IMG/VR virus record: IMGVR_UViG_3300030116_000231
Coordinates: 1-53,199 of that record
Direction: 5' to 3' (one strand)
DNA from: a virus
Taxonomy: Duplodnaviria; Caudoviricetes
Length of the DNA: 53,199 nucleotides
Made by a program: the position numbers and the translations under genes. The notes below the pieces were generated by a model. That model saw only the letters and a program-made list of their open reading frames with translations, was not told the DNA's origin and searched no databases. Positions 1 through 53,199 of this stretch are shown in pieces; the first letter of the stretch is position 1, and every line of letters begins with the position of its first letter.

Positions 1-164
1 CTACCGACAAGCAACCGAGTGGGTACTGGCACAGATCGGAGCTATCCGTAGAACAGTACAAGAGAACCAAGTTGATTCGTTCGATCTTATCGCAGAGTAC
101 ATGGCTGACAGTGCAGATGCACAGGTAACAGTGATGCATACAGCAGGGCAGAAACCACAGCCTG
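1..164. repeat. Terminal direct repeat copy 1 (assembly circularity overlap)
   Basis: Matches 53036-53199 except at positions 4, 6, 55 and 106. Confidence 0.95.
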
Positions 165-520
165 ACTATGGTCGTATGCCACGAGGGGATATTAGAGTTC
201 GCCTTGATGTGTTCCGTAAGTCTGCGGCTGAGCCGTTTGATAAGGGTACGATGATGATTGACCGCACCCACTTCCGCAAGTGGTTGTCTGTTCGAGGAGC
301 TGACTACAAGTCATTCAAACAGGAACTTGCTGTGGAGAACGCGATTGCCACGCCGAAGTCAGAGAAGGCTTCACTTGGTAAGGACACGCCAATCAAACTG
401 GCGCAGTCCTATGTTATAGGCTTTAACTTAACTCACCCAAGATTCCAGAGCTTGCTAGAGAACGCTGATGTAACTGCTGATGACTTAGCTTACGGACAGT
501 TACAAATTGTTACAGACTAG
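1..520 (+). CDS. C-terminal part of the primase-helicase (continues from 50697 across the circular junction)
   Basis: In frame with the 50697 ORF through the terminal overlap; ends at TAG 518-520. Confidence 0.9.
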   Translation, partial: YRQATEWVLAQIGAIRRTVQENQVDSFDLIAEYMADSADAQVTVMHTAGQKPQPDYGRMPRGDIRVRLDVFRKSAAEPFDKGTMMIDRTHFRKWLSVRGADYKSFKQELAVENAIATPKSEKASLGKDTPIKLAQSYVIGFNLTHPRFQSLLENADVTADDLAYGQLQIVTD

Positions 521-3500
521 AACTTCTCGTCGTTAAGACCATAGATACGCATTAGCTCTTCCAAGTCGCTACGGATAGCGGTTGGCGAAGTCTTCAAGTA
601 CCTCTGTCCAGTGGGCATAGCTGCTGCTTTCGCTGACCGCTTAGCGCGTTTCTCAAAGTCCTTGAACTCAAAAGCTGTTCCTCTGTGGATCACATTCCAA
701 TCTCTAACCATGTTGATAACCTCCCTCATACGAGCGCGGTCTTTCTCAACATAGGCTTTGACGTAAGCGGCAGTATAGTCCGCACGCAGGTACTTTATGT
801 ACTCAGCTTTGTACTTTCCTAGCCTTACTATGTCGTTCTCTCTGGTGGCTATGGATGGATAGAAACCCATTGCGCGGAAAGCAATCTGCCCCCAATCAGA
901 AGATGGATCAATGACTTTACCCTGAGAGTTTGTCACTGCTCCAGTATCGTAATAGGTATAAGCGTCAATGATACCTCGCATCGCAGCCACGGGAGACTCG
1001 CGGAAAGCCCCAGTGAAACTTGTTGTCTGGTCTCTGAGTCCTACTACTCCGGCAGCATACTTGCTAAAGTTACCTGCTGTTACAAACGCACCTTCAAGAC
1101 CTGAGTATACTGGCCCAAAGAAGTTTTGTAGTTCTCTAGAAGAATCAGCACCTGCTCTCAGTGCGCCAGTCAGAGGGATAAGATCACCAAAACCTAGACG
1201 AGTGGAGAATGTACCTGCTGCTATCTGGTCTAGTCCACCTCTCATCATGTACTTTGCAGAGCCAGGGGCTAGTCCATCAAACAACTTGATAAGTTCTTCC
1301 TCTACGCTTGCCTTCTTGATGCCAAAGAACTGAAGCAGGGTGTCAATCAAATCAGCTAGGTCGTCTGCAAATGGTAGACCTTTCAACCCAGACATAGCAA
1401 ACAGCATACCCAAGAAGTATAGTCTGCCCTTCGGACTCATACCTTTCATCATCTGTATGGTGATGATTGAGAACTGTTTGTAGATAAACAGATACTGACC
1501 TACGTTACCACGAGCCATCTCTGGGCGGTTAAACATACCGTATTCACCCTGAGAAGTATTCACCGCAGTACGAGCAAACTCAGTGGCCTCTGAGTTAATC
1601 TGGTTTTCTAGCTCAGTAAACCTAGCGTCTTGCTCCATGTTTCTGCTGTCACCCAGAACCTCTAACTCAATGTATTCTGGTGAGCCTGCTACTGCTCTCT
1701 TCTTATGCAGACGGAAAGCTGCTAGTGCTGTAGCTCTTCGGTTAAGCTGCTCTGTGTAAGAGAACATACCCATCCAGAGCTTTACTGCGCCCTGTAGTTT
1801 GTTACTGTTGATGCCGCCTCTAGCTGTACCCACTAGTGCGTTAGCCTGTGCAGCCTGTAGAACGCCTTCGGATGTGGCGTTTGCTAGGAACAGTGCTTCA
1901 TCTCTTTTTAGCCCATGCTTATCCAACAGACTTTGGTCGCTTACTACTCTGTTGATGTAGGTCGCATCAGCCAGATTAGAATCCAACATATTTCTAGCTG
2001 CTAGCTGCATCTCTAGTGCAGAGTTACTCAGACCAAAGCCACCGCCAAAACCTCTAGCTTCATTATAAGTGCCTAGGAATGGTATACTGTGGGTCATCAT
2101 AGACACGAGGTTGATACCTGCTGTCGCTACTGAACCGCCCAACTGAGCAACAACTGTCCACATCTTCAGACGAGATCCTGTCTCACCTGACAACAAGTCT
2201 TCAGTCGAGTCATTGATATTGGAAGCATCAGCATACCATTGCTGAAGTCCTAGTGCAGTGCCTCTATAATCTTCACCTCTACCGAGGTTCTTCATAGACT
2301 TGCCTGTAACCCTGTTGATAGCTTGGGGCATACCATCAGCTGCCATATACTGATACATGTAGGCATATCTATCGTAATTATTCTGCGCTCTACGCATGTC
2401 CTCTGGAGCTAAATCAGTACGTTGCGTTTCTGCATACAAGTCTTTCAATAGTTTGGAGTCGCCGCGCCATAGGCTGTCGTCTAGCATGATGTTGTTTAGA
2501 CGGTGACGATAGAAAGTTTGCCCTGCAATGTGTCCTTGCGTCTCAAGATATTCTGCTGTGCTACGCACTACGTCTTGATCCCAACCTCTAACACCTGCTC
2601 TTTGCAGACTTCTACGAGCACGTTGAGTCTGAGCAGTCAAAGCCTCCACAATACGTTCTCTTTCTTGTGGGTTTATGTTTACATCTAGACGCGCCAATGT
2701 GTTGACAAAGTCGTCCAGACTAAACTGCTGCCCTAATACAGAACCTTTACGGGTTGTCTCGGTCACTGCTCGGAAGGTTATGGCTCGCTCTTTTCCGTTG
2801 GCATCTTCAATAGTAAACTGCCTATCGCCAAACTCTGCGTTTAGATTATCTACTATTTCTCTAGCATCTTTACGGCTACCAGCTTGGTAGTAAGGCAACA
2901 CAGTCTTCCAAACGTCACCAAGTGGTACTACTTCTCCGTTGTCATCAAAAGCAGCTAGCCTAATTTGCTGATTACCTCTGCGAGTAAACGGTACATAGGA
3001 TGTCATAATGGTACGCTTAGCATTAAACTGTGCGTTAGCTGCCTGTACATCCAAGAGGTACAAGTTACCAATGGCTGATGTGATGCGGTTAGCCTGACCT
3101 TGCGTGTAGTTTTTATCTGATAGAGAGTCTAGGCCAGCGATAATTTCTTGGAAGTCTTGTCCTTGAAACTTGGCAGTATCTTCTCGCCCTTGCTTCCAGT
3201 CTTGCACTTTATCTTTTACATATAGCGCACGGTTAATCTCTCTTAGGAAAGTCTTAGCGTCTTCTACTGATTCGCTTTTGTACTGGAAGCTACCACCTTC
3301 TTGACGCGAGTCTTTCTGGTATAGGTTTACATACTGCTCCATCACTCTACGAAGCACCATAGTGTCTTGGTCAGACATGCCATAAGACTTCTTAAATTGA
3401 TTTATGGTAGCGTCTCGCTGAGCTACTGCACCTTCTATTGTAGATCTGGCTACGTCTAGGGCTGACTGGTTAACAGCTTTGCGCTGTTCATTGTAGATAT

Positions 3501-6500
3501 TCCACACTCTATCGGTAATAGGGAAGTCTGGAGTCCACACATCTTCACTGAATACTTCTTGCTCTTGATCGCCAAGAGTAACTCTAAGACCGTTAGTAAA
3601 GTCCTCGCGTGTTAGTTCACCTGCGGCAACTGCGGCTTCAAAGTTATCGCGGTTGATACCTACTACACCGTTCTGCATAGTAACAAGATCGCCTACGTCT
3701 CTGATGTCTGTATCAGTAACAGCGTCTTGTTTGTTTAGTGCGCCGTAGGCTAGAAGCTGTCCTGCTTGTAGAAGTTCTTCCTCTGTTGGCCCACCCTGTT
3801 TGTTACCGTTCTCGTCTGTGAAACTAAAGGCAGAGTTAGAGAACGCTGTCATACCTTCATAGTTAGAAAGAAAGCGTCTGGCACGATTAGCACGAGCTTG
3901 GAATATGTTAAACACTTGCTGCAGACCATCGCTGCGAGTGGCCATGTTGTCTAGCGACTGTACGTTTTCTGCAAGTTTACCGAAGAAAACACCTACATCT
4001 CTAATGTTTTCTATATCTTTTAGGTCGGTAAGCATCTTCTTGGCCGCACGCATACCGCCGTAATTACCGCTACTCTTAGTAAAGGCATGGGAAGATATGG
4101 CTCTTGATGCTGCATCTGCAGTATCTTCTACAAGAGAATAACGCACCAACGTGTTGTCACGCTGTAAGCTCTGCAAGTTACGTCCTAGTTCTTGCATTGA
4201 TACTAGACCGCTGCCACCCTGCAACAAGTTCCTGCGTGATTGTCGTAGCATGTACCTGGCTAGATCATCAGTAAAATCAAAGCCTAGTTTGTTTAGAGCA
4301 TCTTTAACAGCGTACCAGATCTGTTTAATAACACTGGAGTCTAGGTCAGCTGCTCTGTTTGCTAGCTCTTCTTCGATGGCTTCGATACGCTCCATGCCCA
4401 TTTCGACACGGCGATTAACCATTACGCGCAGACTTGAGTCAGATAGGTATACGTTCTCTAGGTTTTTCTCTAGAGTTTTCCTGTCCATAAACGCGCCCAT
4501 GCCAAAGTGACCCATAGTTTCGTGGGCTACAACAAACTTGGCTTGCTTCTCTGTCTTAATTCTATCGCTGAATATAACGATCTCATCGCCCAGTGACACA
4601 CCTGCCGCAGGAGCGTCAGCAAAGTTAGGTCGTCTTTCAGCTATACGATTGAAAAGCGCTGGGTCAGTACGCAGTAAATCTTGCTGATCGTTAAATACCT
4701 TCAGCTTAGGTTTTGTTTTTAGTTTGCTCAGTGCCTTGTTAGCAATAGCTTGAACACGCAGTTTAGGCAGCGGATCAGTAATGGCTGTACCATCTTCCAT
4801 GAGGAAGAAGCGTCCTGTCTTTTCGTCTGCAGCTTTTGTCGCTGCGTTCATTGTATCTGAGTTCTCTTCAACAGCTGGTGCTGCATTAGTCATAGGTGCT
4901 TGCCGCTCACCCATAAAGGCTTCGTGTGGCTTGCCTGTGATCTTAACGTCTTTTGCAATTTTATCTACAAGACCACGGCGAGTAGCGTACTCGTACCACG
5001 GTTTAGTAGAGGATAACGAATCAAAAGTTAGAGCATACTTGACGAAACGCTTGTCAAGCATCTTGAGTTGGCCATCAGTAAAGTCAGCTGGTGATGTAAA
5101 CGCTTTATCTACAAACGCTTTGGCTCTCATTCTGGCTGCTTTTTCATCAAGGGCTGCAGCGTTAGTACCTGTAGGAGCGGGTGCCCAGTAGGCAATATCC
5201 ATCAGGTAGTTAGCGTCAGTATCTATATCATCTAGGGTTTTACCCTGATCGTTCTCAAACTCTTCGATGACTTCTAGGATGGCAATCTCTTCGGCGTTCT
5301 TCTCAGGGTCTAGCTGAGTTCCCCCCTGTACGCTATCTTCCTGCGTACCTTGTTGACTGTCAGCTTCCCTAGTGGCTGCTTCAGCTTCCTCAACTGCGCT
5401 TGTCTTCTTGCGTTCTTGCGCTTCTCTGAGGCGCTCTTTAGACCTACCCTTTCTGGTAGTTGTTTGTTCTTGGGTGTCTGGCTGGCCAGTTCCTGTGCCA
5501 ACTCCGGCAGGTTCTCCGACATCCACCTCTGCTGGGCCTTGCTCTTGAACGACATTATCTTGTGCCTCCCGTAGTTCATCGACTTGCTGTTTTAGTTTGT
5601 TAATCTCCTGTTGCTGTGCAGCGAGGGCTTCTTCATCTGGAGTTGTCTGAACAAGTTCTGGTGTGGTTGCTGGCGCTGTAGTACCGGCAGCTTTGAGTGC
5701 AGCCATCGAAGGCTCACCACGCTGAGTAAATAGAATACCTTGCCCCGCTGCTCGTGCTTCCGCTGGAGTCATTGGGCGTGCTGCTTCTTCAGCTGCCTTC
5801 TCAGCTTCACGCTCCTGCTTGCGGCGTAGACGATTAGCTTTGTTAATTGCTTTCTGCTCAGCTTTGGAAGGTTTAGGTATCTTTACCTGTCCACGGAACA
5901 AATCAAGCTGGCGAGGCGGAGCAACAGGAACTGGCACAGTAGGGAGATTCTGAACCGGCGCTGCCACGGGAGGAAGATTTGGCTGCGTCACGCCTTGCTG
6001 CTCCGCCTCATAGGCCGCGATCTCCTCTGCTGCACGCTCTTGTTCTAGAGAGTTAAGGAGTTCGCGGTTATTCCGTTCAATCCGTTGGTTCTCTACCCTT
6101 AACTGTTCAGCACGAATAGCTTCATTCTCTGCCTGTAGTTGGGCTTGTCTCTCTGCTTCAGCATCAGCTTCGATCTTACGCTGCGCTGCTTCCTGCATAC
6201 GTTGCTGCAACAAGTTTGGCTGCAGTTGCGGCTGTGCTGCTGCAGTTCGCTGAATACTTTCTACCACATTCTGTACAGGCGCAGGCTCGACAGGCGCAGG
6301 CTCTGGCATAGGTGGTGTTGTTTGCTGACTAAACAGATCTCCTTGTGCGCCTACAGGTGCGACAAGTTCCATTTCCTGCTGCACTGGCTGTGGTTGCGCC
6401 ATAAGTCGCTGCTGTCCAAACGGCAACTCCATCTGAAATCCTGGCTGTCGTGATGGGATTACAGGCTGATCAAATAGCTCTAACTGGTCTACATTACCTA

Positions 6501-7995
6501 CGCCTAGGTTCTGATCTGGAAATAACTCTCCTTGCGTAGGCTCAACAGGTTGCGTTGGTGCAGTACCAAGGTCTGTATCTTCTGGGAACAACTCCTGCTG
6601 TGTTGAACCTTCTGGCATCCCAGGCTCAGCAGGGCTTGCATCTGTATCTTCAGGCGGCGTACCTTGTAGTAGGTCAGCCTCAGTAGTTTTCTTGAGGTTA
6701 GCAACACCACCGATAGGCGCACCGATAGCAAAGCCTGCGGCAAAAGAGTTAATCAATCTAGCTAGAGTTTCATCGCCCTCGTACTTCCGTCCTGTATAGG
6801 CGCTAGTGGCACCCATAACGATGGCTTCTTGACCTGCTTCTGTGACACCCTCTAGTGTACCACCTACTCCTGCACCTGTAGCGCCTCTGCGTAGCCTGCT
6901 ACCTTTTGACCCTCTGCCTATATTACCAAAGATCTTAGCGCCAAGCACAAACTCAGGGATCGTATCTAGTAGAGCATACGGAACACCTGCGCTAAGCGCA
7001 GTCATCTTTGCGTTAAAGTCGCTAGGATCAACCCCGCTTTCGAGAAGCTCTGAGTAGACATCAGATGATGCAATACCAAAGTTGTTTGCGTAGCCTAACG
7101 TAACTGCTCCCGCAATGCCTGATGCACGCTTCAGAACCTTACCTTGTTCGGTCTTCATAAAGGCTTTAGCTGCTGCTTTGCCTTTACCTTTTTCGATTGC
7201 GTACTGCTCAGCTGCTTCCTTAACAGCCTTTTTAAACGCAGCCTTACCTGTAAGTCCTGCAATCGTACCGCCTACAGAACCTAATCCTGGCCCTGCTGTA
7301 GCAGAACCTGCGACAAAACCGATGGCACCTGCAGCAATAGTCTCAAGGAGCATTGGGCCTTGTGTACCAAGTACGCCTACGAACCACTCGACTGGGCCTA
7401 AGTCTGCGTCACCCATACCGATGTCGGTAAACTCACCTGCAAAGGGTCTGTTCTTACGGATGTCTTCTTCCGCACGCTCCATGACCCCAAGGCCATACTC
7501 ATCAGCACCTACCAGCACAGCACCTGCACCGAATAGAGAGCGTAGCTGAGCCATGCCTGTATCGAAGTTTTCAGCGAAACGGCGTTTTAGTGTGGGATCA
7601 GTAATAGATTTAATATATTTACCGTACTCGTCTGGCGTTACTTGTTGCCAGCTTCCAGCAGGTGCAGCTTGCCTTGGCTTGTCTAGAAACTCACGAGATT
7701 TTACAGCAGCGTCAGCGTCATCAAGATCAAACAGTGACCCGTTTACAAACACCTTGTTTTGCTGTGGGTCAAATAGAACATTAGGGCCAGTAGGAGCAGG
7801 GCGTTTTACCTCAGGCAGTGTAAACTGAGACATACCTTTATTGTACTCAGCATCAATCTCTGTGCCGATTACCTGTCGTTTACCTGTAAGGTTGCCTACA
7901 CCTATATCTGGAGATGGATCATAGGGGTTTCCTAGCGGATCTAAATCCATTGCTCCTAGTAGAGGACTACCAAATGAAAGGCCCGCTTTCGCCAT
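517..7995 (-). CDS. Giant internal virion/ejection protein (2492 aa) with a zincin-like HExxGH motif
   Basis: Last gene of the late arm; VAHETMGHFG motif; YVPFTRRG resembles PLxRFG; Gly/Ala-rich hydrophobic N-terminal region. Confidence 0.8.
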   Translation of the reverse strand: MAKAGLSFGSPLLGAMDLDPLGNPYDPSPDIGVGNLTGKRQVIGTEIDAEYNKGMSQFTLPEVKRPAPTGPNVLFDPQQNKVFVNGSLFDLDDADAAVKSREFLDKPRQAAPAGSWQQVTPDEYGKYIKSITDPTLKRRFAENFDTGMAQLRSLFGAGAVLVGADEYGLGVMERAEEDIRKNRPFAGEFTDIGMGDADLGPVEWFVGVLGTQGPMLLETIAAGAIGFVAGSATAGPGLGSVGGTIAGLTGKAAFKKAVKEAAEQYAIEKGKGKAAAKAFMKTEQGKVLKRASGIAGAVTLGYANNFGIASSDVYSELLESGVDPSDFNAKMTALSAGVPYALLDTIPEFVLGAKIFGNIGRGSKGSRLRRGATGAGVGGTLEGVTEAGQEAIVMGATSAYTGRKYEGDETLARLINSFAAGFAIGAPIGGVANLKKTTEADLLQGTPPEDTDASPAEPGMPEGSTQQELFPEDTDLGTAPTQPVEPTQGELFPDQNLGVGNVDQLELFDQPVIPSRQPGFQMELPFGQQRLMAQPQPVQQEMELVAPVGAQGDLFSQQTTPPMPEPAPVEPAPVQNVVESIQRTAAAQPQLQPNLLQQRMQEAAQRKIEADAEAERQAQLQAENEAIRAEQLRVENQRIERNNRELLNSLEQERAAEEIAAYEAEQQGVTQPNLPPVAAPVQNLPTVPVPVAPPRQLDLFRGQVKIPKPSKAEQKAINKANRLRRKQEREAEKAAEEAARPMTPAEARAAGQGILFTQRGEPSMAALKAAGTTAPATTPELVQTTPDEEALAAQQQEINKLKQQVDELREAQDNVVQEQGPAEVDVGEPAGVGTGTGQPDTQEQTTTRKGRSKERLREAQERKKTSAVEEAEAATREADSQQGTQEDSVQGGTQLDPEKNAEEIAILEVIEEFENDQGKTLDDIDTDANYLMDIAYWAPAPTGTNAAALDEKAARMRAKAFVDKAFTSPADFTDGQLKMLDKRFVKYALTFDSLSSTKPWYEYATRRGLVDKIAKDVKITGKPHEAFMGERQAPMTNAAPAVEENSDTMNAATKAADEKTGRFFLMEDGTAITDPLPKLRVQAIANKALSKLKTKPKLKVFNDQQDLLRTDPALFNRIAERRPNFADAPAAGVSLGDEIVIFSDRIKTEKQAKFVVAHETMGHFGMGAFMDRKTLEKNLENVYLSDSSLRVMVNRRVEMGMERIEAIEEELANRAADLDSSVIKQIWYAVKDALNKLGFDFTDDLARYMLRQSRRNLLQGGSGLVSMQELGRNLQSLQRDNTLVRYSLVEDTADAASRAISSHAFTKSSGNYGGMRAAKKMLTDLKDIENIRDVGVFFGKLAENVQSLDNMATRSDGLQQVFNIFQARANRARRFLSNYEGMTAFSNSAFSFTDENGNKQGGPTEEELLQAGQLLAYGALNKQDAVTDTDIRDVGDLVTMQNGVVGINRDNFEAAVAAGELTREDFTNGLRVTLGDQEQEVFSEDVWTPDFPITDRVWNIYNEQRKAVNQSALDVARSTIEGAVAQRDATINQFKKSYGMSDQDTMVLRRVMEQYVNLYQKDSRQEGGSFQYKSESVEDAKTFLREINRALYVKDKVQDWKQGREDTAKFQGQDFQEIIAGLDSLSDKNYTQGQANRITSAIGNLYLLDVQAANAQFNAKRTIMTSYVPFTRRGNQQIRLAAFDDNGEVVPLGDVWKTVLPYYQAGSRKDAREIVDNLNAEFGDRQFTIEDANGKERAITFRAVTETTRKGSVLGQQFSLDDFVNTLARLDVNINPQERERIVEALTAQTQRARRSLQRAGVRGWDQDVVRSTAEYLETQGHIAGQTFYRHRLNNIMLDDSLWRGDSKLLKDLYAETQRTDLAPEDMRRAQNNYDRYAYMYQYMAADGMPQAINRVTGKSMKNLGRGEDYRGTALGLQQWYADASNINDSTEDLLSGETGSRLKMWTVVAQLGGSVATAGINLVSMMTHSIPFLGTYNEARGFGGGFGLSNSALEMQLAARNMLDSNLADATYINRVVSDQSLLDKHGLKRDEALFLANATSEGVLQAAQANALVGTARGGINSNKLQGAVKLWMGMFSYTEQLNRRATALAAFRLHKKRAVAGSPEYIELEVLGDSRNMEQDARFTELENQINSEATEFARTAVNTSQGEYGMFNRPEMARGNVGQYLFIYKQFSIITIQMMKGMSPKGRLYFLGMLFAMSGLKGLPFADDLADLIDTLLQFFGIKKASVEEELIKLFDGLAPGSAKYMMRGGLDQIAAGTFSTRLGFGDLIPLTGALRAGADSSRELQNFFGPVYSGLEGAFVTAGNFSKYAAGVVGLRDQTTSFTGAFRESPVAAMRGIIDAYTYYDTGAVTNSQGKVIDPSSDWGQIAFRAMGFYPSIATRENDIVRLGKYKAEYIKYLRADYTAAYVKAYVEKDRARMREVINMVRDWNVIHRGTAFEFKDFEKRAKRSAKAAAMPTGQRYLKTSPTAIRSDLEELMRIYGLNDEKF

Positions 7996-8003
7996 TATTT
8001 ACC

Positions 8004-10517
8004 TCACTCCGATGCGGCTTTATAATCTTCCGCTGTTGCTCCCCCTGTGTTTATTGCCATAGCCTCCGTTGGGCTAAGAGGGGTTAGTTTAGGTCTTACT
8101 ACTACTTCGCCGTTTACAGTTTTTTGTTCTGCCGCTGGCTCCAGTAAGAAGTACTGACCTTGATCATAGATTAGAGCGTATCCATCTCCTAGAGCTTTGA
8201 ACTCGCCTTTGCGTGCTTTTAACTCTTCTAGGTATGCTTTACCTGCGTTCTCAAGGTTTTTGAGTTTGAGGTCACCCAGTAGTTTATCACGTTGTTTGGC
8301 CAGTTCTACCTCTAGGTCTACGTTTTTCTCGAACAGATATGTCTGTCTTTCTAGCTGTGTTTTTGTTTTAGACTCACGGTACTGCTGGTCGTATGTGGAG
8401 CGTAGTTTATCTACCAGTTCGTTATAGTTATAAGTAGCCTGCCGCTGCCCATTAACCATAACGTCAAACTTACCATCAGAACGTGGAACAATCTGAATAT
8501 CCAAGCCTGAGAAGGCTGACAGGACAGCCCCTGCGCGAGCAGTTGATCCGTAGGATAGATCTTGTAGTGCCTGTGCGCCTTGTACAAGCAGTAGTTTGTT
8601 GTCGAACTCAGCCATCTTCTCAGTAGCTGATCGTTTTAGACCTGTAACACCTGCAAACTCTTTGCCGTCAGAGGTAATGCCGCCTTCTAAAAGAAGGAAG
8701 TTTTGCTCGCGTAGTGCTTCTGCCTGCGCTCTAAGCTCATTATACCTAGTTAAACCACCTGGCTGGATAGCAGCAATCTCTGCTAGACGCTCTAGTTCTC
8801 TAGCTTTCTGATTGTTTCTTTCGATCCTACGGTTAATAAGATTGATACGTTCGTTGACAGTATCTACAACACGCTTGCGCTGATCCAAAAGGTTTTGGAT
8901 TTCTATACCGATCTTAGGTGGGTCTTGAAGAAACTTAACGATTGTATCGTCGTCAGGCTCTACACCATCGTTTGCAAGGGATGGCGTTTCTTCCCCATCT
9001 GAGCCTTTTACCACGACCTCAGGTAGCACAACAGTGTCAGTAGACGTATCAGTCTCAGTAGACGTATCAGTCTCAGTAGACGTATCAGTAGTTGTTTCAG
9101 TAGTAGTGGTCTGTGTGCTTGTCGGAGTTACGCCAAGCTGCGCCCCGTAAGTATTATAGATGTGGTTATACAGCGTGATATACGCACGGCTGTAGTCAGA
9201 GTTGGTAATGTTGCCATCGTGGGCTTTTAGCGGACGACCTTTTTCTAATACTCTATTGGCGTTAGCTTGATAGCCAGCGCCCCAGAGAGACTTATCAAGG
9301 CCGATAGCTTTGTTGTATACAAGTTGAGCAAGGCCACCCATCAAATCACTAGCAGGAGACTGTGGGCCTTGGCCTCTGAAGTTTGGCTTACGCATGTTAG
9401 AGAACGAAGCAATAGCTAGTTCCATACGAGCTTGGTCAACGGTTCCGTCTGGACGTTTGAAAGCGTTTGCAATTACTTCACGATTAGCAGGGTCGGCAAA
9501 AAAGTTTTTTAGCCTTTCAAACTGGGCTGGCATAACCTGCATACCGCCCTTAGCACCTGCTATGCTGGTATCTTTACTCCTGCCAAAATCAGATTCAATA
9601 CCATAAATTGCAAGTGCAGCAATAGGATCAATGCCCAGCTGATTAGCTAGGTCTATAAGCTCTCTAGTCTTAGGGTTCTTTAGAGAACTTGGTAGCGTCT
9701 CAATTCGACCAGAGATAAGTTTGTCAGTCTGAGCAGTACTGTTTTTTACAACACGAGAAGTAGTGCGTTTATCTCTTTGGTTTATATACTCTAAAGCAAA
9801 TACCAGTGGGTCTCGTTTAGCTATCGCAATATAGTCTGGGTTGTTATAGAAAAACTGAAATGCTTCTTCGCTGTTGTACCAAGAGTGTGCATCACCCTGC
9901 TCTTTAGTTACATTCTGCGTGCCTTGTCCGCCTTTGCGACGAATACCTGTGCCTTTATAGATGTCTGCAATGGCTTTTTTCAGATCATTTTGACGCTTTC
10001 TTTCGAGCCTAGCTGTAGAAGATTTACCACTGGCGTCTGGTACAACAGGGCCAGGCATAGGTAAAAGGTCTGCACCTGTGGCAAACGGATCTGGGATAGT
10101 AACAGTCTGAGTCTGCTGCAGAACATCGTCAAACACAGTAGTAGTGTCAGTAGTCTGATCTGTAGTCGTGTCAGTAGTCTGATCTGTAGTCGTGTCAGTA
10201 GTCGTGTCAGTGGTTGTATCTGTAGTTGTAGTTTGGTCTACAGGTTTGTCTGTGACTACTGGTGGCGGCTTAGGAATATTCTTCAGGCCAGGTTGGTTTA
10301 GGTCATCAAACTTAAACGCGTTGTCAGGCGTAAACTCATCAGCTTTCTCACCATCAGGGCGAAAAATATCTTTGCTTCTGTTCTTACGCTCATTCTCTTC
10401 TATAGTATTTTGGCGGCGCAGTTTCTTCAGCTTATCAGCTGCCTCAACCGCAGATGCATACTCGGTAGCAGACCTTAGCCCAAGGGCATTACCTATAAAA
10501 TTTCCAAGTAGCGCCAT
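8004..10517 (-). CDS. Internal virion protein with a lytic transglycosylase (SLT-like) domain
   Basis: AIYGIESDFG...GAKGGMQVMP catalytic motifs; Thr/Asp-rich linkers; coiled-coil C-terminus. Confidence 0.8.
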   Translation of the reverse strand: MALLGNFIGNALGLRSATEYASAVEAADKLKKLRRQNTIEENERKNRSKDIFRPDGEKADEFTPDNAFKFDDLNQPGLKNIPKPPPVVTDKPVDQTTTTDTTTDTTTDTTTDQTTDTTTDQTTDTTTVFDDVLQQTQTVTIPDPFATGADLLPMPGPVVPDASGKSSTARLERKRQNDLKKAIADIYKGTGIRRKGGQGTQNVTKEQGDAHSWYNSEEAFQFFYNNPDYIAIAKRDPLVFALEYINQRDKRTTSRVVKNSTAQTDKLISGRIETLPSSLKNPKTRELIDLANQLGIDPIAALAIYGIESDFGRSKDTSIAGAKGGMQVMPAQFERLKNFFADPANREVIANAFKRPDGTVDQARMELAIASFSNMRKPNFRGQGPQSPASDLMGGLAQLVYNKAIGLDKSLWGAGYQANANRVLEKGRPLKAHDGNITNSDYSRAYITLYNHIYNTYGAQLGVTPTSTQTTTTETTTDTSTETDTSTETDTSTDTVVLPEVVVKGSDGEETPSLANDGVEPDDDTIVKFLQDPPKIGIEIQNLLDQRKRVVDTVNERINLINRRIERNNQKARELERLAEIAAIQPGGLTRYNELRAQAEALREQNFLLLEGGITSDGKEFAGVTGLKRSATEKMAEFDNKLLLVQGAQALQDLSYGSTARAGAVLSAFSGLDIQIVPRSDGKFDVMVNGQRQATYNYNELVDKLRSTYDQQYRESKTKTQLERQTYLFEKNVDLEVELAKQRDKLLGDLKLKNLENAGKAYLEELKARKGEFKALGDGYALIYDQGQYFLLEPAAEQKTVNGEVVVRPKLTPLSPTEAMAINTGGATAEDYKAASE
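9037..9089. repeat. 18-bp tandem repeat, about 3 copies, encoding TDTSTE
   Basis: tcagtagacgtatcagtc at 9037 and 9055, partial at 9073. Confidence 0.9.
10141..10230. repeat. 12/24-bp tandem repeat encoding (DTTT/DQTT)n
   Basis: gtgtcagtagtctgatctgtagtc at 10144 and 10168, followed by degenerate 12-mers. Confidence 0.85.
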
Positions 10518-10526
10518 GATCTACTC

Positions 10527-11879
10527 CTATGCCATAATGCCTTTAGGAGCATTATTTGTGTTTAAGCCTGCTGTTTTTGTGATGTTGCTAGCCATCTCAT
10601 TTGTCTTGTTGATAGCATCTTGCTCGTCATCAGTGGTTTGTCTTTCAGTATCAAAGCCAGCAAACAAGTCAGAAATGTTCTTAGCTGCGGTAGACGATCT
10701 TGCCAGTGCTGCTTCTTCGGCAGTTCGAACGTCATCAGTAAGTCCAGCCAGTGCGTTTGTATAGCTTGCATAGGTAGATGCGTTAGGAATCGCAGACAGT
10801 CCTGCCTGTGTAGTTTTGTTCTGAGCAGTCAGACCTTGTTGGAAACCTTGGTCGTAGCTAGAGCTAACATTCCTAGCAGCATCAAGCTGCATACGCCGTC
10901 TTTCAGCAGGGCTAAGTTCTCTGCCACTGGCAAGAGCGTACTTACGTTCCTGCTCACGCAGCTTTCTTTGGCTGTCGATAGCTGCTTTGTTTGCTGCTTG
11001 GAAAGCCATATACACAGGGTTGTATTGGTCAGCTTGTCTGAGATATTGCTCAGCTGCGTCCATCTGTGCGTTAAATGCTGCTTCGTCTTTTTCTTTCAGT
11101 ATAGCAAGTTCTTCTTTACGCAACTCAATAAGTTCTGCTTGCTCTGGTGACATCTCTGGATCTGGAGCTAGTGCAGCACCTACAAGTTGTGCACCCGCTT
11201 GGATAGTGATAGAAGCCAGATTCTCAGGGTTTGTAACCGCACCGACTACTGCTGAGCCTGCTGCTTTTGCACCCGCCACGAGTTTAGCACCTAGAGATTG
11301 TGTCGTTGCGTCAACTACTGCTTGTCCACCTGTTGCTACACCTTGTGCACCGCCTAGTGATGCGTTTTGTATAGCTGCATCTGCTAGTGTATTACTACTT
11401 GCAACTGCTGGGGTTACGGTAGCGCCACCAAGTGTTGACGCATCCGCTGCCACTGGGGTGGTGGTAGTAGTAGTGCCGCCGCTAAGCGCTGCATCTGCCG
11501 CCACTGGTTCAGTCGCTGCTGCCGCTGCTTTTGTAGCTGCACTATAACCACCGATACCGCCGCCGATAGCACCCATGAGTGCGCCTGTCTTAACATCTCC
11601 GCCTGTAACTTTGGCTGATACCGCTCCGAGTCCTGCGCCTACAATGGCAGAACCTGCAACAGAAGCTACTGTAGTGCTTGCACCCGCAGCAGCGATAGCG
11701 CCCGAAAGACCTACAGCTGAGGCAATAGCAGGGGCAGCGACTGGGATAACTACAGCAACCACGACTGCGGCAAGTTTTTTCAGACCGCCGCCGTGATAAG
11801 TAGGGTTAATTGGTGTGATGGGAGTTGTGCTAGTAGGACTAACCGAAACCACCACCGGATTTATTTTGATAGTTGTCAT
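10527..11879 (-). CDS. Ala/Gly-rich ejection (pilot-like) protein
   Basis: GGAGGT RBS before ATG 11879 (MTTIKINP); hydrophobic Gly/Ala segments; lies between the GNAT and SLT genes. Confidence 0.7.
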   Translation of the reverse strand: MTTIKINPVVVSVSPTSTTPITPINPTYHGGGLKKLAAVVVAVVIPVAAPAIASAVGLSGAIAAAGASTTVASVAGSAIVGAGLGAVSAKVTGGDVKTGALMGAIGGGIGGYSAATKAAAAATEPVAADAALSGGTTTTTTPVAADASTLGGATVTPAVASSNTLADAAIQNASLGGAQGVATGGQAVVDATTQSLGAKLVAGAKAAGSAVVGAVTNPENLASITIQAGAQLVGAALAPDPEMSPEQAELIELRKEELAILKEKDEAAFNAQMDAAEQYLRQADQYNPVYMAFQAANKAAIDSQRKLREQERKYALASGRELSPAERRRMQLDAARNVSSSYDQGFQQGLTAQNKTTQAGLSAIPNASTYASYTNALAGLTDDVRTAEEAALARSSTAAKNISDLFAGFDTERQTTDDEQDAINKTNEMASNITKTAGLNTNNAPKGIMA

Positions 11880-11880
11880 T

Positions 11881-12381
11881 TTAGACCTCCGATAATTTCT
11901 GTTGAAGCTGGACATATTTACGTTCAAACCCAGTAGCTTTCGTAAGAATCCGCTCCATCGCTGGTGCTACTGAACACTCCATCCGCGTAACGCCGCAGAG
12001 TCGCGCCCACCCAAGTATGTGATCCCAATGGTCTTTGATAGAGTGTCTTAGGTCTCTACCGCCCATAGCGACAACATTCATAGCCGTATACTGTGGGTAG
12101 TATACTAGCTGTAAAACAAGAATAATTTTAACATCTGGTATCTCTGTCTCGTCGTTTTTTACGGCGATTAAAAACATTTGGCCTTGCAGTACCTGAGTAT
12201 AAATATCATCAAGAGTAGCTTCACCGTGCATACCCTCTAGACATTTTTCTAAATGTGGTACTGACTGCGCCCAATACCTGTCGATCATTTCTTTAGTAGA
12301 CAGCACAATAGCCTGATAACTTCTATCTACAGGAGCCTCAGGCTTATCTTTTATATACTCGTCTACTACTTGCAGGGTCAT
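11881..12381 (-). CDS. GNAT-like acyltransferase (position analogous to T7 gp13)
   Basis: 166 aa; C-terminal WARLCGVTRMECSVAPAMERILTKATGF pattern; directly upstream of the ejection proteins. Confidence 0.6.
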   Translation of the reverse strand: MTLQVVDEYIKDKPEAPVDRSYQAIVLSTKEMIDRYWAQSVPHLEKCLEGMHGEATLDDIYTQVLQGQMFLIAVKNDETEIPDVKIILVLQLVYYPQYTAMNVVAMGGRDLRHSIKDHWDHILGWARLCGVTRMECSVAPAMERILTKATGFERKYVQLQQKLSEV

Positions 12382-13301
12382 GCCTTGTCCTTACCGATTA
12401 GTTTGTCAAAGAACTCTGTGCCCTTAGCCCTAACAATATGTTCAGGGATGACGTACTCACCGCCTTCAGCCTCAATCATACCGCCACCCTTCATTTTAAT
12501 AGGGATGCCACCTTGCTCGTGAGACGGCCCTTTTAGCAGACCGCCGAGTTTCATCTCTGGTACCTGACCTGGGGCAGCTGGTGCAGTAGGCTGCATAGGT
12601 GCAACATTACCGACCTCTGGGTTCATCTGAACACTTTCAATTTGCACATCTGCCTGCATAGCTTTACCTGCAGTAACAAACGCAATAACCAAACCTTCGT
12701 CGTATTGCTCTGGCAAATCAGTTGGAGCAGCAAGTCCACGGTCAATAGCAAACTGTCTAAGCTGTGGATACATCTGTGGATTCTGTAGAGCTACTTGTGC
12801 TAACTGTACAGCCATGTTAATTTCCTGCTGTGAAAGTTCTCCTGACTGTATCCCTGCTTCGATAGCAGCACGAATACGCGCAACTACATCAGGGTTCTTA
12901 GCCATCATGTCATTGATCTGCATATCCGCCATTTGTGGGTTCATAGGCGCAGGGGCTTGCCCCATCTGCATACCAGCGGTAGGAATCATGCCGCCCTGTT
13001 GATAACTATTTTGTCTATCACGAAAATCGTCAAGTACTGGAATTTGTCCGCCCATAGCCATTGACATAGGCTGACTACGAAAGTCCAAGACAGGTGTCTG
13101 TGGATTAGTTCGTCCTACGCCTGTGGGCATATTACCGATTGCTTGTTGGTCAACACCTGCTACAGGTTGGTTAAGTAAAGTTTGGATACTGGGGGGTAGA
13201 TCCATAGATACAGTATTGGGTATTGCCTGTCTGTTTGCGCCAGCGGGACTGACAGTAGGATTCTGTGCCATCGCTGGAGTTTGTGTTGGGTTCATAGCCA
13301 T
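12378..13301 (-). CDS. Gln/Met/Pro-rich putative virion protein with four [YM]xxGG motifs and a C-terminal GPSHEQGGI...EAEGGEYVIP module
   Basis: Coupled to neighbouring genes; C-terminal module resembles one seen in phage tape-measure/virion proteins. Confidence 0.6.
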   Translation of the reverse strand: MAMNPTQTPAMAQNPTVSPAGANRQAIPNTVSMDLPPSIQTLLNQPVAGVDQQAIGNMPTGVGRTNPQTPVLDFRSQPMSMAMGGQIPVLDDFRDRQNSYQQGGMIPTAGMQMGQAPAPMNPQMADMQINDMMAKNPDVVARIRAAIEAGIQSGELSQQEINMAVQLAQVALQNPQMYPQLRQFAIDRGLAAPTDLPEQYDEGLVIAFVTAGKAMQADVQIESVQMNPEVGNVAPMQPTAPAAPGQVPEMKLGGLLKGPSHEQGGIPIKMKGGGMIEAEGGEYVIPEHIVRAKGTEFFDKLIGKDKA

Positions 13302-13307
13302 GTCACA

Positions 13308-13655
13308 TCATCCTCTTAGCTGTTTAATTAGTAGGTTTAGTACAGTTCTGGTCTGAGCCAAATCATTTGCTAAAGTCTGTACGTCATTTAATAGCAGACC
13401 ATAGTCATCTAGTCCAGCAACCTCTTGACCACTGATTGTAAAGCCTGAGCCTTTAGCAGACACTTGCTTCATATTTTGCAGGGGTTGTTCAAGTAAAGTT
13501 ATTTCGCCTTTTGTAACGGCTTTGCTAGCTAGATCAGCTTCACCTCTTAGCCCTGTAAGAAGCTCAACATTCTCTTTAACAGATGTAATAAGTACACTTT
13601 GCCAGTCTGTTATGCCGCCTTGTGGTACGGCTGGTATAGCTGTAAACCTTGCCAT
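13308..13655 (-). CDS. Small tail-associated protein (coiled-coil C-terminus)
   Basis: 115 aa, TAATG-coupled to the nozzle gene. Confidence 0.55.
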   Translation of the reverse strand: MARFTAIPAVPQGGITDWQSVLITSVKENVELLTGLRGEADLASKAVTKGEITLLEQPLQNMKQVSAKGSGFTISGQEVAGLDDYGLLLNDVQTLANDLAQTRTVLNLLIKQLRG

Positions 13656-16027
13656 TACGATGTCCTCAGTCCAAACGGTGTCTCGCCAAAGTGTATAGCT
13701 CTAACACGGGATGAACCTGACACCGCTACCTCAAAGGTATCCGATCTGTAGCCAGTAGGCAATCTAAATATCTCGTCATCTGATATAGAACCTTGAAACA
13801 CAAGCTGTTTATCTACAAAAAGTTTAAACGTAATAGGCTGAATACCTGTGTTTAGCTTTGTGTATCTAGTTTGTGGATCGCCATTTAGAGTAAACCCGTT
13901 GATTGTACCGTCGTTTATATATGTAATACCGCCTGAAATGTAGTTTGTTGGCCCGTTCAGGGTACCAATCTGCTGACTCCTAGCCCAGATAGCTGTGTTA
14001 AACACAGGCACACCGTTATTATACGCAATGATGTTAAGTGTTTCTTGGCTGCTAGTCTCAAAGTCAGCTACAACTCTAGCTGCGCCCAGATTTAGATAGT
14101 CTTTGGTGACAATAGTCTTAGACTTCCACTCCATAGGCGATAGCGTTTGGCCTTCATTATCCCATTCGTTGATGTCTCCGCTAGACCCTAGGGTATAGTA
14201 CATTGTACCAGTTTGCGGATCTGAATACGCAGCGCTAAACCGATACTGAATCTGTACAAAATATCCGCCTACTTTATCATCACGCTCAAAAATAAACGAG
14301 CCTGTACTATGCGAGCCAAAATACTTACCATCATAGTAATGGCCAACAATAGTCGTAGGATCTAAAGCAGAGTTCCAAGTATCCCAGTCGTGGACAAACT
14401 TAGTAATTAAGTCGATGCCAGTGGTAGGACTCCATGAAGCTAGCCCACCATGTGTAGACCATACAACGCCATAGCCCATATTTATAACAGAGCGTTTTGA
14501 GAAACAGGGGTAAAGTGTATCAATACGCGCTGACACCATTGTCGCTGGATCGTTGCCTGACACCTGAAATGGATACTCTTCTGTGAGAACAAGTATATAT
14601 CCAGATACAGCTTGGATTGCGACAATATCAGAATCAAAAGTTAGCCTGTATTTTTCAGGCCACGCATGTGGTTTATCAGGGAATGAAAAACAAAGCTGGT
14701 TACCAAAGAACCCTACAAGAATGTTATTATGTGCAGTAATTAGCCCCTGCATAGTAGCGGGGGGCGGGTCATAATCCTCTGACGGTAGTATTGTACTAAG
14801 CCCAGTTACTAGGAAATCATCTGTGAAATCGTAGCTGCCGTCCCCCCAGTACCTAGCAGTACTATCTACAAACTCAGATACATCATGAAATAGAGTTCCT
14901 GCAGCAACAGCTGTTGATCCTACATCACTAGCAGTCTGTGCGTACTTAAACTTATAGTCATTAACAACTTCAGTAACTACACCGCCTGTAATGTCAAAGC
15001 TAGAGTTTGTACAACCGCTGATCTTAAATCTATCCCCTACAATAAAGTTATGTGGGTGTAGAAGCGTTACAGTAGATACGTTACTAGTGCGTTCTACTGT
15101 AGATACAGTTGTGGGAAACCAAAGAGTAGCCAGTAAAAAATAATCCGTGACGGACGCAGAAGCTACGCTTCTATACAGTCTAACGCCACGGATAAAGTTG
15201 TCCCCGCTTGGTGCGGACTGTGGCAGGGATGAGACAGTTACAATTTGACCTTCTTTGATGTAAAGTTCATTGGATACAGTAGACGGGATAGACTCTTCGT
15301 CCCAAGGGGTAACCCATGAATATAAATATGTTCTGATCTGTGTGTTGCCCGCTAGATCAGCACGACCTGAAGTGTTAGATGTTTTACTTACTTGGTCGCC
15401 AGAACTAAAATATTGAAAGTTGTTATCAGTTGTTACTGTGATCTCAACATTTTTAGCGTTAAAAGATTTGGCTTCATCGGAAGTACCGAAGTCACGGACA
15501 GTTACGATATTACCTGTGCGTAAATTGTGGGCAGTGCTACCGTAGTAAGTAGCTGTATTACCGGAATCACGCTCGTAGTGCGTAGAATTTACCACGGTAA
15601 ACGAAGCTGCAGACGCAGACAAAGTTGTAGTTGGTAGCGGCAAACCTAAATCATAATACCCATTAGCCACGGGGTATGGCTCAGAACCGCTAGTTGCTAG
15701 GGCGTAATCAGATACTTTAGGTGCGCCATCACCTGAATAATAAAACCGCTGAGCGTTATCAGCGCTGTCAGATGCAACAGCAATGTCTACATCAGTAGTC
15801 CAAGACAGCCATACAAGAGCATCTGTGGAAGGATCACGCAAAGCATGTAAAGTTTTAGCTTCTTGGCTGCGCTCAGTTGCGTCAACTAGTTTAGGCGTTC
15901 GGTAAGGTATCAAGTCACCGGAGTAAAGTTTTACATTAAAAGCTTCTTGAGCCACGCCGTCAGGCAGTAGCTCAGATGAAATCTTAGGTGCTTCACCTAG
16001 AAACTTTATAAGCTTTACTGATGCCAT
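13655..16027 (-). CDS. Tail nozzle / tail tubular protein B-like (P22 gp10-like)
   Basis: 790 aa, beta-rich; GNQLCFSFPDKPHAWP and CFSKRSVINMGYGVVWSTHGGL motifs; position in the operon. Confidence 0.7.
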   Translation of the reverse strand: MASVKLIKFLGEAPKISSELLPDGVAQEAFNVKLYSGDLIPYRTPKLVDATERSQEAKTLHALRDPSTDALVWLSWTTDVDIAVASDSADNAQRFYYSGDGAPKVSDYALATSGSEPYPVANGYYDLGLPLPTTTLSASAASFTVVNSTHYERDSGNTATYYGSTAHNLRTGNIVTVRDFGTSDEAKSFNAKNVEITVTTDNNFQYFSSGDQVSKTSNTSGRADLAGNTQIRTYLYSWVTPWDEESIPSTVSNELYIKEGQIVTVSSLPQSAPSGDNFIRGVRLYRSVASASVTDYFLLATLWFPTTVSTVERTSNVSTVTLLHPHNFIVGDRFKISGCTNSSFDITGGVVTEVVNDYKFKYAQTASDVGSTAVAAGTLFHDVSEFVDSTARYWGDGSYDFTDDFLVTGLSTILPSEDYDPPPATMQGLITAHNNILVGFFGNQLCFSFPDKPHAWPEKYRLTFDSDIVAIQAVSGYILVLTEEYPFQVSGNDPATMVSARIDTLYPCFSKRSVINMGYGVVWSTHGGLASWSPTTGIDLITKFVHDWDTWNSALDPTTIVGHYYDGKYFGSHSTGSFIFERDDKVGGYFVQIQYRFSAAYSDPQTGTMYYTLGSSGDINEWDNEGQTLSPMEWKSKTIVTKDYLNLGAARVVADFETSSQETLNIIAYNNGVPVFNTAIWARSQQIGTLNGPTNYISGGITYINDGTINGFTLNGDPQTRYTKLNTGIQPITFKLFVDKQLVFQGSISDDEIFRLPTGYRSDTFEVAVSGSSRVRAIHFGETPFGLRTS

Positions 16028-16539
16028 TACTGTATCATTCCTAGAGCCGCCTCACATGTCTCTTCGTTTCTACGAGTCCAGCCTTTTCCGAAAGTGTCAA
16101 ACGTAGATAAAGACTCATAAAAATCTTGCCTTACTTTCCTGTAATTTTCAATAGTTTTCTCTAGACCGTGGTGCTCAATATACTCGTCAAGTGTGCGTAA
16201 AGTATTGGGGCCAATGCCTCCATCTGCTTCTGTACCAATCATAGCCTGCAGCTTTTTAGCAGCTCTACCAACCCCAGAATTAACGCTCCAATCAAAAACG
16301 GCGAGGTCAAGACCCGCAGGAAGATGCTGGCATTTTGCTCTCAGCCAGTAGTTTTTCTCATACAACGGAGCAACATCTTCTGGTGTAAGCTCCTTCATGT
16401 CTTTGGTACCGCCCCACTCTTCCCATACACGCTTGGTTACACCGAGATTAGTTTCACCACCTGGATCTCGCGGATGATTTACCCAGCCTCCTTCATGATG
16501 TAAGATTAGTGTTAAACATTTTTTAAAGTTCTCTTGCAT
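16027..16539 (-). CDS. Endolysin, glycoside hydrolase family 108 with peptidoglycan-binding C-terminus
   Basis: HEGGWVNHPRDPGGETNLGVT, DGGIGPNT and FGKGWTRR motifs. Confidence 0.92.
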   Translation of the reverse strand: MQENFKKCLTLILHHEGGWVNHPRDPGGETNLGVTKRVWEEWGGTKDMKELTPEDVAPLYEKNYWLRAKCQHLPAGLDLAVFDWSVNSGVGRAAKKLQAMIGTEADGGIGPNTLRTLDEYIEHHGLEKTIENYRKVRQDFYESLSTFDTFGKGWTRRNEETCEAALGMIQ

Positions 16540-16630
16540 GTCGCTTCCTCTCTAAGTGCAGTCTCCAGCAGTTAACAATAGTGTTGAGGCTTACCGCCGA
16601 AAACAACATTATCCACTGCCACATCTCCAT
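16523..16630 (-). CDS. 35-aa hydrophobic peptide (MEMWQWIMLFSAVSLNTIVNCWRLHLERKRHAREL), not in the ORF track
   Basis: Fills the gap between holin and endolysin; GAGG upstream. Confidence 0.5.
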   Translation of the reverse strand: MEMWQWIMLFSAVSLNTIVNCWRLHLERKRHAREL

Positions 16631-16633
16631 CCC

Positions 16634-17017
16634 TTACCTCTTAAAAAACTTAGTTGCTGACCTTACGGCGAAGCTACTTGCCACGATTACTCCTAAGGTA
16701 TATTGATACCACTCCGGCATGGTCTCCAAAGCAGCAAAGCCTGCGGCTACTGTTTCTCGCCCCCACTCCCCTGTGAAACAGAGGATGAGTGGAATACTAA
16801 AGAGCAGAACCAAATATTCGTCCTTCCAAGAGTTCTGGGTTCCTTGCGCCATGATGCGCTCCCAGTCCGCTACGGACGTTTTCTCAGACAACATAACCTT
16901 TGCTTTGGCTTCTGCTTCTGTAAGTTTTAGTTTAGCTTCTGCTGCTTTCCCAGCTGTCTTAGCTTCTAACCAGCTGCTTGCTAACCCTGCTACAGGGCCG
17001 ATAAATGCTTGAAACAT
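16634..17017 (-). CDS. Holin (3TM GTA-holin-like)
   Basis: Start MFQAFIGP; SWKDEYLVLLFSIPLIL...PEWYQYTLGVIVASSFAVR; next to the endolysin. Confidence 0.75.
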   Translation of the reverse strand: MFQAFIGPVAGLASSWLEAKTAGKAAEAKLKLTEAEAKAKVMLSEKTSVADWERIMAQGTQNSWKDEYLVLLFSIPLILCFTGEWGRETVAAGFAALETMPEWYQYTLGVIVASSFAVRSATKFFKR

Positions 17018-17247
17018 TAGTACACCTTTACGCTTCCTTCCTGTATATGCCTTGGCTCGCAATAAGCCGTAGCCTTTAGTTCTGCTGGTACATGGTCTCT
17101 ATACTTATAGTTTCCATACCGTTTTGTCACCTGTGCTGCATACCAGTTGCAGTCTGTAATCGAGTAAAAATACATATCTCCACTCACTAACTTTTTATCA
17201 TCTCCTTGTCCAATGTAAAGTAATAACAAAAAAACATGTATCATCAA
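17017..17247 (-). CDS. Small secreted/membrane protein with 2 Cys
   Basis: 76 aa, hydrophobic N-terminus, translationally coupled. Confidence 0.6.
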   Translation of the reverse strand: MMIHVFLLLLYIGQGDDKKLVSGDMYFYSITDCNWYAAQVTKRYGNYKYRDHVPAELKATAYCEPRHIQEGSVKVY

Positions 17248-17465
17248 TCCAGTAGCCGTGTGACAAACTGTTTGCCATCTGGGCCTACCTCTAGTTCTAT
17301 CTCGCGCTGCTCACAAGCATACCTAGTATTACGAGAATCTTTCCAACCAAGGCGTTCTATCTTACGTTTTTTACCCAAGCAGTCAGATATATTCTCATGG
17401 TGGCTATATTCTATAGCTTCACCACTTAGGTATAAAATTAACACTATGCTTATAATTCCACCCAT
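17244..17465 (-). CDS. Small secreted/membrane protein with 2 Cys
   Basis: 73 aa, hydrophobic N-terminus, translationally coupled. Confidence 0.6.
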   Translation of the reverse strand: MGGIISIVLILYLSGEAIEYSHHENISDCLGKKRKIERLGWKDSRNTRYACEQREIELEVGPDGKQFVTRLLD

Positions 17466-17863
17466 TACTGACCACCGTTTCTTAATTTTTCTATTTGTGC
17501 TTCTAGTCCTGCTATCCTTTTCTCGTAAAAGTCTAGTGTAAGTTTTTGCTGCTGGTCATGTGGTGCACGACCTTCATCTATCTGCGTAGCCAACTCATCA
17601 AGCTGCTGTGCTAGATGTTCGATCAACATAAACTGCTCGCTGTCAGCAGGCAGACTGCCCATCTCACCGCGAGGCCATTTGATTCTAAATTCTGTGTTAT
17701 GTTCCAGATCTGACTTCATCATAGTGATGTTAGTTTCTATCTGGTTAAGGCGTTCTATAATACCAAAGTAAGCCCAAGTGGCGACAGACGCAGCAACAAC
17801 CATCGAAATAATGTTTCGAAGGGGTAAAGCTACTTCTGTGTTTTCGTTGAGCTTAGCCGCCAT
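17465..17863 (-). CDS. Membrane-anchored coiled-coil protein (possible i-spanin-like)
   Basis: N-terminal TM segment followed by coiled coil; lysis block. Confidence 0.55.
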   Translation of the reverse strand: MAAKLNENTEVALPLRNIISMVVAASVATWAYFGIIERLNQIETNITMMKSDLEHNTEFRIKWPRGEMGSLPADSEQFMLIEHLAQQLDELATQIDEGRAPHDQQQKLTLDFYEKRIAGLEAQIEKLRNGGQ

Positions 17864-17870
17864 ACATTAC

Positions 17871-18074
17871 TCATTTCTTTTCAGAGCCTAACCAAACAGC
17901 AAATGCACCAGTCATAGCGCCGCTAACTACAGAAATCATTGCGCTTTGTTGAGTGGTTAAATCGTCGAGAGACATTCCCCATTCGATAACTCGTATATAC
18001 ATAAACGTCATAACCGCCATCATTAGCCTTGGCAGTATTTTCCAAGCTAAAATTTTTTCCATTGCTACGGCCAT
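17871..18074 (-). CDS. Two-TM holin-like protein
   Basis: Start MAVAMEK after AGGA; two hydrophobic helices and a basic C-terminus. Confidence 0.55.
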   Translation of the reverse strand: MAVAMEKILAWKILPRLMMAVMTFMYIRVIEWGMSLDDLTTQQSAMISVVSGAMTGAFAVWLGSEKK

Positions 18075-18514
18075 TTTACAATTCCTTTCAGCCAAAGTAT
18101 CCAATAGAAGAACCCTATTATGGTTGCTGCAAGTACAGCTACAGCTAATATAACTATTATAAGCTCTATAGTTTCTTTCCGCTTTTTCTCTGCAGCTATC
18201 TCAGCTTCACGCCTAGCTACTCTAGCGTCTTTCTGAAACTTTACCCAATCGCCCCATAGCCCTGGCCGTCCAGCATATATCATCCATTGTTTTAGTTCGT
18301 CTTCTTGCTCCTTTATCCGCTCTAAAGCCATGAACTCTTCAAAGTCCGTAGACTGATGGGCGGCTCTCTTTTTATTTACCTTACGCTGCAGATCTTCTTT
18401 AGCGTTAGTAATCTCACCTATTTTGGATGCGTAGGAACTTAGTTCACGACCATTGCTGATCGCCTGCTTTATTACCGAAAATGCGGCATTGGCGGCAGCT
18501 AGTTCGGCTAACAT
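18065..18514 (-). CDS. Coiled-coil protein with a C-terminal TM anchor
   Basis: 149 aa; MLAELAAANAAF start; hydrophobic tail. Confidence 0.65.
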   Translation of the reverse strand: MLAELAAANAAFSVIKQAISNGRELSSYASKIGEITNAKEDLQRKVNKKRAAHQSTDFEEFMALERIKEQEDELKQWMIYAGRPGLWGDWVKFQKDARVARREAEIAAEKKRKETIELIIVILAVAVLAATIIGFFYWILWLKGIVKWP

Positions 18515-18539
18515 CCATCATCCCCTACTCCTATCGGTT

Positions 18540-18692
18540 TTATTTGCCGTACACCGATTTCATACACTTTTTAGCAGTGCCGCACGCACGTTTAGTCTTA
18601 CAGCCTGGGCATGGTTTAAAAATTTTACCGCCGCTACCATAAGAAGCCATTGGCTTTTTCTTCTTATCTTTTTTCATTCCGTATCCTGGCAT
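18540..18692 (-). CDS. 50-aa Lys/Cys-rich peptide (MPGYGMKKDKKKKPMASYGSGGKIFKPCPGCKTKRACGTAKKCMKSVYGK), not in the ORF track
   Basis: GGAGG RBS; fills the intergenic gap; YGSGGKI motif and 4 Cys. Confidence 0.75.
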   Translation of the reverse strand: MPGYGMKKDKKKKPMASYGSGGKIFKPCPGCKTKRACGTAKKCMKSVYGK

Positions 18693-18693
18693 A

Positions 18694-18876
18694 TTAACCT
18701 CCTATCAAGATTGCGCTAAGTATGGACGCTAGTCCAACGATTATTGCACCTGCTGCAACAATTAGAATACGTTCAAGTCGATCAACCCTTGTGATAAATG
18801 TTTGGTAGCGCTCGGCGCAGACAGCTTCATGCGTGAGCAACTCTTGCTGTAACTCAGCTACTGTCATTTTCGGCAC
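18694..18876 (-). CDS. Small coiled-coil plus TM protein (XhlA/holin-like)
   Basis: HEAVCAERY...RVDRLE followed by a TM helix. Confidence 0.65.
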   Translation of the reverse strand: MPKMTVAELQQELLTHEAVCAERYQTFITRVDRLERILIVAAGAIIVGLASILSAILIGG

Positions 18877-19033
18877 TCATAGCCTCCAGTACTGCTTGGG
18901 TTTGATCTTCTACTTTTACCTCCGGTTCATCTGGTAACTCAGGTTCAACAACTAATACACACCCTTCCTCAACAGGATCTGCTGTCCTAGCAAACGAACC
19001 GTTAGGAAACATGTATAAAGGAACTCGTTTCAT
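18854..19033 (-). CDS. 59-aa acidic hypothetical protein (MKRVPLYMFPNGSF...), not in the ORF track
   Basis: ATGA overlap with the upstream stop; fills the gap. Confidence 0.6.
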   Translation of the reverse strand: MKRVPLYMFPNGSFARTADPVEEGCVLVVEPELPDEPEVKVEDQTQAVLEAMSAENDSS

Positions 19034-19311
19034 GTATTACCGTTCTGATCTATCATATTTTTGAAAGCCGTTTTTACTTCGTCTGTCCACGCTGCATTAC
19101 ACTGCGCTTGAACATCTTCAGGTTCCCCCGATATATCTGTATCTTGCCAAGTATTGTTAGGCTTAATGCAGGGAGTTAAGGTGTATCTTTGGTAAGTGCG
19201 AGACAGTTCTTGTCCGTCTTCAGTCACAGTAACAACTTGGCGCACATTCACACACTTACCGACACCTACAACTTCTATACGATCAACCTCAACTGTTTTC
19301 TCTAACGCCAT
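19030..19311 (-). CDS. Tail-fibre-associated small protein / chaperone
   Basis: GGAGG RBS; follows the fibre gene. Confidence 0.6.
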   Translation of the reverse strand: MALEKTVEVDRIEVVGVGKCVNVRQVVTVTEDGQELSRTYQRYTLTPCIKPNNTWQDTDISGEPEDVQAQCNAAWTDEVKTAFKNMIDQNGNT

Positions 19312-19321
19312 ACGACACCTC

Positions 19322-20347
19322 CTAAACCTTATAAAACACGGTAAAATCTATTCGTTTACTTGATGCGTTGCTGCATTTAAGCGTAGAGCCAGTTCCATAA
19401 TAAAACAGTACATTGTCAGCACCATTTTCAACAACGGGTCTTAAGTCGTTCTGATATGTACTTGCTAGATCACTATATCCCATAGATCCATTACCCGCGA
19501 AGTAACTACTTACAGTAGACGTAAACGGTAGTGTAAGGTTAAGCACGTTACCATTACTTGTTGATCCTACACTTACCGACGCAGACACATACACTAAGTC
19601 ACCTATCTTTACATAGTTACATCTGTTTGTGACCAAATTTGGCGCTTGGCCGTGACGTTCTTGTATAGTGTAAGTGCCTACTTCATAATCACTAAACTTA
19701 TTGGCATTACCTGTTCCGCCTATATAAAGCCCGCCACTTAACCAAAGGTTCCTAAATCGCTCCGATGCTCTACCAAAATCAACTTCGTCGTCAACCATAA
19801 CTCCTTCTTTTAAGGGAGAAATCTTAGGGTCGGTGCCGCCAGCCCCCCAAAACATAAGGCCACCGCCACCGCCTGCCATTGCAGAGATCATAACGTTATC
19901 GGAACTTGCCACTGCAACTTTAGCAACCTCAGTGCCGTTGTTTTTAAATGAAACAATATCACCATCATTTGAACGATCAAAAACAGCTGCTAGTTCGTTA
20001 GTGGTATCAAATGTCTGCGTACTAGTTATAGTACCGCCACCGGTCTGAGCAAACTCTTCGAACAGTGCAGCCACAGGACGAAGTTCAAAACGGTCACCAA
20101 TCGCAAATGAAGCTGCTGTCGTGCCGTCTTGTCCGCGAACTACAGTAAGAGAATCAGTAGAGCGTGCAGTTACTTTAACGATCTCTAGGTTGTTACTTGT
20201 GTCAACAAGTGTACCGTAAAAATAGTCATTAGCGCCGAGTGTAGGGAATCTAGCACCTTGGCCGCTGTCCAACGTGACCGTCGTAGCTGTCGTGTTTATC
20301 GCAGCTGAGAGCGTTCCGAACGCATTATTTGTAACTTTTACGCCCAT
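19322..20347 (-). CDS. Tail fibre / receptor-binding protein B
   Basis: N-terminal ~100 aa paralogous to the 22409-22912 protein; DYEVGTY-type fibre C-terminal domain. Confidence 0.75.
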   Translation of the reverse strand: MGVKVTNNAFGTLSAAINTTATTVTLDSGQGARFPTLGANDYFYGTLVDTSNNLEIVKVTARSTDSLTVVRGQDGTTAASFAIGDRFELRPVAALFEEFAQTGGGTITSTQTFDTTNELAAVFDRSNDGDIVSFKNNGTEVAKVAVASSDNVMISAMAGGGGGLMFWGAGGTDPKISPLKEGVMVDDEVDFGRASERFRNLWLSGGLYIGGTGNANKFSDYEVGTYTIQERHGQAPNLVTNRCNYVKIGDLVYVSASVSVGSTSNGNVLNLTLPFTSTVSSYFAGNGSMGYSDLASTYQNDLRPVVENGADNVLFYYGTGSTLKCSNASSKRIDFTVFYKV

Positions 20348-20351
20348 AGAA

Positions 20352-20750
20352 TCACTCCGGTTTAGTTGGCCATGTCACATCATCAAGGCTTGTTACACCT
20401 TCCTGTGCAGGTACATCTCGTAATGCTTGGCGGTAAGTTGTCCATGCAGATGACATAGTCACATCGCTGTTACCCATCCAGTCTGTCTCAGCTAAACGCC
20501 TATCACGCTCTCTTCTAACAAGCCGCATTGGTTCCGCGTTGATTAACTCAGTCTTCTTGGCTGATGCTTGCGCCCATGTAACACCAAATTCGCTAGGCTT
20601 ATCGCTTAGTATTCCAACGCCATTACTATCTACGCCTGTTACCTTACGAAACATCTCATTAAATTCTTCTTCCGTCGTCGGTTCTCCGTTTATAACATAC
20701 TCGGTTACACCTAGTGCGGATACTGCGTCAGCTATTGTTATATCAGTCAT
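20352..20750 (-). CDS. Tail fibre assembly chaperone
   Basis: RRERDRRLAETDW...WTTYRQALRDVP...WPTKP signature. Confidence 0.85.
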   Translation of the reverse strand: MTDITIADAVSALGVTEYVINGEPTTEEEFNEMFRKVTGVDSNGVGILSDKPSEFGVTWAQASAKKTELINAEPMRLVRRERDRRLAETDWMGNSDVTMSSAWTTYRQALRDVPAQEGVTSLDDVTWPTKPE

Positions 20751-20760
20751 TTGTTTTCCC

Positions 20761-21282
20761 CTATCCTACTAAAAACCCACTAAACTGGGAGTCCATCCCT
20801 ACGTTATAATCAGAATCTGATTGAGTTGCTACTTGTACACGCAGAGTATCATTCGCACTACACAGAAAACAATCACTACCAGTTAAATTATCATAAGTAC
20901 CGTCTGGAGAACCGTTTATAACATACATTTCTTTTGTAGTATCCACATCACCGTTTCTTGTAATTCTCCCTATTATATAACCGCTACCCACGCCGTTAAT
21001 CCGTAAAGTCATATTAACTTGGTAAACGCCTGCAACAGGCACAGTTACTTCACCTGATGACACAGTACACCCGCCTTGAATAAAATCAAATCTAGATGAT
21101 GATGAAGAAGAAAAGTTTATAGTTGTGCCGCTTCCTCCAGATGTACTAATAACATGGTTATTAGTCATACCAAGTCTCCACGCTGGCTTGGCTGGTTGTA
21201 AAACTCTACCATCACTGTTTATGGTTAGCGCAGTAGTACCACTAGTATTCTGTATAGTGTCAACTTTAAGGATACTACTCAT
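20761..21282 (-). CDS. Short fibre-tip protein with a C1q/TNF-like domain
   Basis: KPAW...VTVPVAGVYQV...FSGFLVG; N-terminus MSSILKVDTIQ. Confidence 0.75.
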   Translation of the reverse strand: MSSILKVDTIQNTSGTTALTINSDGRVLQPAKPAWRLGMTNNHVISTSGGSGTTINFSSSSSSRFDFIQGGCTVSSGEVTVPVAGVYQVNMTLRINGVGSGYIIGRITRNGDVDTTKEMYVINGSPDGTYDNLTGSDCFLCSANDTLRVQVATQSDSDYNVGMDSQFSGFLVG

Positions 21283-21824
21283 TGTGCTATCTCCCGTAAA
21301 ATAAACTGACTAAAACAAGCTCCTGCTGTTCCCGATGAAGTGCCTGACCCTTGGTCATCGTTTATCCTTATGTTACCTGATGAAGATACAATTTTAGCAT
21401 ATAACTTATATGTTAATGCAGAAGTTGAGCCAGGTGAGTCAATAGCAACAAGTGTAGGGGTGTAGTGAAATTGCGCTCCACTACCGCCATAGTCATAAAA
21501 CCTGTTATTATACTCTCTGACAAAAGAACTACCGTTGTCTCTTGTTATACCAAATTGAATTCTAGTGTCTTGTACATTCTGCCAGAACATAAGATTTGCT
21601 ATTGTAAGAGTTACCTCTATCTTACTTGATGAAAATTTTGGCGTTATTGTGCCCTCAAGAGATGAACCAAGCCTTACAAAAGAACTAGAAGCTGTACTGT
21701 TTTCAGTACCAAACGTACTGCCAATAACTGTTTGGATAATATGGCCAGGAGAAGTCATATCTGCTATGACTACTCCATTTCCACTCGTTTTTTCGTTTAT
21801 AGTGTCTACTTTCAGGACGCTCAT
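21279..21824 (-). CDS. Short fibre-tip protein
   Basis: MSVLKVDTINEK; ITPKFSSSKI; DSPGSTSALTYK; ends EIAQ. Confidence 0.7.
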   Translation of the reverse strand: MSVLKVDTINEKTSGNGVVIADMTSPGHIIQTVIGSTFGTENSTASSSFVRLGSSLEGTITPKFSSSKIEVTLTIANLMFWQNVQDTRIQFGITRDNGSSFVREYNNRFYDYGGSGAQFHYTPTLVAIDSPGSTSALTYKLYAKIVSSSGNIRINDDQGSGTSSGTAGACFSQFILREIAQ

Positions 21825-22408
21825 GCTTTAATCTCCATAGCTATCAGATGGCCACCTGAACCGTAAGAATTTCTATTTATATACAGATTATTACCATATT
21901 TACTAGCAACTTGAACTTTATAAGTTATTTGGCTTGTGGTGTTTGGGCTATCTATTACATGCCTTGTGACATATGTCATCCATCTGTCAGTGTTATCTTC
22001 TACAAACATAGCTTCGCCATAGCCCGATTCATCATCTGAAACATCTGTGGAAGTGCCGCCTACAGTTCTTACTATCCTAAAATTTCCCCCTCTCCAAGCA
22101 TTCGCAGATACTTCAGTTGTGTAAACATGGTTTGTCGATGTAATAAATATCTTATTACTTGAGTGAGTTGGAGTAATGTTAAGAGTTGCTCCGCTAATAT
22201 CTGTATACGAAGTTGAGCCGTAAGCACTATCGTTTGTAAAACCTTTATTGTAGCTTCCAGATGTGTGGACAACTTGCATAATTGCCCCTGCACTTGGTAT
22301 AAGCGTTCCTGCACTAGCGTCTAAAGTTTGACCACTTGGGATAGTTACTTTATCAGCGTTCGATCCTGAAGTTGGCCCTTTGATATTTTCTACAAATAAA
22401 GTACTCAT
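21821..22408 (-). CDS. Short fibre-tip protein (paralog of 21279-21824)
   Basis: MSTLFVENIK; ITPTHSSNKI; DSPNTTSQITYK; ends EIKA. Confidence 0.7.
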   Translation of the reverse strand: MSTLFVENIKGPTSGSNADKVTIPSGQTLDASAGTLIPSAGAIMQVVHTSGSYNKGFTNDSAYGSTSYTDISGATLNITPTHSSNKIFITSTNHVYTTEVSANAWRGGNFRIVRTVGGTSTDVSDDESGYGEAMFVEDNTDRWMTYVTRHVIDSPNTTSQITYKVQVASKYGNNLYINRNSYGSGGHLIAMEIKA

Positions 22409-22912
22409 CTAAACCACCGTCAAGTTTCCGTTTACAGTCAGCGTTACTGACGAAGCTATTGTTAAAGGGCCAGCACACAGAGCATTTTCTGTAGAAGCTA
22501 TTGTAGTGTTTGTGTCTAGCTGTTGTTCGTGGATACGAAAGATGTCGCCTTTGTTAACCGTTTCGCCTACATCGCCTCTGTCGCCTTTGTAAAACCCACC
22601 GCCTGCGCCTTCTGTAGCTTCTTCTAGCGCTGCCGCTGTAACACGAAGTTCAATGCGGTCACCCGTTAAAAACGCCCTAGCAGTTGAGTTATCTTGACCT
22701 CTAGTAACAGTAAGGACATCGCCAGTTCTAGCCGTACACTTTACGATCTCTAGGTTGTTAGAGGTATCAATCAGCGTAGCGTAGAAGTAATCGTCAGTCG
22801 CTAGCGTAGGAAAACGGGCACCCTGTCCACTCGAAAGAGTAATGCTGGTAGCACTGTTTGTGATACCAGCGTTGAGAGTGCCAAAGGCATTGTTTGCAAA
22901 TTTGATGCCCAT
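22409..22912 (-). CDS. Tail fibre anchor/adaptor protein A
   Basis: Shares its N-terminal domain with 19322-20347; short beta C-terminus ALCAGPLTIASSVTLTVNGNLTVV. Confidence 0.7.
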   Translation of the reverse strand: MGIKFANNAFGTLNAGITNSATSITLSSGQGARFPTLATDDYFYATLIDTSNNLEIVKCTARTGDVLTVTRGQDNSTARAFLTGDRIELRVTAAALEEATEGAGGGFYKGDRGDVGETVNKGDIFRIHEQQLDTNTTIASTENALCAGPLTIASSVTLTVNGNLTVV

Positions 22913-22923
22913 TCTCTACTTCC

Positions 22924-23364
22924 TTAGTTTACAGTGACTGTCCAAGTAATCCCTAGAGTATCAGCTGCTCCTTTATTGATAACAGAAAAAACTGTACGGC
23001 ACAACATATCTCCACTAGAGCTTGCGTTAAACAAACCTGCTTCTGTAATTGCTCCGGTGCCTGTACCTGCTGCGAACGTAGCAACGTATGCTACTGCGTT
23101 TGCTGTAACAGTTGTTGAAGTAAGAGCCACACGGCCTGCTTCAGAACCTAGCGCAGTGTTACCAGCTGCAGCTGCAGTACTGCCAGTACCAATGGCCATA
23201 TGAGACATGACGTTAGTAGTAGCGTCTTTCATGCGCTCAGCAATAAAATCTTTACCTGATGTAACAACAAGGTTTGGTACAACAGTTTCCTGAGTGATGT
23301 TTCCTTCAGGGTTTGTAACCGTGATCCGAAGTTCACCGGTCATTTTAATAGAATCTTGAATCAT
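22924..23364 (-). CDS. Tail collar/fibre-base-like structural protein
   Basis: NLVVTSG...MAIGTG...ITEAGLFN...MLCRTVF pattern. Confidence 0.65.
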   Translation of the reverse strand: MIQDSIKMTGELRITVTNPEGNITQETVVPNLVVTSGKDFIAERMKDATTNVMSHMAIGTGSTAAAAGNTALGSEAGRVALTSTTVTANAVAYVATFAAGTGTGAITEAGLFNASSSGDMLCRTVFSVINKGAADTLGITWTVTVN

Positions 23365-23375
23365 GGTTAGCTCCT

Positions 23376-25046
23376 TTACAAGATCGCTCTTTGCCCCACA
23401 GTACTGTTGCCAGGATTGAGAGGCGTCTGGTTGAATTGATAACCACCCAGTGCTCGGTCATCTTCGTCTACATCAGTATAATGGAAGTTGACAACAAGTC
23501 CAGAAGAACTTTCATCTGGGGCAGTTACGCGGTCTGCAGCCATAATAACAGTGTTAAGTGTCTCAGCTGCTCCTATTACGCCCGTATTCGGGACGAAATA
23601 CTCGGTACTCGAAATAGTATATGAATAAGGCTCTTCGATAAAACCACCTATGTAACCATCTGAAACAGCTACAAAATCAGGGTAAAGGAAGGTTAGGTCG
23701 CCTAAAGTTAGCGTAGTGTTTATACTTTCTGTAGCAGTTGCAGTATCAGTATACACGTTTGTAAACTCAAACACCTGAGCTTCAACAGGACTTACAGAAT
23801 CAGACAATGGCTTAGATGGGTTTGCCGCTAGACTTTCAGCCATAGTTACAGGATCTGCGTCTGCGTCCGCATCGCTAGTGTCAAAGTCTACATCTTGTGT
23901 AAAGTTTTTAACACTTACGTCTGTTACGTTTACAGTATCAGTCTTAGTAAGTTGTATATCAAAGTCATCAACAGCGTCAGTAGGCGAGGCTGTATCTGAG
24001 TATGCTGGTCGTACATCAAATAAGTTTACAGCTTCAGAAGCGGTAACAGTTTCTGTTTTAGCTATATCAGGATTGTTCTTAATACCTTCTACAGCAGTAA
24101 GCGAGTCACTAAACCCGCCATGTGTAAAGTCTTTAGCATCTGAGTCGGCCACTGATGTAGCGTCGTTATCAGCTATATCAGCAAGCGTAACCTCTTTAGC
24201 ATCTGCCTCGGTTGCTGTAGCTGTGTCAGTAAGCCCTTTAGTTGTAGCAAAACTATTAACAGCATCTGACGCTGTAACTGGATCTGGGTCAACATCTGCG
24301 TCAGATAAATCAAAGTCTACATTAGATGTAAACGTCTTAACATTCGACTGAACTGCAGTAACATCATCTGTGCTAACTTGTGTAAAGTCTTTAGCTAGTG
24401 CTTCTGTAGCTGTAACTGTGTCATCAAACTCAGTCGTCACATCAAAGCGGTCAATCGCCTCAGAAGCTGTTGCTGTGTCTGTTGCAGCCTTGTTAACACC
24501 AAAAGTATCAACAGCATCGCTAGCAGCTACCGAGTCTGTTTTAGCTATGTCTGGATTGTTTACTATAGCTTCTGAAGCAGTCGCAGTATCAGTAGCTACT
24601 TTATCAATGGCCTTAGTATCTGCTTCGGCCATTGTAACGGGATCGGGGTCTACGTCAGCGTCACTAGGGTCAAAGTCAATAAAATCAGTAAACACAAATA
24701 CTTTTGCTTCTACAGCGTTTACTGAATCGGTAAGTACCTTATCTACATCAAATATAGGATCAGAGTCCGCTGGAAGAGCTTCGTCGTCTTTAGATGTGTC
24801 GAATGCTTTAGTTAGTTCAGTTTCTGTCTCACCATCAGATATTTGAACAGACTCAGCAGGTAAAAAAGTTTGAGGTACTGTCTCAAAAGAGTTTCCGCTT
24901 CCCTCACGATCAAAGAAAATTAGCCTAGGAGTATCTCTTGCTTCTACAGCAAAATACTGTACTCGGCCAGCAGTAGCATTTGTATAGCTAGGTAACGCAG
25001 TTACAGCGTAGTAATCAACACGATCTACTGCTAGTTCTATACTCAT
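23376..25046 (-). CDS. Highly acidic repeat-rich fibre/whisker protein
   Basis: 556 aa; repeated TDTATASE-like units and three DFDxSDADxDxDPVT blocks. Confidence 0.65.
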   Translation of the reverse strand: MSIELAVDRVDYYAVTALPSYTNATAGRVQYFAVEARDTPRLIFFDREGSGNSFETVPQTFLPAESVQISDGETETELTKAFDTSKDDEALPADSDPIFDVDKVLTDSVNAVEAKVFVFTDFIDFDPSDADVDPDPVTMAEADTKAIDKVATDTATASEAIVNNPDIAKTDSVAASDAVDTFGVNKAATDTATASEAIDRFDVTTEFDDTVTATEALAKDFTQVSTDDVTAVQSNVKTFTSNVDFDLSDADVDPDPVTASDAVNSFATTKGLTDTATATEADAKEVTLADIADNDATSVADSDAKDFTHGGFSDSLTAVEGIKNNPDIAKTETVTASEAVNLFDVRPAYSDTASPTDAVDDFDIQLTKTDTVNVTDVSVKNFTQDVDFDTSDADADADPVTMAESLAANPSKPLSDSVSPVEAQVFEFTNVYTDTATATESINTTLTLGDLTFLYPDFVAVSDGYIGGFIEEPYSYTISSTEYFVPNTGVIGAAETLNTVIMAADRVTAPDESSSGLVVNFHYTDVDEDDRALGGYQFNQTPLNPGNSTVGQRAIL

Positions 25047-25729
25047 AATGTATCTGCGGTGCCGCCCATTCCGCTATGGTTGGTGCAATAGTAATATAAC
25101 GTCGGAGCACCTGATGCTACTGTTATTTGTGTGTACGCGCCAGAACTCCCAGGGGTGCCGCTTGTTGTAACACCTACAGTATATTCTGTACCTCCGCCAT
25201 GTGTGCCGTTTGAAGATGTGCTAAAACGTAAGGGGTGCCCACTATTACTTGAATCACTCTGATCAAATTTATAGGTTGACCCTTCATTTAGTGAAAGTGT
25301 TGGTTGGTTGCTTCCATTTATAGCAAAAACATTTCCTGAGCCAGGATTTACAACGGTTACAGTATAGTCAGTTACAGTTGCTGTAGCAGTTGAAAGGCTG
25401 TCTCGCACTCTAAAAGTTAATCTTTCAAACACAGTCTGAGTACCTACGCCAGTAGTAGTAACCACCACTTCGCCTTCATAAGCACCTGCTTCAGCTCCTA
25501 CTAAAGCTCCGCCAGCAAAATCAAATTGCACTTTTCCATCTGTGCCATCAGTAAGATTACTTGCTGGAATAGTAGCTATAAGCGTGGTGCTGTCTTTTTT
25601 TCTAAATCTAACAGCTACGCTAACAGTAGATGGTGAAAGATCTATAGGACTGCCTGTAGCATCATCACTGAGCGTCAAAACAATTACTGGTTTAGCGTCT
25701 CCTGATACTAGTCTAATAACGTCTGCCAT
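25043..25729 (-). CDS. Virion protein: BppU-like N-domain plus cupredoxin-like C-domain
   Basis: DGTDGKVQF...GAYEGEVVV N-domain; GHPLRFS...LYYYCTNHSGMGG C-domain. Confidence 0.65.
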   Translation of the reverse strand: MADVIRLVSGDAKPVIVLTLSDDATGSPIDLSPSTVSVAVRFRKKDSTTLIATIPASNLTDGTDGKVQFDFAGGALVGAEAGAYEGEVVVTTTGVGTQTVFERLTFRVRDSLSTATATVTDYTVTVVNPGSGNVFAINGSNQPTLSLNEGSTYKFDQSDSSNSGHPLRFSTSSNGTHGGGTEYTVGVTTSGTPGSSGAYTQITVASGAPTLYYYCTNHSGMGGTADTL

Positions 25730-25737
25730 ATTTCACC

Positions 25738-26391
25738 TCACGCAAATCTTGGATATTGTACACGCATAGAGCCTCTACCGGTACCTAGGTTAGCCCTTGC
25801 TCTACGTTCAGCAATCTGAAAAGCAAATTGCTTAGCATGATAAGAAGCTAGTTCTCGGTCACTCCATGTTCGCTCTGGCAGCACCAAAAGATGCTGCAAC
25901 GCTCCGTGCATTATCACGTTTTCTAAATCATCTAATACTGATTTCTCCATCTCAACAGCATCGCGTAAAGGTTTACAGGCAATAATCATACGCACATCAT
26001 ACTGTGTATCTCCGTCAGGAATAGGCGCTACTGCAAAATTATCAACGTCAATAGTAGTAATATACCTAGGCTCAGCTTCTTCATCAGTGCCAGTAAAAGG
26101 CCATTTAGGGTATATGTCATGCAGTTGATCTAAAGAAACAGGCTTCATTTTATTGCCGTTTACAGTTGCAGTAATAATTGCATGTACCTCAGCAAAGTTA
26201 GGTGGGTCATATGGATAGTCATGAATACCCTGTGTCAGGCGTATTTCAGGCTGCTCATGCCTCCACGCTAATGTACGCTCACATGCCTGTATTGCTGCGT
26301 CTCGCACATATTGTTCTACGACTACGTTAGGAGCGCCAGGGACGCTAGGAGCAAGTCTAGTAACAATTTCAGAGAATCTTCTAGCTGGCAT
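25738..26391 (-). CDS. Head-tail adaptor-like protein 2
   Basis: 217 aa; position and coupling to adaptor 1. Confidence 0.6.
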   Translation of the reverse strand: MPARRFSEIVTRLAPSVPGAPNVVVEQYVRDAAIQACERTLAWRHEQPEIRLTQGIHDYPYDPPNFAEVHAIITATVNGNKMKPVSLDQLHDIYPKWPFTGTDEEAEPRYITTIDVDNFAVAPIPDGDTQYDVRMIIACKPLRDAVEMEKSVLDDLENVIMHGALQHLLVLPERTWSDRELASYHAKQFAFQIAERRARANLGTGRGSMRVQYPRFA

Positions 26392-27035
26392 TATACAACA
26401 TCCTCCTCTTGTAGACCGCCGCGCTCAGGATCAGTGATCGAACGGCTCTGCGCTGCTACGCCTAGAGCTTGTGTAAATGACTGCTGGAACAACTGCGCTC
26501 GTTGTGAATTAACGTGTTCGTTATCTACTGACTCTGCAATAAACACTGTAGCATCTATGACAACAGGTTCGTATGCGTCTGGTAACAACTCTACTGTTGT
26601 CACGCCATCGTAATCAGGCGGTGTCTTAGAATACTCACCTATAAGAACTTGGTTAGCAGGCGCTTTTGGGTAGATAAAAAATTTATTTGGGTTACGCACA
26701 TGGCGCATAAAGTTTACAGCTGGGCCAGCTGTATCATTCATCCAGTGTGGGTAGGCTTGATCTAATGCTTCACGGTTTGTTTCAATAATACCATCGCCGC
26801 CTTTCACTGAGTATATTTCAATTAATCGTATCGAATCAGATGGCGTAGATTGAACAACCTCTCCATCTGTGCATGGAATATCTCCGATGAAAGCAAAGAG
26901 GTCAGGTCTCAATACAGCAATACGTTTCAATGCTTGGTTTGCAAAGCCTAGCAACACAGCATCGCTGTAACGTAAAGGTGTATTCGTATCTTGGATGATA
27001 CGCCTAACCTCTAAGATTACATCGTCTAAAATCAT
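26391..27035 (-). CDS. Head-tail adaptor / tail tubular protein A-like
   Basis: VRRIIQD...RYSDAVLLGFANQA...RPD...FFIYP pattern. Confidence 0.7.
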   Translation of the reverse strand: MILDDVILEVRRIIQDTNTPLRYSDAVLLGFANQALKRIAVLRPDLFAFIGDIPCTDGEVVQSTPSDSIRLIEIYSVKGGDGIIETNREALDQAYPHWMNDTAGPAVNFMRHVRNPNKFFIYPKAPANQVLIGEYSKTPPDYDGVTTVELLPDAYEPVVIDATVFIAESVDNEHVNSQRAQLFQQSFTQALGVAAQSRSITDPERGGLQEEDVV

Positions 27036-27340
27036 TTTTCAGTCCATGCTTCGTTTTCAGGTGTCGAAGGGTCATCTGCAATAAAATGTCCCTTGCTGTC
27101 TCGTGCCCTTTCTAACCCTCGTGTTGCTTCTTCTGCAAGCTCAGGTGGTGTATTATCAGGCTCTTCTGGGATCTTTGTTTCTAGCTTTACCTTAGGCTTA
27201 CGACCTTTTTGTTTCTTAGGGATAAACTTTTCTGGGAAAGCTTCTTCCTCAGTAACTTCTTTTGTAAGAGGGTTTTCAGCTAGGATTTCATCCCATTCAT
27301 AAATTTCACCGTCTTTAATATTCTTTAACCATCGTGCCAT
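27032..27340 (-). CDS. Hypothetical protein with a RARDSKGHFIADDPSTPENEAW tail
   Basis: GGAGG RBS; coupled to the adaptor gene. Confidence 0.7.
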   Translation of the reverse strand: MARWLKNIKDGEIYEWDEILAENPLTKEVTEEEAFPEKFIPKKQKGRKPKVKLETKIPEEPDNTPPELAEEATRGLERARDSKGHFIADDPSTPENEAWTEK

Positions 27341-27350
27341 TTTGTCCTCC

Positions 27351-27587
27351 TTATGACTTCCAGCTTACACGGCTGGATGAATTTTTCTTACGCATTGCTG
27401 TCTTTGCTGCTGCAGTTTTACACTGCGCCATAGTAGGGCGACAAGCAGGATACCCTCTTTTACTATCACTTTTTGACCCACTTCGTCCACAAGGTTTACC
27501 AGTCTTACAATCTACCCAGCCCTTACCTTTGTTCTGGGCAAACCACTTGCGGAGGGATGCACCCTTTTTACTTTTTCTTACGGCCAC
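27351..27587 (-). CDS. Basic Cys-rich protein (LRKWF...WVDCKTGKPCGR...YPACRP)
   Basis: Likely GTG start at 27587, overlapping the upstream gene. Confidence 0.7.
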   Translation of the reverse strand: MAVRKSKKGASLRKWFAQNKGKGWVDCKTGKPCGRSGSKSDSKRGYPACRPTMAQCKTAAAKTAMRKKNSSSRVSWKS

Positions 27588-27729
27588 TTTTATTACCCCA
27601 GTTTGCTGCTCCAACCTTTCGGCATTTAGCCAAGGCTCCTGAGGCATATGCCGAGGGCCAAACTTTATACCGCGCCTTTACTTTATAGTAACAAGCGTCT
27701 TTTTTAGATTTTGCTTTAGGAGCTGCCAT
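27568..27729 (-). CDS. 53-aa basic protein (KDACYYKVKARYKVWPSAYASGALAKCRK), not in the ORF track
   Basis: ATG 27729 to TAA 27568; recognisable viral small-protein motif. Confidence 0.8.
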   Translation of the reverse strand: MAAPKAKSKKDACYYKVKARYKVWPSAYASGALAKCRKVGAANWGNKSGRKKK

Positions 27730-27733
27730 ATCA

Positions 27734-27979
27734 TCACCATTTCTTACATGACCAGTATCTTGCGGTCATTTTTGAGGGTGGCCTACTGTCACAACCGTGC
27801 CTTGCACGAAAATTCTTACGCCGCCCAGGTTGATTCTTTTTAATCTTCATATTGGCATCTCCGAACCGGATTATCTTTTCTTTGCCGTTCTGACATGCCT
27901 TAACAACAAATTTTTTACCCCCAGAGACCTGACGCTTGGGTTTATTACAAGCCATCTTGCTTTTATCAATCTTAGCCAT
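27734..27979 (-). CDS. 81-aa basic Cys-containing protein (RFGDANM...FRARHGC...YWSCKKW)
   Basis: GGAGG RBS; first gene after the capsid terminator. Confidence 0.8.
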   Translation of the reverse strand: MAKIDKSKMACNKPKRQVSGGKKFVVKACQNGKEKIIRFGDANMKIKKNQPGRRKNFRARHGCDSRPPSKMTARYWSCKKW

Positions 27980-27997
27980 ATGCGCCTCCTAGGTTTA

Positions 27998-28021
27998 TAG
28001 AAAGGGGGGCGTTAGCCCCCC
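27998..28021 (-). terminator. Intrinsic terminator after the capsid/decoration genes
   Basis: GGGGGGC-TAAC-GCCCCCC-TTTCT on the minus strand. Confidence 0.8.
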
Positions 28022-28028
28022 AATCAAG

Positions 28029-28484
28029 TTATGAGCAATCAATCATGGTTGCAGTAAGTGTCATAACTGCTGCATCTGCGGCGTTAACAGTAGTAACGTC
28101 GATTGTATCAGCAGCTGTATAATACTTACCTTGCTCGTAAGCAGCTGTGCCAGCAACAGGAAGATATGCCGCTGTAGCGTTAGCGTCTACGCCGTCGAGG
28201 AATCCGTCAGGATCATCGCCGTCGCCAACGTCAACTGTCAGCGTTCCGCCCTCAGCAGTAGTAACATTCAAAACCACGTTAGTGACTAGAGTGTTTGCTG
28301 GAACTTTAATAACTTCCAATACGTCTGTTGCAGCAAGAGCAGTAAGTCCTGCTGCTGCACGCTCAGTAGTGATTGTCGCAAAGTTTAGCGTTACAGATAC
28401 AGCGGATACTCTGTTGATGCCTGCAGCAACGTGCGCGGCACCTGTACCCATGTTGTAACCTTTACCGTCATTATATGTAGCCAT
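28029..28484 (-). CDS. Capsid decoration/cement protein
   Basis: 151 aa beta-rich protein right after MCP; TVDVGDGDDPDGFLDG. Confidence 0.7.
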   Translation of the reverse strand: MATYNDGKGYNMGTGAAHVAAGINRVSAVSVTLNFATITTERAAAGLTALAATDVLEVIKVPANTLVTNVVLNVTTAEGGTLTVDVGDGDDPDGFLDGVDANATAAYLPVAGTAAYEQGKYYTAADTIDVTTVNAADAAVMTLTATMIDCS

Positions 28485-28496
28485 TGTTCAGCCTCC

Positions 28497-29405
28497 TTAT
28501 ACAGTAACGATCATGGTTGCCAAAGCTTCTGGCTTAACTACTTTGTAGCCATAAACTTGCAAACCACGAATGATGTTGCCGAAAGTTGTCTCTGAACGGA
28601 TAGTCTCCATATTTGTCATCTGAGATGCAAATGTGAAGCCCATCTTATGACCACCGATCACGCTGAACTCACCGCCTGCAGTTTTCTTTAGGTTGTGAGA
28701 CACATATACTGTGAATCGGTCAATCATACCTAGACGACCATTGCGAAGTGGTGATGTGTTGTCACCAGTGATAGACGCATCTTTCAAGTCTGATTGCTTG
28801 ATAAGGCCAGCCATCTTCGCAGGAATCACAAGGAAGCGATCCCCTTCTGGACAGTTAGCTTCGTCAAGAACAGTACCCATGTCTACGATCTTATCAATGA
28901 CGTTAGACTTTGTAAGAGCTTCAGGGGTACCTGCTACACCAAGATCAATGTTACCTGAAATAGCGCCAGCTGTTGTGCCTTTGTTATTTGCAGATACGTC
29001 TGGTAGTAGATCAGTCAAAACACGCTGGTCAATTTTGATCTTCATACGCTCTGAAGCGTCTTTAGACCACATGTCCATAAGTGCAATGTCAGACTGAACT
29101 TGGTCAACATCATCTTCGACGCAAGCAAAATACTCACCTTTGTCGATGATCAGTTGTAGTTTAGCCTTGTCAGGGTTTTCAACTGCAAGAGTCTGTCCCT
29201 TGACATAGGATTTGATGGTGATTTCTGGAGTGGTGCGGATGTTAACCGTGTCACCCATGCTGCGAATTTCACCTTCGTAGTCAGTGTTAGAGATCGCAGC
29301 CAAAACAGTCGCATCGTAAAAATTTTCGATGAGCTTGCCTGACCAGATCTCAGGTATAAAGTTGCCCGTATAGTCTGGGCGACCTGATGATACTGCAAAA
29401 GCCAT
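28497..29405 (-). CDS. Major capsid protein (P22 gp5-like, HK97 fold)
   Basis: FIPEIWSGKL...NTDYEGEI...GDTVNI...GLQVYGYKVVKPEAL. Confidence 0.9.
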   Translation of the reverse strand: MAFAVSSGRPDYTGNFIPEIWSGKLIENFYDATVLAAISNTDYEGEIRSMGDTVNIRTTPEITIKSYVKGQTLAVENPDKAKLQLIIDKGEYFACVEDDVDQVQSDIALMDMWSKDASERMKIKIDQRVLTDLLPDVSANNKGTTAGAISGNIDLGVAGTPEALTKSNVIDKIVDMGTVLDEANCPEGDRFLVIPAKMAGLIKQSDLKDASITGDNTSPLRNGRLGMIDRFTVYVSHNLKKTAGGEFSVIGGHKMGFTFASQMTNMETIRSETTFGNIIRGLQVYGYKVVKPEALATMIVTV

Positions 29406-29421
29406 GTTAGCCTCCTTTTAA

Positions 29422-30429
29422 TTATGCAGTGACTATGCGACCTTCTCGCTGTGCAGCGAAAATGTCACGCTCGATTCGGCCACGCTCCTCCTCACGACCT
29501 TTGTACTTACCCTTACGAACATTTGCAAAAAACTGCTCGATGTCTGCAGGTGAATACGTCTGGCCTTCAGATGGTACAGCATTGCTGGCAGAACGACCTC
29601 GTCCTGGCGCAACTTGCTTTTCCAACTCTTCAGAAGAAGCCTTCCGATTGGTTTGAGCAACTGGCACACTATTCGCCCCTGGCCACGAATTAAAGAACTG
29701 CGCGACACGATTAGCATCTAGATTATTCTGTGCATCCTCTAGATAAACTTGCCGCGAAATACCTGTAAGGGGGTCAATCTCTAGCAACCAAGACTGAAAG
29801 TCTTCGTTACCGTTGATCTCATTCCATTGAGGTACTTTACTTGAAAGCTCGGCCCAAAACGACTGCTCGCTACTCTGTGCTTGCCTCTGCGATATTTGGT
29901 TTACCTGTGGTACCACGCTGGCTTGCAACTGGCGTACTGTCTGCTCTAAACTAGCTACACGAGCATTGGCCGCAGCCACTTCCTCTTTTGCAGCACGCCG
30001 CATAACACCAATAGAATCGCCGTACTCTTCGACATCCTTATCTGTGATCAGCGGTTCGCTATCTACAGCAGGCATCTCTTGAGGGGCGGACATTGTGCTA
30101 AGCAACTGTTCCATGTTAGAGACACGGGATTGTAACTCACGATTTTCCGCCTTCATACGCGGAACTTCTGCGTTATACATTCCCTGCAGTGTTTTGTACT
30201 TTTGTTCCCAAGTGTCTTTAGTCTTGGTGTCTGGTTGTCCGTGCTCTTCGGTTCCAGACTGGGGTGCTTCGTTCTCAGCACTGTCGGAATCAACCTCTTG
30301 TACAGGCTCCTCAACAACTTCCTCTGGAGCCTCAGTGATTTGATCCTGTGCTTCAGATTCGCCGTTTAGTTCTTTGTACAGTTGCTGTACTTCCTCAGAT
30401 TGCATTTGAACTTGCTTTGGTATTGCCAT
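29422..30429 (-). CDS. Scaffolding protein
   Basis: Acidic N-terminus, WEQKYKTLQG coiled coil, AQREGRI C-terminus; precedes MCP. Confidence 0.8.
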   Translation of the reverse strand: MAIPKQVQMQSEEVQQLYKELNGESEAQDQITEAPEEVVEEPVQEVDSDSAENEAPQSGTEEHGQPDTKTKDTWEQKYKTLQGMYNAEVPRMKAENRELQSRVSNMEQLLSTMSAPQEMPAVDSEPLITDKDVEEYGDSIGVMRRAAKEEVAAANARVASLEQTVRQLQASVVPQVNQISQRQAQSSEQSFWAELSSKVPQWNEINGNEDFQSWLLEIDPLTGISRQVYLEDAQNNLDANRVAQFFNSWPGANSVPVAQTNRKASSEELEKQVAPGRGRSASNAVPSEGQTYSPADIEQFFANVRKGKYKGREEERGRIERDIFAAQREGRIVTA

Positions 30430-30466
30430 GTTGGACGCTCCTATCGGTGTGCGTAATTAACAGCTG

Positions 30467-30685
30467 TCATGATGACTTTGCCGCTATCTCAGGGGACTCA
30501 CTCACGAACTTCGAAAGTTCAGTCAGAATCTGACACCGCCCCTGTGCAAGTGCCGTATTCTGTGCAACATTGGGTAGCTGCTCTAGCTCGTGCATCCGCC
30601 ATTCCGCAAACCATTCGGCTATTACCGGATATTGACGGACACTTGCGGCTAACGCCTTAGTAACTTCAGGAGTAGGTCGAATCAT
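30467..30685 (-). CDS. Small protein between portal and scaffold
   Basis: 72 aa; ATGA-coupled; AQGRCQIL motif. Confidence 0.7.
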   Translation of the reverse strand: MIRPTPEVTKALAASVRQYPVIAEWFAEWRMHELEQLPNVAQNTALAQGRCQILTELSKFVSESPEIAAKSS

Positions 30686-32733
30686 CCGGCTGCTCCTGTG
30701 TCGCGGTTACTAACTGTGTTCGCATCTTGCCCGCCTTTGGGGGTACCGTCAGGCTGTACCGGTGTGCCCTCGCCGCCTGCTGCTTGTTCTGCTTTTTTAG
30801 CTTCAAGCTGCATTTTAGCTGACATACGCGTCATATAGCCTTCCTTCTCCCTAGATGGGATGATGTCGTCCACAGGCATCTGCAACCCTTTAGCCACTTC
30901 ACGAAGAATCGCTGCACGGCCTTCTTTACCAACGATCTCCATGTCGATCTGATTGGCGGTTGCGTTAAGAAACTCAAGACGGCGAATGTTAACAGTCTCT
31001 TTGACTGCAAGGTTGATCGAGCCTTTCGGCAAGATCTCAACATCGCCTTTAATAGATTCGTCTTCGTCATAGCGCATATTGTATATGAACTGACGGTGTA
31101 CAACTGGTTTTATCACATCGCTGTCGATATGCATAACCACTTGCCTAATACCTTTACCGGCTGCGCCCATAAGCATGGACAGCCCTGAAGATGTACGCCC
31201 TGCACCTTTTACATTCAGGTCGCCATACACATAAGAAGGTATTCCTGAATGATCATCTGCTAGTTTACTAAACTTATCATACACACCAAGTAGTGTGTTT
31301 GCGTTGTCGTCAGGTTGTGTAAACCTTACAGCAGGTGCGCTTGAACCTAGCGGGTCGTTCGTGACTTGCCAGATTTTCCACGGGTGGAGCTGCGTGATGT
31401 CTTCGTTTGGCGGGATCCTTTCGAGGTTGACTTCGACTTGGGGGCCGGAGGAGATCCCCATATTGTTGACCAAAGCCCTCGCGGCAGCGTTACAAACGCT
31501 TTGAATATCTTCAATAATTTCTGGAATACCGCTACCCCAGAACGCGCCAGGGCGTTTGATGAAAGAAGTTTTAGCATAAGGTTTCTCCCCTAATGGATCA
31601 TAGTTAAGGATAGCCTTGATAACATAGTCGCCCACGATCCAGACGTTTGCGTCATACTCGCGGTGCTCATCGTCTATTTCTTCTTCATCAAGACCCCACT
31701 CAATAAGCATCTTGCCTGTAACTTTACCCCAGAACTCTAGGGCATCGAAAGTCTCAGTAGGTCTATTAAACGAATGGAACTTACGTTCTTCTTCGTCTTT
31801 AACCAACTCTACATCCTCGTTAATCCACGACTGTCCGTTTCCATATTCTAATACTTTACGGATAGCGTCATCATCGTACCCTGGCACGCCAACAAGGTCG
31901 GCCAGTTCGGTACGACTTAGGGGATGGTGTTCAAATATATAGCCTTCGTTAATATTTGAAATTCCTGGCTCTGGGTAGATTCTAAAAGGGTCTACTCTCT
32001 CGAACTCAGGAGCGATAGTCTCTGTTGCCTCTACAATAGTCTTACCATCTGCGCCTCTAGTCCAGCCGAGCTTACGCTGCCTGCGAACTACTGGCCCTTT
32101 GATAAAAGCACATGGGTAAGTAACTAAATCAGTAATAAATTCATTAAACGAATCACCCCAGCCGCCCTGTGCAAACTGGTCTGAAATCTTTATTTTCATC
32201 TTTTGTGCACGGTTATCTGCAGCTTCTAGCAGCTTAAACCTGTACTGCTGGGCCACCATTTCTTTTAGCTCGACCATTTCATCAGCTGATGGCGCACGAT
32301 CTTCGTTTTCAACAATACGAGTAACTACAGCAGCAAACGCATTTTGTAGTTCTGCAGTTTGTTCGGGCGATAGATCTGGGATGGGGGTGGGGTTTAGATC
32401 CCAAGGAGGGGTGCCTGTATCTAGTAGAATATCGCGCAGCCAGCTTTCTGCTGCTCGACATTTAACCTCAGTAATCATCATATAGATGTCTGAGCCGCCC
32501 TGTTCGTGAATCTGTGCTAGCTTATCTGCTTCGTACTCGCCGTTACGCTGGCGCAAACCGCGTAACATAATGTTTTCAATAGGCTTCTTAGCTTGGCGTG
32601 CAGCATCCCAGCACTCACGCAAATGCGAAGCAAGACCCAAAACAACAGGATTAGCTTGGCGTTCGGCCAATTCCTTGTCGATCATTTCTTGTTCGCGCTT
32701 ACGAAGTTCTGAATTACTTACGACATTAAGCAT
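30682..32733 (-). CDS. Portal protein
   Basis: 683 aa; FERVDPFRIYPEP, FWGSGIPE and RTSSGLSMLM motifs; between TerL and scaffold. Confidence 0.88.
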   Translation of the reverse strand: MLNVVSNSELRKREQEMIDKELAERQANPVVLGLASHLRECWDAARQAKKPIENIMLRGLRQRNGEYEADKLAQIHEQGGSDIYMMITEVKCRAAESWLRDILLDTGTPPWDLNPTPIPDLSPEQTAELQNAFAAVVTRIVENEDRAPSADEMVELKEMVAQQYRFKLLEAADNRAQKMKIKISDQFAQGGWGDSFNEFITDLVTYPCAFIKGPVVRRQRKLGWTRGADGKTIVEATETIAPEFERVDPFRIYPEPGISNINEGYIFEHHPLSRTELADLVGVPGYDDDAIRKVLEYGNGQSWINEDVELVKDEEERKFHSFNRPTETFDALEFWGKVTGKMLIEWGLDEEEIDDEHREYDANVWIVGDYVIKAILNYDPLGEKPYAKTSFIKRPGAFWGSGIPEIIEDIQSVCNAAARALVNNMGISSGPQVEVNLERIPPNEDITQLHPWKIWQVTNDPLGSSAPAVRFTQPDDNANTLLGVYDKFSKLADDHSGIPSYVYGDLNVKGAGRTSSGLSMLMGAAGKGIRQVVMHIDSDVIKPVVHRQFIYNMRYDEDESIKGDVEILPKGSINLAVKETVNIRRLEFLNATANQIDMEIVGKEGRAAILREVAKGLQMPVDDIIPSREKEGYMTRMSAKMQLEAKKAEQAAGGEGTPVQPDGTPKGGQDANTVSNRDTGAAG

Positions 32734-32927
32734 TAAGAATACTCCTCTTCATCCCGATCTTTGTCTTTCTTTACAGTGTCAGGATCGTTCTTGTTGGTAT
32801 ATACATAACCTCCGCTTCCATATTTGCGAACTTTACGTTCTGCCATACCGCTCGTATCCATCTTTGGATTGTCGGAGTATACAGTGTAAGGTTTACTGCA
32901 ACCGCATGGCATTCCGTTCTTATGCAT
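32733..32927 (-). CDS. 64-aa hypothetical protein with YGSGGYV
   Basis: TAATG-coupled to the portal. Confidence 0.65.
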   Translation of the reverse strand: MHKNGMPCGCSKPYTVYSDNPKMDTSGMAERKVRKYGSGGYVYTNKNDPDTVKKDKDRDEEEYS

Positions 32928-32929
32928 AC

Positions 32930-33220
32930 TTAGACCTTCCGCTTTGGTACTAAACCGCCGTGTTTATACTTTGCAGCCAAGTCAGGATTCATACTTTGTT
33001 GAACCTTTTCAGGTAGTTTAGAGAAACCTTTATACTTGTCTGGTACAACTCCGCCGTCTTTGTATTTTGGAATAATACCGCCCATACCCATCTTTTTACC
33101 CTTGGGTGCTTCTTTCCTAGGGTCAAAGCCTTTTGATAGAAAAAACTGCATTAGACTCATACTATCAGAGGCTGGGCCATCAAAATACTCTGCGCGTAAT
33201 TCTTTTTCTCTATCGGTCAT
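32930..33220 (-). CDS. 96-aa basic protein with three [YM]xxGG motifs
   Basis: MGMGGII, YKDGGVV, YKHGGLV; first gene after the late promoter. Confidence 0.7.
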   Translation of the reverse strand: MTDREKELRAEYFDGPASDSMSLMQFFLSKGFDPRKEAPKGKKMGMGGIIPKYKDGGVVPDKYKGFSKLPEKVQQSMNPDLAAKYKHGGLVPKRKV

Positions 33221-33263
33221 ATGGCAACTCGCTTTCTTTACACACCTATAGTGTACACTTTAA

Positions 33264-33292
33264 GTTATACATGGCAACAAGTTTCAACGCAA
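33264..33292 (-). promoter_or_regulatory. Sigma70-type promoter for the head operon
   Basis: TTGCGT-17 nt-TATAAC on the minus strand, just after the terL terminator. Confidence 0.65.
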
Positions 33293-33294
33293 GT

Positions 33295-33335
33295 AAAAGA
33301 AATAACCCCCTGCAGGGGCAATCTGCAGAGGGTTA
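33295..33335 (-). terminator. Intrinsic terminator after terL
   Basis: TAACCCTCTGCAG-ATTGCCC-CTGCAGGGGGTTA-TTTCTTTT. Confidence 0.75.
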
Positions 33336-33377
33336 GTGAGGTAACTATGAAGGTGTCGAGATGACATGTAAACTCTA
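33295..33377 (-). ncRNA. Candidate terL 3'UTR-derived antisense RNA against early-gene translation starts
   Basis: Contains UUCAUAGUUACCUC (33351-33338), the perfect complement of 39419-39432, just 5' of a terminator hairpin. Confidence 0.35.
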
Positions 33378-34763
33378 TCAAGTCCAACCTGCTGCTGCAA
33401 CTCTTTTGACATCTCGTCTTACAGGTATCACTGAGCCTTCACCTGCAGTAGATACATGCAACATGAAGTATTGTAAAGCTTCAGCTATGTGTGAGTGTTT
33501 ATTTTTATCTATTGTGCCATTTTTGTGGTGAAACCTGTAGCCACCCATCATAGCAGCTTTTAACTGCGAGCATTTAGGATCTACAAGAAACGCGCTGTCA
33601 CCGTCAACATGTCGCATCAAGAAGTCATCCACCGCAGACAAACGTGCTGACACGTTGTTTGTCTTGGCTGATATAACTCTAAAACCTTCAGCCTTGATGA
33701 TGTCAACTGCCGAGCGTTCGTCTGTTTGCGCCCGCTGTACGCCAGCTGGATCAGTCACGATCAGTATGGGCGCTCCGCCAAAGCGTTCATAGATAATAGG
33801 TTTGAGAATGGTGCGGACGAATCTCTGTATTCCCATGTCGAAGGACACTGCCTCATCGAGAACCAAGACTCGCCCGCGAGGGTCTTGTTGCCCTATAACT
33901 GCGGCTGGTGTCAAGCCCAAATCCATGCCAACAACGACAGGGCGCACACCATTAAGAATAGGCTGCAAAGTTTCATCGGCCATGTGATAGTCTGGCCTGA
34001 AATACTTGTAGACCGGTTGTCCTGCTGAGCTGAGTCCGTATTCTCCGTCAATGAATACTCTGATATATTCTTCGCTACGTCCTTGGGTGTCATAATATCC
34101 ATCTGGCAAATTCTCCACATTTTCGGCATGGATGCTTCGCCCAGACGGCTGTTTGAATACATCCCACCCGTTATCATTGATACTGACCCCGTCTTTAGGG
34201 TCTAGCTTTTCCATCTGATAATACCACCAAGTATCCATAGTCGGGGGGTTAGTGTCACCCCACATACCATGCCATGTCGGCCCGCCATCCTTCTTCGAAG
34301 GAAAACGTCCGATACGTTTAGACATAGCGTCTACGATCTCGGCGTTAATATCTCTGCACTCGTTAAACCATGCAAACGTAAGCTCTAGTGAGTTCAAGTT
34401 TGCTACATCGTCTGCGTCATCGAGCGCACGAAACATAATCTCGCACTCAACATCACCGACTTTGAAAAAATATGTCTTGGTTGTACGCATGAACTGACCA
34501 CACGGGCCAGGTGGAAACCAATCAAGAAACGTTTTAATTGTAGTATCCGTCAGCTGACGTACAGTTTCACGCACGACAGCACACCGCGATTTGCGTATGC
34601 CTTGCTCGTTTGGCTCCTGTGAACTAGCCCGACGAACAATTTCAAAACAACTAGCGACAGACTTACCAGACCCAACTGGCCCCATAAGCACCCGCATCTT
34701 AGCATCCGACTGCATAAACTTCGCCGCAGTCAAAGACGGTGTAAAGTCAATATCGAGAGGCAC
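33378..34763 (-). CDS. terL: Terminase large subunit
   Basis: Walker A GPVGSGKS, Walker B AWFNEC, GDTNPP, nuclease GMDLG; likely GTG start at 34763 after GGAGG. Confidence 0.93.
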   Translation of the reverse strand: MPLDIDFTPSLTAAKFMQSDAKMRVLMGPVGSGKSVASCFEIVRRASSQEPNEQGIRKSRCAVVRETVRQLTDTTIKTFLDWFPPGPCGQFMRTTKTYFFKVGDVECEIMFRALDDADDVANLNSLELTFAWFNECRDINAEIVDAMSKRIGRFPSKKDGGPTWHGMWGDTNPPTMDTWWYYQMEKLDPKDGVSINDNGWDVFKQPSGRSIHAENVENLPDGYYDTQGRSEEYIRVFIDGEYGLSSAGQPVYKYFRPDYHMADETLQPILNGVRPVVVGMDLGLTPAAVIGQQDPRGRVLVLDEAVSFDMGIQRFVRTILKPIIYERFGGAPILIVTDPAGVQRAQTDERSAVDIIKAEGFRVISAKTNNVSARLSAVDDFLMRHVDGDSAFLVDPKCSQLKAAMMGGYRFHHKNGTIDKNKHSHIAEALQYFMLHVSTAGEGSVIPVRRDVKRVAAAGWT

Positions 34764-34947
34764 TCTCGTCTTCCTCCAATCTATCCATTGCTTTTGCAAG
34801 CTCGTCTGCCGTCATGTCAAGTATAGACTTTTGCTCCCACGGCATAGACGGTAGTGTTATATCCTTCTTCTTTTCTTCTACTGACTGGCGTTTATACGCT
34901 AGCCACTCTCGTTCCTGTGCTGTCCAACGCTTACTCATCCTGGCCAC
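34747..34947 (-). CDS. 66-aa hypothetical protein
   Basis: Overlap-coupled between the Zn-ribbon gene and terL. Confidence 0.6.
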   Translation of the reverse strand: MARMSKRWTAQEREWLAYKRQSVEEKKKDITLPSMPWEQKSILDMTADELAKAMDRLEEDESASRY

Positions 34948-35219
34948 CCCATCTTATTAGACAAGTCTGTATACTCATCCAACCAAGTTATATCCCCACA
35001 GGTCTTACACCAGTTGTGTTCTATAGTACTCATGCCACAGTGCGGACATTTCTGCACCTCATCTATGGCAAGCAGACGATCAGGATCATCGAGGAGTACT
35101 ATTGCGTAAGGATTAGACAATGTCTTTTTTCTCCTAATCGTCTGCTTGTATCGCACGTTCAGTTGCGTGAGAACTCTCGCGCACCGCTCGCACTCATCCA
35201 GCGTCGAGAAGGTGGCCAT
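34935..35219 (-). CDS. Zn-ribbon protein (CPHC...CKTC)
   Basis: Likely start MATFST at 35219, overlapping the terS end. Confidence 0.6.
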   Translation of the reverse strand: MATFSTLDECERCARVLTQLNVRYKQTIRRKKTLSNPYAIVLLDDPDRLLAIDEVQKCPHCGMSTIEHNWCKTCGDITWLDEYTDLSNKMGWPG

Positions 35220-35700
35220 CTTCTGCCCCTTGTACCTCTCCGTGAATCTCGTCAATAGGTTCGTGATCAATAACACTCGCTGTGTGGTCTTGACCTCCGA
35301 GGTTAATTGTAATTTTAACTCCGCCACCTGCTGCCTCCGTGTTGACCTCGTTCTTTGGTTCTAGGCCACCCCACTTCACTGTTGATTTAATCAGGTCTGC
35401 TTTTACAGCCGCAGAAACATCTGGGCTGTGGATTAAAGTCCAACTTGTTGTCAGGAGTTCTTCTGCCTGTGCACGGGCCTTGAGTTTGAATGTCATACCT
35501 TTTTCACGAACTTCTTCGCGGTACGACTCGACCTTCTTCAAAAACACAGGGTCTTTGTTAAATATCAAAAGATTACTGGCGTCTACGTTGTGCCTGTCTT
35601 TAACTTCATCCAAAGTCTCGCCACTGCCCTCGAGCATCAAAGCCATATCGAAAGCTAGGCGGTCTGACCATTTAGTATGTTTTAACGGTAGTGTGTCCAT
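35194..35700 (-). CDS. terS: Terminase small subunit (putative)
   Basis: 168 aa, first late-arm gene; helical core and GGGVKITINLG C-terminal strand. Confidence 0.7.
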   Translation of the reverse strand: MDTLPLKHTKWSDRLAFDMALMLEGSGETLDEVKDRHNVDASNLLIFNKDPVFLKKVESYREEVREKGMTFKLKARAQAEELLTTSWTLIHSPDVSAAVKADLIKSTVKWGGLEPKNEVNTEAAGGGVKITINLGGQDHTASVIDHEPIDEIHGEVQGAEDGHLLDAG

Positions 35701-35706
35701 AATGAG

Positions 35707-35736
35707 AATGTAGTTCGTAAGTTACGGGGCTGTCAA
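35707..35736 (-). promoter_or_regulatory. Sigma70-type promoter giving a probably leaderless terS mRNA
   Basis: TTGACA-18 nt-TACATT-6 nt-ATG; no SD sequence; CGTAA-C-TTACG palindrome in the spacer. Confidence 0.55.
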
Positions 35737-35956
35737 GAAACTTTCAAAACTTTACATCTTCGTTTTTTGGGGTCTTGTTATGTGAGGTTTACTTATATGG
35801 GGGTGGGGGGTGCAACGCAAATCCATGTGTACCCCCCTCAAGGTGTTCGTATGCGCTCGCGCAAAGTGTCAGCATAGCAAGGCAAAAGCCCTAGTAAATC
35901 ATGCTAACTTGACATTTATGTATAGTTATGGCTGTATGTAGATGTCGCTGATGAAC

Positions 35957-36011
35957 GGCGGCAGGCGGAAGCGGGGCTTCCCACACCCGCCACGCTATTT
36001 GACATTGTGGG
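35957..36011 (+). promoter_or_regulatory. rrn-like antitermination leader (GC hairpin, boxA-like GCTATTTGACA, TGTGGG)
   Basis: GGCGG...CCGCC stem, then GCTATTTGACATTGTGGG upstream of the first early gene; TTGACA at 35909 upstream has only a weak -10. Confidence 0.45.
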
Positions 36012-36027
36012 TATATAGGAGAGTGTT

Positions 36028-36390
36028 ATGAATACACGTTCTTTTGAGGGTCGCTTCAACGTTCGTCTGAACAAAGAAGCAGGTGTTATCAGCCTAGCCA
36101 AGGCAGTCGACGGCAAATATGGTGCCGAACACGCCGAGGATGTTGCTAAACTGGTGGTCGAAGCCGCCAAAAAGCACAAGGCAAGCCTCGACCGCTGGAG
36201 CTTTTACATCAAGGGCGTCAGCCAAAATCTTGGGGAATCCAAGACAATGGCGGCAACCGAGATCGCAAAAGCGATGAAGGCGGGACACAAGCCAGTCATC
36301 AAAGCTGGCAAGTGGGGCAAGCCAAGGTTGGATCTGGTCAACCCAGATGCACCGTCCACAAAGACTAACGACAACATCGTTACTCTTTAA
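36028..36390 (+). CDS. Early protein, paralog 1 (AGKWGKP...DNIVTL)
   Basis: AGGAG RBS; about 37% identical by eye to 37186-37551. Confidence 0.85.
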   Translation: MNTRSFEGRFNVRLNKEAGVISLAKAVDGKYGAEHAEDVAKLVVEAAKKHKASLDRWSFYIKGVSQNLGESKTMAATEIAKAMKAGHKPVIKAGKWGKPRLDLVNPDAPSTKTNDNIVTL

Positions 36391-36398
36391 CTCAACCA

Positions 36399-36420
36399 GC
36401 TGGGAGCTTCGGCTCCCAGC
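36399..36420 (+). other. Perfect 9-bp UUCG hairpin without a U-tract (stabiliser/processing element)
   Basis: GCTGGGAGC-TTCG-GCTCCCAGC. Confidence 0.7.
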
Positions 36421-36438
36421 AATCAACCGGAGGCAACT

Positions 36439-36603
36439 ATGAAAGTTGAAAAACTAAGACGCTACTGTGTAGATTGGGTTGAGATGGGCACAATATACTT
36501 CAGGTACTACAAAACTGAAGGAGCCGCTAAGAACTACGCTCTGCACCTGATCCACGACATTGGAATACCAAAACATCTGGTCAATGTCATACAGGTCAAA
36601 TAA
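36439..36603 (+). CDS. 54-aa early protein (MKVEKLRRYCVDWVEMG...), not in the ORF track
   Basis: GGAGG RBS; followed by a terminator. Confidence 0.75.
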   Translation: MKVEKLRRYCVDWVEMGTIYFRYYKTEGAAKNYALHLIHDIGIPKHLVNVIQVK

Positions 36604-36610
36604 ACTAACT

Positions 36611-36641
36611 GAGGGGAGTCGCAAGGCTCCTCTCTTTTTTT
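36611..36641 (+). terminator. Intrinsic terminator
   Basis: GAGGGGAGTC-GCAA-GGCTCCTCTC-TTTTTTT. Confidence 0.88.
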
Positions 36642-36714
36642 GTGTCAAGTTTCTATTATTTTGTGTGTGTACCCCCATTGCTCGGGGGGTTTTGGCTCGC
36701 TCTAATGTAATGTT

Positions 36715-37070
36715 TTAGTACTATCTATACTATCTAACACTAAGTTGACACGATATTGGGGGTTTTAGATACCTAAACTATACAATCGCATTACAGTAAG
36801 GCCATAGAAATCAGTATATTACGAGCCATATGTATAGTATTACTATCTAAACTATCTAAATTATATAGTTTTTTTACATATACCCTTTCCTAAACTTAAA
36901 TATCCAGTGATAATACTATTTGCGCGTAGCGCCACATTATTCCGAAATTACTAGATAGTTTAGATACCTTACACTTAACCCCCTGATTATCCTCATCTTC
37001 TCAGTATCTGTTCTCAATAGATACTTTCAATCTGCGCCCCCCTCTCTAGTCTGACTCTATAGATACCTAT
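36715..37070. repeat. Putative replication origin with 9 STATCTA/TAGATAS iterons
   Basis: Non-coding and AT-rich; copies at 36721, 36730, 36843, 36852 (+) and 36766, 36952, 36961, 37018, 37060 (-). Confidence 0.6.
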
Positions 37071-37088
37071 CAAATCTAAAGGTGGGGC

Positions 37089-37122
37089 AAACTTGACAAC
37101 TCGGCTCGGTTGTGTCAAGTTT
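37089..37122. promoter_or_regulatory. Symmetric bidirectional promoter/operator
   Basis: AAACTTGACA-N14-TGTCAAGTTT; reads TTGACA-17-CAAGTT with TGn on both strands. Confidence 0.6.
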
Positions 37123-37185
37123 TGGGTCGGCGTTGTGCCACCCCTCTTAGAGGGTCTTTAAACTTAACACTAACTGGAGGTCACT

Positions 37186-37551
37186 ATGACTAAGACTTTT
37201 GAAGGTAACTTTAATCTACAATTCAACAAGACTACTGAGCTTCTTGAACTCAAGCCTCATCCTGAGGGTAAGTACACTGCTGAGACAGCAGGTGAGTGTC
37301 TAGCTTCTGCTATGGCATTCTGTGATGCTAACCCTAATGCAGGCTTTAATCGTTGGGACTTTTATATCCCCAATGTCAACCAGACTATTGAGCGTGATAG
37401 TAAAGTTCTTCATGCTGACCATGTATCTGATGCTGTAAAGCGTGGTGATACACCTGTCGTTAGAGCAGGTAAATGGGGCAAGCCTAAGATGACTATTGCT
37501 GGCCCTGTAACACAGGTCAAGAAGGCTGACGATAACATTGTCACTCTTTAA
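37186..37551 (+). CDS. Early protein, paralog 2 (AGKWGKP...DNIVTL)
   Basis: GGAGGT RBS; paralog of 36028-36390. Confidence 0.85.
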   Translation: MTKTFEGNFNLQFNKTTELLELKPHPEGKYTAETAGECLASAMAFCDANPNAGFNRWDFYIPNVNQTIERDSKVLHADHVSDAVKRGDTPVVRAGKWGKPKMTIAGPVTQVKKADDNIVTL

Positions 37552-37560
37552 TCCACCCCT

Positions 37561-37599
37561 AAGGGAGCGTCATTCAATGGCGTTCCCTTTTCGTGTTTC
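37561..37599 (+). terminator. Probable intrinsic terminator
   Basis: AAGGGAGCGTCAT...ATGGCGTTCCCTT followed by TTCGTGTTTC. Confidence 0.65.
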
Positions 37600-37615
37600 T
37601 ATCAATGAGGTTGCT

Positions 37616-37774
37616 ATGCAAGAAGTTTATTTATCGCAGACTAAGTCAGGCATTCTAGGTTACTTTACAGGTAGCTTTCTAGTGTGGAACTTGACTCAGG
37701 AAGAATATGACATGCCATCGGATTGGCATATTGAGAACTGTCGTCGCAAGGGGTTTCTCTATGTCGTCCGTTGA
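37616..37774 (+). CDS. 52-aa hypothetical protein
   Basis: GAGGT RBS before ATG 37616. Confidence 0.6.
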   Translation: MQEVYLSQTKSGILGYFTGSFLVWNLTQEEYDMPSDWHIENCRRKGFLYVVR

Positions 37775-37973
37775 GTGTGTTCGTTGTAGTGGCGAGGTTC
37801 ATCCTCGTCGCTCAGCCCTCGGCTATGACACTTGTCTAGTCTGTGGGGATAAGATTGCACGAGAGCGAGTCTATACTGTCGCTCCGTTGCACAAGTCTAA
37901 CTATATGCTCTTCACTAATCCTGAGGATTTGAAGGGTGTCAATAACAAGGGAGGTATGTTCGATGAAAGGTGA
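37761..37973 (+). CDS. DksA/TraR-type C4 zinc-finger protein
   Basis: CVRC-x5-PRR-x7-CLVC. Confidence 0.65.
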   Translation: MSSVECVRCSGEVHPRRSALGYDTCLVCGDKIARERVYTVAPLHKSNYMLFTNPEDLKGVNNKGGMFDER

Positions 37974-38064
37974 CATGTTCTGGTGGGTTTTACTGTCCGC
38001 ACTAGCGGCAGGTATTCTCGCCTTTATCGACGGTTACTTCGAGCTTGGTCTCTATGCTTTCTAG
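37963..38064 (+). CDS. 33-aa membrane peptide (MKGDMFWWVLLSALAAGILAFIDG...), not in the ORF track
   Basis: GGAGGT upstream; fills the gap; single TM. Confidence 0.55.
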   Translation: MKGDMFWWVLLSALAAGILAFIDGYFELGLYAF

Positions 38065-38236
38065 GAGTGTAGAGATTATCGGAGGGCTACTGCTCTGCGT
38101 AGCGGTAGGTTTTCTTATCGCCTTCATAGCCATCAATCTAATTCTTGGCTGTGAAACATGGGATGAGTCGTTGTGGACTGAGACGAACTCATGCTTAACA
38201 CTAACGCAAATCATGGAGGTAATAACACATGACTAA
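38054..38236 (+). CDS. Small membrane protein
   Basis: One TM helix followed by GCETW...C. Confidence 0.6.
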   Translation: MLSRSVEIIGGLLLCVAVGFLIAFIAINLILGCETWDESLWTETNSCLTLTQIMEVITHD

Positions 38237-38417
38237 GTCCGCACTGAAACTCTTTGTACTTCGGTACATCAAGGGTGGAGCAATCGTTAATGGAGATGAT
38301 GGCAAGCCGTTATTCTTCAGTAACAAAGGTGCTGCTAAAGCACAACGAACTAAGGACATGAAAGTGTCCTATGGCCCTGACCATAATAAGTTCCAAGCAT
38401 ATAAGGAGGTACTATAA
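38229..38417 (+). CDS. 62-aa basic hypothetical protein
   Basis: GGAGGT RBS. Confidence 0.65.
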   Translation: MTKSALKLFVLRYIKGGAIVNGDDGKPLFFSNKGAAKAQRTKDMKVSYGPDHNKFQAYKEVL

Positions 38418-39413
38418 ATGCGAGCCGAACTACTAAAACAAACTATCAAGGATTTATTTCCTATGAAACGTCCGCTGTCTATCGTCGGTGCTCCTGGCGG
38501 TGGTAAGACAACCATTGTGAGAACAGCTGCTCAGGAGATGGGCATTGGCTACATCGAGAAGCACATGCCAACGATGCTAGTCGAGGACTTCGGTATCCCT
38601 GACGTTGCCACTGATGGTGAGTCATTCGGATACAAGCTACCTGATTGGTATCCTGCTGTTGGTCGTGATGACATCCCTGAAGAGGGTATACTCTGCTTCG
38701 ATGATCGTAACCAAGCAGGTGATGACTTGCAGAAAGTGCTTGCCAATATTCAGCAAGCTAGAACACTGCATGGTGTCAAACTCAAGGCAGGTTGGACTGT
38801 CGTCTCTACTGGCAACAGGAAAGAGGACAGAGCAGGTGCTCAGAAGATACTTACTCACCTCGCTAACCGCGAGACTGTCATCGAACTAGACACACACCTT
38901 GACGACTCTCGTCGATGGATGATTGACAATGAGGTCAAGCCAGAGGTGGTGTCATTCATTGGCTTTCGTCCTGCACTACTGCATGACTTCGATGCTCAGC
39001 GTGAACAGAATCCTACACCACGCTCTTGGGTCGAGGGTGTCAGTGCAATACTTGGCACTGTCAGTCCTGAGGCTGAGTTCGAATGTTTCAAGGGTGCTGT
39101 AGGTGAAGGTGCAGCGGCAGAGTTTGTTGGCTTTATACGGATCTATCGTAAGCTACCTAACCCTGACAACATCATCATGAATCCTAAGACTGCTGATGTT
39201 CCGACTGACCCTGCTACTTGCTACGCATTGTGTGGCTCTCTTGCAGAACGAGCAACTGAGAACAACTTCGAACGTGTTTGTACTTATGCGGAACGTATGG
39301 AGCCAGAGTTCTCTGTACTAACCGTATCATATGCGGCTCGTAAGAAGCCTGAGCTAGCCTCGACGCAAGCGTTTACTAACTGGGCTGTTAACCATCAAGA
39401 TGTGCTATTCTAG
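38418..39413 (+). CDS. MoxR/AAA_5-like AAA+ ATPase
   Basis: GAPGGGKT, LCFDD, TGNR..DRAG, LANR, TPRSW motifs. Confidence 0.85.
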   Translation: MRAELLKQTIKDLFPMKRPLSIVGAPGGGKTTIVRTAAQEMGIGYIEKHMPTMLVEDFGIPDVATDGESFGYKLPDWYPAVGRDDIPEEGILCFDDRNQAGDDLQKVLANIQQARTLHGVKLKAGWTVVSTGNRKEDRAGAQKILTHLANRETVIELDTHLDDSRRWMIDNEVKPEVVSFIGFRPALLHDFDAQREQNPTPRSWVEGVSAILGTVSPEAEFECFKGAVGEGAAAEFVGFIRIYRKLPNPDNIIMNPKTADVPTDPATCYALCGSLAERATENNFERVCTYAERMEPEFSVLTVSYAARKKPELASTQAFTNWAVNHQDVLF

Positions 39414-39427
39414 AAACGGAGGTAACT

Positions 39428-40288
39428 ATGAAACTATCAGATAAAGCACTACTCGTTCGATTGGGTATATCCCAATGGACTGCTCGTAAGTTTGACAAGA
39501 AGGCTACCGAACAGGTAGCCTCAGCCAATAATGCGGCTGTACAATCAGGCAGATACAATAAGTCTCTGCTTCCGATGAATGACTTTCTGACTAGTGTACA
39601 CCAGAAGTCTACGCTCATCCGCAAGAAGTACTATACAAACACTCTACCGTGGGGCATTGACGGTACGCAAATCTTGCCTAGTGCAAACTATCTGTCCTTT
39701 ATGACTGACTTCCGCAAGGAGAAGTATGAATGGCAGATGGTAGTTAACTCGTTCTTGTCAGAGTATATGCGGCTCAAGACCCATGCTCGTGTATCTCTCA
39801 ACACGTTGTACAACGAGGCAGACTATCCATCGCAAGATGAAGTTGCATCTAAGTTCAATATGGATTTGCAAGTTATGCCAGTACCCGATGGTGATTTCAG
39901 AGTTGACATTGCAGAGGAGGAGCTTGCTCGTATCACTGCTGACGTTGAGCGTAGGGTTATCGACGCATCGCAGAACGCCATGAAGGAAGCATGGACTAGA
40001 CTGCATGACCGAGTGAAGCACATGGCTGAGAAGCTAGATGACCCCAAAGCTGTATTCCGTGACACTCTTGTCGAGAATACTAGGGAGATATGTTCTGTCC
40101 TTACTAGGCTGAACTTCACCGATGACCCCAACCTTGAGGCTATGCGTCAAGAGGTTGAGCAATCACTAACCAAGCATCATCCTGATGCATTACGCAATGA
40201 CCCTGACCTACGTCGTGATAAAGCCGCAGAAGCTAAGGCTATCATGGCTAAGATGGGCGCATTTATGGGAGCTAACAATGGAGATTAG
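39428..40288 (+). CDS. DUF3150-like helical protein
   Basis: TLPW...ADYP...LNFTDDPNLE motifs; lies between the AAA and vWA genes. Confidence 0.6.
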   Translation: MKLSDKALLVRLGISQWTARKFDKKATEQVASANNAAVQSGRYNKSLLPMNDFLTSVHQKSTLIRKKYYTNTLPWGIDGTQILPSANYLSFMTDFRKEKYEWQMVVNSFLSEYMRLKTHARVSLNTLYNEADYPSQDEVASKFNMDLQVMPVPDGDFRVDIAEEELARITADVERRVIDASQNAMKEAWTRLHDRVKHMAEKLDDPKAVFRDTLVENTREICSVLTRLNFTDDPNLEAMRQEVEQSLTKHHPDALRNDPDLRRDKAAEAKAIMAKMGAFMGANNGD

Positions 40289-41378
40289 TAGAAGACTGAG
40301 CAAGTGTAAGACTGCTCTTGTGCTTGAGCATCCGTTCATTGGCAATGTTGCTATGAACATGCCGTTCAAGCTGACTGAGGATGTACCGACTGCCGCCACT
40401 AACGGCAAGCAAGTCGTGTTTAATCCTAACTTTTGTGATGAGTTGAATGATGAGGAGCTAAAGTTCCTCATCGCTCATGAGTGTATGCATCCTATGATGG
40501 AGCATAACTTCCGCAGACAGAGTCGTGAACCACGCAAGTGGAATCAAGCCGCAGACTATGTCATCAACAAGCTGTTGTCAGATGAGGGCATCGGTAAGAT
40601 GCCTGACTGTGGCCTGTTGAGTGACGACATCTATGATGCAGGTGGCGGTACTAGTGATGGTATCTACAAGATTCTACCAGACACACCAGAGGGTACAGAT
40701 GACCCACTTGATGACTGTCAAGATGGCGAGGGTTCACCTGCTGAACTAGAACAGCAAGCGGCAGAATGGAAAGTCAAGGTTGCTCAAGCGGCTCAAGCCG
40801 CCAAGATGATGGGCAAGATGAGTGCAGGACTAGAGCGTCTGGTCGATGAGATACTGCAACCCAAAGTAAACTGGGCTGAAGTGATGACTAACTTTCTCGT
40901 CAAGAAGCGTACCAATGACCGCACCTTTTCAAGACCTAATCGTAGGTTCATACAGCAAGGATTGTATCTGCCTAGTATAACTGGCGAAGCACTAGGTGAG
41001 GTAGCCTTCTGTGTCGATTGCTCTGGCTCTATTGGGCAAGAGGAACTCAACCAGTATGCGGCAGAGATAATCAAAGTCCATGAGGATCTGCATCCTGAGA
41101 AGATACATGTTCTCTACTTTGACTCTGAGGTATCACACTATGACATGTATGAGCAGAACGAATCACCTGTAATCCAACCACATGGAGGTGGTGGTACTGC
41201 GTTCAGTCCTTGCTTTCGATACATGCAAGAGCATGACATCAACCCTGTTGCTTGTGTGTTCCTGACTGACCTGTACTGCGACGACTTTGGTGATACACCA
41301 GACTATCCTGTACTGTGGATTTCAACCACTGATGAAGACCAAGTGCCGTTTGGCGAAGTAGTAAAGATGGAGGTATAA
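40278..41378 (+). CDS. HExxH metallopeptidase plus vWA (DUF2201-like)
   Basis: TAATNG, AHECMH, WNQAADYVIN; MIDAS DCSGS, GGGGT, LTDLY. Confidence 0.85.
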   Translation: MEISRRLSKCKTALVLEHPFIGNVAMNMPFKLTEDVPTAATNGKQVVFNPNFCDELNDEELKFLIAHECMHPMMEHNFRRQSREPRKWNQAADYVINKLLSDEGIGKMPDCGLLSDDIYDAGGGTSDGIYKILPDTPEGTDDPLDDCQDGEGSPAELEQQAAEWKVKVAQAAQAAKMMGKMSAGLERLVDEILQPKVNWAEVMTNFLVKKRTNDRTFSRPNRRFIQQGLYLPSITGEALGEVAFCVDCSGSIGQEELNQYAAEIIKVHEDLHPEKIHVLYFDSEVSHYDMYEQNESPVIQPHGGGGTAFSPCFRYMQEHDINPVACVFLTDLYCDDFGDTPDYPVLWISTTDEDQVPFGEVVKMEV

Positions 41379-41382
41379 TACT

Positions 41383-42060
41383 ATGGCTACTGTAAGATTT
41401 TCCGATTCACTATGTGAAGACATCCGTAAGAACGCGAGGGCTATGTTTACCAAAGCCATTGACGAGGCTAAGGCGGATGTACCTGCACACTGGGCTGATA
41501 AAATGTATCAGTCCTTTTTCCCTTCCGATGTTATCTCTAAGTTCAATGCGTTGCCTGACTATGCAATGAAGACAGAGTCAGTACTAGCATTTGGTGGGTT
41601 CTTCAATGCACCAGAGGATGTATTTCAGACCGCTGAGTTTTCTAGTAAAGCCTATGAGTGCGACGATATACAGCTAGAGTTTAGCAAGCCTATGCGTTGG
41701 CCTTTCAACTTCAATGCAGAAGTGACAGGTTACAAATCAGAGTGGCGGTCTAACAAGGCTGACTTTACTGACAGCCGTTGGGATTGGCTCAAGCCTGAGT
41801 TCAAAGAGTATGTTCGTAAGATATTCGAAGTGGAAGCTAAGCAAGCGAAGTTTCTAGAGGGTATCAACACACTCATGAAAACATATTCTACGTTGGCTCC
41901 TGCACTGAAGGCTTTCCCTGCACTGTGGGACTTGGTTCCTGACGAAGCTAAGGAACGTCACAAGAAGATAGTAGAGCGCAAGAAAGCTGAGGTAGATGTC
42001 GATAGCATGGACATCAAGGGCATGACTGCGGCAGTAACATTTTCCAAACTAACACGATAA
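41383..42060 (+). CDS. Hypothetical protein, Nmad5-like C-terminus
   Basis: STLAPALKAFPALWDLVP pattern. Confidence 0.5.
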   Translation: MATVRFSDSLCEDIRKNARAMFTKAIDEAKADVPAHWADKMYQSFFPSDVISKFNALPDYAMKTESVLAFGGFFNAPEDVFQTAEFSSKAYECDDIQLEFSKPMRWPFNFNAEVTGYKSEWRSNKADFTDSRWDWLKPEFKEYVRKIFEVEAKQAKFLEGINTLMKTYSTLAPALKAFPALWDLVPDEAKERHKKIVERKKAEVDVDSMDIKGMTAAVTFSKLTR

Positions 42061-42070
42061 GGAGGTACAT

Positions 42071-42994
42071 ATGAGTAGTTGGTTAGAGATAACACCTAAA
42101 GGTGTAGACAGCTATGAGAAAGCCGAGAGGCTATGGTCAAGGGTGCGTAGCCCACATAAGGGCAAGCCTATCACTGGTTGGTTGCGTATGTTCAAGGAGG
42201 GTAACGGCACATTTGTATTCAAGTTGCAGAGTTACTCTGATACGCCAGACCTATGTCGGCTGACGCCTGACAACAAGTTGACGTTCGTTGCCGAGGAAAG
42301 CACCTTCAGATCTCATTCCCAAACGCTAGTGTCGTCACTACACAGGTGGCTACCACTTACTACTGTGCGCCATAAAACAGGTCTCTATCGCATTGCAGGT
42401 ACAGACATCATTCAGAAGAAGATGCAAAAGCTGTACGAAGCTAGTGAAAAAGGTATGGCTCCAGAGGGTTCGTCAGTACACTATTGGGAGATGTATCAAC
42501 ACTACATGCCAGTGATGCGAGCAGAAGCATACTACTTCCAAGGCATCGAGTTCGATATGATAAGCGGTGAGTGTCTCAATCCACAGCCAGATGTAAGACT
42601 AGTCGAGATACCAGAGGAACGTAAGAAGTGGCGCAGAGCATTGGGTGCTTTCAAGAAAGGTATCAAAGCTCGTGTCAGAGTTCATGCTTTCGATGGTATC
42701 ATTGACCAGATGTGGGAAGAACGTCAGGCACAGAAGAACCGATGGGATTGGCAACAACCACAGTGGGATTCAAACCAGTGGCTAGACTTACTCGAAAGAT
42801 GCATACGTCAGAACGAGTTCCCACCTGAGTTACTCAAAGGTCTAGCACAGACTACGACAGATGGTTACTACATGAGCCGTAAACCTGAAGGTAGTCATAT
42901 ACTCAAAGCACTAGAGCATGTATGTAATGGGCAGAGTATTGCACTGCGTAGGAGATTCGGTGTGTTTGAGGACGAACTGCAACCAGTTTCATAG
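42071..42994 (+). CDS. Hypothetical protein (307 aa)
   Basis: AAGGAGGT RBS; long ORF. Confidence 0.75.
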   Translation: MSSWLEITPKGVDSYEKAERLWSRVRSPHKGKPITGWLRMFKEGNGTFVFKLQSYSDTPDLCRLTPDNKLTFVAEESTFRSHSQTLVSSLHRWLPLTTVRHKTGLYRIAGTDIIQKKMQKLYEASEKGMAPEGSSVHYWEMYQHYMPVMRAEAYYFQGIEFDMISGECLNPQPDVRLVEIPEERKKWRRALGAFKKGIKARVRVHAFDGIIDQMWEERQAQKNRWDWQQPQWDSNQWLDLLERCIRQNEFPPELLKGLAQTTTDGYYMSRKPEGSHILKALEHVCNGQSIALRRRFGVFEDELQPVS

Positions 42995-43002
42995 AGGAGT
43001 GA

Positions 43003-43212
43003 ATGGAGCTAACCAAAGCAACACATCCAGAGTGTCCTGCTTGTGGTAAAATCACAAGGCATAACCATTGGGGTAGAGGGCCGTTTAAATATCTTAGGTC
43101 TGTTAGTGTACGCCAGTGTGTGAATAAGGACTGTAAGAAATATAATAGTGTGTTGCTTTGGTATCCATTTAGAGGATGGTTACATTTCAATGTTGCTTGG
43201 AGAGAGAAATGA
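43003..43212 (+). CDS. Zn-finger protein (CPAC...CVNKDC)
   Basis: GAGGAG RBS; four Cys. Confidence 0.55.
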   Translation: MELTKATHPECPACGKITRHNHWGRGPFKYLRSVSVRQCVNKDCKKYNSVLLWYPFRGWLHFNVAWREK

Positions 43213-43448
43213 TTGAATACTTTACAGCACTTGTAATAGCATACAGTGTGCAAGATTATAATATCGAAACAGTTGCATGGTTTGAGAGTGAAAAACACTG
43301 CATGGAAGCTATGCAAAGTAGAAGTGTAGATAGTTTTTATAACTATCTTTATGATTTATATGGCAATGACATTTCAATGTGGTGCGATGTATCCACTACT
43401 AGAGCGAAAATAATAAAGCCAAAGAGTAGACCAGAGGTAATAGAATGA
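43209..43448 (+). CDS. Small hypothetical protein
   Basis: ATGA-coupled at both ends. Confidence 0.6.
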   Translation: MIEYFTALVIAYSVQDYNIETVAWFESEKHCMEAMQSRSVDSFYNYLYDLYGNDISMWCDVSTTRAKIIKPKSRPEVIE

Positions 43449-43936
43449 CAGTTGTAGTATGGGATGGAAAGACCTTAGCCACTGATAGACAGGCCAATGA
43501 TGGCTCTATGAAGTGGGAGGCAGAGAAGGCTTGGTATGTAACCCATAAAGAAAAGAAAGACATGAAGGGTTCGGAACTAGGATGGGTGTATGTGAACAGA
43601 CACTCTATCGTATCAGGCGTAGGAGTATTGGGCAGTATACTAAAAATGCGAGATTGGTTTGTAAGTGGTGCTGACCCCGCCGCGCTAGACGTACAGCCTA
43701 ACACAGCAGAACTTATTGTCGTGTCTAAAAAAGGTCTGTCCGTCTGGTCAACTAACGGAACATCCGTAGAGCTATCAGCACCTATGGCTTTCGGAGAAGG
43801 TAGAGAATATGCGCTTGGCGCAATGGCAATGGGAGCGACAGCCTCTGAAGCTGTGCAAATTGCTAACGAATATTCTTTACATTGTGGTAAAGGTGTATCA
43901 TGTTATACCTTACAAGGGAGTAAGGTTGTAGTATAG
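43445..43936 (+). CDS. HslV/proteasome-beta-like Ntn hydrolase
   Basis: M-TVVVWDGKTLATD N-terminus; AFGEGREYALGAMAMGATASEAVQIA. Confidence 0.7.
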   Translation: MTVVVWDGKTLATDRQANDGSMKWEAEKAWYVTHKEKKDMKGSELGWVYVNRHSIVSGVGVLGSILKMRDWFVSGADPAALDVQPNTAELIVVSKKGLSVWSTNGTSVELSAPMAFGEGREYALGAMAMGATASEAVQIANEYSLHCGKGVSCYTLQGSKVVV

Positions 43937-43945
43937 GAGGAAGTA

Positions 43946-44506
43946 ATGGCTAGACGTAAGAAGTCTAAGAAGGAAAAGGTATGGGCTTACCTGTTGAAGA
44001 ACAAATTAGCCACAGCTAAGGAAGTAGCTAAAGCTACAGGTGTTTCGTATACCTATGTTAATAAACTAATGAACAGCATAGGCACACCAAAGGAAATATT
44101 CCAACAAGAGGAAGAAGAGTTCTCAATAGATGAGATGCTTGAACCTAATCAGGGCGAAGGATTTCCTAAACCTATGGGTAGGGCTGAGATCCTACAGGAG
44201 GCAACACGCCTGACAACAGATGCTCGTGAGAAAACACACGGCACTATGGCCGATAACCTCGGCTGTATTGCTGACTTGTGGAACGCATACCTCAAGGGTA
44301 GATGGCACAACCTAACTGGCAGTGATGTTGCCCTGATGATGACACTAGTCAAAGTGTCTCGTGCTAAAAACAATCCATGTCATGCAGACAACTGGGTCGA
44401 TGGCGCAGGTTATATGGCTTGCGGTGGAGAGATTGGTACAGAGAATGTTGAGTTCGCAGACCTGACCAATGAAAAGATACCACTGGCAGAAGGTCAGGGT
44501 CTGTAA
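43946..44506 (+). CDS. HTH plus DUF6378-like protein
   Basis: AKEVAKATGVSYTYV; IADLWNAYL...DNWVDGAGY. Confidence 0.7.
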   Translation: MARRKKSKKEKVWAYLLKNKLATAKEVAKATGVSYTYVNKLMNSIGTPKEIFQQEEEEFSIDEMLEPNQGEGFPKPMGRAEILQEATRLTTDAREKTHGTMADNLGCIADLWNAYLKGRWHNLTGSDVALMMTLVKVSRAKNNPCHADNWVDGAGYMACGGEIGTENVEFADLTNEKIPLAEGQGL

Positions 44507-44507
44507 C

Positions 44508-46382
44508 ATGGACATCGTCACCATTGATTTTGAAACCTATTACGATAGGGAGTATTCGTTGTCGAAGATGACAACGGAAGCCTATGTTCGTGACCCTCGC
44601 TTTGAGGTGATAGGTGTATGCGTCAAGGTGAACGACTTCCCTACTGATTGGTACAGCGGTGATAATGTGGGCAAGTTTCTCAACTCGTTAGACTATTCTG
44701 ACAAGGCGATACTTGCTCACAACACTGCGTTTGATGGGGCTATCTTGTCATGGCACTATGGAATCAAGCCTAAGTTCTGGCTCGACACCATGTCTATGGC
44801 AAGACCCCTGCACAACGCTACAGTAGGCGGCTCATTGAAAGCACTAGCTTCTCATTACAAACTAGGTGAGAAGGGCGATGAGGTGTTTAATAATCTGGGC
44901 CGTCACAGGAAGGACTTCACACCAGAACAACTTGACAGGTATGCTGCGTACTGCATCAAGGACGTAGACCTGACGTATCAACTATTCCAAAAACTAAAGG
45001 TGGGCTTTCCTGTGTCTGAGCTAATGGTCATTGACCAGACGCTACGGATGTATACCCAACCTGTTATACAACTTGACACGGATGTGCTTGCACAGCACTT
45101 GGAGAAGGTAAAGGCAGACAAGCGAAAGCTGATTGAGGACTTGTCACTCAAAGGATTGAGTGAGGACAAGGTAAAGAAAGCCCTTATGTCCAACCAGATA
45201 TTCGCCAAGCTACTGACTACAGTAGGCGTTGAACCCCCCATGAAAACAAGTCTACGCACAGGTAAAGAAACATATGCCTTTGCTAAGACAGACAAGGAGT
45301 TCACTGCTTTACTTGACCATCCAGACCCACGAGTTCAGAACCTAGTGGCGGCAAGGCTTGGTACTAAATCCACCATTGAAGAGACACGCACTGAGAACCT
45401 GATGAAGGTGGCTGAGCGTGGCGCATTACCTATCATGCTTAATTATTATGGCGCACATACAGGTAGGTTTAGCGGTGGAGATAAACTTAACTTACAGAAC
45501 CTACCACGCAACGGAGCAATACGAAGCGCACTGACTGCACCCATAGGAGAGATACTAGTAGCATGTGATTCGTCACAGATAGAAGCTCGTATGGTTGCTT
45601 ACATCGCAGGTCAACATGATCTAGTGCAAGCCTTTAGAGAAGGGCGTGATGTGTACAGTGAGTTCGCATCTGAGGTCTATGGTAAGAAGGTAACTAAGGC
45701 TGACAAGATTGAGCGGTTCGTTGGCAAGACCTGTATACTTGGGTTAGGTTATGGTATGGGGCATGTTAAGTTCCGTAACACGCTTGCGCTTGGGCAGGGA
45801 GGAATCTCTGTTGATATAGATGAGAACGAAGCACAGCGTATCGTAAGACTATACCGACAGAAGAACCACAAGATTGTATCCCTATGGAATAAATGCGGTC
45901 ATGCCCTGACGACTATGGTCGCAGGAGGAAGCGGTAACATTACAGACCTACTGCCCTTTGACAGCAACGGCATCATCCTACCGAGTGGCTTACGCATACA
46001 ATATAATGCGCTACGCCAGACACCAGATGGCTTTGAGTATATCGCAGACGCACGAACCTATAAGAAACTAGTGAAAGCTAGAGTGACTACAGGCGAGGAG
46101 ATAACGATAGACTGGACGCGTATCTACGGTGGGAAGGTAACAGAGAACGTAGTCCAAGCACTAGCTAGGATTGTGGTCGCAGAACAAATGGCATCTATCG
46201 GACAGTCATACCACGTTGCATTTCAGGTACATGATGAGATCATTATCAGCTGCCTGGAAGAAGAGAAGACACACGCACAGGAACTTGTTGAGAGGAGAAT
46301 GTCTACTCCTCCCCGCTGGGCACAGGATTTACCTGTTGCTTGCGAGTCAGGCGTAGGTTATAACTATGGTGATGCTAAGTAA
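44508..46382 (+). CDS. polA: Family A DNA polymerase with 3'-5' exonuclease
   Basis: DFET, HNTAFD, YCIKD exo motifs; TGRFSG, NLQNLP, DSSQIEAR, KTCILGLGYG, VHDE. Confidence 0.95.
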   Translation: MDIVTIDFETYYDREYSLSKMTTEAYVRDPRFEVIGVCVKVNDFPTDWYSGDNVGKFLNSLDYSDKAILAHNTAFDGAILSWHYGIKPKFWLDTMSMARPLHNATVGGSLKALASHYKLGEKGDEVFNNLGRHRKDFTPEQLDRYAAYCIKDVDLTYQLFQKLKVGFPVSELMVIDQTLRMYTQPVIQLDTDVLAQHLEKVKADKRKLIEDLSLKGLSEDKVKKALMSNQIFAKLLTTVGVEPPMKTSLRTGKETYAFAKTDKEFTALLDHPDPRVQNLVAARLGTKSTIEETRTENLMKVAERGALPIMLNYYGAHTGRFSGGDKLNLQNLPRNGAIRSALTAPIGEILVACDSSQIEARMVAYIAGQHDLVQAFREGRDVYSEFASEVYGKKVTKADKIERFVGKTCILGLGYGMGHVKFRNTLALGQGGISVDIDENEAQRIVRLYRQKNHKIVSLWNKCGHALTTMVAGGSGNITDLLPFDSNGIILPSGLRIQYNALRQTPDGFEYIADARTYKKLVKARVTTGEEITIDWTRIYGGKVTENVVQALARIVVAEQMASIGQSYHVAFQVHDEIIISCLEEEKTHAQELVERRMSTPPRWAQDLPVACESGVGYNYGDAK

Positions 46383-46387
46383 ACTTT

Positions 46388-46417
46388 ACCGTGGGTGGCG
46401 AATACCGCCTTCACGGT
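46388..46417 (+). other. Intergenic stem-loop between pol and the nuclease gene (possible processing site)
   Basis: ACCGTG..GGCG-AATAC-CGCC..CACGGT; no U-tract. Confidence 0.5.
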
Positions 46418-46436
46418 GCAACCCTATGGAGTTTTG

Positions 46437-47096
46437 ATGCAGATAGCACATTCTTTTTCAGCAATTAAGATGTATGAGAACTGTCCTAAACGATACTACC
46501 ACCAGAGAGTAACGAAGGAAGTCCAAGATACAGGCGGTGAAGCAAGTCGATACGGTGAACGCATCCATGAGTTTCTGGAACAGCGTCTTGTGAACGACAC
46601 AGCCTTGCCGCAGGAGGCTGAGAAGTACGAGGTGCTTTGTCAAACCATTGAGAAGATGGCAAGAGGTGGAGAGCTACACGCAGAGCGACAGCTGACACTG
46701 ACGGAGAACCTTACACCAACAAGTTGGTTTGCGAATGACGCATGGTTCAGATCCATACTCGATGTTTTGATTATTAAAGAAGACACAGCAATAGTAATTG
46801 ATTGGAAAACAGGTAAGCGTAGACCAGACTTTACACAGCTTGAGATGTTCGCACTACAAGTGTGGAAGCATTTCCCTGAGATTGTGCGAATCAAGACCAC
46901 GTTCGTATGGCTCAAAGAGATGAAGATGGACACCGAAGAATACAGTCGAGAGCAATCAGACGAGATGTGGCAAAACTTACTGGGGCGTATCAATAGGATA
47001 TACGAATCAGTTGAGCATAAGAACTGGCCTGCTAAACCGAGTGGTCTATGTAGGTTCTGTCCTGCTCAAAGTTTGTGTGAGTATGCACAGATATAA
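46437..47096 (+). CDS. PD-(D/E)XK Cas4/RecB-like exonuclease
   Basis: CPKRY, G..IH, LD...IDWKTG, QL, CRFCPAQSLC. Confidence 0.88.
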   Translation: MQIAHSFSAIKMYENCPKRYYHQRVTKEVQDTGGEASRYGERIHEFLEQRLVNDTALPQEAEKYEVLCQTIEKMARGGELHAERQLTLTENLTPTSWFANDAWFRSILDVLIIKEDTAIVIDWKTGKRRPDFTQLEMFALQVWKHFPEIVRIKTTFVWLKEMKMDTEEYSREQSDEMWQNLLGRINRIYESVEHKNWPAKPSGLCRFCPAQSLCEYAQI

Positions 47097-47116
47097 CTTG
47101 ACAAGTATGTAATCTT

Positions 47117-47443
47117 ATGGCATCTACACCAGAGGGTAAAATAAAACGTAAACTTGACAAGATGTTAAAGGAAGAAGGCATCTGGTATTACAACCCCCAA
47201 GCAGGGCCGTTTGGTAGGGCAGGTATACCTGACAAGGTTGCGATAGTGAGTGGACGATTTATAGGGATTGAGTGCAAGGCGGATAAGACAAAGAAACCTA
47301 CAGCACTACAAGTAAAAGCAATGAAGGAGATAGAGATGGCAGGGGGCAAATGCTTTCTCGTATATGACGAAGACACAATAGAGGAAGTTCGTCAGTACAT
47401 TAAGAGTAAACAAGACACGAGTTGGGTGGAGCTAGGATGTTAG
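47117..47443 (+). CDS. VRR-NUC nuclease
   Basis: TPEG...GIPD...FIGIECKA...PTALQ. Confidence 0.88.
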   Translation: MASTPEGKIKRKLDKMLKEEGIWYYNPQAGPFGRAGIPDKVAIVSGRFIGIECKADKTKKPTALQVKAMKEIEMAGGKCFLVYDEDTIEEVRQYIKSKQDTSWVELGC

Positions 47444-48987
47444 TAGTAGAGCAAGCAAAGGCTCTAGCACTAAACCTTACAAACCCAAACCGAGTGTTAG
47501 AGACAATACCAACAGCGAAGGTACTTAACTTCAAAGGTAAAGACCTAGTGGTGACACCGCATGGTCAAGACGAAGTAAAGGTACTACGCAATCTAGGCAT
47601 CAAAGCACCTGCACCTATCCTGTATTACTACGATTGGGTAGGTCAGTTTACACCGTATGAACACCAGAAGATGACTGCTGCCTTTCTAACTATGAACCAG
47701 AAGGCACTGGTGCTTAACGAGATTGGTACTGGTAAGACACAGTCTGCACTATGGGCGGCTGACTACCTTATGAAAACAGGTGCTATTAAGAAGGTGCTGA
47801 TTATATCACCGCTGTCCACACTGGAACGTGTGTGGGGTGACGGTATCTTTATGGGCTTCCCTGAGCGTAAGCATGTAACCTTACATGGTACTGCGGCTAA
47901 ACGGAAGAAGCTACTACATGTAGATGCTGACTTCTTTATCATTAACCACGATGGCTTCCCTATCGTATCCGAGGAAACCGTTGGTATGTTTGACTTAGTG
48001 ATAGTTGATGAGGCCGCTGTCTATCGCAATCCATCTACAAACAGATTCAAGATCTTGAGGAAGTGGATGGGCAAGAACACAGGAACACGTTTGTGGTTGA
48101 TGACAGGTACACCCACGCCGAATGACCCAACAGATGCTTGGGCGTTATCTAAGTTGGTAGACAGTCCATACAGCACCAAGACATACACTGCGTTCAGAGA
48201 ACAGGTGATGATGAAGATTGGTCAGTGGAAGTGGATACCAAGACCAGAGTCAGTGGACACTGTAAAACATATTCTGCAACCTGCTGTTAGGTACACAAGA
48301 GACGAGTGCTTTGACCTACCTGACACAGTATTCCAGACGCGTAAGGTCGATCTAACAAAGGAACAGAAAGACCATTACACAAAGATGCTCCGTCATTTCG
48401 TAGTCGAGATGGCAGAGGAAGGCACTATCACCGCTGTCAATGAGGCGGTCAAGTTACAGAAACTTGTTCAGATAGCTTGTGGCGTAGCCTATGGGGATGA
48501 TGGTCGCCACATTGAATTGGATTGTTCCCCAAGAGTGAAACTAGTAGAGGAGGTAATAGATGAAGTAGGAGGTAAAGTTATTGTATTCGTACCTTTGACA
48601 GGTACGCTACGCATGTTGGAGCGAGAGCTAGGAAAGAAGTGGTCAGTCGGTGTAGTGAATGGCGAGGTATCTGCCAGACAGCGCAACGAGATATTCCACA
48701 ACTTTCAGAACGGCAAAGACCCACATGTATTGATTGCTCATCCTGCAACAATGGCTCATGGGCTAACCTTAACAGCTGCATCGACAGTGATTTGGTATGG
48801 GCCAGTAACAAGCAACGAACAATATGTTCAGGCGAATGGACGGATAGAGCGTATTGGTAAAAAACATGTATCAAACGTAGTTCACATTGAGAGTACCGAA
48901 GTAGAGTACCGCATGTATGAACGGCTCAAGAACAAGCAGAAACTACAGGGCTTGTTGCTTGATTTGATACAACAAGAAACGAGGTAA
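47437..48987 (+). CDS. SNF2-like SF2 helicase
   Basis: EIGTGKT, VDEA, TGTP, HGLTLT, QANGRIERIG. Confidence 0.9.
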   Translation: MLVVEQAKALALNLTNPNRVLETIPTAKVLNFKGKDLVVTPHGQDEVKVLRNLGIKAPAPILYYYDWVGQFTPYEHQKMTAAFLTMNQKALVLNEIGTGKTQSALWAADYLMKTGAIKKVLIISPLSTLERVWGDGIFMGFPERKHVTLHGTAAKRKKLLHVDADFFIINHDGFPIVSEETVGMFDLVIVDEAAVYRNPSTNRFKILRKWMGKNTGTRLWLMTGTPTPNDPTDAWALSKLVDSPYSTKTYTAFREQVMMKIGQWKWIPRPESVDTVKHILQPAVRYTRDECFDLPDTVFQTRKVDLTKEQKDHYTKMLRHFVVEMAEEGTITAVNEAVKLQKLVQIACGVAYGDDGRHIELDCSPRVKLVEEVIDEVGGKVIVFVPLTGTLRMLERELGKKWSVGVVNGEVSARQRNEIFHNFQNGKDPHVLIAHPATMAHGLTLTAASTVIWYGPVTSNEQYVQANGRIERIGKKHVSNVVHIESTEVEYRMYERLKNKQKLQGLLLDLIQQETR

Positions 48988-48991
48988 CACT

Positions 48992-49396
48992 ATGAATCTA
49001 ACTGTAGACCAAGTGATAGAAGCGTACCTCAAGTATCGCAATAAGAAGGAAGCTCTTGAAGCTGAGATCAAAGACCAAGTCAAAGAACTCAAGGACAAGA
49101 TGGCGAAACTTGAGGCGTGGATAAAGACAAAAGCTGATGCCGAGGGAGTAACGTCTTTCAAGACAGCACATGGCACTGCCTTTGTCACAACCAATGACTA
49201 CGCAAATGTAGCAGACTGGGATGCTGTCCTAGCTTTCATCAAAGCTAACGATGCATACGACATGCTAGAGAAGCGAGTCAGTAAGAACGCTGTTCGTGGA
49301 TATATAGATCAGCAAAAAGCCGTACCGTCAGGCGTGAATTACGGAACACGCATTGATGTAAACGTCCGTAAACCTGCAAACAAAGTCGAAGACTAG
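48992..49396 (+). CDS. Coiled-coil replication-module protein
   Basis: GVTSFKTAHGT...DWDA...LEKRVS...VPSGV. Confidence 0.65.
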   Translation: MNLTVDQVIEAYLKYRNKKEALEAEIKDQVKELKDKMAKLEAWIKTKADAEGVTSFKTAHGTAFVTTNDYANVADWDAVLAFIKANDAYDMLEKRVSKNAVRGYIDQQKAVPSGVNYGTRIDVNVRKPANKVED

Positions 49397-49405
49397 GAGA
49401 CAATT

Positions 49406-50365
49406 ATGAACGATATTATACCGACTAACATCCAAGTACCTGCACACTTGGCAAACAAAATTGGACAGCCATCTGCTCTTGCAGACTCTATCAAAGGTGG
49501 CCTGTCATCCGCAGAGGGTGAAACATACCCACGCATCTCAATCAAAGGCTCACGCTTTCGTATTGTAGAGGGCGGTAACGAGACTGTACTTGATAGCAAT
49601 GTACTAGAAGCTGTGATTGTTGGGGCTAATCCTAACCTATCAAAGACATGGTACGCTAAAGAGTGGAGCAAGGATGCTGAACCTGCCGCACCTGATTGCT
49701 TCTCACTTGATGGCATTAGCCCACACCCTGAGGTGGAAGCACCACAGAATGACTTGTGTTCATCATGCCCCAAGAATGCATGGGGGTCTAAAGTGACAGC
49801 TACAGGACAGCAAGTGAAGGCTTGTTCTGATCAGAAGCGACTAGCTATCGTATCGGCTGACGATGCCGAAGGTGCTATCTATCTGTTGCAAGTTACACCT
49901 GCGGCACTGAAGGGTCTGAACGCATACCATAAGGAACTATCAGTCCGTGGCATTGCGCCAGAGATTGTGCGTACCAGAGTATCGTTTGATACCAACGCTT
50001 CATTCCCCAAGCTGACGTTTGCCTTTGGTGGCTTCAATGATGAGGAGACGCAAAACGCTGTTGACAAGTTGTTCGGCACTGACGAGGTCAAGACAATCAC
50101 AGGAGAACTTGCTGCTGCTAAACCAGTAGAGGTAGCTAAGCCCTCGCCTGTAAAAGCAGAGCCTGAGCCTGTTGCTCCTGCACCTGCACCTGAGCCAGTC
50201 GCAGAGGAACCTGCTCCTGTAAAAGGGTTTGGTGCTAAGAAAGCTGCTGAACCTGCACCTGCACCGAAGGTAGCTGAAGAACCTGCACCTGCACCTGCTG
50301 TCAATGGGGCGGCTAATGACCTAGCGGCAGAGATCGCTGACTTGATTGGATCAGCTGATGACTAA
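49406..50365 (+). CDS. Putative ssDNA-binding/annealing protein with a Pro/Ala-rich acidic tail
   Basis: RISIKGSRF; PDC...CSSCPKNAWGS...KAC; PAPAP repeats; acidic end. Confidence 0.6.
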   Translation: MNDIIPTNIQVPAHLANKIGQPSALADSIKGGLSSAEGETYPRISIKGSRFRIVEGGNETVLDSNVLEAVIVGANPNLSKTWYAKEWSKDAEPAAPDCFSLDGISPHPEVEAPQNDLCSSCPKNAWGSKVTATGQQVKACSDQKRLAIVSADDAEGAIYLLQVTPAALKGLNAYHKELSVRGIAPEIVRTRVSFDTNASFPKLTFAFGGFNDEETQNAVDKLFGTDEVKTITGELAAAKPVEVAKPSPVKAEPEPVAPAPAPEPVAEEPAPVKGFGAKKAAEPAPAPKVAEEPAPAPAVNGAANDLAAEIADLIGSADD

Positions 50366-50642
50366 TATGCCACCGCTAGACTTCACGAAAGTGGAAGCAC
50401 TGCGGAAACATATGTTGCTTACTACAGGCAATATGGCTGAGCTACTTGGTGTGTCACGGATGACTTACTACGCATGGGTAAAGGGTAAGCCCATTCGTAA
50501 GAAGAACGATATAAAAGTTCGTGACATACTGAGACAGCTACTAGCCTTGATGACAGAAGGTTGGCCTCAACCAGATGTCATTGCTCTAGAGCAAAAGTAT
50601 CGTTTCCAAAGGCTTCTTGAGATTTTGGACAAACAAGACTAA
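50358..50642 (+). CDS. Cro/XRE-like HTH regulator
   Basis: LRKHMLLTTGNMAELLGVSRMTYYAWVKG. Confidence 0.8.
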   Translation: MTNMPPLDFTKVEALRKHMLLTTGNMAELLGVSRMTYYAWVKGKPIRKKNDIKVRDILRQLLALMTEGWPQPDVIALEQKYRFQRLLEILDKQD

Positions 50643-50651
50643 GGTAGAAGA

Positions 50652-50674
50652 GAGGGGGTTTAACGCCCCCTTTC
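50652..50674 (+). terminator. Probable intrinsic terminator before the primase gene
   Basis: GAGGGGG-TTTAACG-CCCCCTTTC. Confidence 0.55.
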
Positions 50675-50696
50675 AAAACTGTGAAGGTAACAACAT

Positions 50697-53199
50697 ATGG
50701 ATACGCTGAAATTTTTACAGCGAGTCCTACCGTCTGAAGGGTATTATGTAACTACACTTATAGCTCCTGATGGCAAAGTCCAACAAGGGTTTTTTGACAC
50801 GGTAGAGGAACTCGCTAAAGCCTGTAAGAGGCTATCGACATCACAGCCAGATAAGAATGTCTATTTCGCTGTCTCTGCTTTCGGTAATAAGGGCAATAGA
50901 AAGCAAGAGAATGTACGAGCAACCAAGCTAGTAGCTGTTGATGTAGACTGCGGTGAAGGCAAACCTTTCCCTACATGGAAAGAAGGACTAGTAGCACTGG
51001 GTAAATTTGTTTCTGATATGAAACTACCCAAGCCGCTAATCATCCACTCTGGTAACGGACTACATGTTTACTGGGTGCTTGATAAAGAATTAGAGCCAGA
51101 AGAATGGAAGCCTCTAGCCGAGGCTATGAAGCAAGCCTGTGTAGCAAAAGGGTTTGATGTTGACCCTGCTGTACCTGCTGATAGCGCGAGAGTATTACGC
51201 CCTGTTGGTACAATAAACACAAAGGGTGGTAACGAAGTAAAGCTACTTGTCGATGCCGAGCCTGTAAATATTTCGACTCTGAGGGATTGCCTAAGTTATT
51301 ACTTCCGCGCAGCGCCTGGGACTAGTGTACGTCCTACTCGTGAGAACTCGTTGCTGGATAACCTAGCAGTAAAACAAGAGTTTCCCCCTGCTGTTGGGTC
51401 AGTAGTAGCAAGCAAGTGTAAGCAGATTGAGTGGGCTATAGCCAATCAAGGCGAGGTCGATGAGCCGTTATGGTATGACCTAATAGGAGTAGCCGCGCAC
51501 TGTATTGATCCTGAGAACACCGCAAAAGAATGGAGTAACCAACATCCAGCCTATGACGAAAAAGCAACCATACAGAAACTTGCTCACTGGAAACAATCCA
51601 CTACTGGCCCAACAACCTGTGCGAAGTTTGAAGCGGATAGACCGAACGGATGTAGAGGTTGTAAGTTCAAAGGCAAGATCGGTTCACCTGCCAGACTTGG
51701 GGTGCAGTATCAAGAGGTGGCTGTTTCACAGGAGGCGTTAGACAAAGTAGCTAACTCTGTACCTATGCCGAAACCCTTCAAGCGCACGAAGGAAGGCATC
51801 AAAGTTACCATAGACGATACAGATATTGATGTATGTAAGTTCGACATCTATCCAGTGGGCTATGGGTACGACGAATCACTGGGCTATGAGACTGTTAGGT
51901 TTCACTGGAACAGGCCACACATGGGGTGGCAAGAGATAACACTAAGGCAAGCGCACTTAGCAGAAGGCAGTAGAGAGTTTGCAACGGCAATCGCAGACCA
52001 AGGTATTGTCCTATACAACAAGAGGCAAACGGAGTACTTTCAACTTATGATGAGGTCATACATGGAAGAGCTTAGACAAATCCGTGCCATGACTAACCTC
52101 TACTCGACTATGGGTTGGAAGGAAAACAACACGGCATTTGTTCTAGGCGACACACTTATTAGGCGTGACGCTAATGGGGTCGTGTCAGAAGAAACTATCA
52201 AGCTATCGTCTGGAGTACACAGACAAGGTAGCGAACTATACCAGACTAAAGGCACACTAGATGGATGGTCTACACTGACATCCATACTGGAGAAGGCGGA
52301 TCTGAAAGCACATATGTTTACGCTAGGCGTAGCTTTCTCTGCCCCACTCTATAACTTCACTGGACTCAAAGGACTGACAGTATCGCTCTACGGTGCGACA
52401 GGTGGTGGTAAAACACTGGCGCAATACTGGGCGCAGTCAATCTATGGCAATCCTGATAAGCTGCACTTTGCAGCAAAGTACACACAGAACAGCTTGTTCT
52501 CACGACTTGGTACATACGCTAACCTTCCGCTGACCATAGACGAAGTCACCATGATGAACGACAAAGAGGTCGGTGACTTTTGTTATTGGGTAACTCAGGG
52601 TCGAGATAAAGCTAGGCTGAACCGTAACGCAGAAGAACGAGACGCAAAGACTTGGGCTACGCCAGTAGTAGTATCCACCAACAAGTCTCTGCAAAGTAAG
52701 TTGATAGCATCTGGCTTAGACACAGACGCACAGATGGCTAGGCTACTAGAGATTACAGTACCACAGAGTCCTATCTTTATTAGAAACTCAGAAGCAGGAC
52801 GTAAGATATACGAGGCAATACACTCTAACTATGGTCACGCAGGTAGGCTGTTTATAAAGAACCTACTAGAGATGGGTGAAGACGGTATACAAGCCGCCAT
52901 AGCGGAGGCAGCACAGACATTCAACAAGAGATACAAAGCAAAGTTTAGCGGCGAAGAACGGTACTGGGAGCAGTCCATTGTCCTAGCTGATCTAGGTATG
53001 AGACTAGCAAATGATTGGGGGCTTCTACAGTTTGACTATCAACAAGCAACCGAGTGGGTACTGGCACAGATCGGAGCTATCCGTAGAACTGTACAAGAGA
53101 ACCAAGTTGATTCGTTCGATCTTATCGCAGAGTACATGGCCGACAGTGCAGATGCACAGGTAACAGTGATGCATACAGCAGGGCAGAAACCACAGCCTG
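50697..53199 (+). CDS. AEP (RepB'-like) primase + Cys4 domain + DUF927 helicase; about 952 aa after circularisation (ends at 520); missing from the ORF track
   Basis: My translation: AVDVD, HSGNGLHVYW, DSARVLRPVGT; C...GPTTC...CRGC; LYGATGGGKT; LPLTIDE. Confidence 0.9.
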   Translation, partial: MDTLKFLQRVLPSEGYYVTTLIAPDGKVQQGFFDTVEELAKACKRLSTSQPDKNVYFAVSAFGNKGNRKQENVRATKLVAVDVDCGEGKPFPTWKEGLVALGKFVSDMKLPKPLIIHSGNGLHVYWVLDKELEPEEWKPLAEAMKQACVAKGFDVDPAVPADSARVLRPVGTINTKGGNEVKLLVDAEPVNISTLRDCLSYYFRAAPGTSVRPTRENSLLDNLAVKQEFPPAVGSVVASKCKQIEWAIANQGEVDEPLWYDLIGVAAHCIDPENTAKEWSNQHPAYDEKATIQKLAHWKQSTTGPTTCAKFEADRPNGCRGCKFKGKIGSPARLGVQYQEVAVSQEALDKVANSVPMPKPFKRTKEGIKVTIDDTDIDVCKFDIYPVGYGYDESLGYETVRFHWNRPHMGWQEITLRQAHLAEGSREFATAIADQGIVLYNKRQTEYFQLMMRSYMEELRQIRAMTNLYSTMGWKENNTAFVLGDTLIRRDANGVVSEETIKLSSGVHRQGSELYQTKGTLDGWSTLTSILEKADLKAHMFTLGVAFSAPLYNFTGLKGLTVSLYGATGGGKTLAQYWAQSIYGNPDKLHFAAKYTQNSLFSRLGTYANLPLTIDEVTMMNDKEVGDFCYWVTQGRDKARLNRNAEERDAKTWATPVVVSTNKSLQSKLIASGLDTDAQMARLLEITVPQSPIFIRNSEAGRKIYEAIHSNYGHAGRLFIKNLLEMGEDGIQAAIAEAAQTFNKRYKAKFSGEERYWEQSIVLADLGMRLANDWGLLQFDYQQATEWVLAQIGAIRRTVQENQVDSFDLIAEYMADSADAQVTVMHTAGQKPQP
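53036..53199. repeat. Terminal direct repeat copy 2 (assembly circularity overlap)
   Basis: Matches 1-164 and lies inside the primase-helicase ORF. Confidence 0.95.

Follow-up and report, generated by a model that had tools for sequence, protein, structure and literature searches.

The genome considered here, that of an uncultured marine phage, consists of one contig of 53,199 bp, which in its full length is referred to as the window, and is organized in two arms that diverge. Structural and packaging functions (major head protein, portal/adaptor, internal virion protein, tail fibre and terL) are encoded on the minus arm (1-35,700). On the plus arm, which extends from 36,028 to the end, small unknown genes are found along with genes for DNA polymerase, exonuclease, helicase and primase and for an AAA-type ATPase. 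No lysogeny genes were found among the 31 ORFs scanned. Gene calls and choices of start codons are heuristic throughout. The stop codon of terL is a TGA at 33380-33378 on the minus strand, and 42 nt separate it from the hairpin of an intrinsic terminator. The features of this element are as follows:

33378-34799, minus strand: terL, large terminase (phrog_2 match, E=2.4e-25; start codon uncertain)
33354-33366, minus strand: small 5' hairpin TGTC-ATCTC-GACA, present in the minimum free energy (MFE) folds
33336-33353, minus strand: single-stranded seed CCUUCAUAGUUACCUCAC, 18 nt, unpaired in the MFE fold
33303-33335, minus strand: intrinsic terminator hairpin with a 13 bp stem and a 7-nt loop, from folding and covariation
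33295-33302, minus strand: U-tract TTTCTTTT, directly after the hairpin, from the sequence and a terminator-like call

In its context the terminator hairpin folds with -29.3 kcal/mol (z=-3.09), a value equalled by one of 200 shuffled sequences. The terminator stem is conserved as a structure, since across 19 clade-A sequences six of its 12 pairs have changed on both sides and 94.7% of the cells are paired, which none of 500 shuffles did as well. The 5' hairpin gives no covariation signal because its 5' arm is invariant, and the other clade-A folds that were examined likewise have a predicted hairpin of similar kind (3-6 bp) in this position. A first reading of this DNA, made from the sequence only, had described a single-stranded anti-Shine-Dalgarno (SD) seed just before an intrinsic terminator, and this description holds, with a covarying hairpin and a seed that is unpaired in the MFE fold and has a mean unpaired probability of 0.73. 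CCTTCATAGTTACC is retained in 7 of the 19 clade-A sequences, and elsewhere other anti-start sequences take its place. Rfam covariance models gave no match on the element at E<=1 within 32800-40500. The sole Rfam match in that interval is a sub-threshold one to PrrB/RsmZ at 40126-40259.

The seed core (33351-33338) is complementary to the SD sequence, the spacer, the AUG and two further bases of a gene in the plus arm that we call gene X. Its start region lies 6,050 bp from the element on the opposite strand. On the plus strand the linker reads GAGGTAACTATGAA (33338-33351), of which an identical copy lies at 39419-39432 (14/14), and the similarity between 33338-33362 and 39419-39442 covers 22 of 25 aligned positions and reaches codon 5 of gene X. 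The element is not a cis-encoded antisense of the sar or OOP type, as only the 3' end of terL lies opposite it. Gene X had no match in Pfam at E<=0.001; among 15 orthologs, four gave a weak match to DUF3150 (best E=0.0018), and gene X is 31.6% identical to a cyanophage protein annotated as DUF3150. The proposed main target, its neighbours and two secondary candidates are:

39419-39442, plus strand: proposed target, comprising the SD, start codon and first five codons of gene X (14/14 exact, 22/25 extended)
39428-40288, plus strand: gene X, 286 aa, DUF3150-like, between the AAA-type ATPase gene and the DUF2201 gene
38418-39413, plus strand: AAA-type ATPase gene, upstream neighbour of gene X
40278-41378, plus strand: DUF2201 VWA/metallopeptidase gene, downstream neighbour of gene X
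36430-36443, plus strand: secondary candidate target, start of a 54-aa gene (13/14; seed rank 2, -17.4 kcal/mol)
37177-37190, plus strand: secondary candidate target, start of a 121-aa gene (12/14; p=0.005 against own-locus windows; seed rank 5)

Besides gene X, the element is near-complementary to three or four gene starts on the plus strand. GAGGTAACTATGAA is found with one mismatch at 36430 and with two at 37177, and looser matches are GAGGTTGCTATG before 37616 and GAGGTAACACTATGAA before 48992. The seed and its matches had been given with these sequences and coordinates before, with one correction, in that the match at 37177 is 12/14 and not 12/13. Allowing two mismatches or fewer, GAGGTAACTATGAA occurs five times against an expectation of 0.38, and none of 100 shuffles reached five. 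The fifth such site, at 19610 on the minus strand, is without GAGG and was absent from the earlier claims.

When the 18-nt seed was paired with the 74 start regions, gene X ranked first (-22.1 kcal/mol), the next ranks being taken in this order by 36439, the late gene 25043, 48992 and 37186, and 4 of 300 shuffled seeds were as good. Free duplex folding of the whole 42-nt UTR placed the late gene 19030-19311 first and gene X fifth of 74, and the difference between plus-arm and minus-arm duplexes was weak (Mann-Whitney p=0.03). This procedure lets long duplexes with gaps form, and generic SD pairing dominates its outcome; since its results were mixed, it was replaced by exact-run, local-alignment and seed-only measures. 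Inside this genome alone, the complementarity exceeds chance only moderately. GGAGGTA-type ribosome sites are frequent on both strands, and a 13-nt match lies inside the 2492-aa gene (3853-3865), remote from any start. Along with the shuffled seeds that do as well, these observations would suit the explanation that the complementarity has no function, and that a pyrimidine-rich 3' UTR with CCUC and CAU matches the stereotyped starts of phage genes by chance. Strong evidence for more than chance comes from the relatives of this phage.

A megablast search of 32900-34900 against isolated phages gave no match, and the closest terL of a phage isolate is 44% identical. Because there is no close isolate, all comparative work was done on IMG/VR contigs, where relatives of terL were found in more than 600 stretches; the best 80 of these, with 81-99% identity, were used. 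Five contigs related to the phage belong to MAGs labelled Micrococcales, Burkholderiaceae, actinobacterium, Saccharibacteria and Gammaproteobacteria, and as these labels are discordant (probably due to binning), no host was inferred from them. A relative (~91%) is present as contigs in four seawater metatranscriptome runs from one sample. Two of these runs have contigs of 14-32 kb, which do not show a single transcript, starts, ends or strand; the other two have no or almost no contig cover over the terL region and are uninformative for an RNA of ~70 nt.

The layout of the element was compared in 81 sequences (the 80 loci and this phage), 80 of which contain the terL stop, with one locus (L018) running off its contig. 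By the criteria applied here, in 78 of the 80 a strong hairpin with a T-run follows 22-112 nt after the terL stop, L049 and L052 being the exceptions. The stretch before the terminator is pyrimidine-rich, and in most clades its opposite strand reads like a ribosome site with an ATG. For 23 group representatives we determined the longest exact run shared by the UTR complement and start regions (-22..+12), which on average amounted to 8.9 for the early genes of the same locus, 7.5 for foreign early genes and 6.35 for the late genes of the same locus. Permuting UTRs against loci gave p=5e-5, and gene X was the commonest best partner. Dinucleotide-shuffle tests on 23 groups were mixed, with seven at p<=0.05 and six at p>0.3.

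We then anchored the comparison on gene X, taking its start region as -30..+15. There were 173 such sequences, of which 59 hold both the terL end and the gene X start; 57 of these were usable and gave 41 distinct pairs of UTR and start region, which fall into 22 clusters by UTR similarity. Over the 22 clusters, the UTR aligned with its own gene X start at a Smith-Waterman score of 17.1 as compared to 13.15 for foreign UTRs, and shared with it a longest common run of 7.77 as compared to 6.04; the permutation p was 2e-5 in both cases, a value that is inexact and indicative as the clusters are mutually related. The own UTR was the best of all 22 for gene X in 7 of 22 cases. Measured against windows of the same length from both strands of its own locus, the gene X start reached p<0.01 in 9 of the 22 representatives and p<0.05 in 11 (Fisher combined 1e-14, to be read as indicative for the same reason). 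With reversed sequences, which keep the composition, the signal was gone (12.9 vs 12.1), and permutation on the starts of five other genes yielded little or nothing (ATPase p=0.10, DUF2201 p=0.028, portal p=0.71, 62-aa gene p=0.23, 225-aa gene p=0.11). Seed and gene X start thus co-vary in the relatives, and as far as gene X is concerned the element withstands the conservation check by which the sequence-only reading would have been refuted.

This co-variation holds overall and is absent from half of the clades. The 11 of 22 representatives without a significant match to gene X are L111, L115, L143, L145, L152, L158, L163, L068, L095, L104 and L078, and in L111, L143 and L152 gene X even ranks near the bottom (p about 0.8). 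The UTR of L111 matches four other early genes instead. Such clades are in line with a chance resemblance, but the latter would not explain why own and foreign UTRs are told apart by permutation, why the negative controls and the reversed sequence remain flat, and why independent clades carry different matched sequences. We therefore regard a lack of function as the least probable of the explanations considered here.

A different question is how many genes would be addressed. It had been suggested from the sequence that the late packaging transcript releases a 3' fragment which silences a set of early genes in trans and serves as a switch between early and late. In this phage, plus-arm genes indeed make up four of the five best partners of the seed (39428, 36439, 48992, 37186), and the UTR complement is nearer to the early than to the late starts of its own locus, as given by the longest runs above. 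Among the 22 representatives, plus-arm start regions were matched better than own-locus windows at p<0.01 in 27/305 cases and at p<0.05 in 51/305, compared to 4/122 and 7/122 for minus-arm start regions (P=0.0013 at p<0.05). Gene X reaches p<0.01 in 9/22 as opposed to 18/283 for the other early genes (P=2e-5). Once gene X is set aside, the early genes (18/283) show no significant enrichment over the late genes (4/122; Fisher P=0.15). Conserved neighbouring early genes display little or no lineage-specific matching, and the start of the 54-aa gene has no class-level support in the relatives. Since the early genes other than gene X do not differ significantly from late genes and gene X is enriched, the relation is mainly with gene X and not with early genes generally. 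What finds support of the earlier proposal is the antisense idea with one main target, and what does not is the general shut-off of early by late transcription, which we consider improbable. Its premise that terL is late is likewise unsupported: a near-consensus sigma-70-like site (TTGACA-18-TACATT, 35736-35707) that adjoins the early region marks the start of the terL operon, and the element itself seems to own a promoter (see below).

Inspection of individual clades illustrates how element and gene X have changed together. This phage (with its 14-mer) and L101 are both of the GGTAACTATGAA type. In L119 the spacer of gene X differs, and the UTR complements that version (an 11-mer, 18/19 with one gap); L108 has a third spacer, which again is matched by its UTR (10-mer, 19/22). 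L132 is the sister of L119; its gene X has AGT as serine codon where L119 has TCT, and the UTR differs in step, the pairing consisting of two 7-mers that flank a small internal loop. Gene X starts with Met-Ser-Lys in the clade of L063, L080 and L077. There, the UTR of L080 and L063 offers a 10-mer plus four further positions across a 1-nt bulge (14/15), situated in a hairpin loop, and in L077 the stem of the hairpin that bears the match has a different sequence with its pairing kept. In a more distant clade (L155, L156, L168), the match extends over SD and spacer with 11/12, 13/14 and 16/17, respectively, and in L155 and L156 the matched segment again lies in a hairpin loop. The matched segment slides between clades, its position ranging from about -24..-10 (L156) to -4..+15 (L119). 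L084 departs from this pattern, in that its gene X spacer has changed and its UTR has not (11/13), such that this UTR suits the start region of L091 (perfect over 13 nt) better than its own. In L003 and L083, the predicted promoter (see below) and the part forming the 5' hairpin are deleted, and seed, terminator and the 14/14 match are kept. It follows that the seed may also act within the terL mRNA.

The same pattern could in principle arise on the level of DNA, if the two sites were bound by one phage DNA-binding protein, or if the element were a relic duplicate of the gene X 5' end that recombination keeps alike. The similarity passes beyond the ribosome site into the first five codons (22/25), as a duplication would leave it, and a protein site would also co-vary by lineage. 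A sliding matched segment, however, is easier to reconcile with the covering of a ribosome site than with an operator at a fixed place. Furthermore, the copy on the terL side lies between stop and terminator wherever it is matched and tends to occupy loops or linkers of predicted RNA hairpins, and an unselected relic would not have stayed matched across clades whose gene X proteins are only 55-80% identical. The motif is not palindromic, and GGTAACTA has one further copy only, which is located within the polymerase gene. Among the alternatives, this one carries the most weight with us, though it too seems unlikely.

Sequences at the end of terL suggest a promoter of the element's own:

33395-33400, minus strand: -35-like hexamer TTGCAG (3/6 to TTGACA), 17 nt upstream of the -10, in Val-Ala codons of terL
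33372-33380, minus strand: predicted extended -10 promoter TGATAGAGT (TGnTAnnnT), the TG being that of the terL stop TGA
33365, minus strand: predicted transcription start (G), 7 nt past the -10 and first base of the invariant GTCA, from promoter geometry

TGnTAnnnT is the consensus of extended -10 promoters. In alignment A2, which holds the 19 clade-A sequences, the only invariant positions between stop and seed are T1, A2, T6, G13, T14, C15 and A16, and the three bases between A2 and T6 vary. We collected the terL-stop contexts of 115 loci, 78 of them unique. TGA followed by TAnnnT is present in 55 of the 78, TAG followed by TAnnnT in one and neither in 22; among control ORFs of at least 100 aa ending in TGA, TAnnnT follows in 72 of 976. 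Compared to TATAAT, the -10 hexamers agree in three to all six positions, two of them being identical to it, and relatives with the -10 have TTGCNN at the same spacing (17 nt upstream), which is weak on its own. In three other clades, the position 7 nt past the motif by reading falls just before the first predicted hairpin. The element thus probably has its own extended -10 promoter that overlaps the terL stop codon, and from the invariant TGnTAnnnT with GTCA 7 nt further on we infer an independently transcribed RNA of 71 nt that runs from 33365 to about 33295. A promoter within the UTR (TTGTCA ... TAGTTA; in the scan TTTACA-17-CATAGT) was also considered and set aside, as its spacing is not conserved when the relatives are read in alignment.

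Transcription from the plus strand would give the motif a quite different meaning. GAGG-N5-ATG would then be the ribosome site of a mini-ORF (MKVSR) or of the 56-aa ORF at 33361-33531 that is antisense to terL, and it would resemble gene X because start regions are all alike. SD and ATG are good, the stop of the mini-ORF overlaps the next ATG (ATGA), this second ATG (33361) and its upstream AAGG are conserved in clade A, and the UTR complement scores like a true start region. But the ORF behind the motif ATG has 5 aa in this phage and 25, 48, 38 and 29 aa in L002, L005, L007 and L010, in three different frames relative to terL, and the ORF of the second ATG, which is antisense to the TerL C-terminus, ranges from 3 to 59 aa, its ATG being deleted in L003/L083. 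When opposite-strand ORFs were compared with one member for each of 32 sequence groups, no conserved plus-strand ORF was found after the motif. The clade of L063/L080 has the complementarity without an SD on the plus strand. In addition, a T-run flanks the hairpin on the minus strand only, a scan of 33221-33347 called no plus-strand promoter upstream of the motif and none was seen in one relative that was read, and the matching is specific to gene X and to lineage and not to start regions generally. A plus-strand ribosome site is hence a very improbable explanation. CsrA-type GGA loops on the plus strand, an idea that came from relatives with two copies, were dropped for want of a plus-strand transcription signal.

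Taken together, we lean towards the interpretation that 33365-33295 on the minus strand gives rise to a base-pairing RNA of ~70 nt that regulates gene X post-transcriptionally. This RNA would consist of the 5' hairpin, the 18-nt single-stranded seed and the intrinsic terminator. As the 3' end of its mRNA, the terL operon carries the same sequence too, and the element is probably transcribed in addition from the extended -10 promoter. The seed would pair with the SD, the start codon and the first codons of the gene X mRNA, which is transcribed from the opposite strand, and this pairing is expected to block the loading of ribosomes on gene X. The duplex, with 14 perfect pairs within 22/25, could furthermore be cut by a double-strand-specific RNase. 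The presumed outcome is down-regulation of gene X, possibly together with one or two other plus-strand genes in this phage, and its timing is presumed likewise. In a wider and more tentative version, a whole family of uncultured marine podovirus-like phages, in which no lysogeny genes were found, may possess an independently transcribed riboregulator of ~70 nt with a promoter on the terL stop codon, which acts in trans on the phage itself and whose seed would long have co-evolved with the ribosome site and first codons of gene X.

As far as the accessible part of a recent review goes, phage sRNAs with a named mechanism come from temperate phages or prophages, and most of them work on host genes or in cis (PMC12197685). 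Terminase and early genes are unmentioned in that part of this 2025 review, and its supplement has a list of 38 sRNAs without function (PMC12197685). Full-text search of accessible main texts found no sRNA after terL or aimed at a DUF3150-like gene. In the sources that were accessible, RNAs of virulent phages stem from transcriptomics and are without named targets; the present case is the reverse, in that the target is pinned by co-variation across many uncultured relatives. With such a target, a direct test is possible without the host. If the interpretation is true, a widespread group of environmental phages regulates genes of its own through RNA acting in trans, a stop codon is able to serve at the same time as a portion of an sRNA promoter, and phage sRNAs can be matched to their targets by comparative metagenomics alone. 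The uncharacterised trio of ATPase, DUF3150-like and DUF2201 genes would then also stand out as one that the phage has to dose with care.

It is instructive to compare the element to known regulators. Bacterial 3' UTR-derived sRNAs are either of type I, with their own promoter inside the upstream gene (MicL, DapZ), or of type II, which are cut from the mRNA (CpxQ, SroC, GlnZ). Like these, the element ends at a terminator that it has in common with the gene before it, offers a single-stranded seed immediately 5' of that terminator and pairs, as predicted, with the ribosome site of a distant mRNA. In having a predicted promoter at the end of terL it resembles type I, whereas the promoter-less form in L003/L083 would need to work as type II or as whole mRNA. 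Unlike the bacterial sRNAs, it is encoded by a phage, and it would be aimed at the phage's own gene and have its promoter on a stop codon. T4 has a precedent for the shut-down of phage mRNAs at the SD or start region, in that its RegB endonuclease and its translational repressor RegA act on many early mRNAs. These are proteins, whereas our candidate is an RNA that would act mainly on one gene.

The classical phage antisense RNAs are sar of P22, OOP of lambda, c4 of P1/P7 and CI of P4. The element resembles them as a short phage RNA that pairs (here by prediction) with a phage mRNA, and sar and c4 act at or next to the ribosome site. In contrast, sar and OOP, as well as the lambda antisense RNA aQ, which according to the accessible part of the review acts in cis (PMC12197685), are cis-encoded and overlap their targets, and the target of the element lies 6 kb away. 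For their part, c4 and CI work inside the operons that encode them, in the immunity systems of temperate phages, as opposed to a genome with no lysogeny gene among the 31 ORFs scanned. Translation initiation regions of phage mRNAs have also been targeted with synthetic antisense oligomers (PMC12571901), but these are man-made tools and not natural regulators. Also comparable are non-coding RNAs of virulent Pseudomonas phages, described by ONT-cappable-seq in the accessible parts of two reports (PMC10914365, PMC11512511), namely ncRNA1 and ncRNA2 of PAK_P3, which are processed 3' UTRs that accumulate late, and 5' UTR-derived candidates in phiKZ and 201phi2-1. Like the element, they are short, derived from UTRs and conserved among relatives. 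The two cases differ: the Pseudomonas phage RNAs were observed experimentally, with no target named in these parts of the reports, and in the case of the element the RNA is predicted, and it is the target to which co-variation points.

Immediately 3′ of the terminator of terL, the large-terminase gene, the minus strand carries a sigma-70-like site (TTGCGT-17 nt-TATAAC, 33264-33292), which, as judged by eye, is kept in many relatives in the form CTTGCGT ... TGTATAAAT. Since this site precedes the 96-aa gene as well as the gene for the portal protein, the structural genes appear to have a host-type promoter of their own.

The stretch between the terL stop codon and the terminator varies among the related uncultured-phage loci. 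It is much longer (92-112 nt) in the clade comprising L069, L071 and L072, where a 10-nt unit, CACCACTTGA, occurs in one to three tandem copies directly after the stop codon. In the terL 3′ region of L025-L038, L050, L058 and their relatives the anti-RBS motif occurs twice: a 5′ hairpin contains one copy, spread over its loop and stem, and the other is single-stranded, immediately 5′ of the terminator. Furthermore, several clades (L020, L027, L051, L068 and others) have a terL terminator whose own loop is rich in pyrimidines and looks like anti-Shine-Dalgarno sequence, e.g., TTTCTCCTTTC.

The seed, i.e., the single-stranded anti-RBS segment of the predicted short antisense RNA, also finds complements on the minus strand in, and just before, the very large gene for a protein of 2492 aa (517-7995). 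One is a 13-nt stretch inside the coding region (3853-3865), and the other is a 10-nt stretch on the minus strand (7999-8008) that lies over the gene's own Shine-Dalgarno region. These two matches may reflect either chance or a second target.

In the early region, a contig of the relative with about 91% identity, present in two seawater metatranscriptome runs (X3 and X4), starts at 35962, where it is preceded by sequencing-adapter letters, and ends at about 36603, shortly 5′ of a predicted plus-strand terminator (36611-36634); it covers both the 120-aa and the 54-aa gene. Another contig has adapter letters at its start at 39095, upstream of the DUF3150-like gene. These contig boundaries are weak hints of transcript ends, of which contigs can give no proof.

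Five close relatives of the window phage (L173-L177) were found within metagenome-assembled genomes labelled Micrococcales, Burkholderiaceae, actinobacterium, Saccharibacteria and Gammaproteobacteria. One of them is a 56-kb contig, which is the size of a whole phage. Mis-binning of phage contigs is the probable reason for these placements.

Several early genes have a hairpin located a few to 30 nt 5′ of the ribosome site:

Hairpins before early-gene ribosome sites
36408-36429, plus strand, hairpin before an early-gene ribosome site
37140-37160, plus strand, hairpin before an early-gene ribosome site
37561-37589, plus strand, hairpin before an early-gene ribosome site

When the plus strand is read at the end of terL, the terminator hairpin and the RBS-like motif behind it resemble this layout of the early genes, in which a hairpin precedes the ribosome site.
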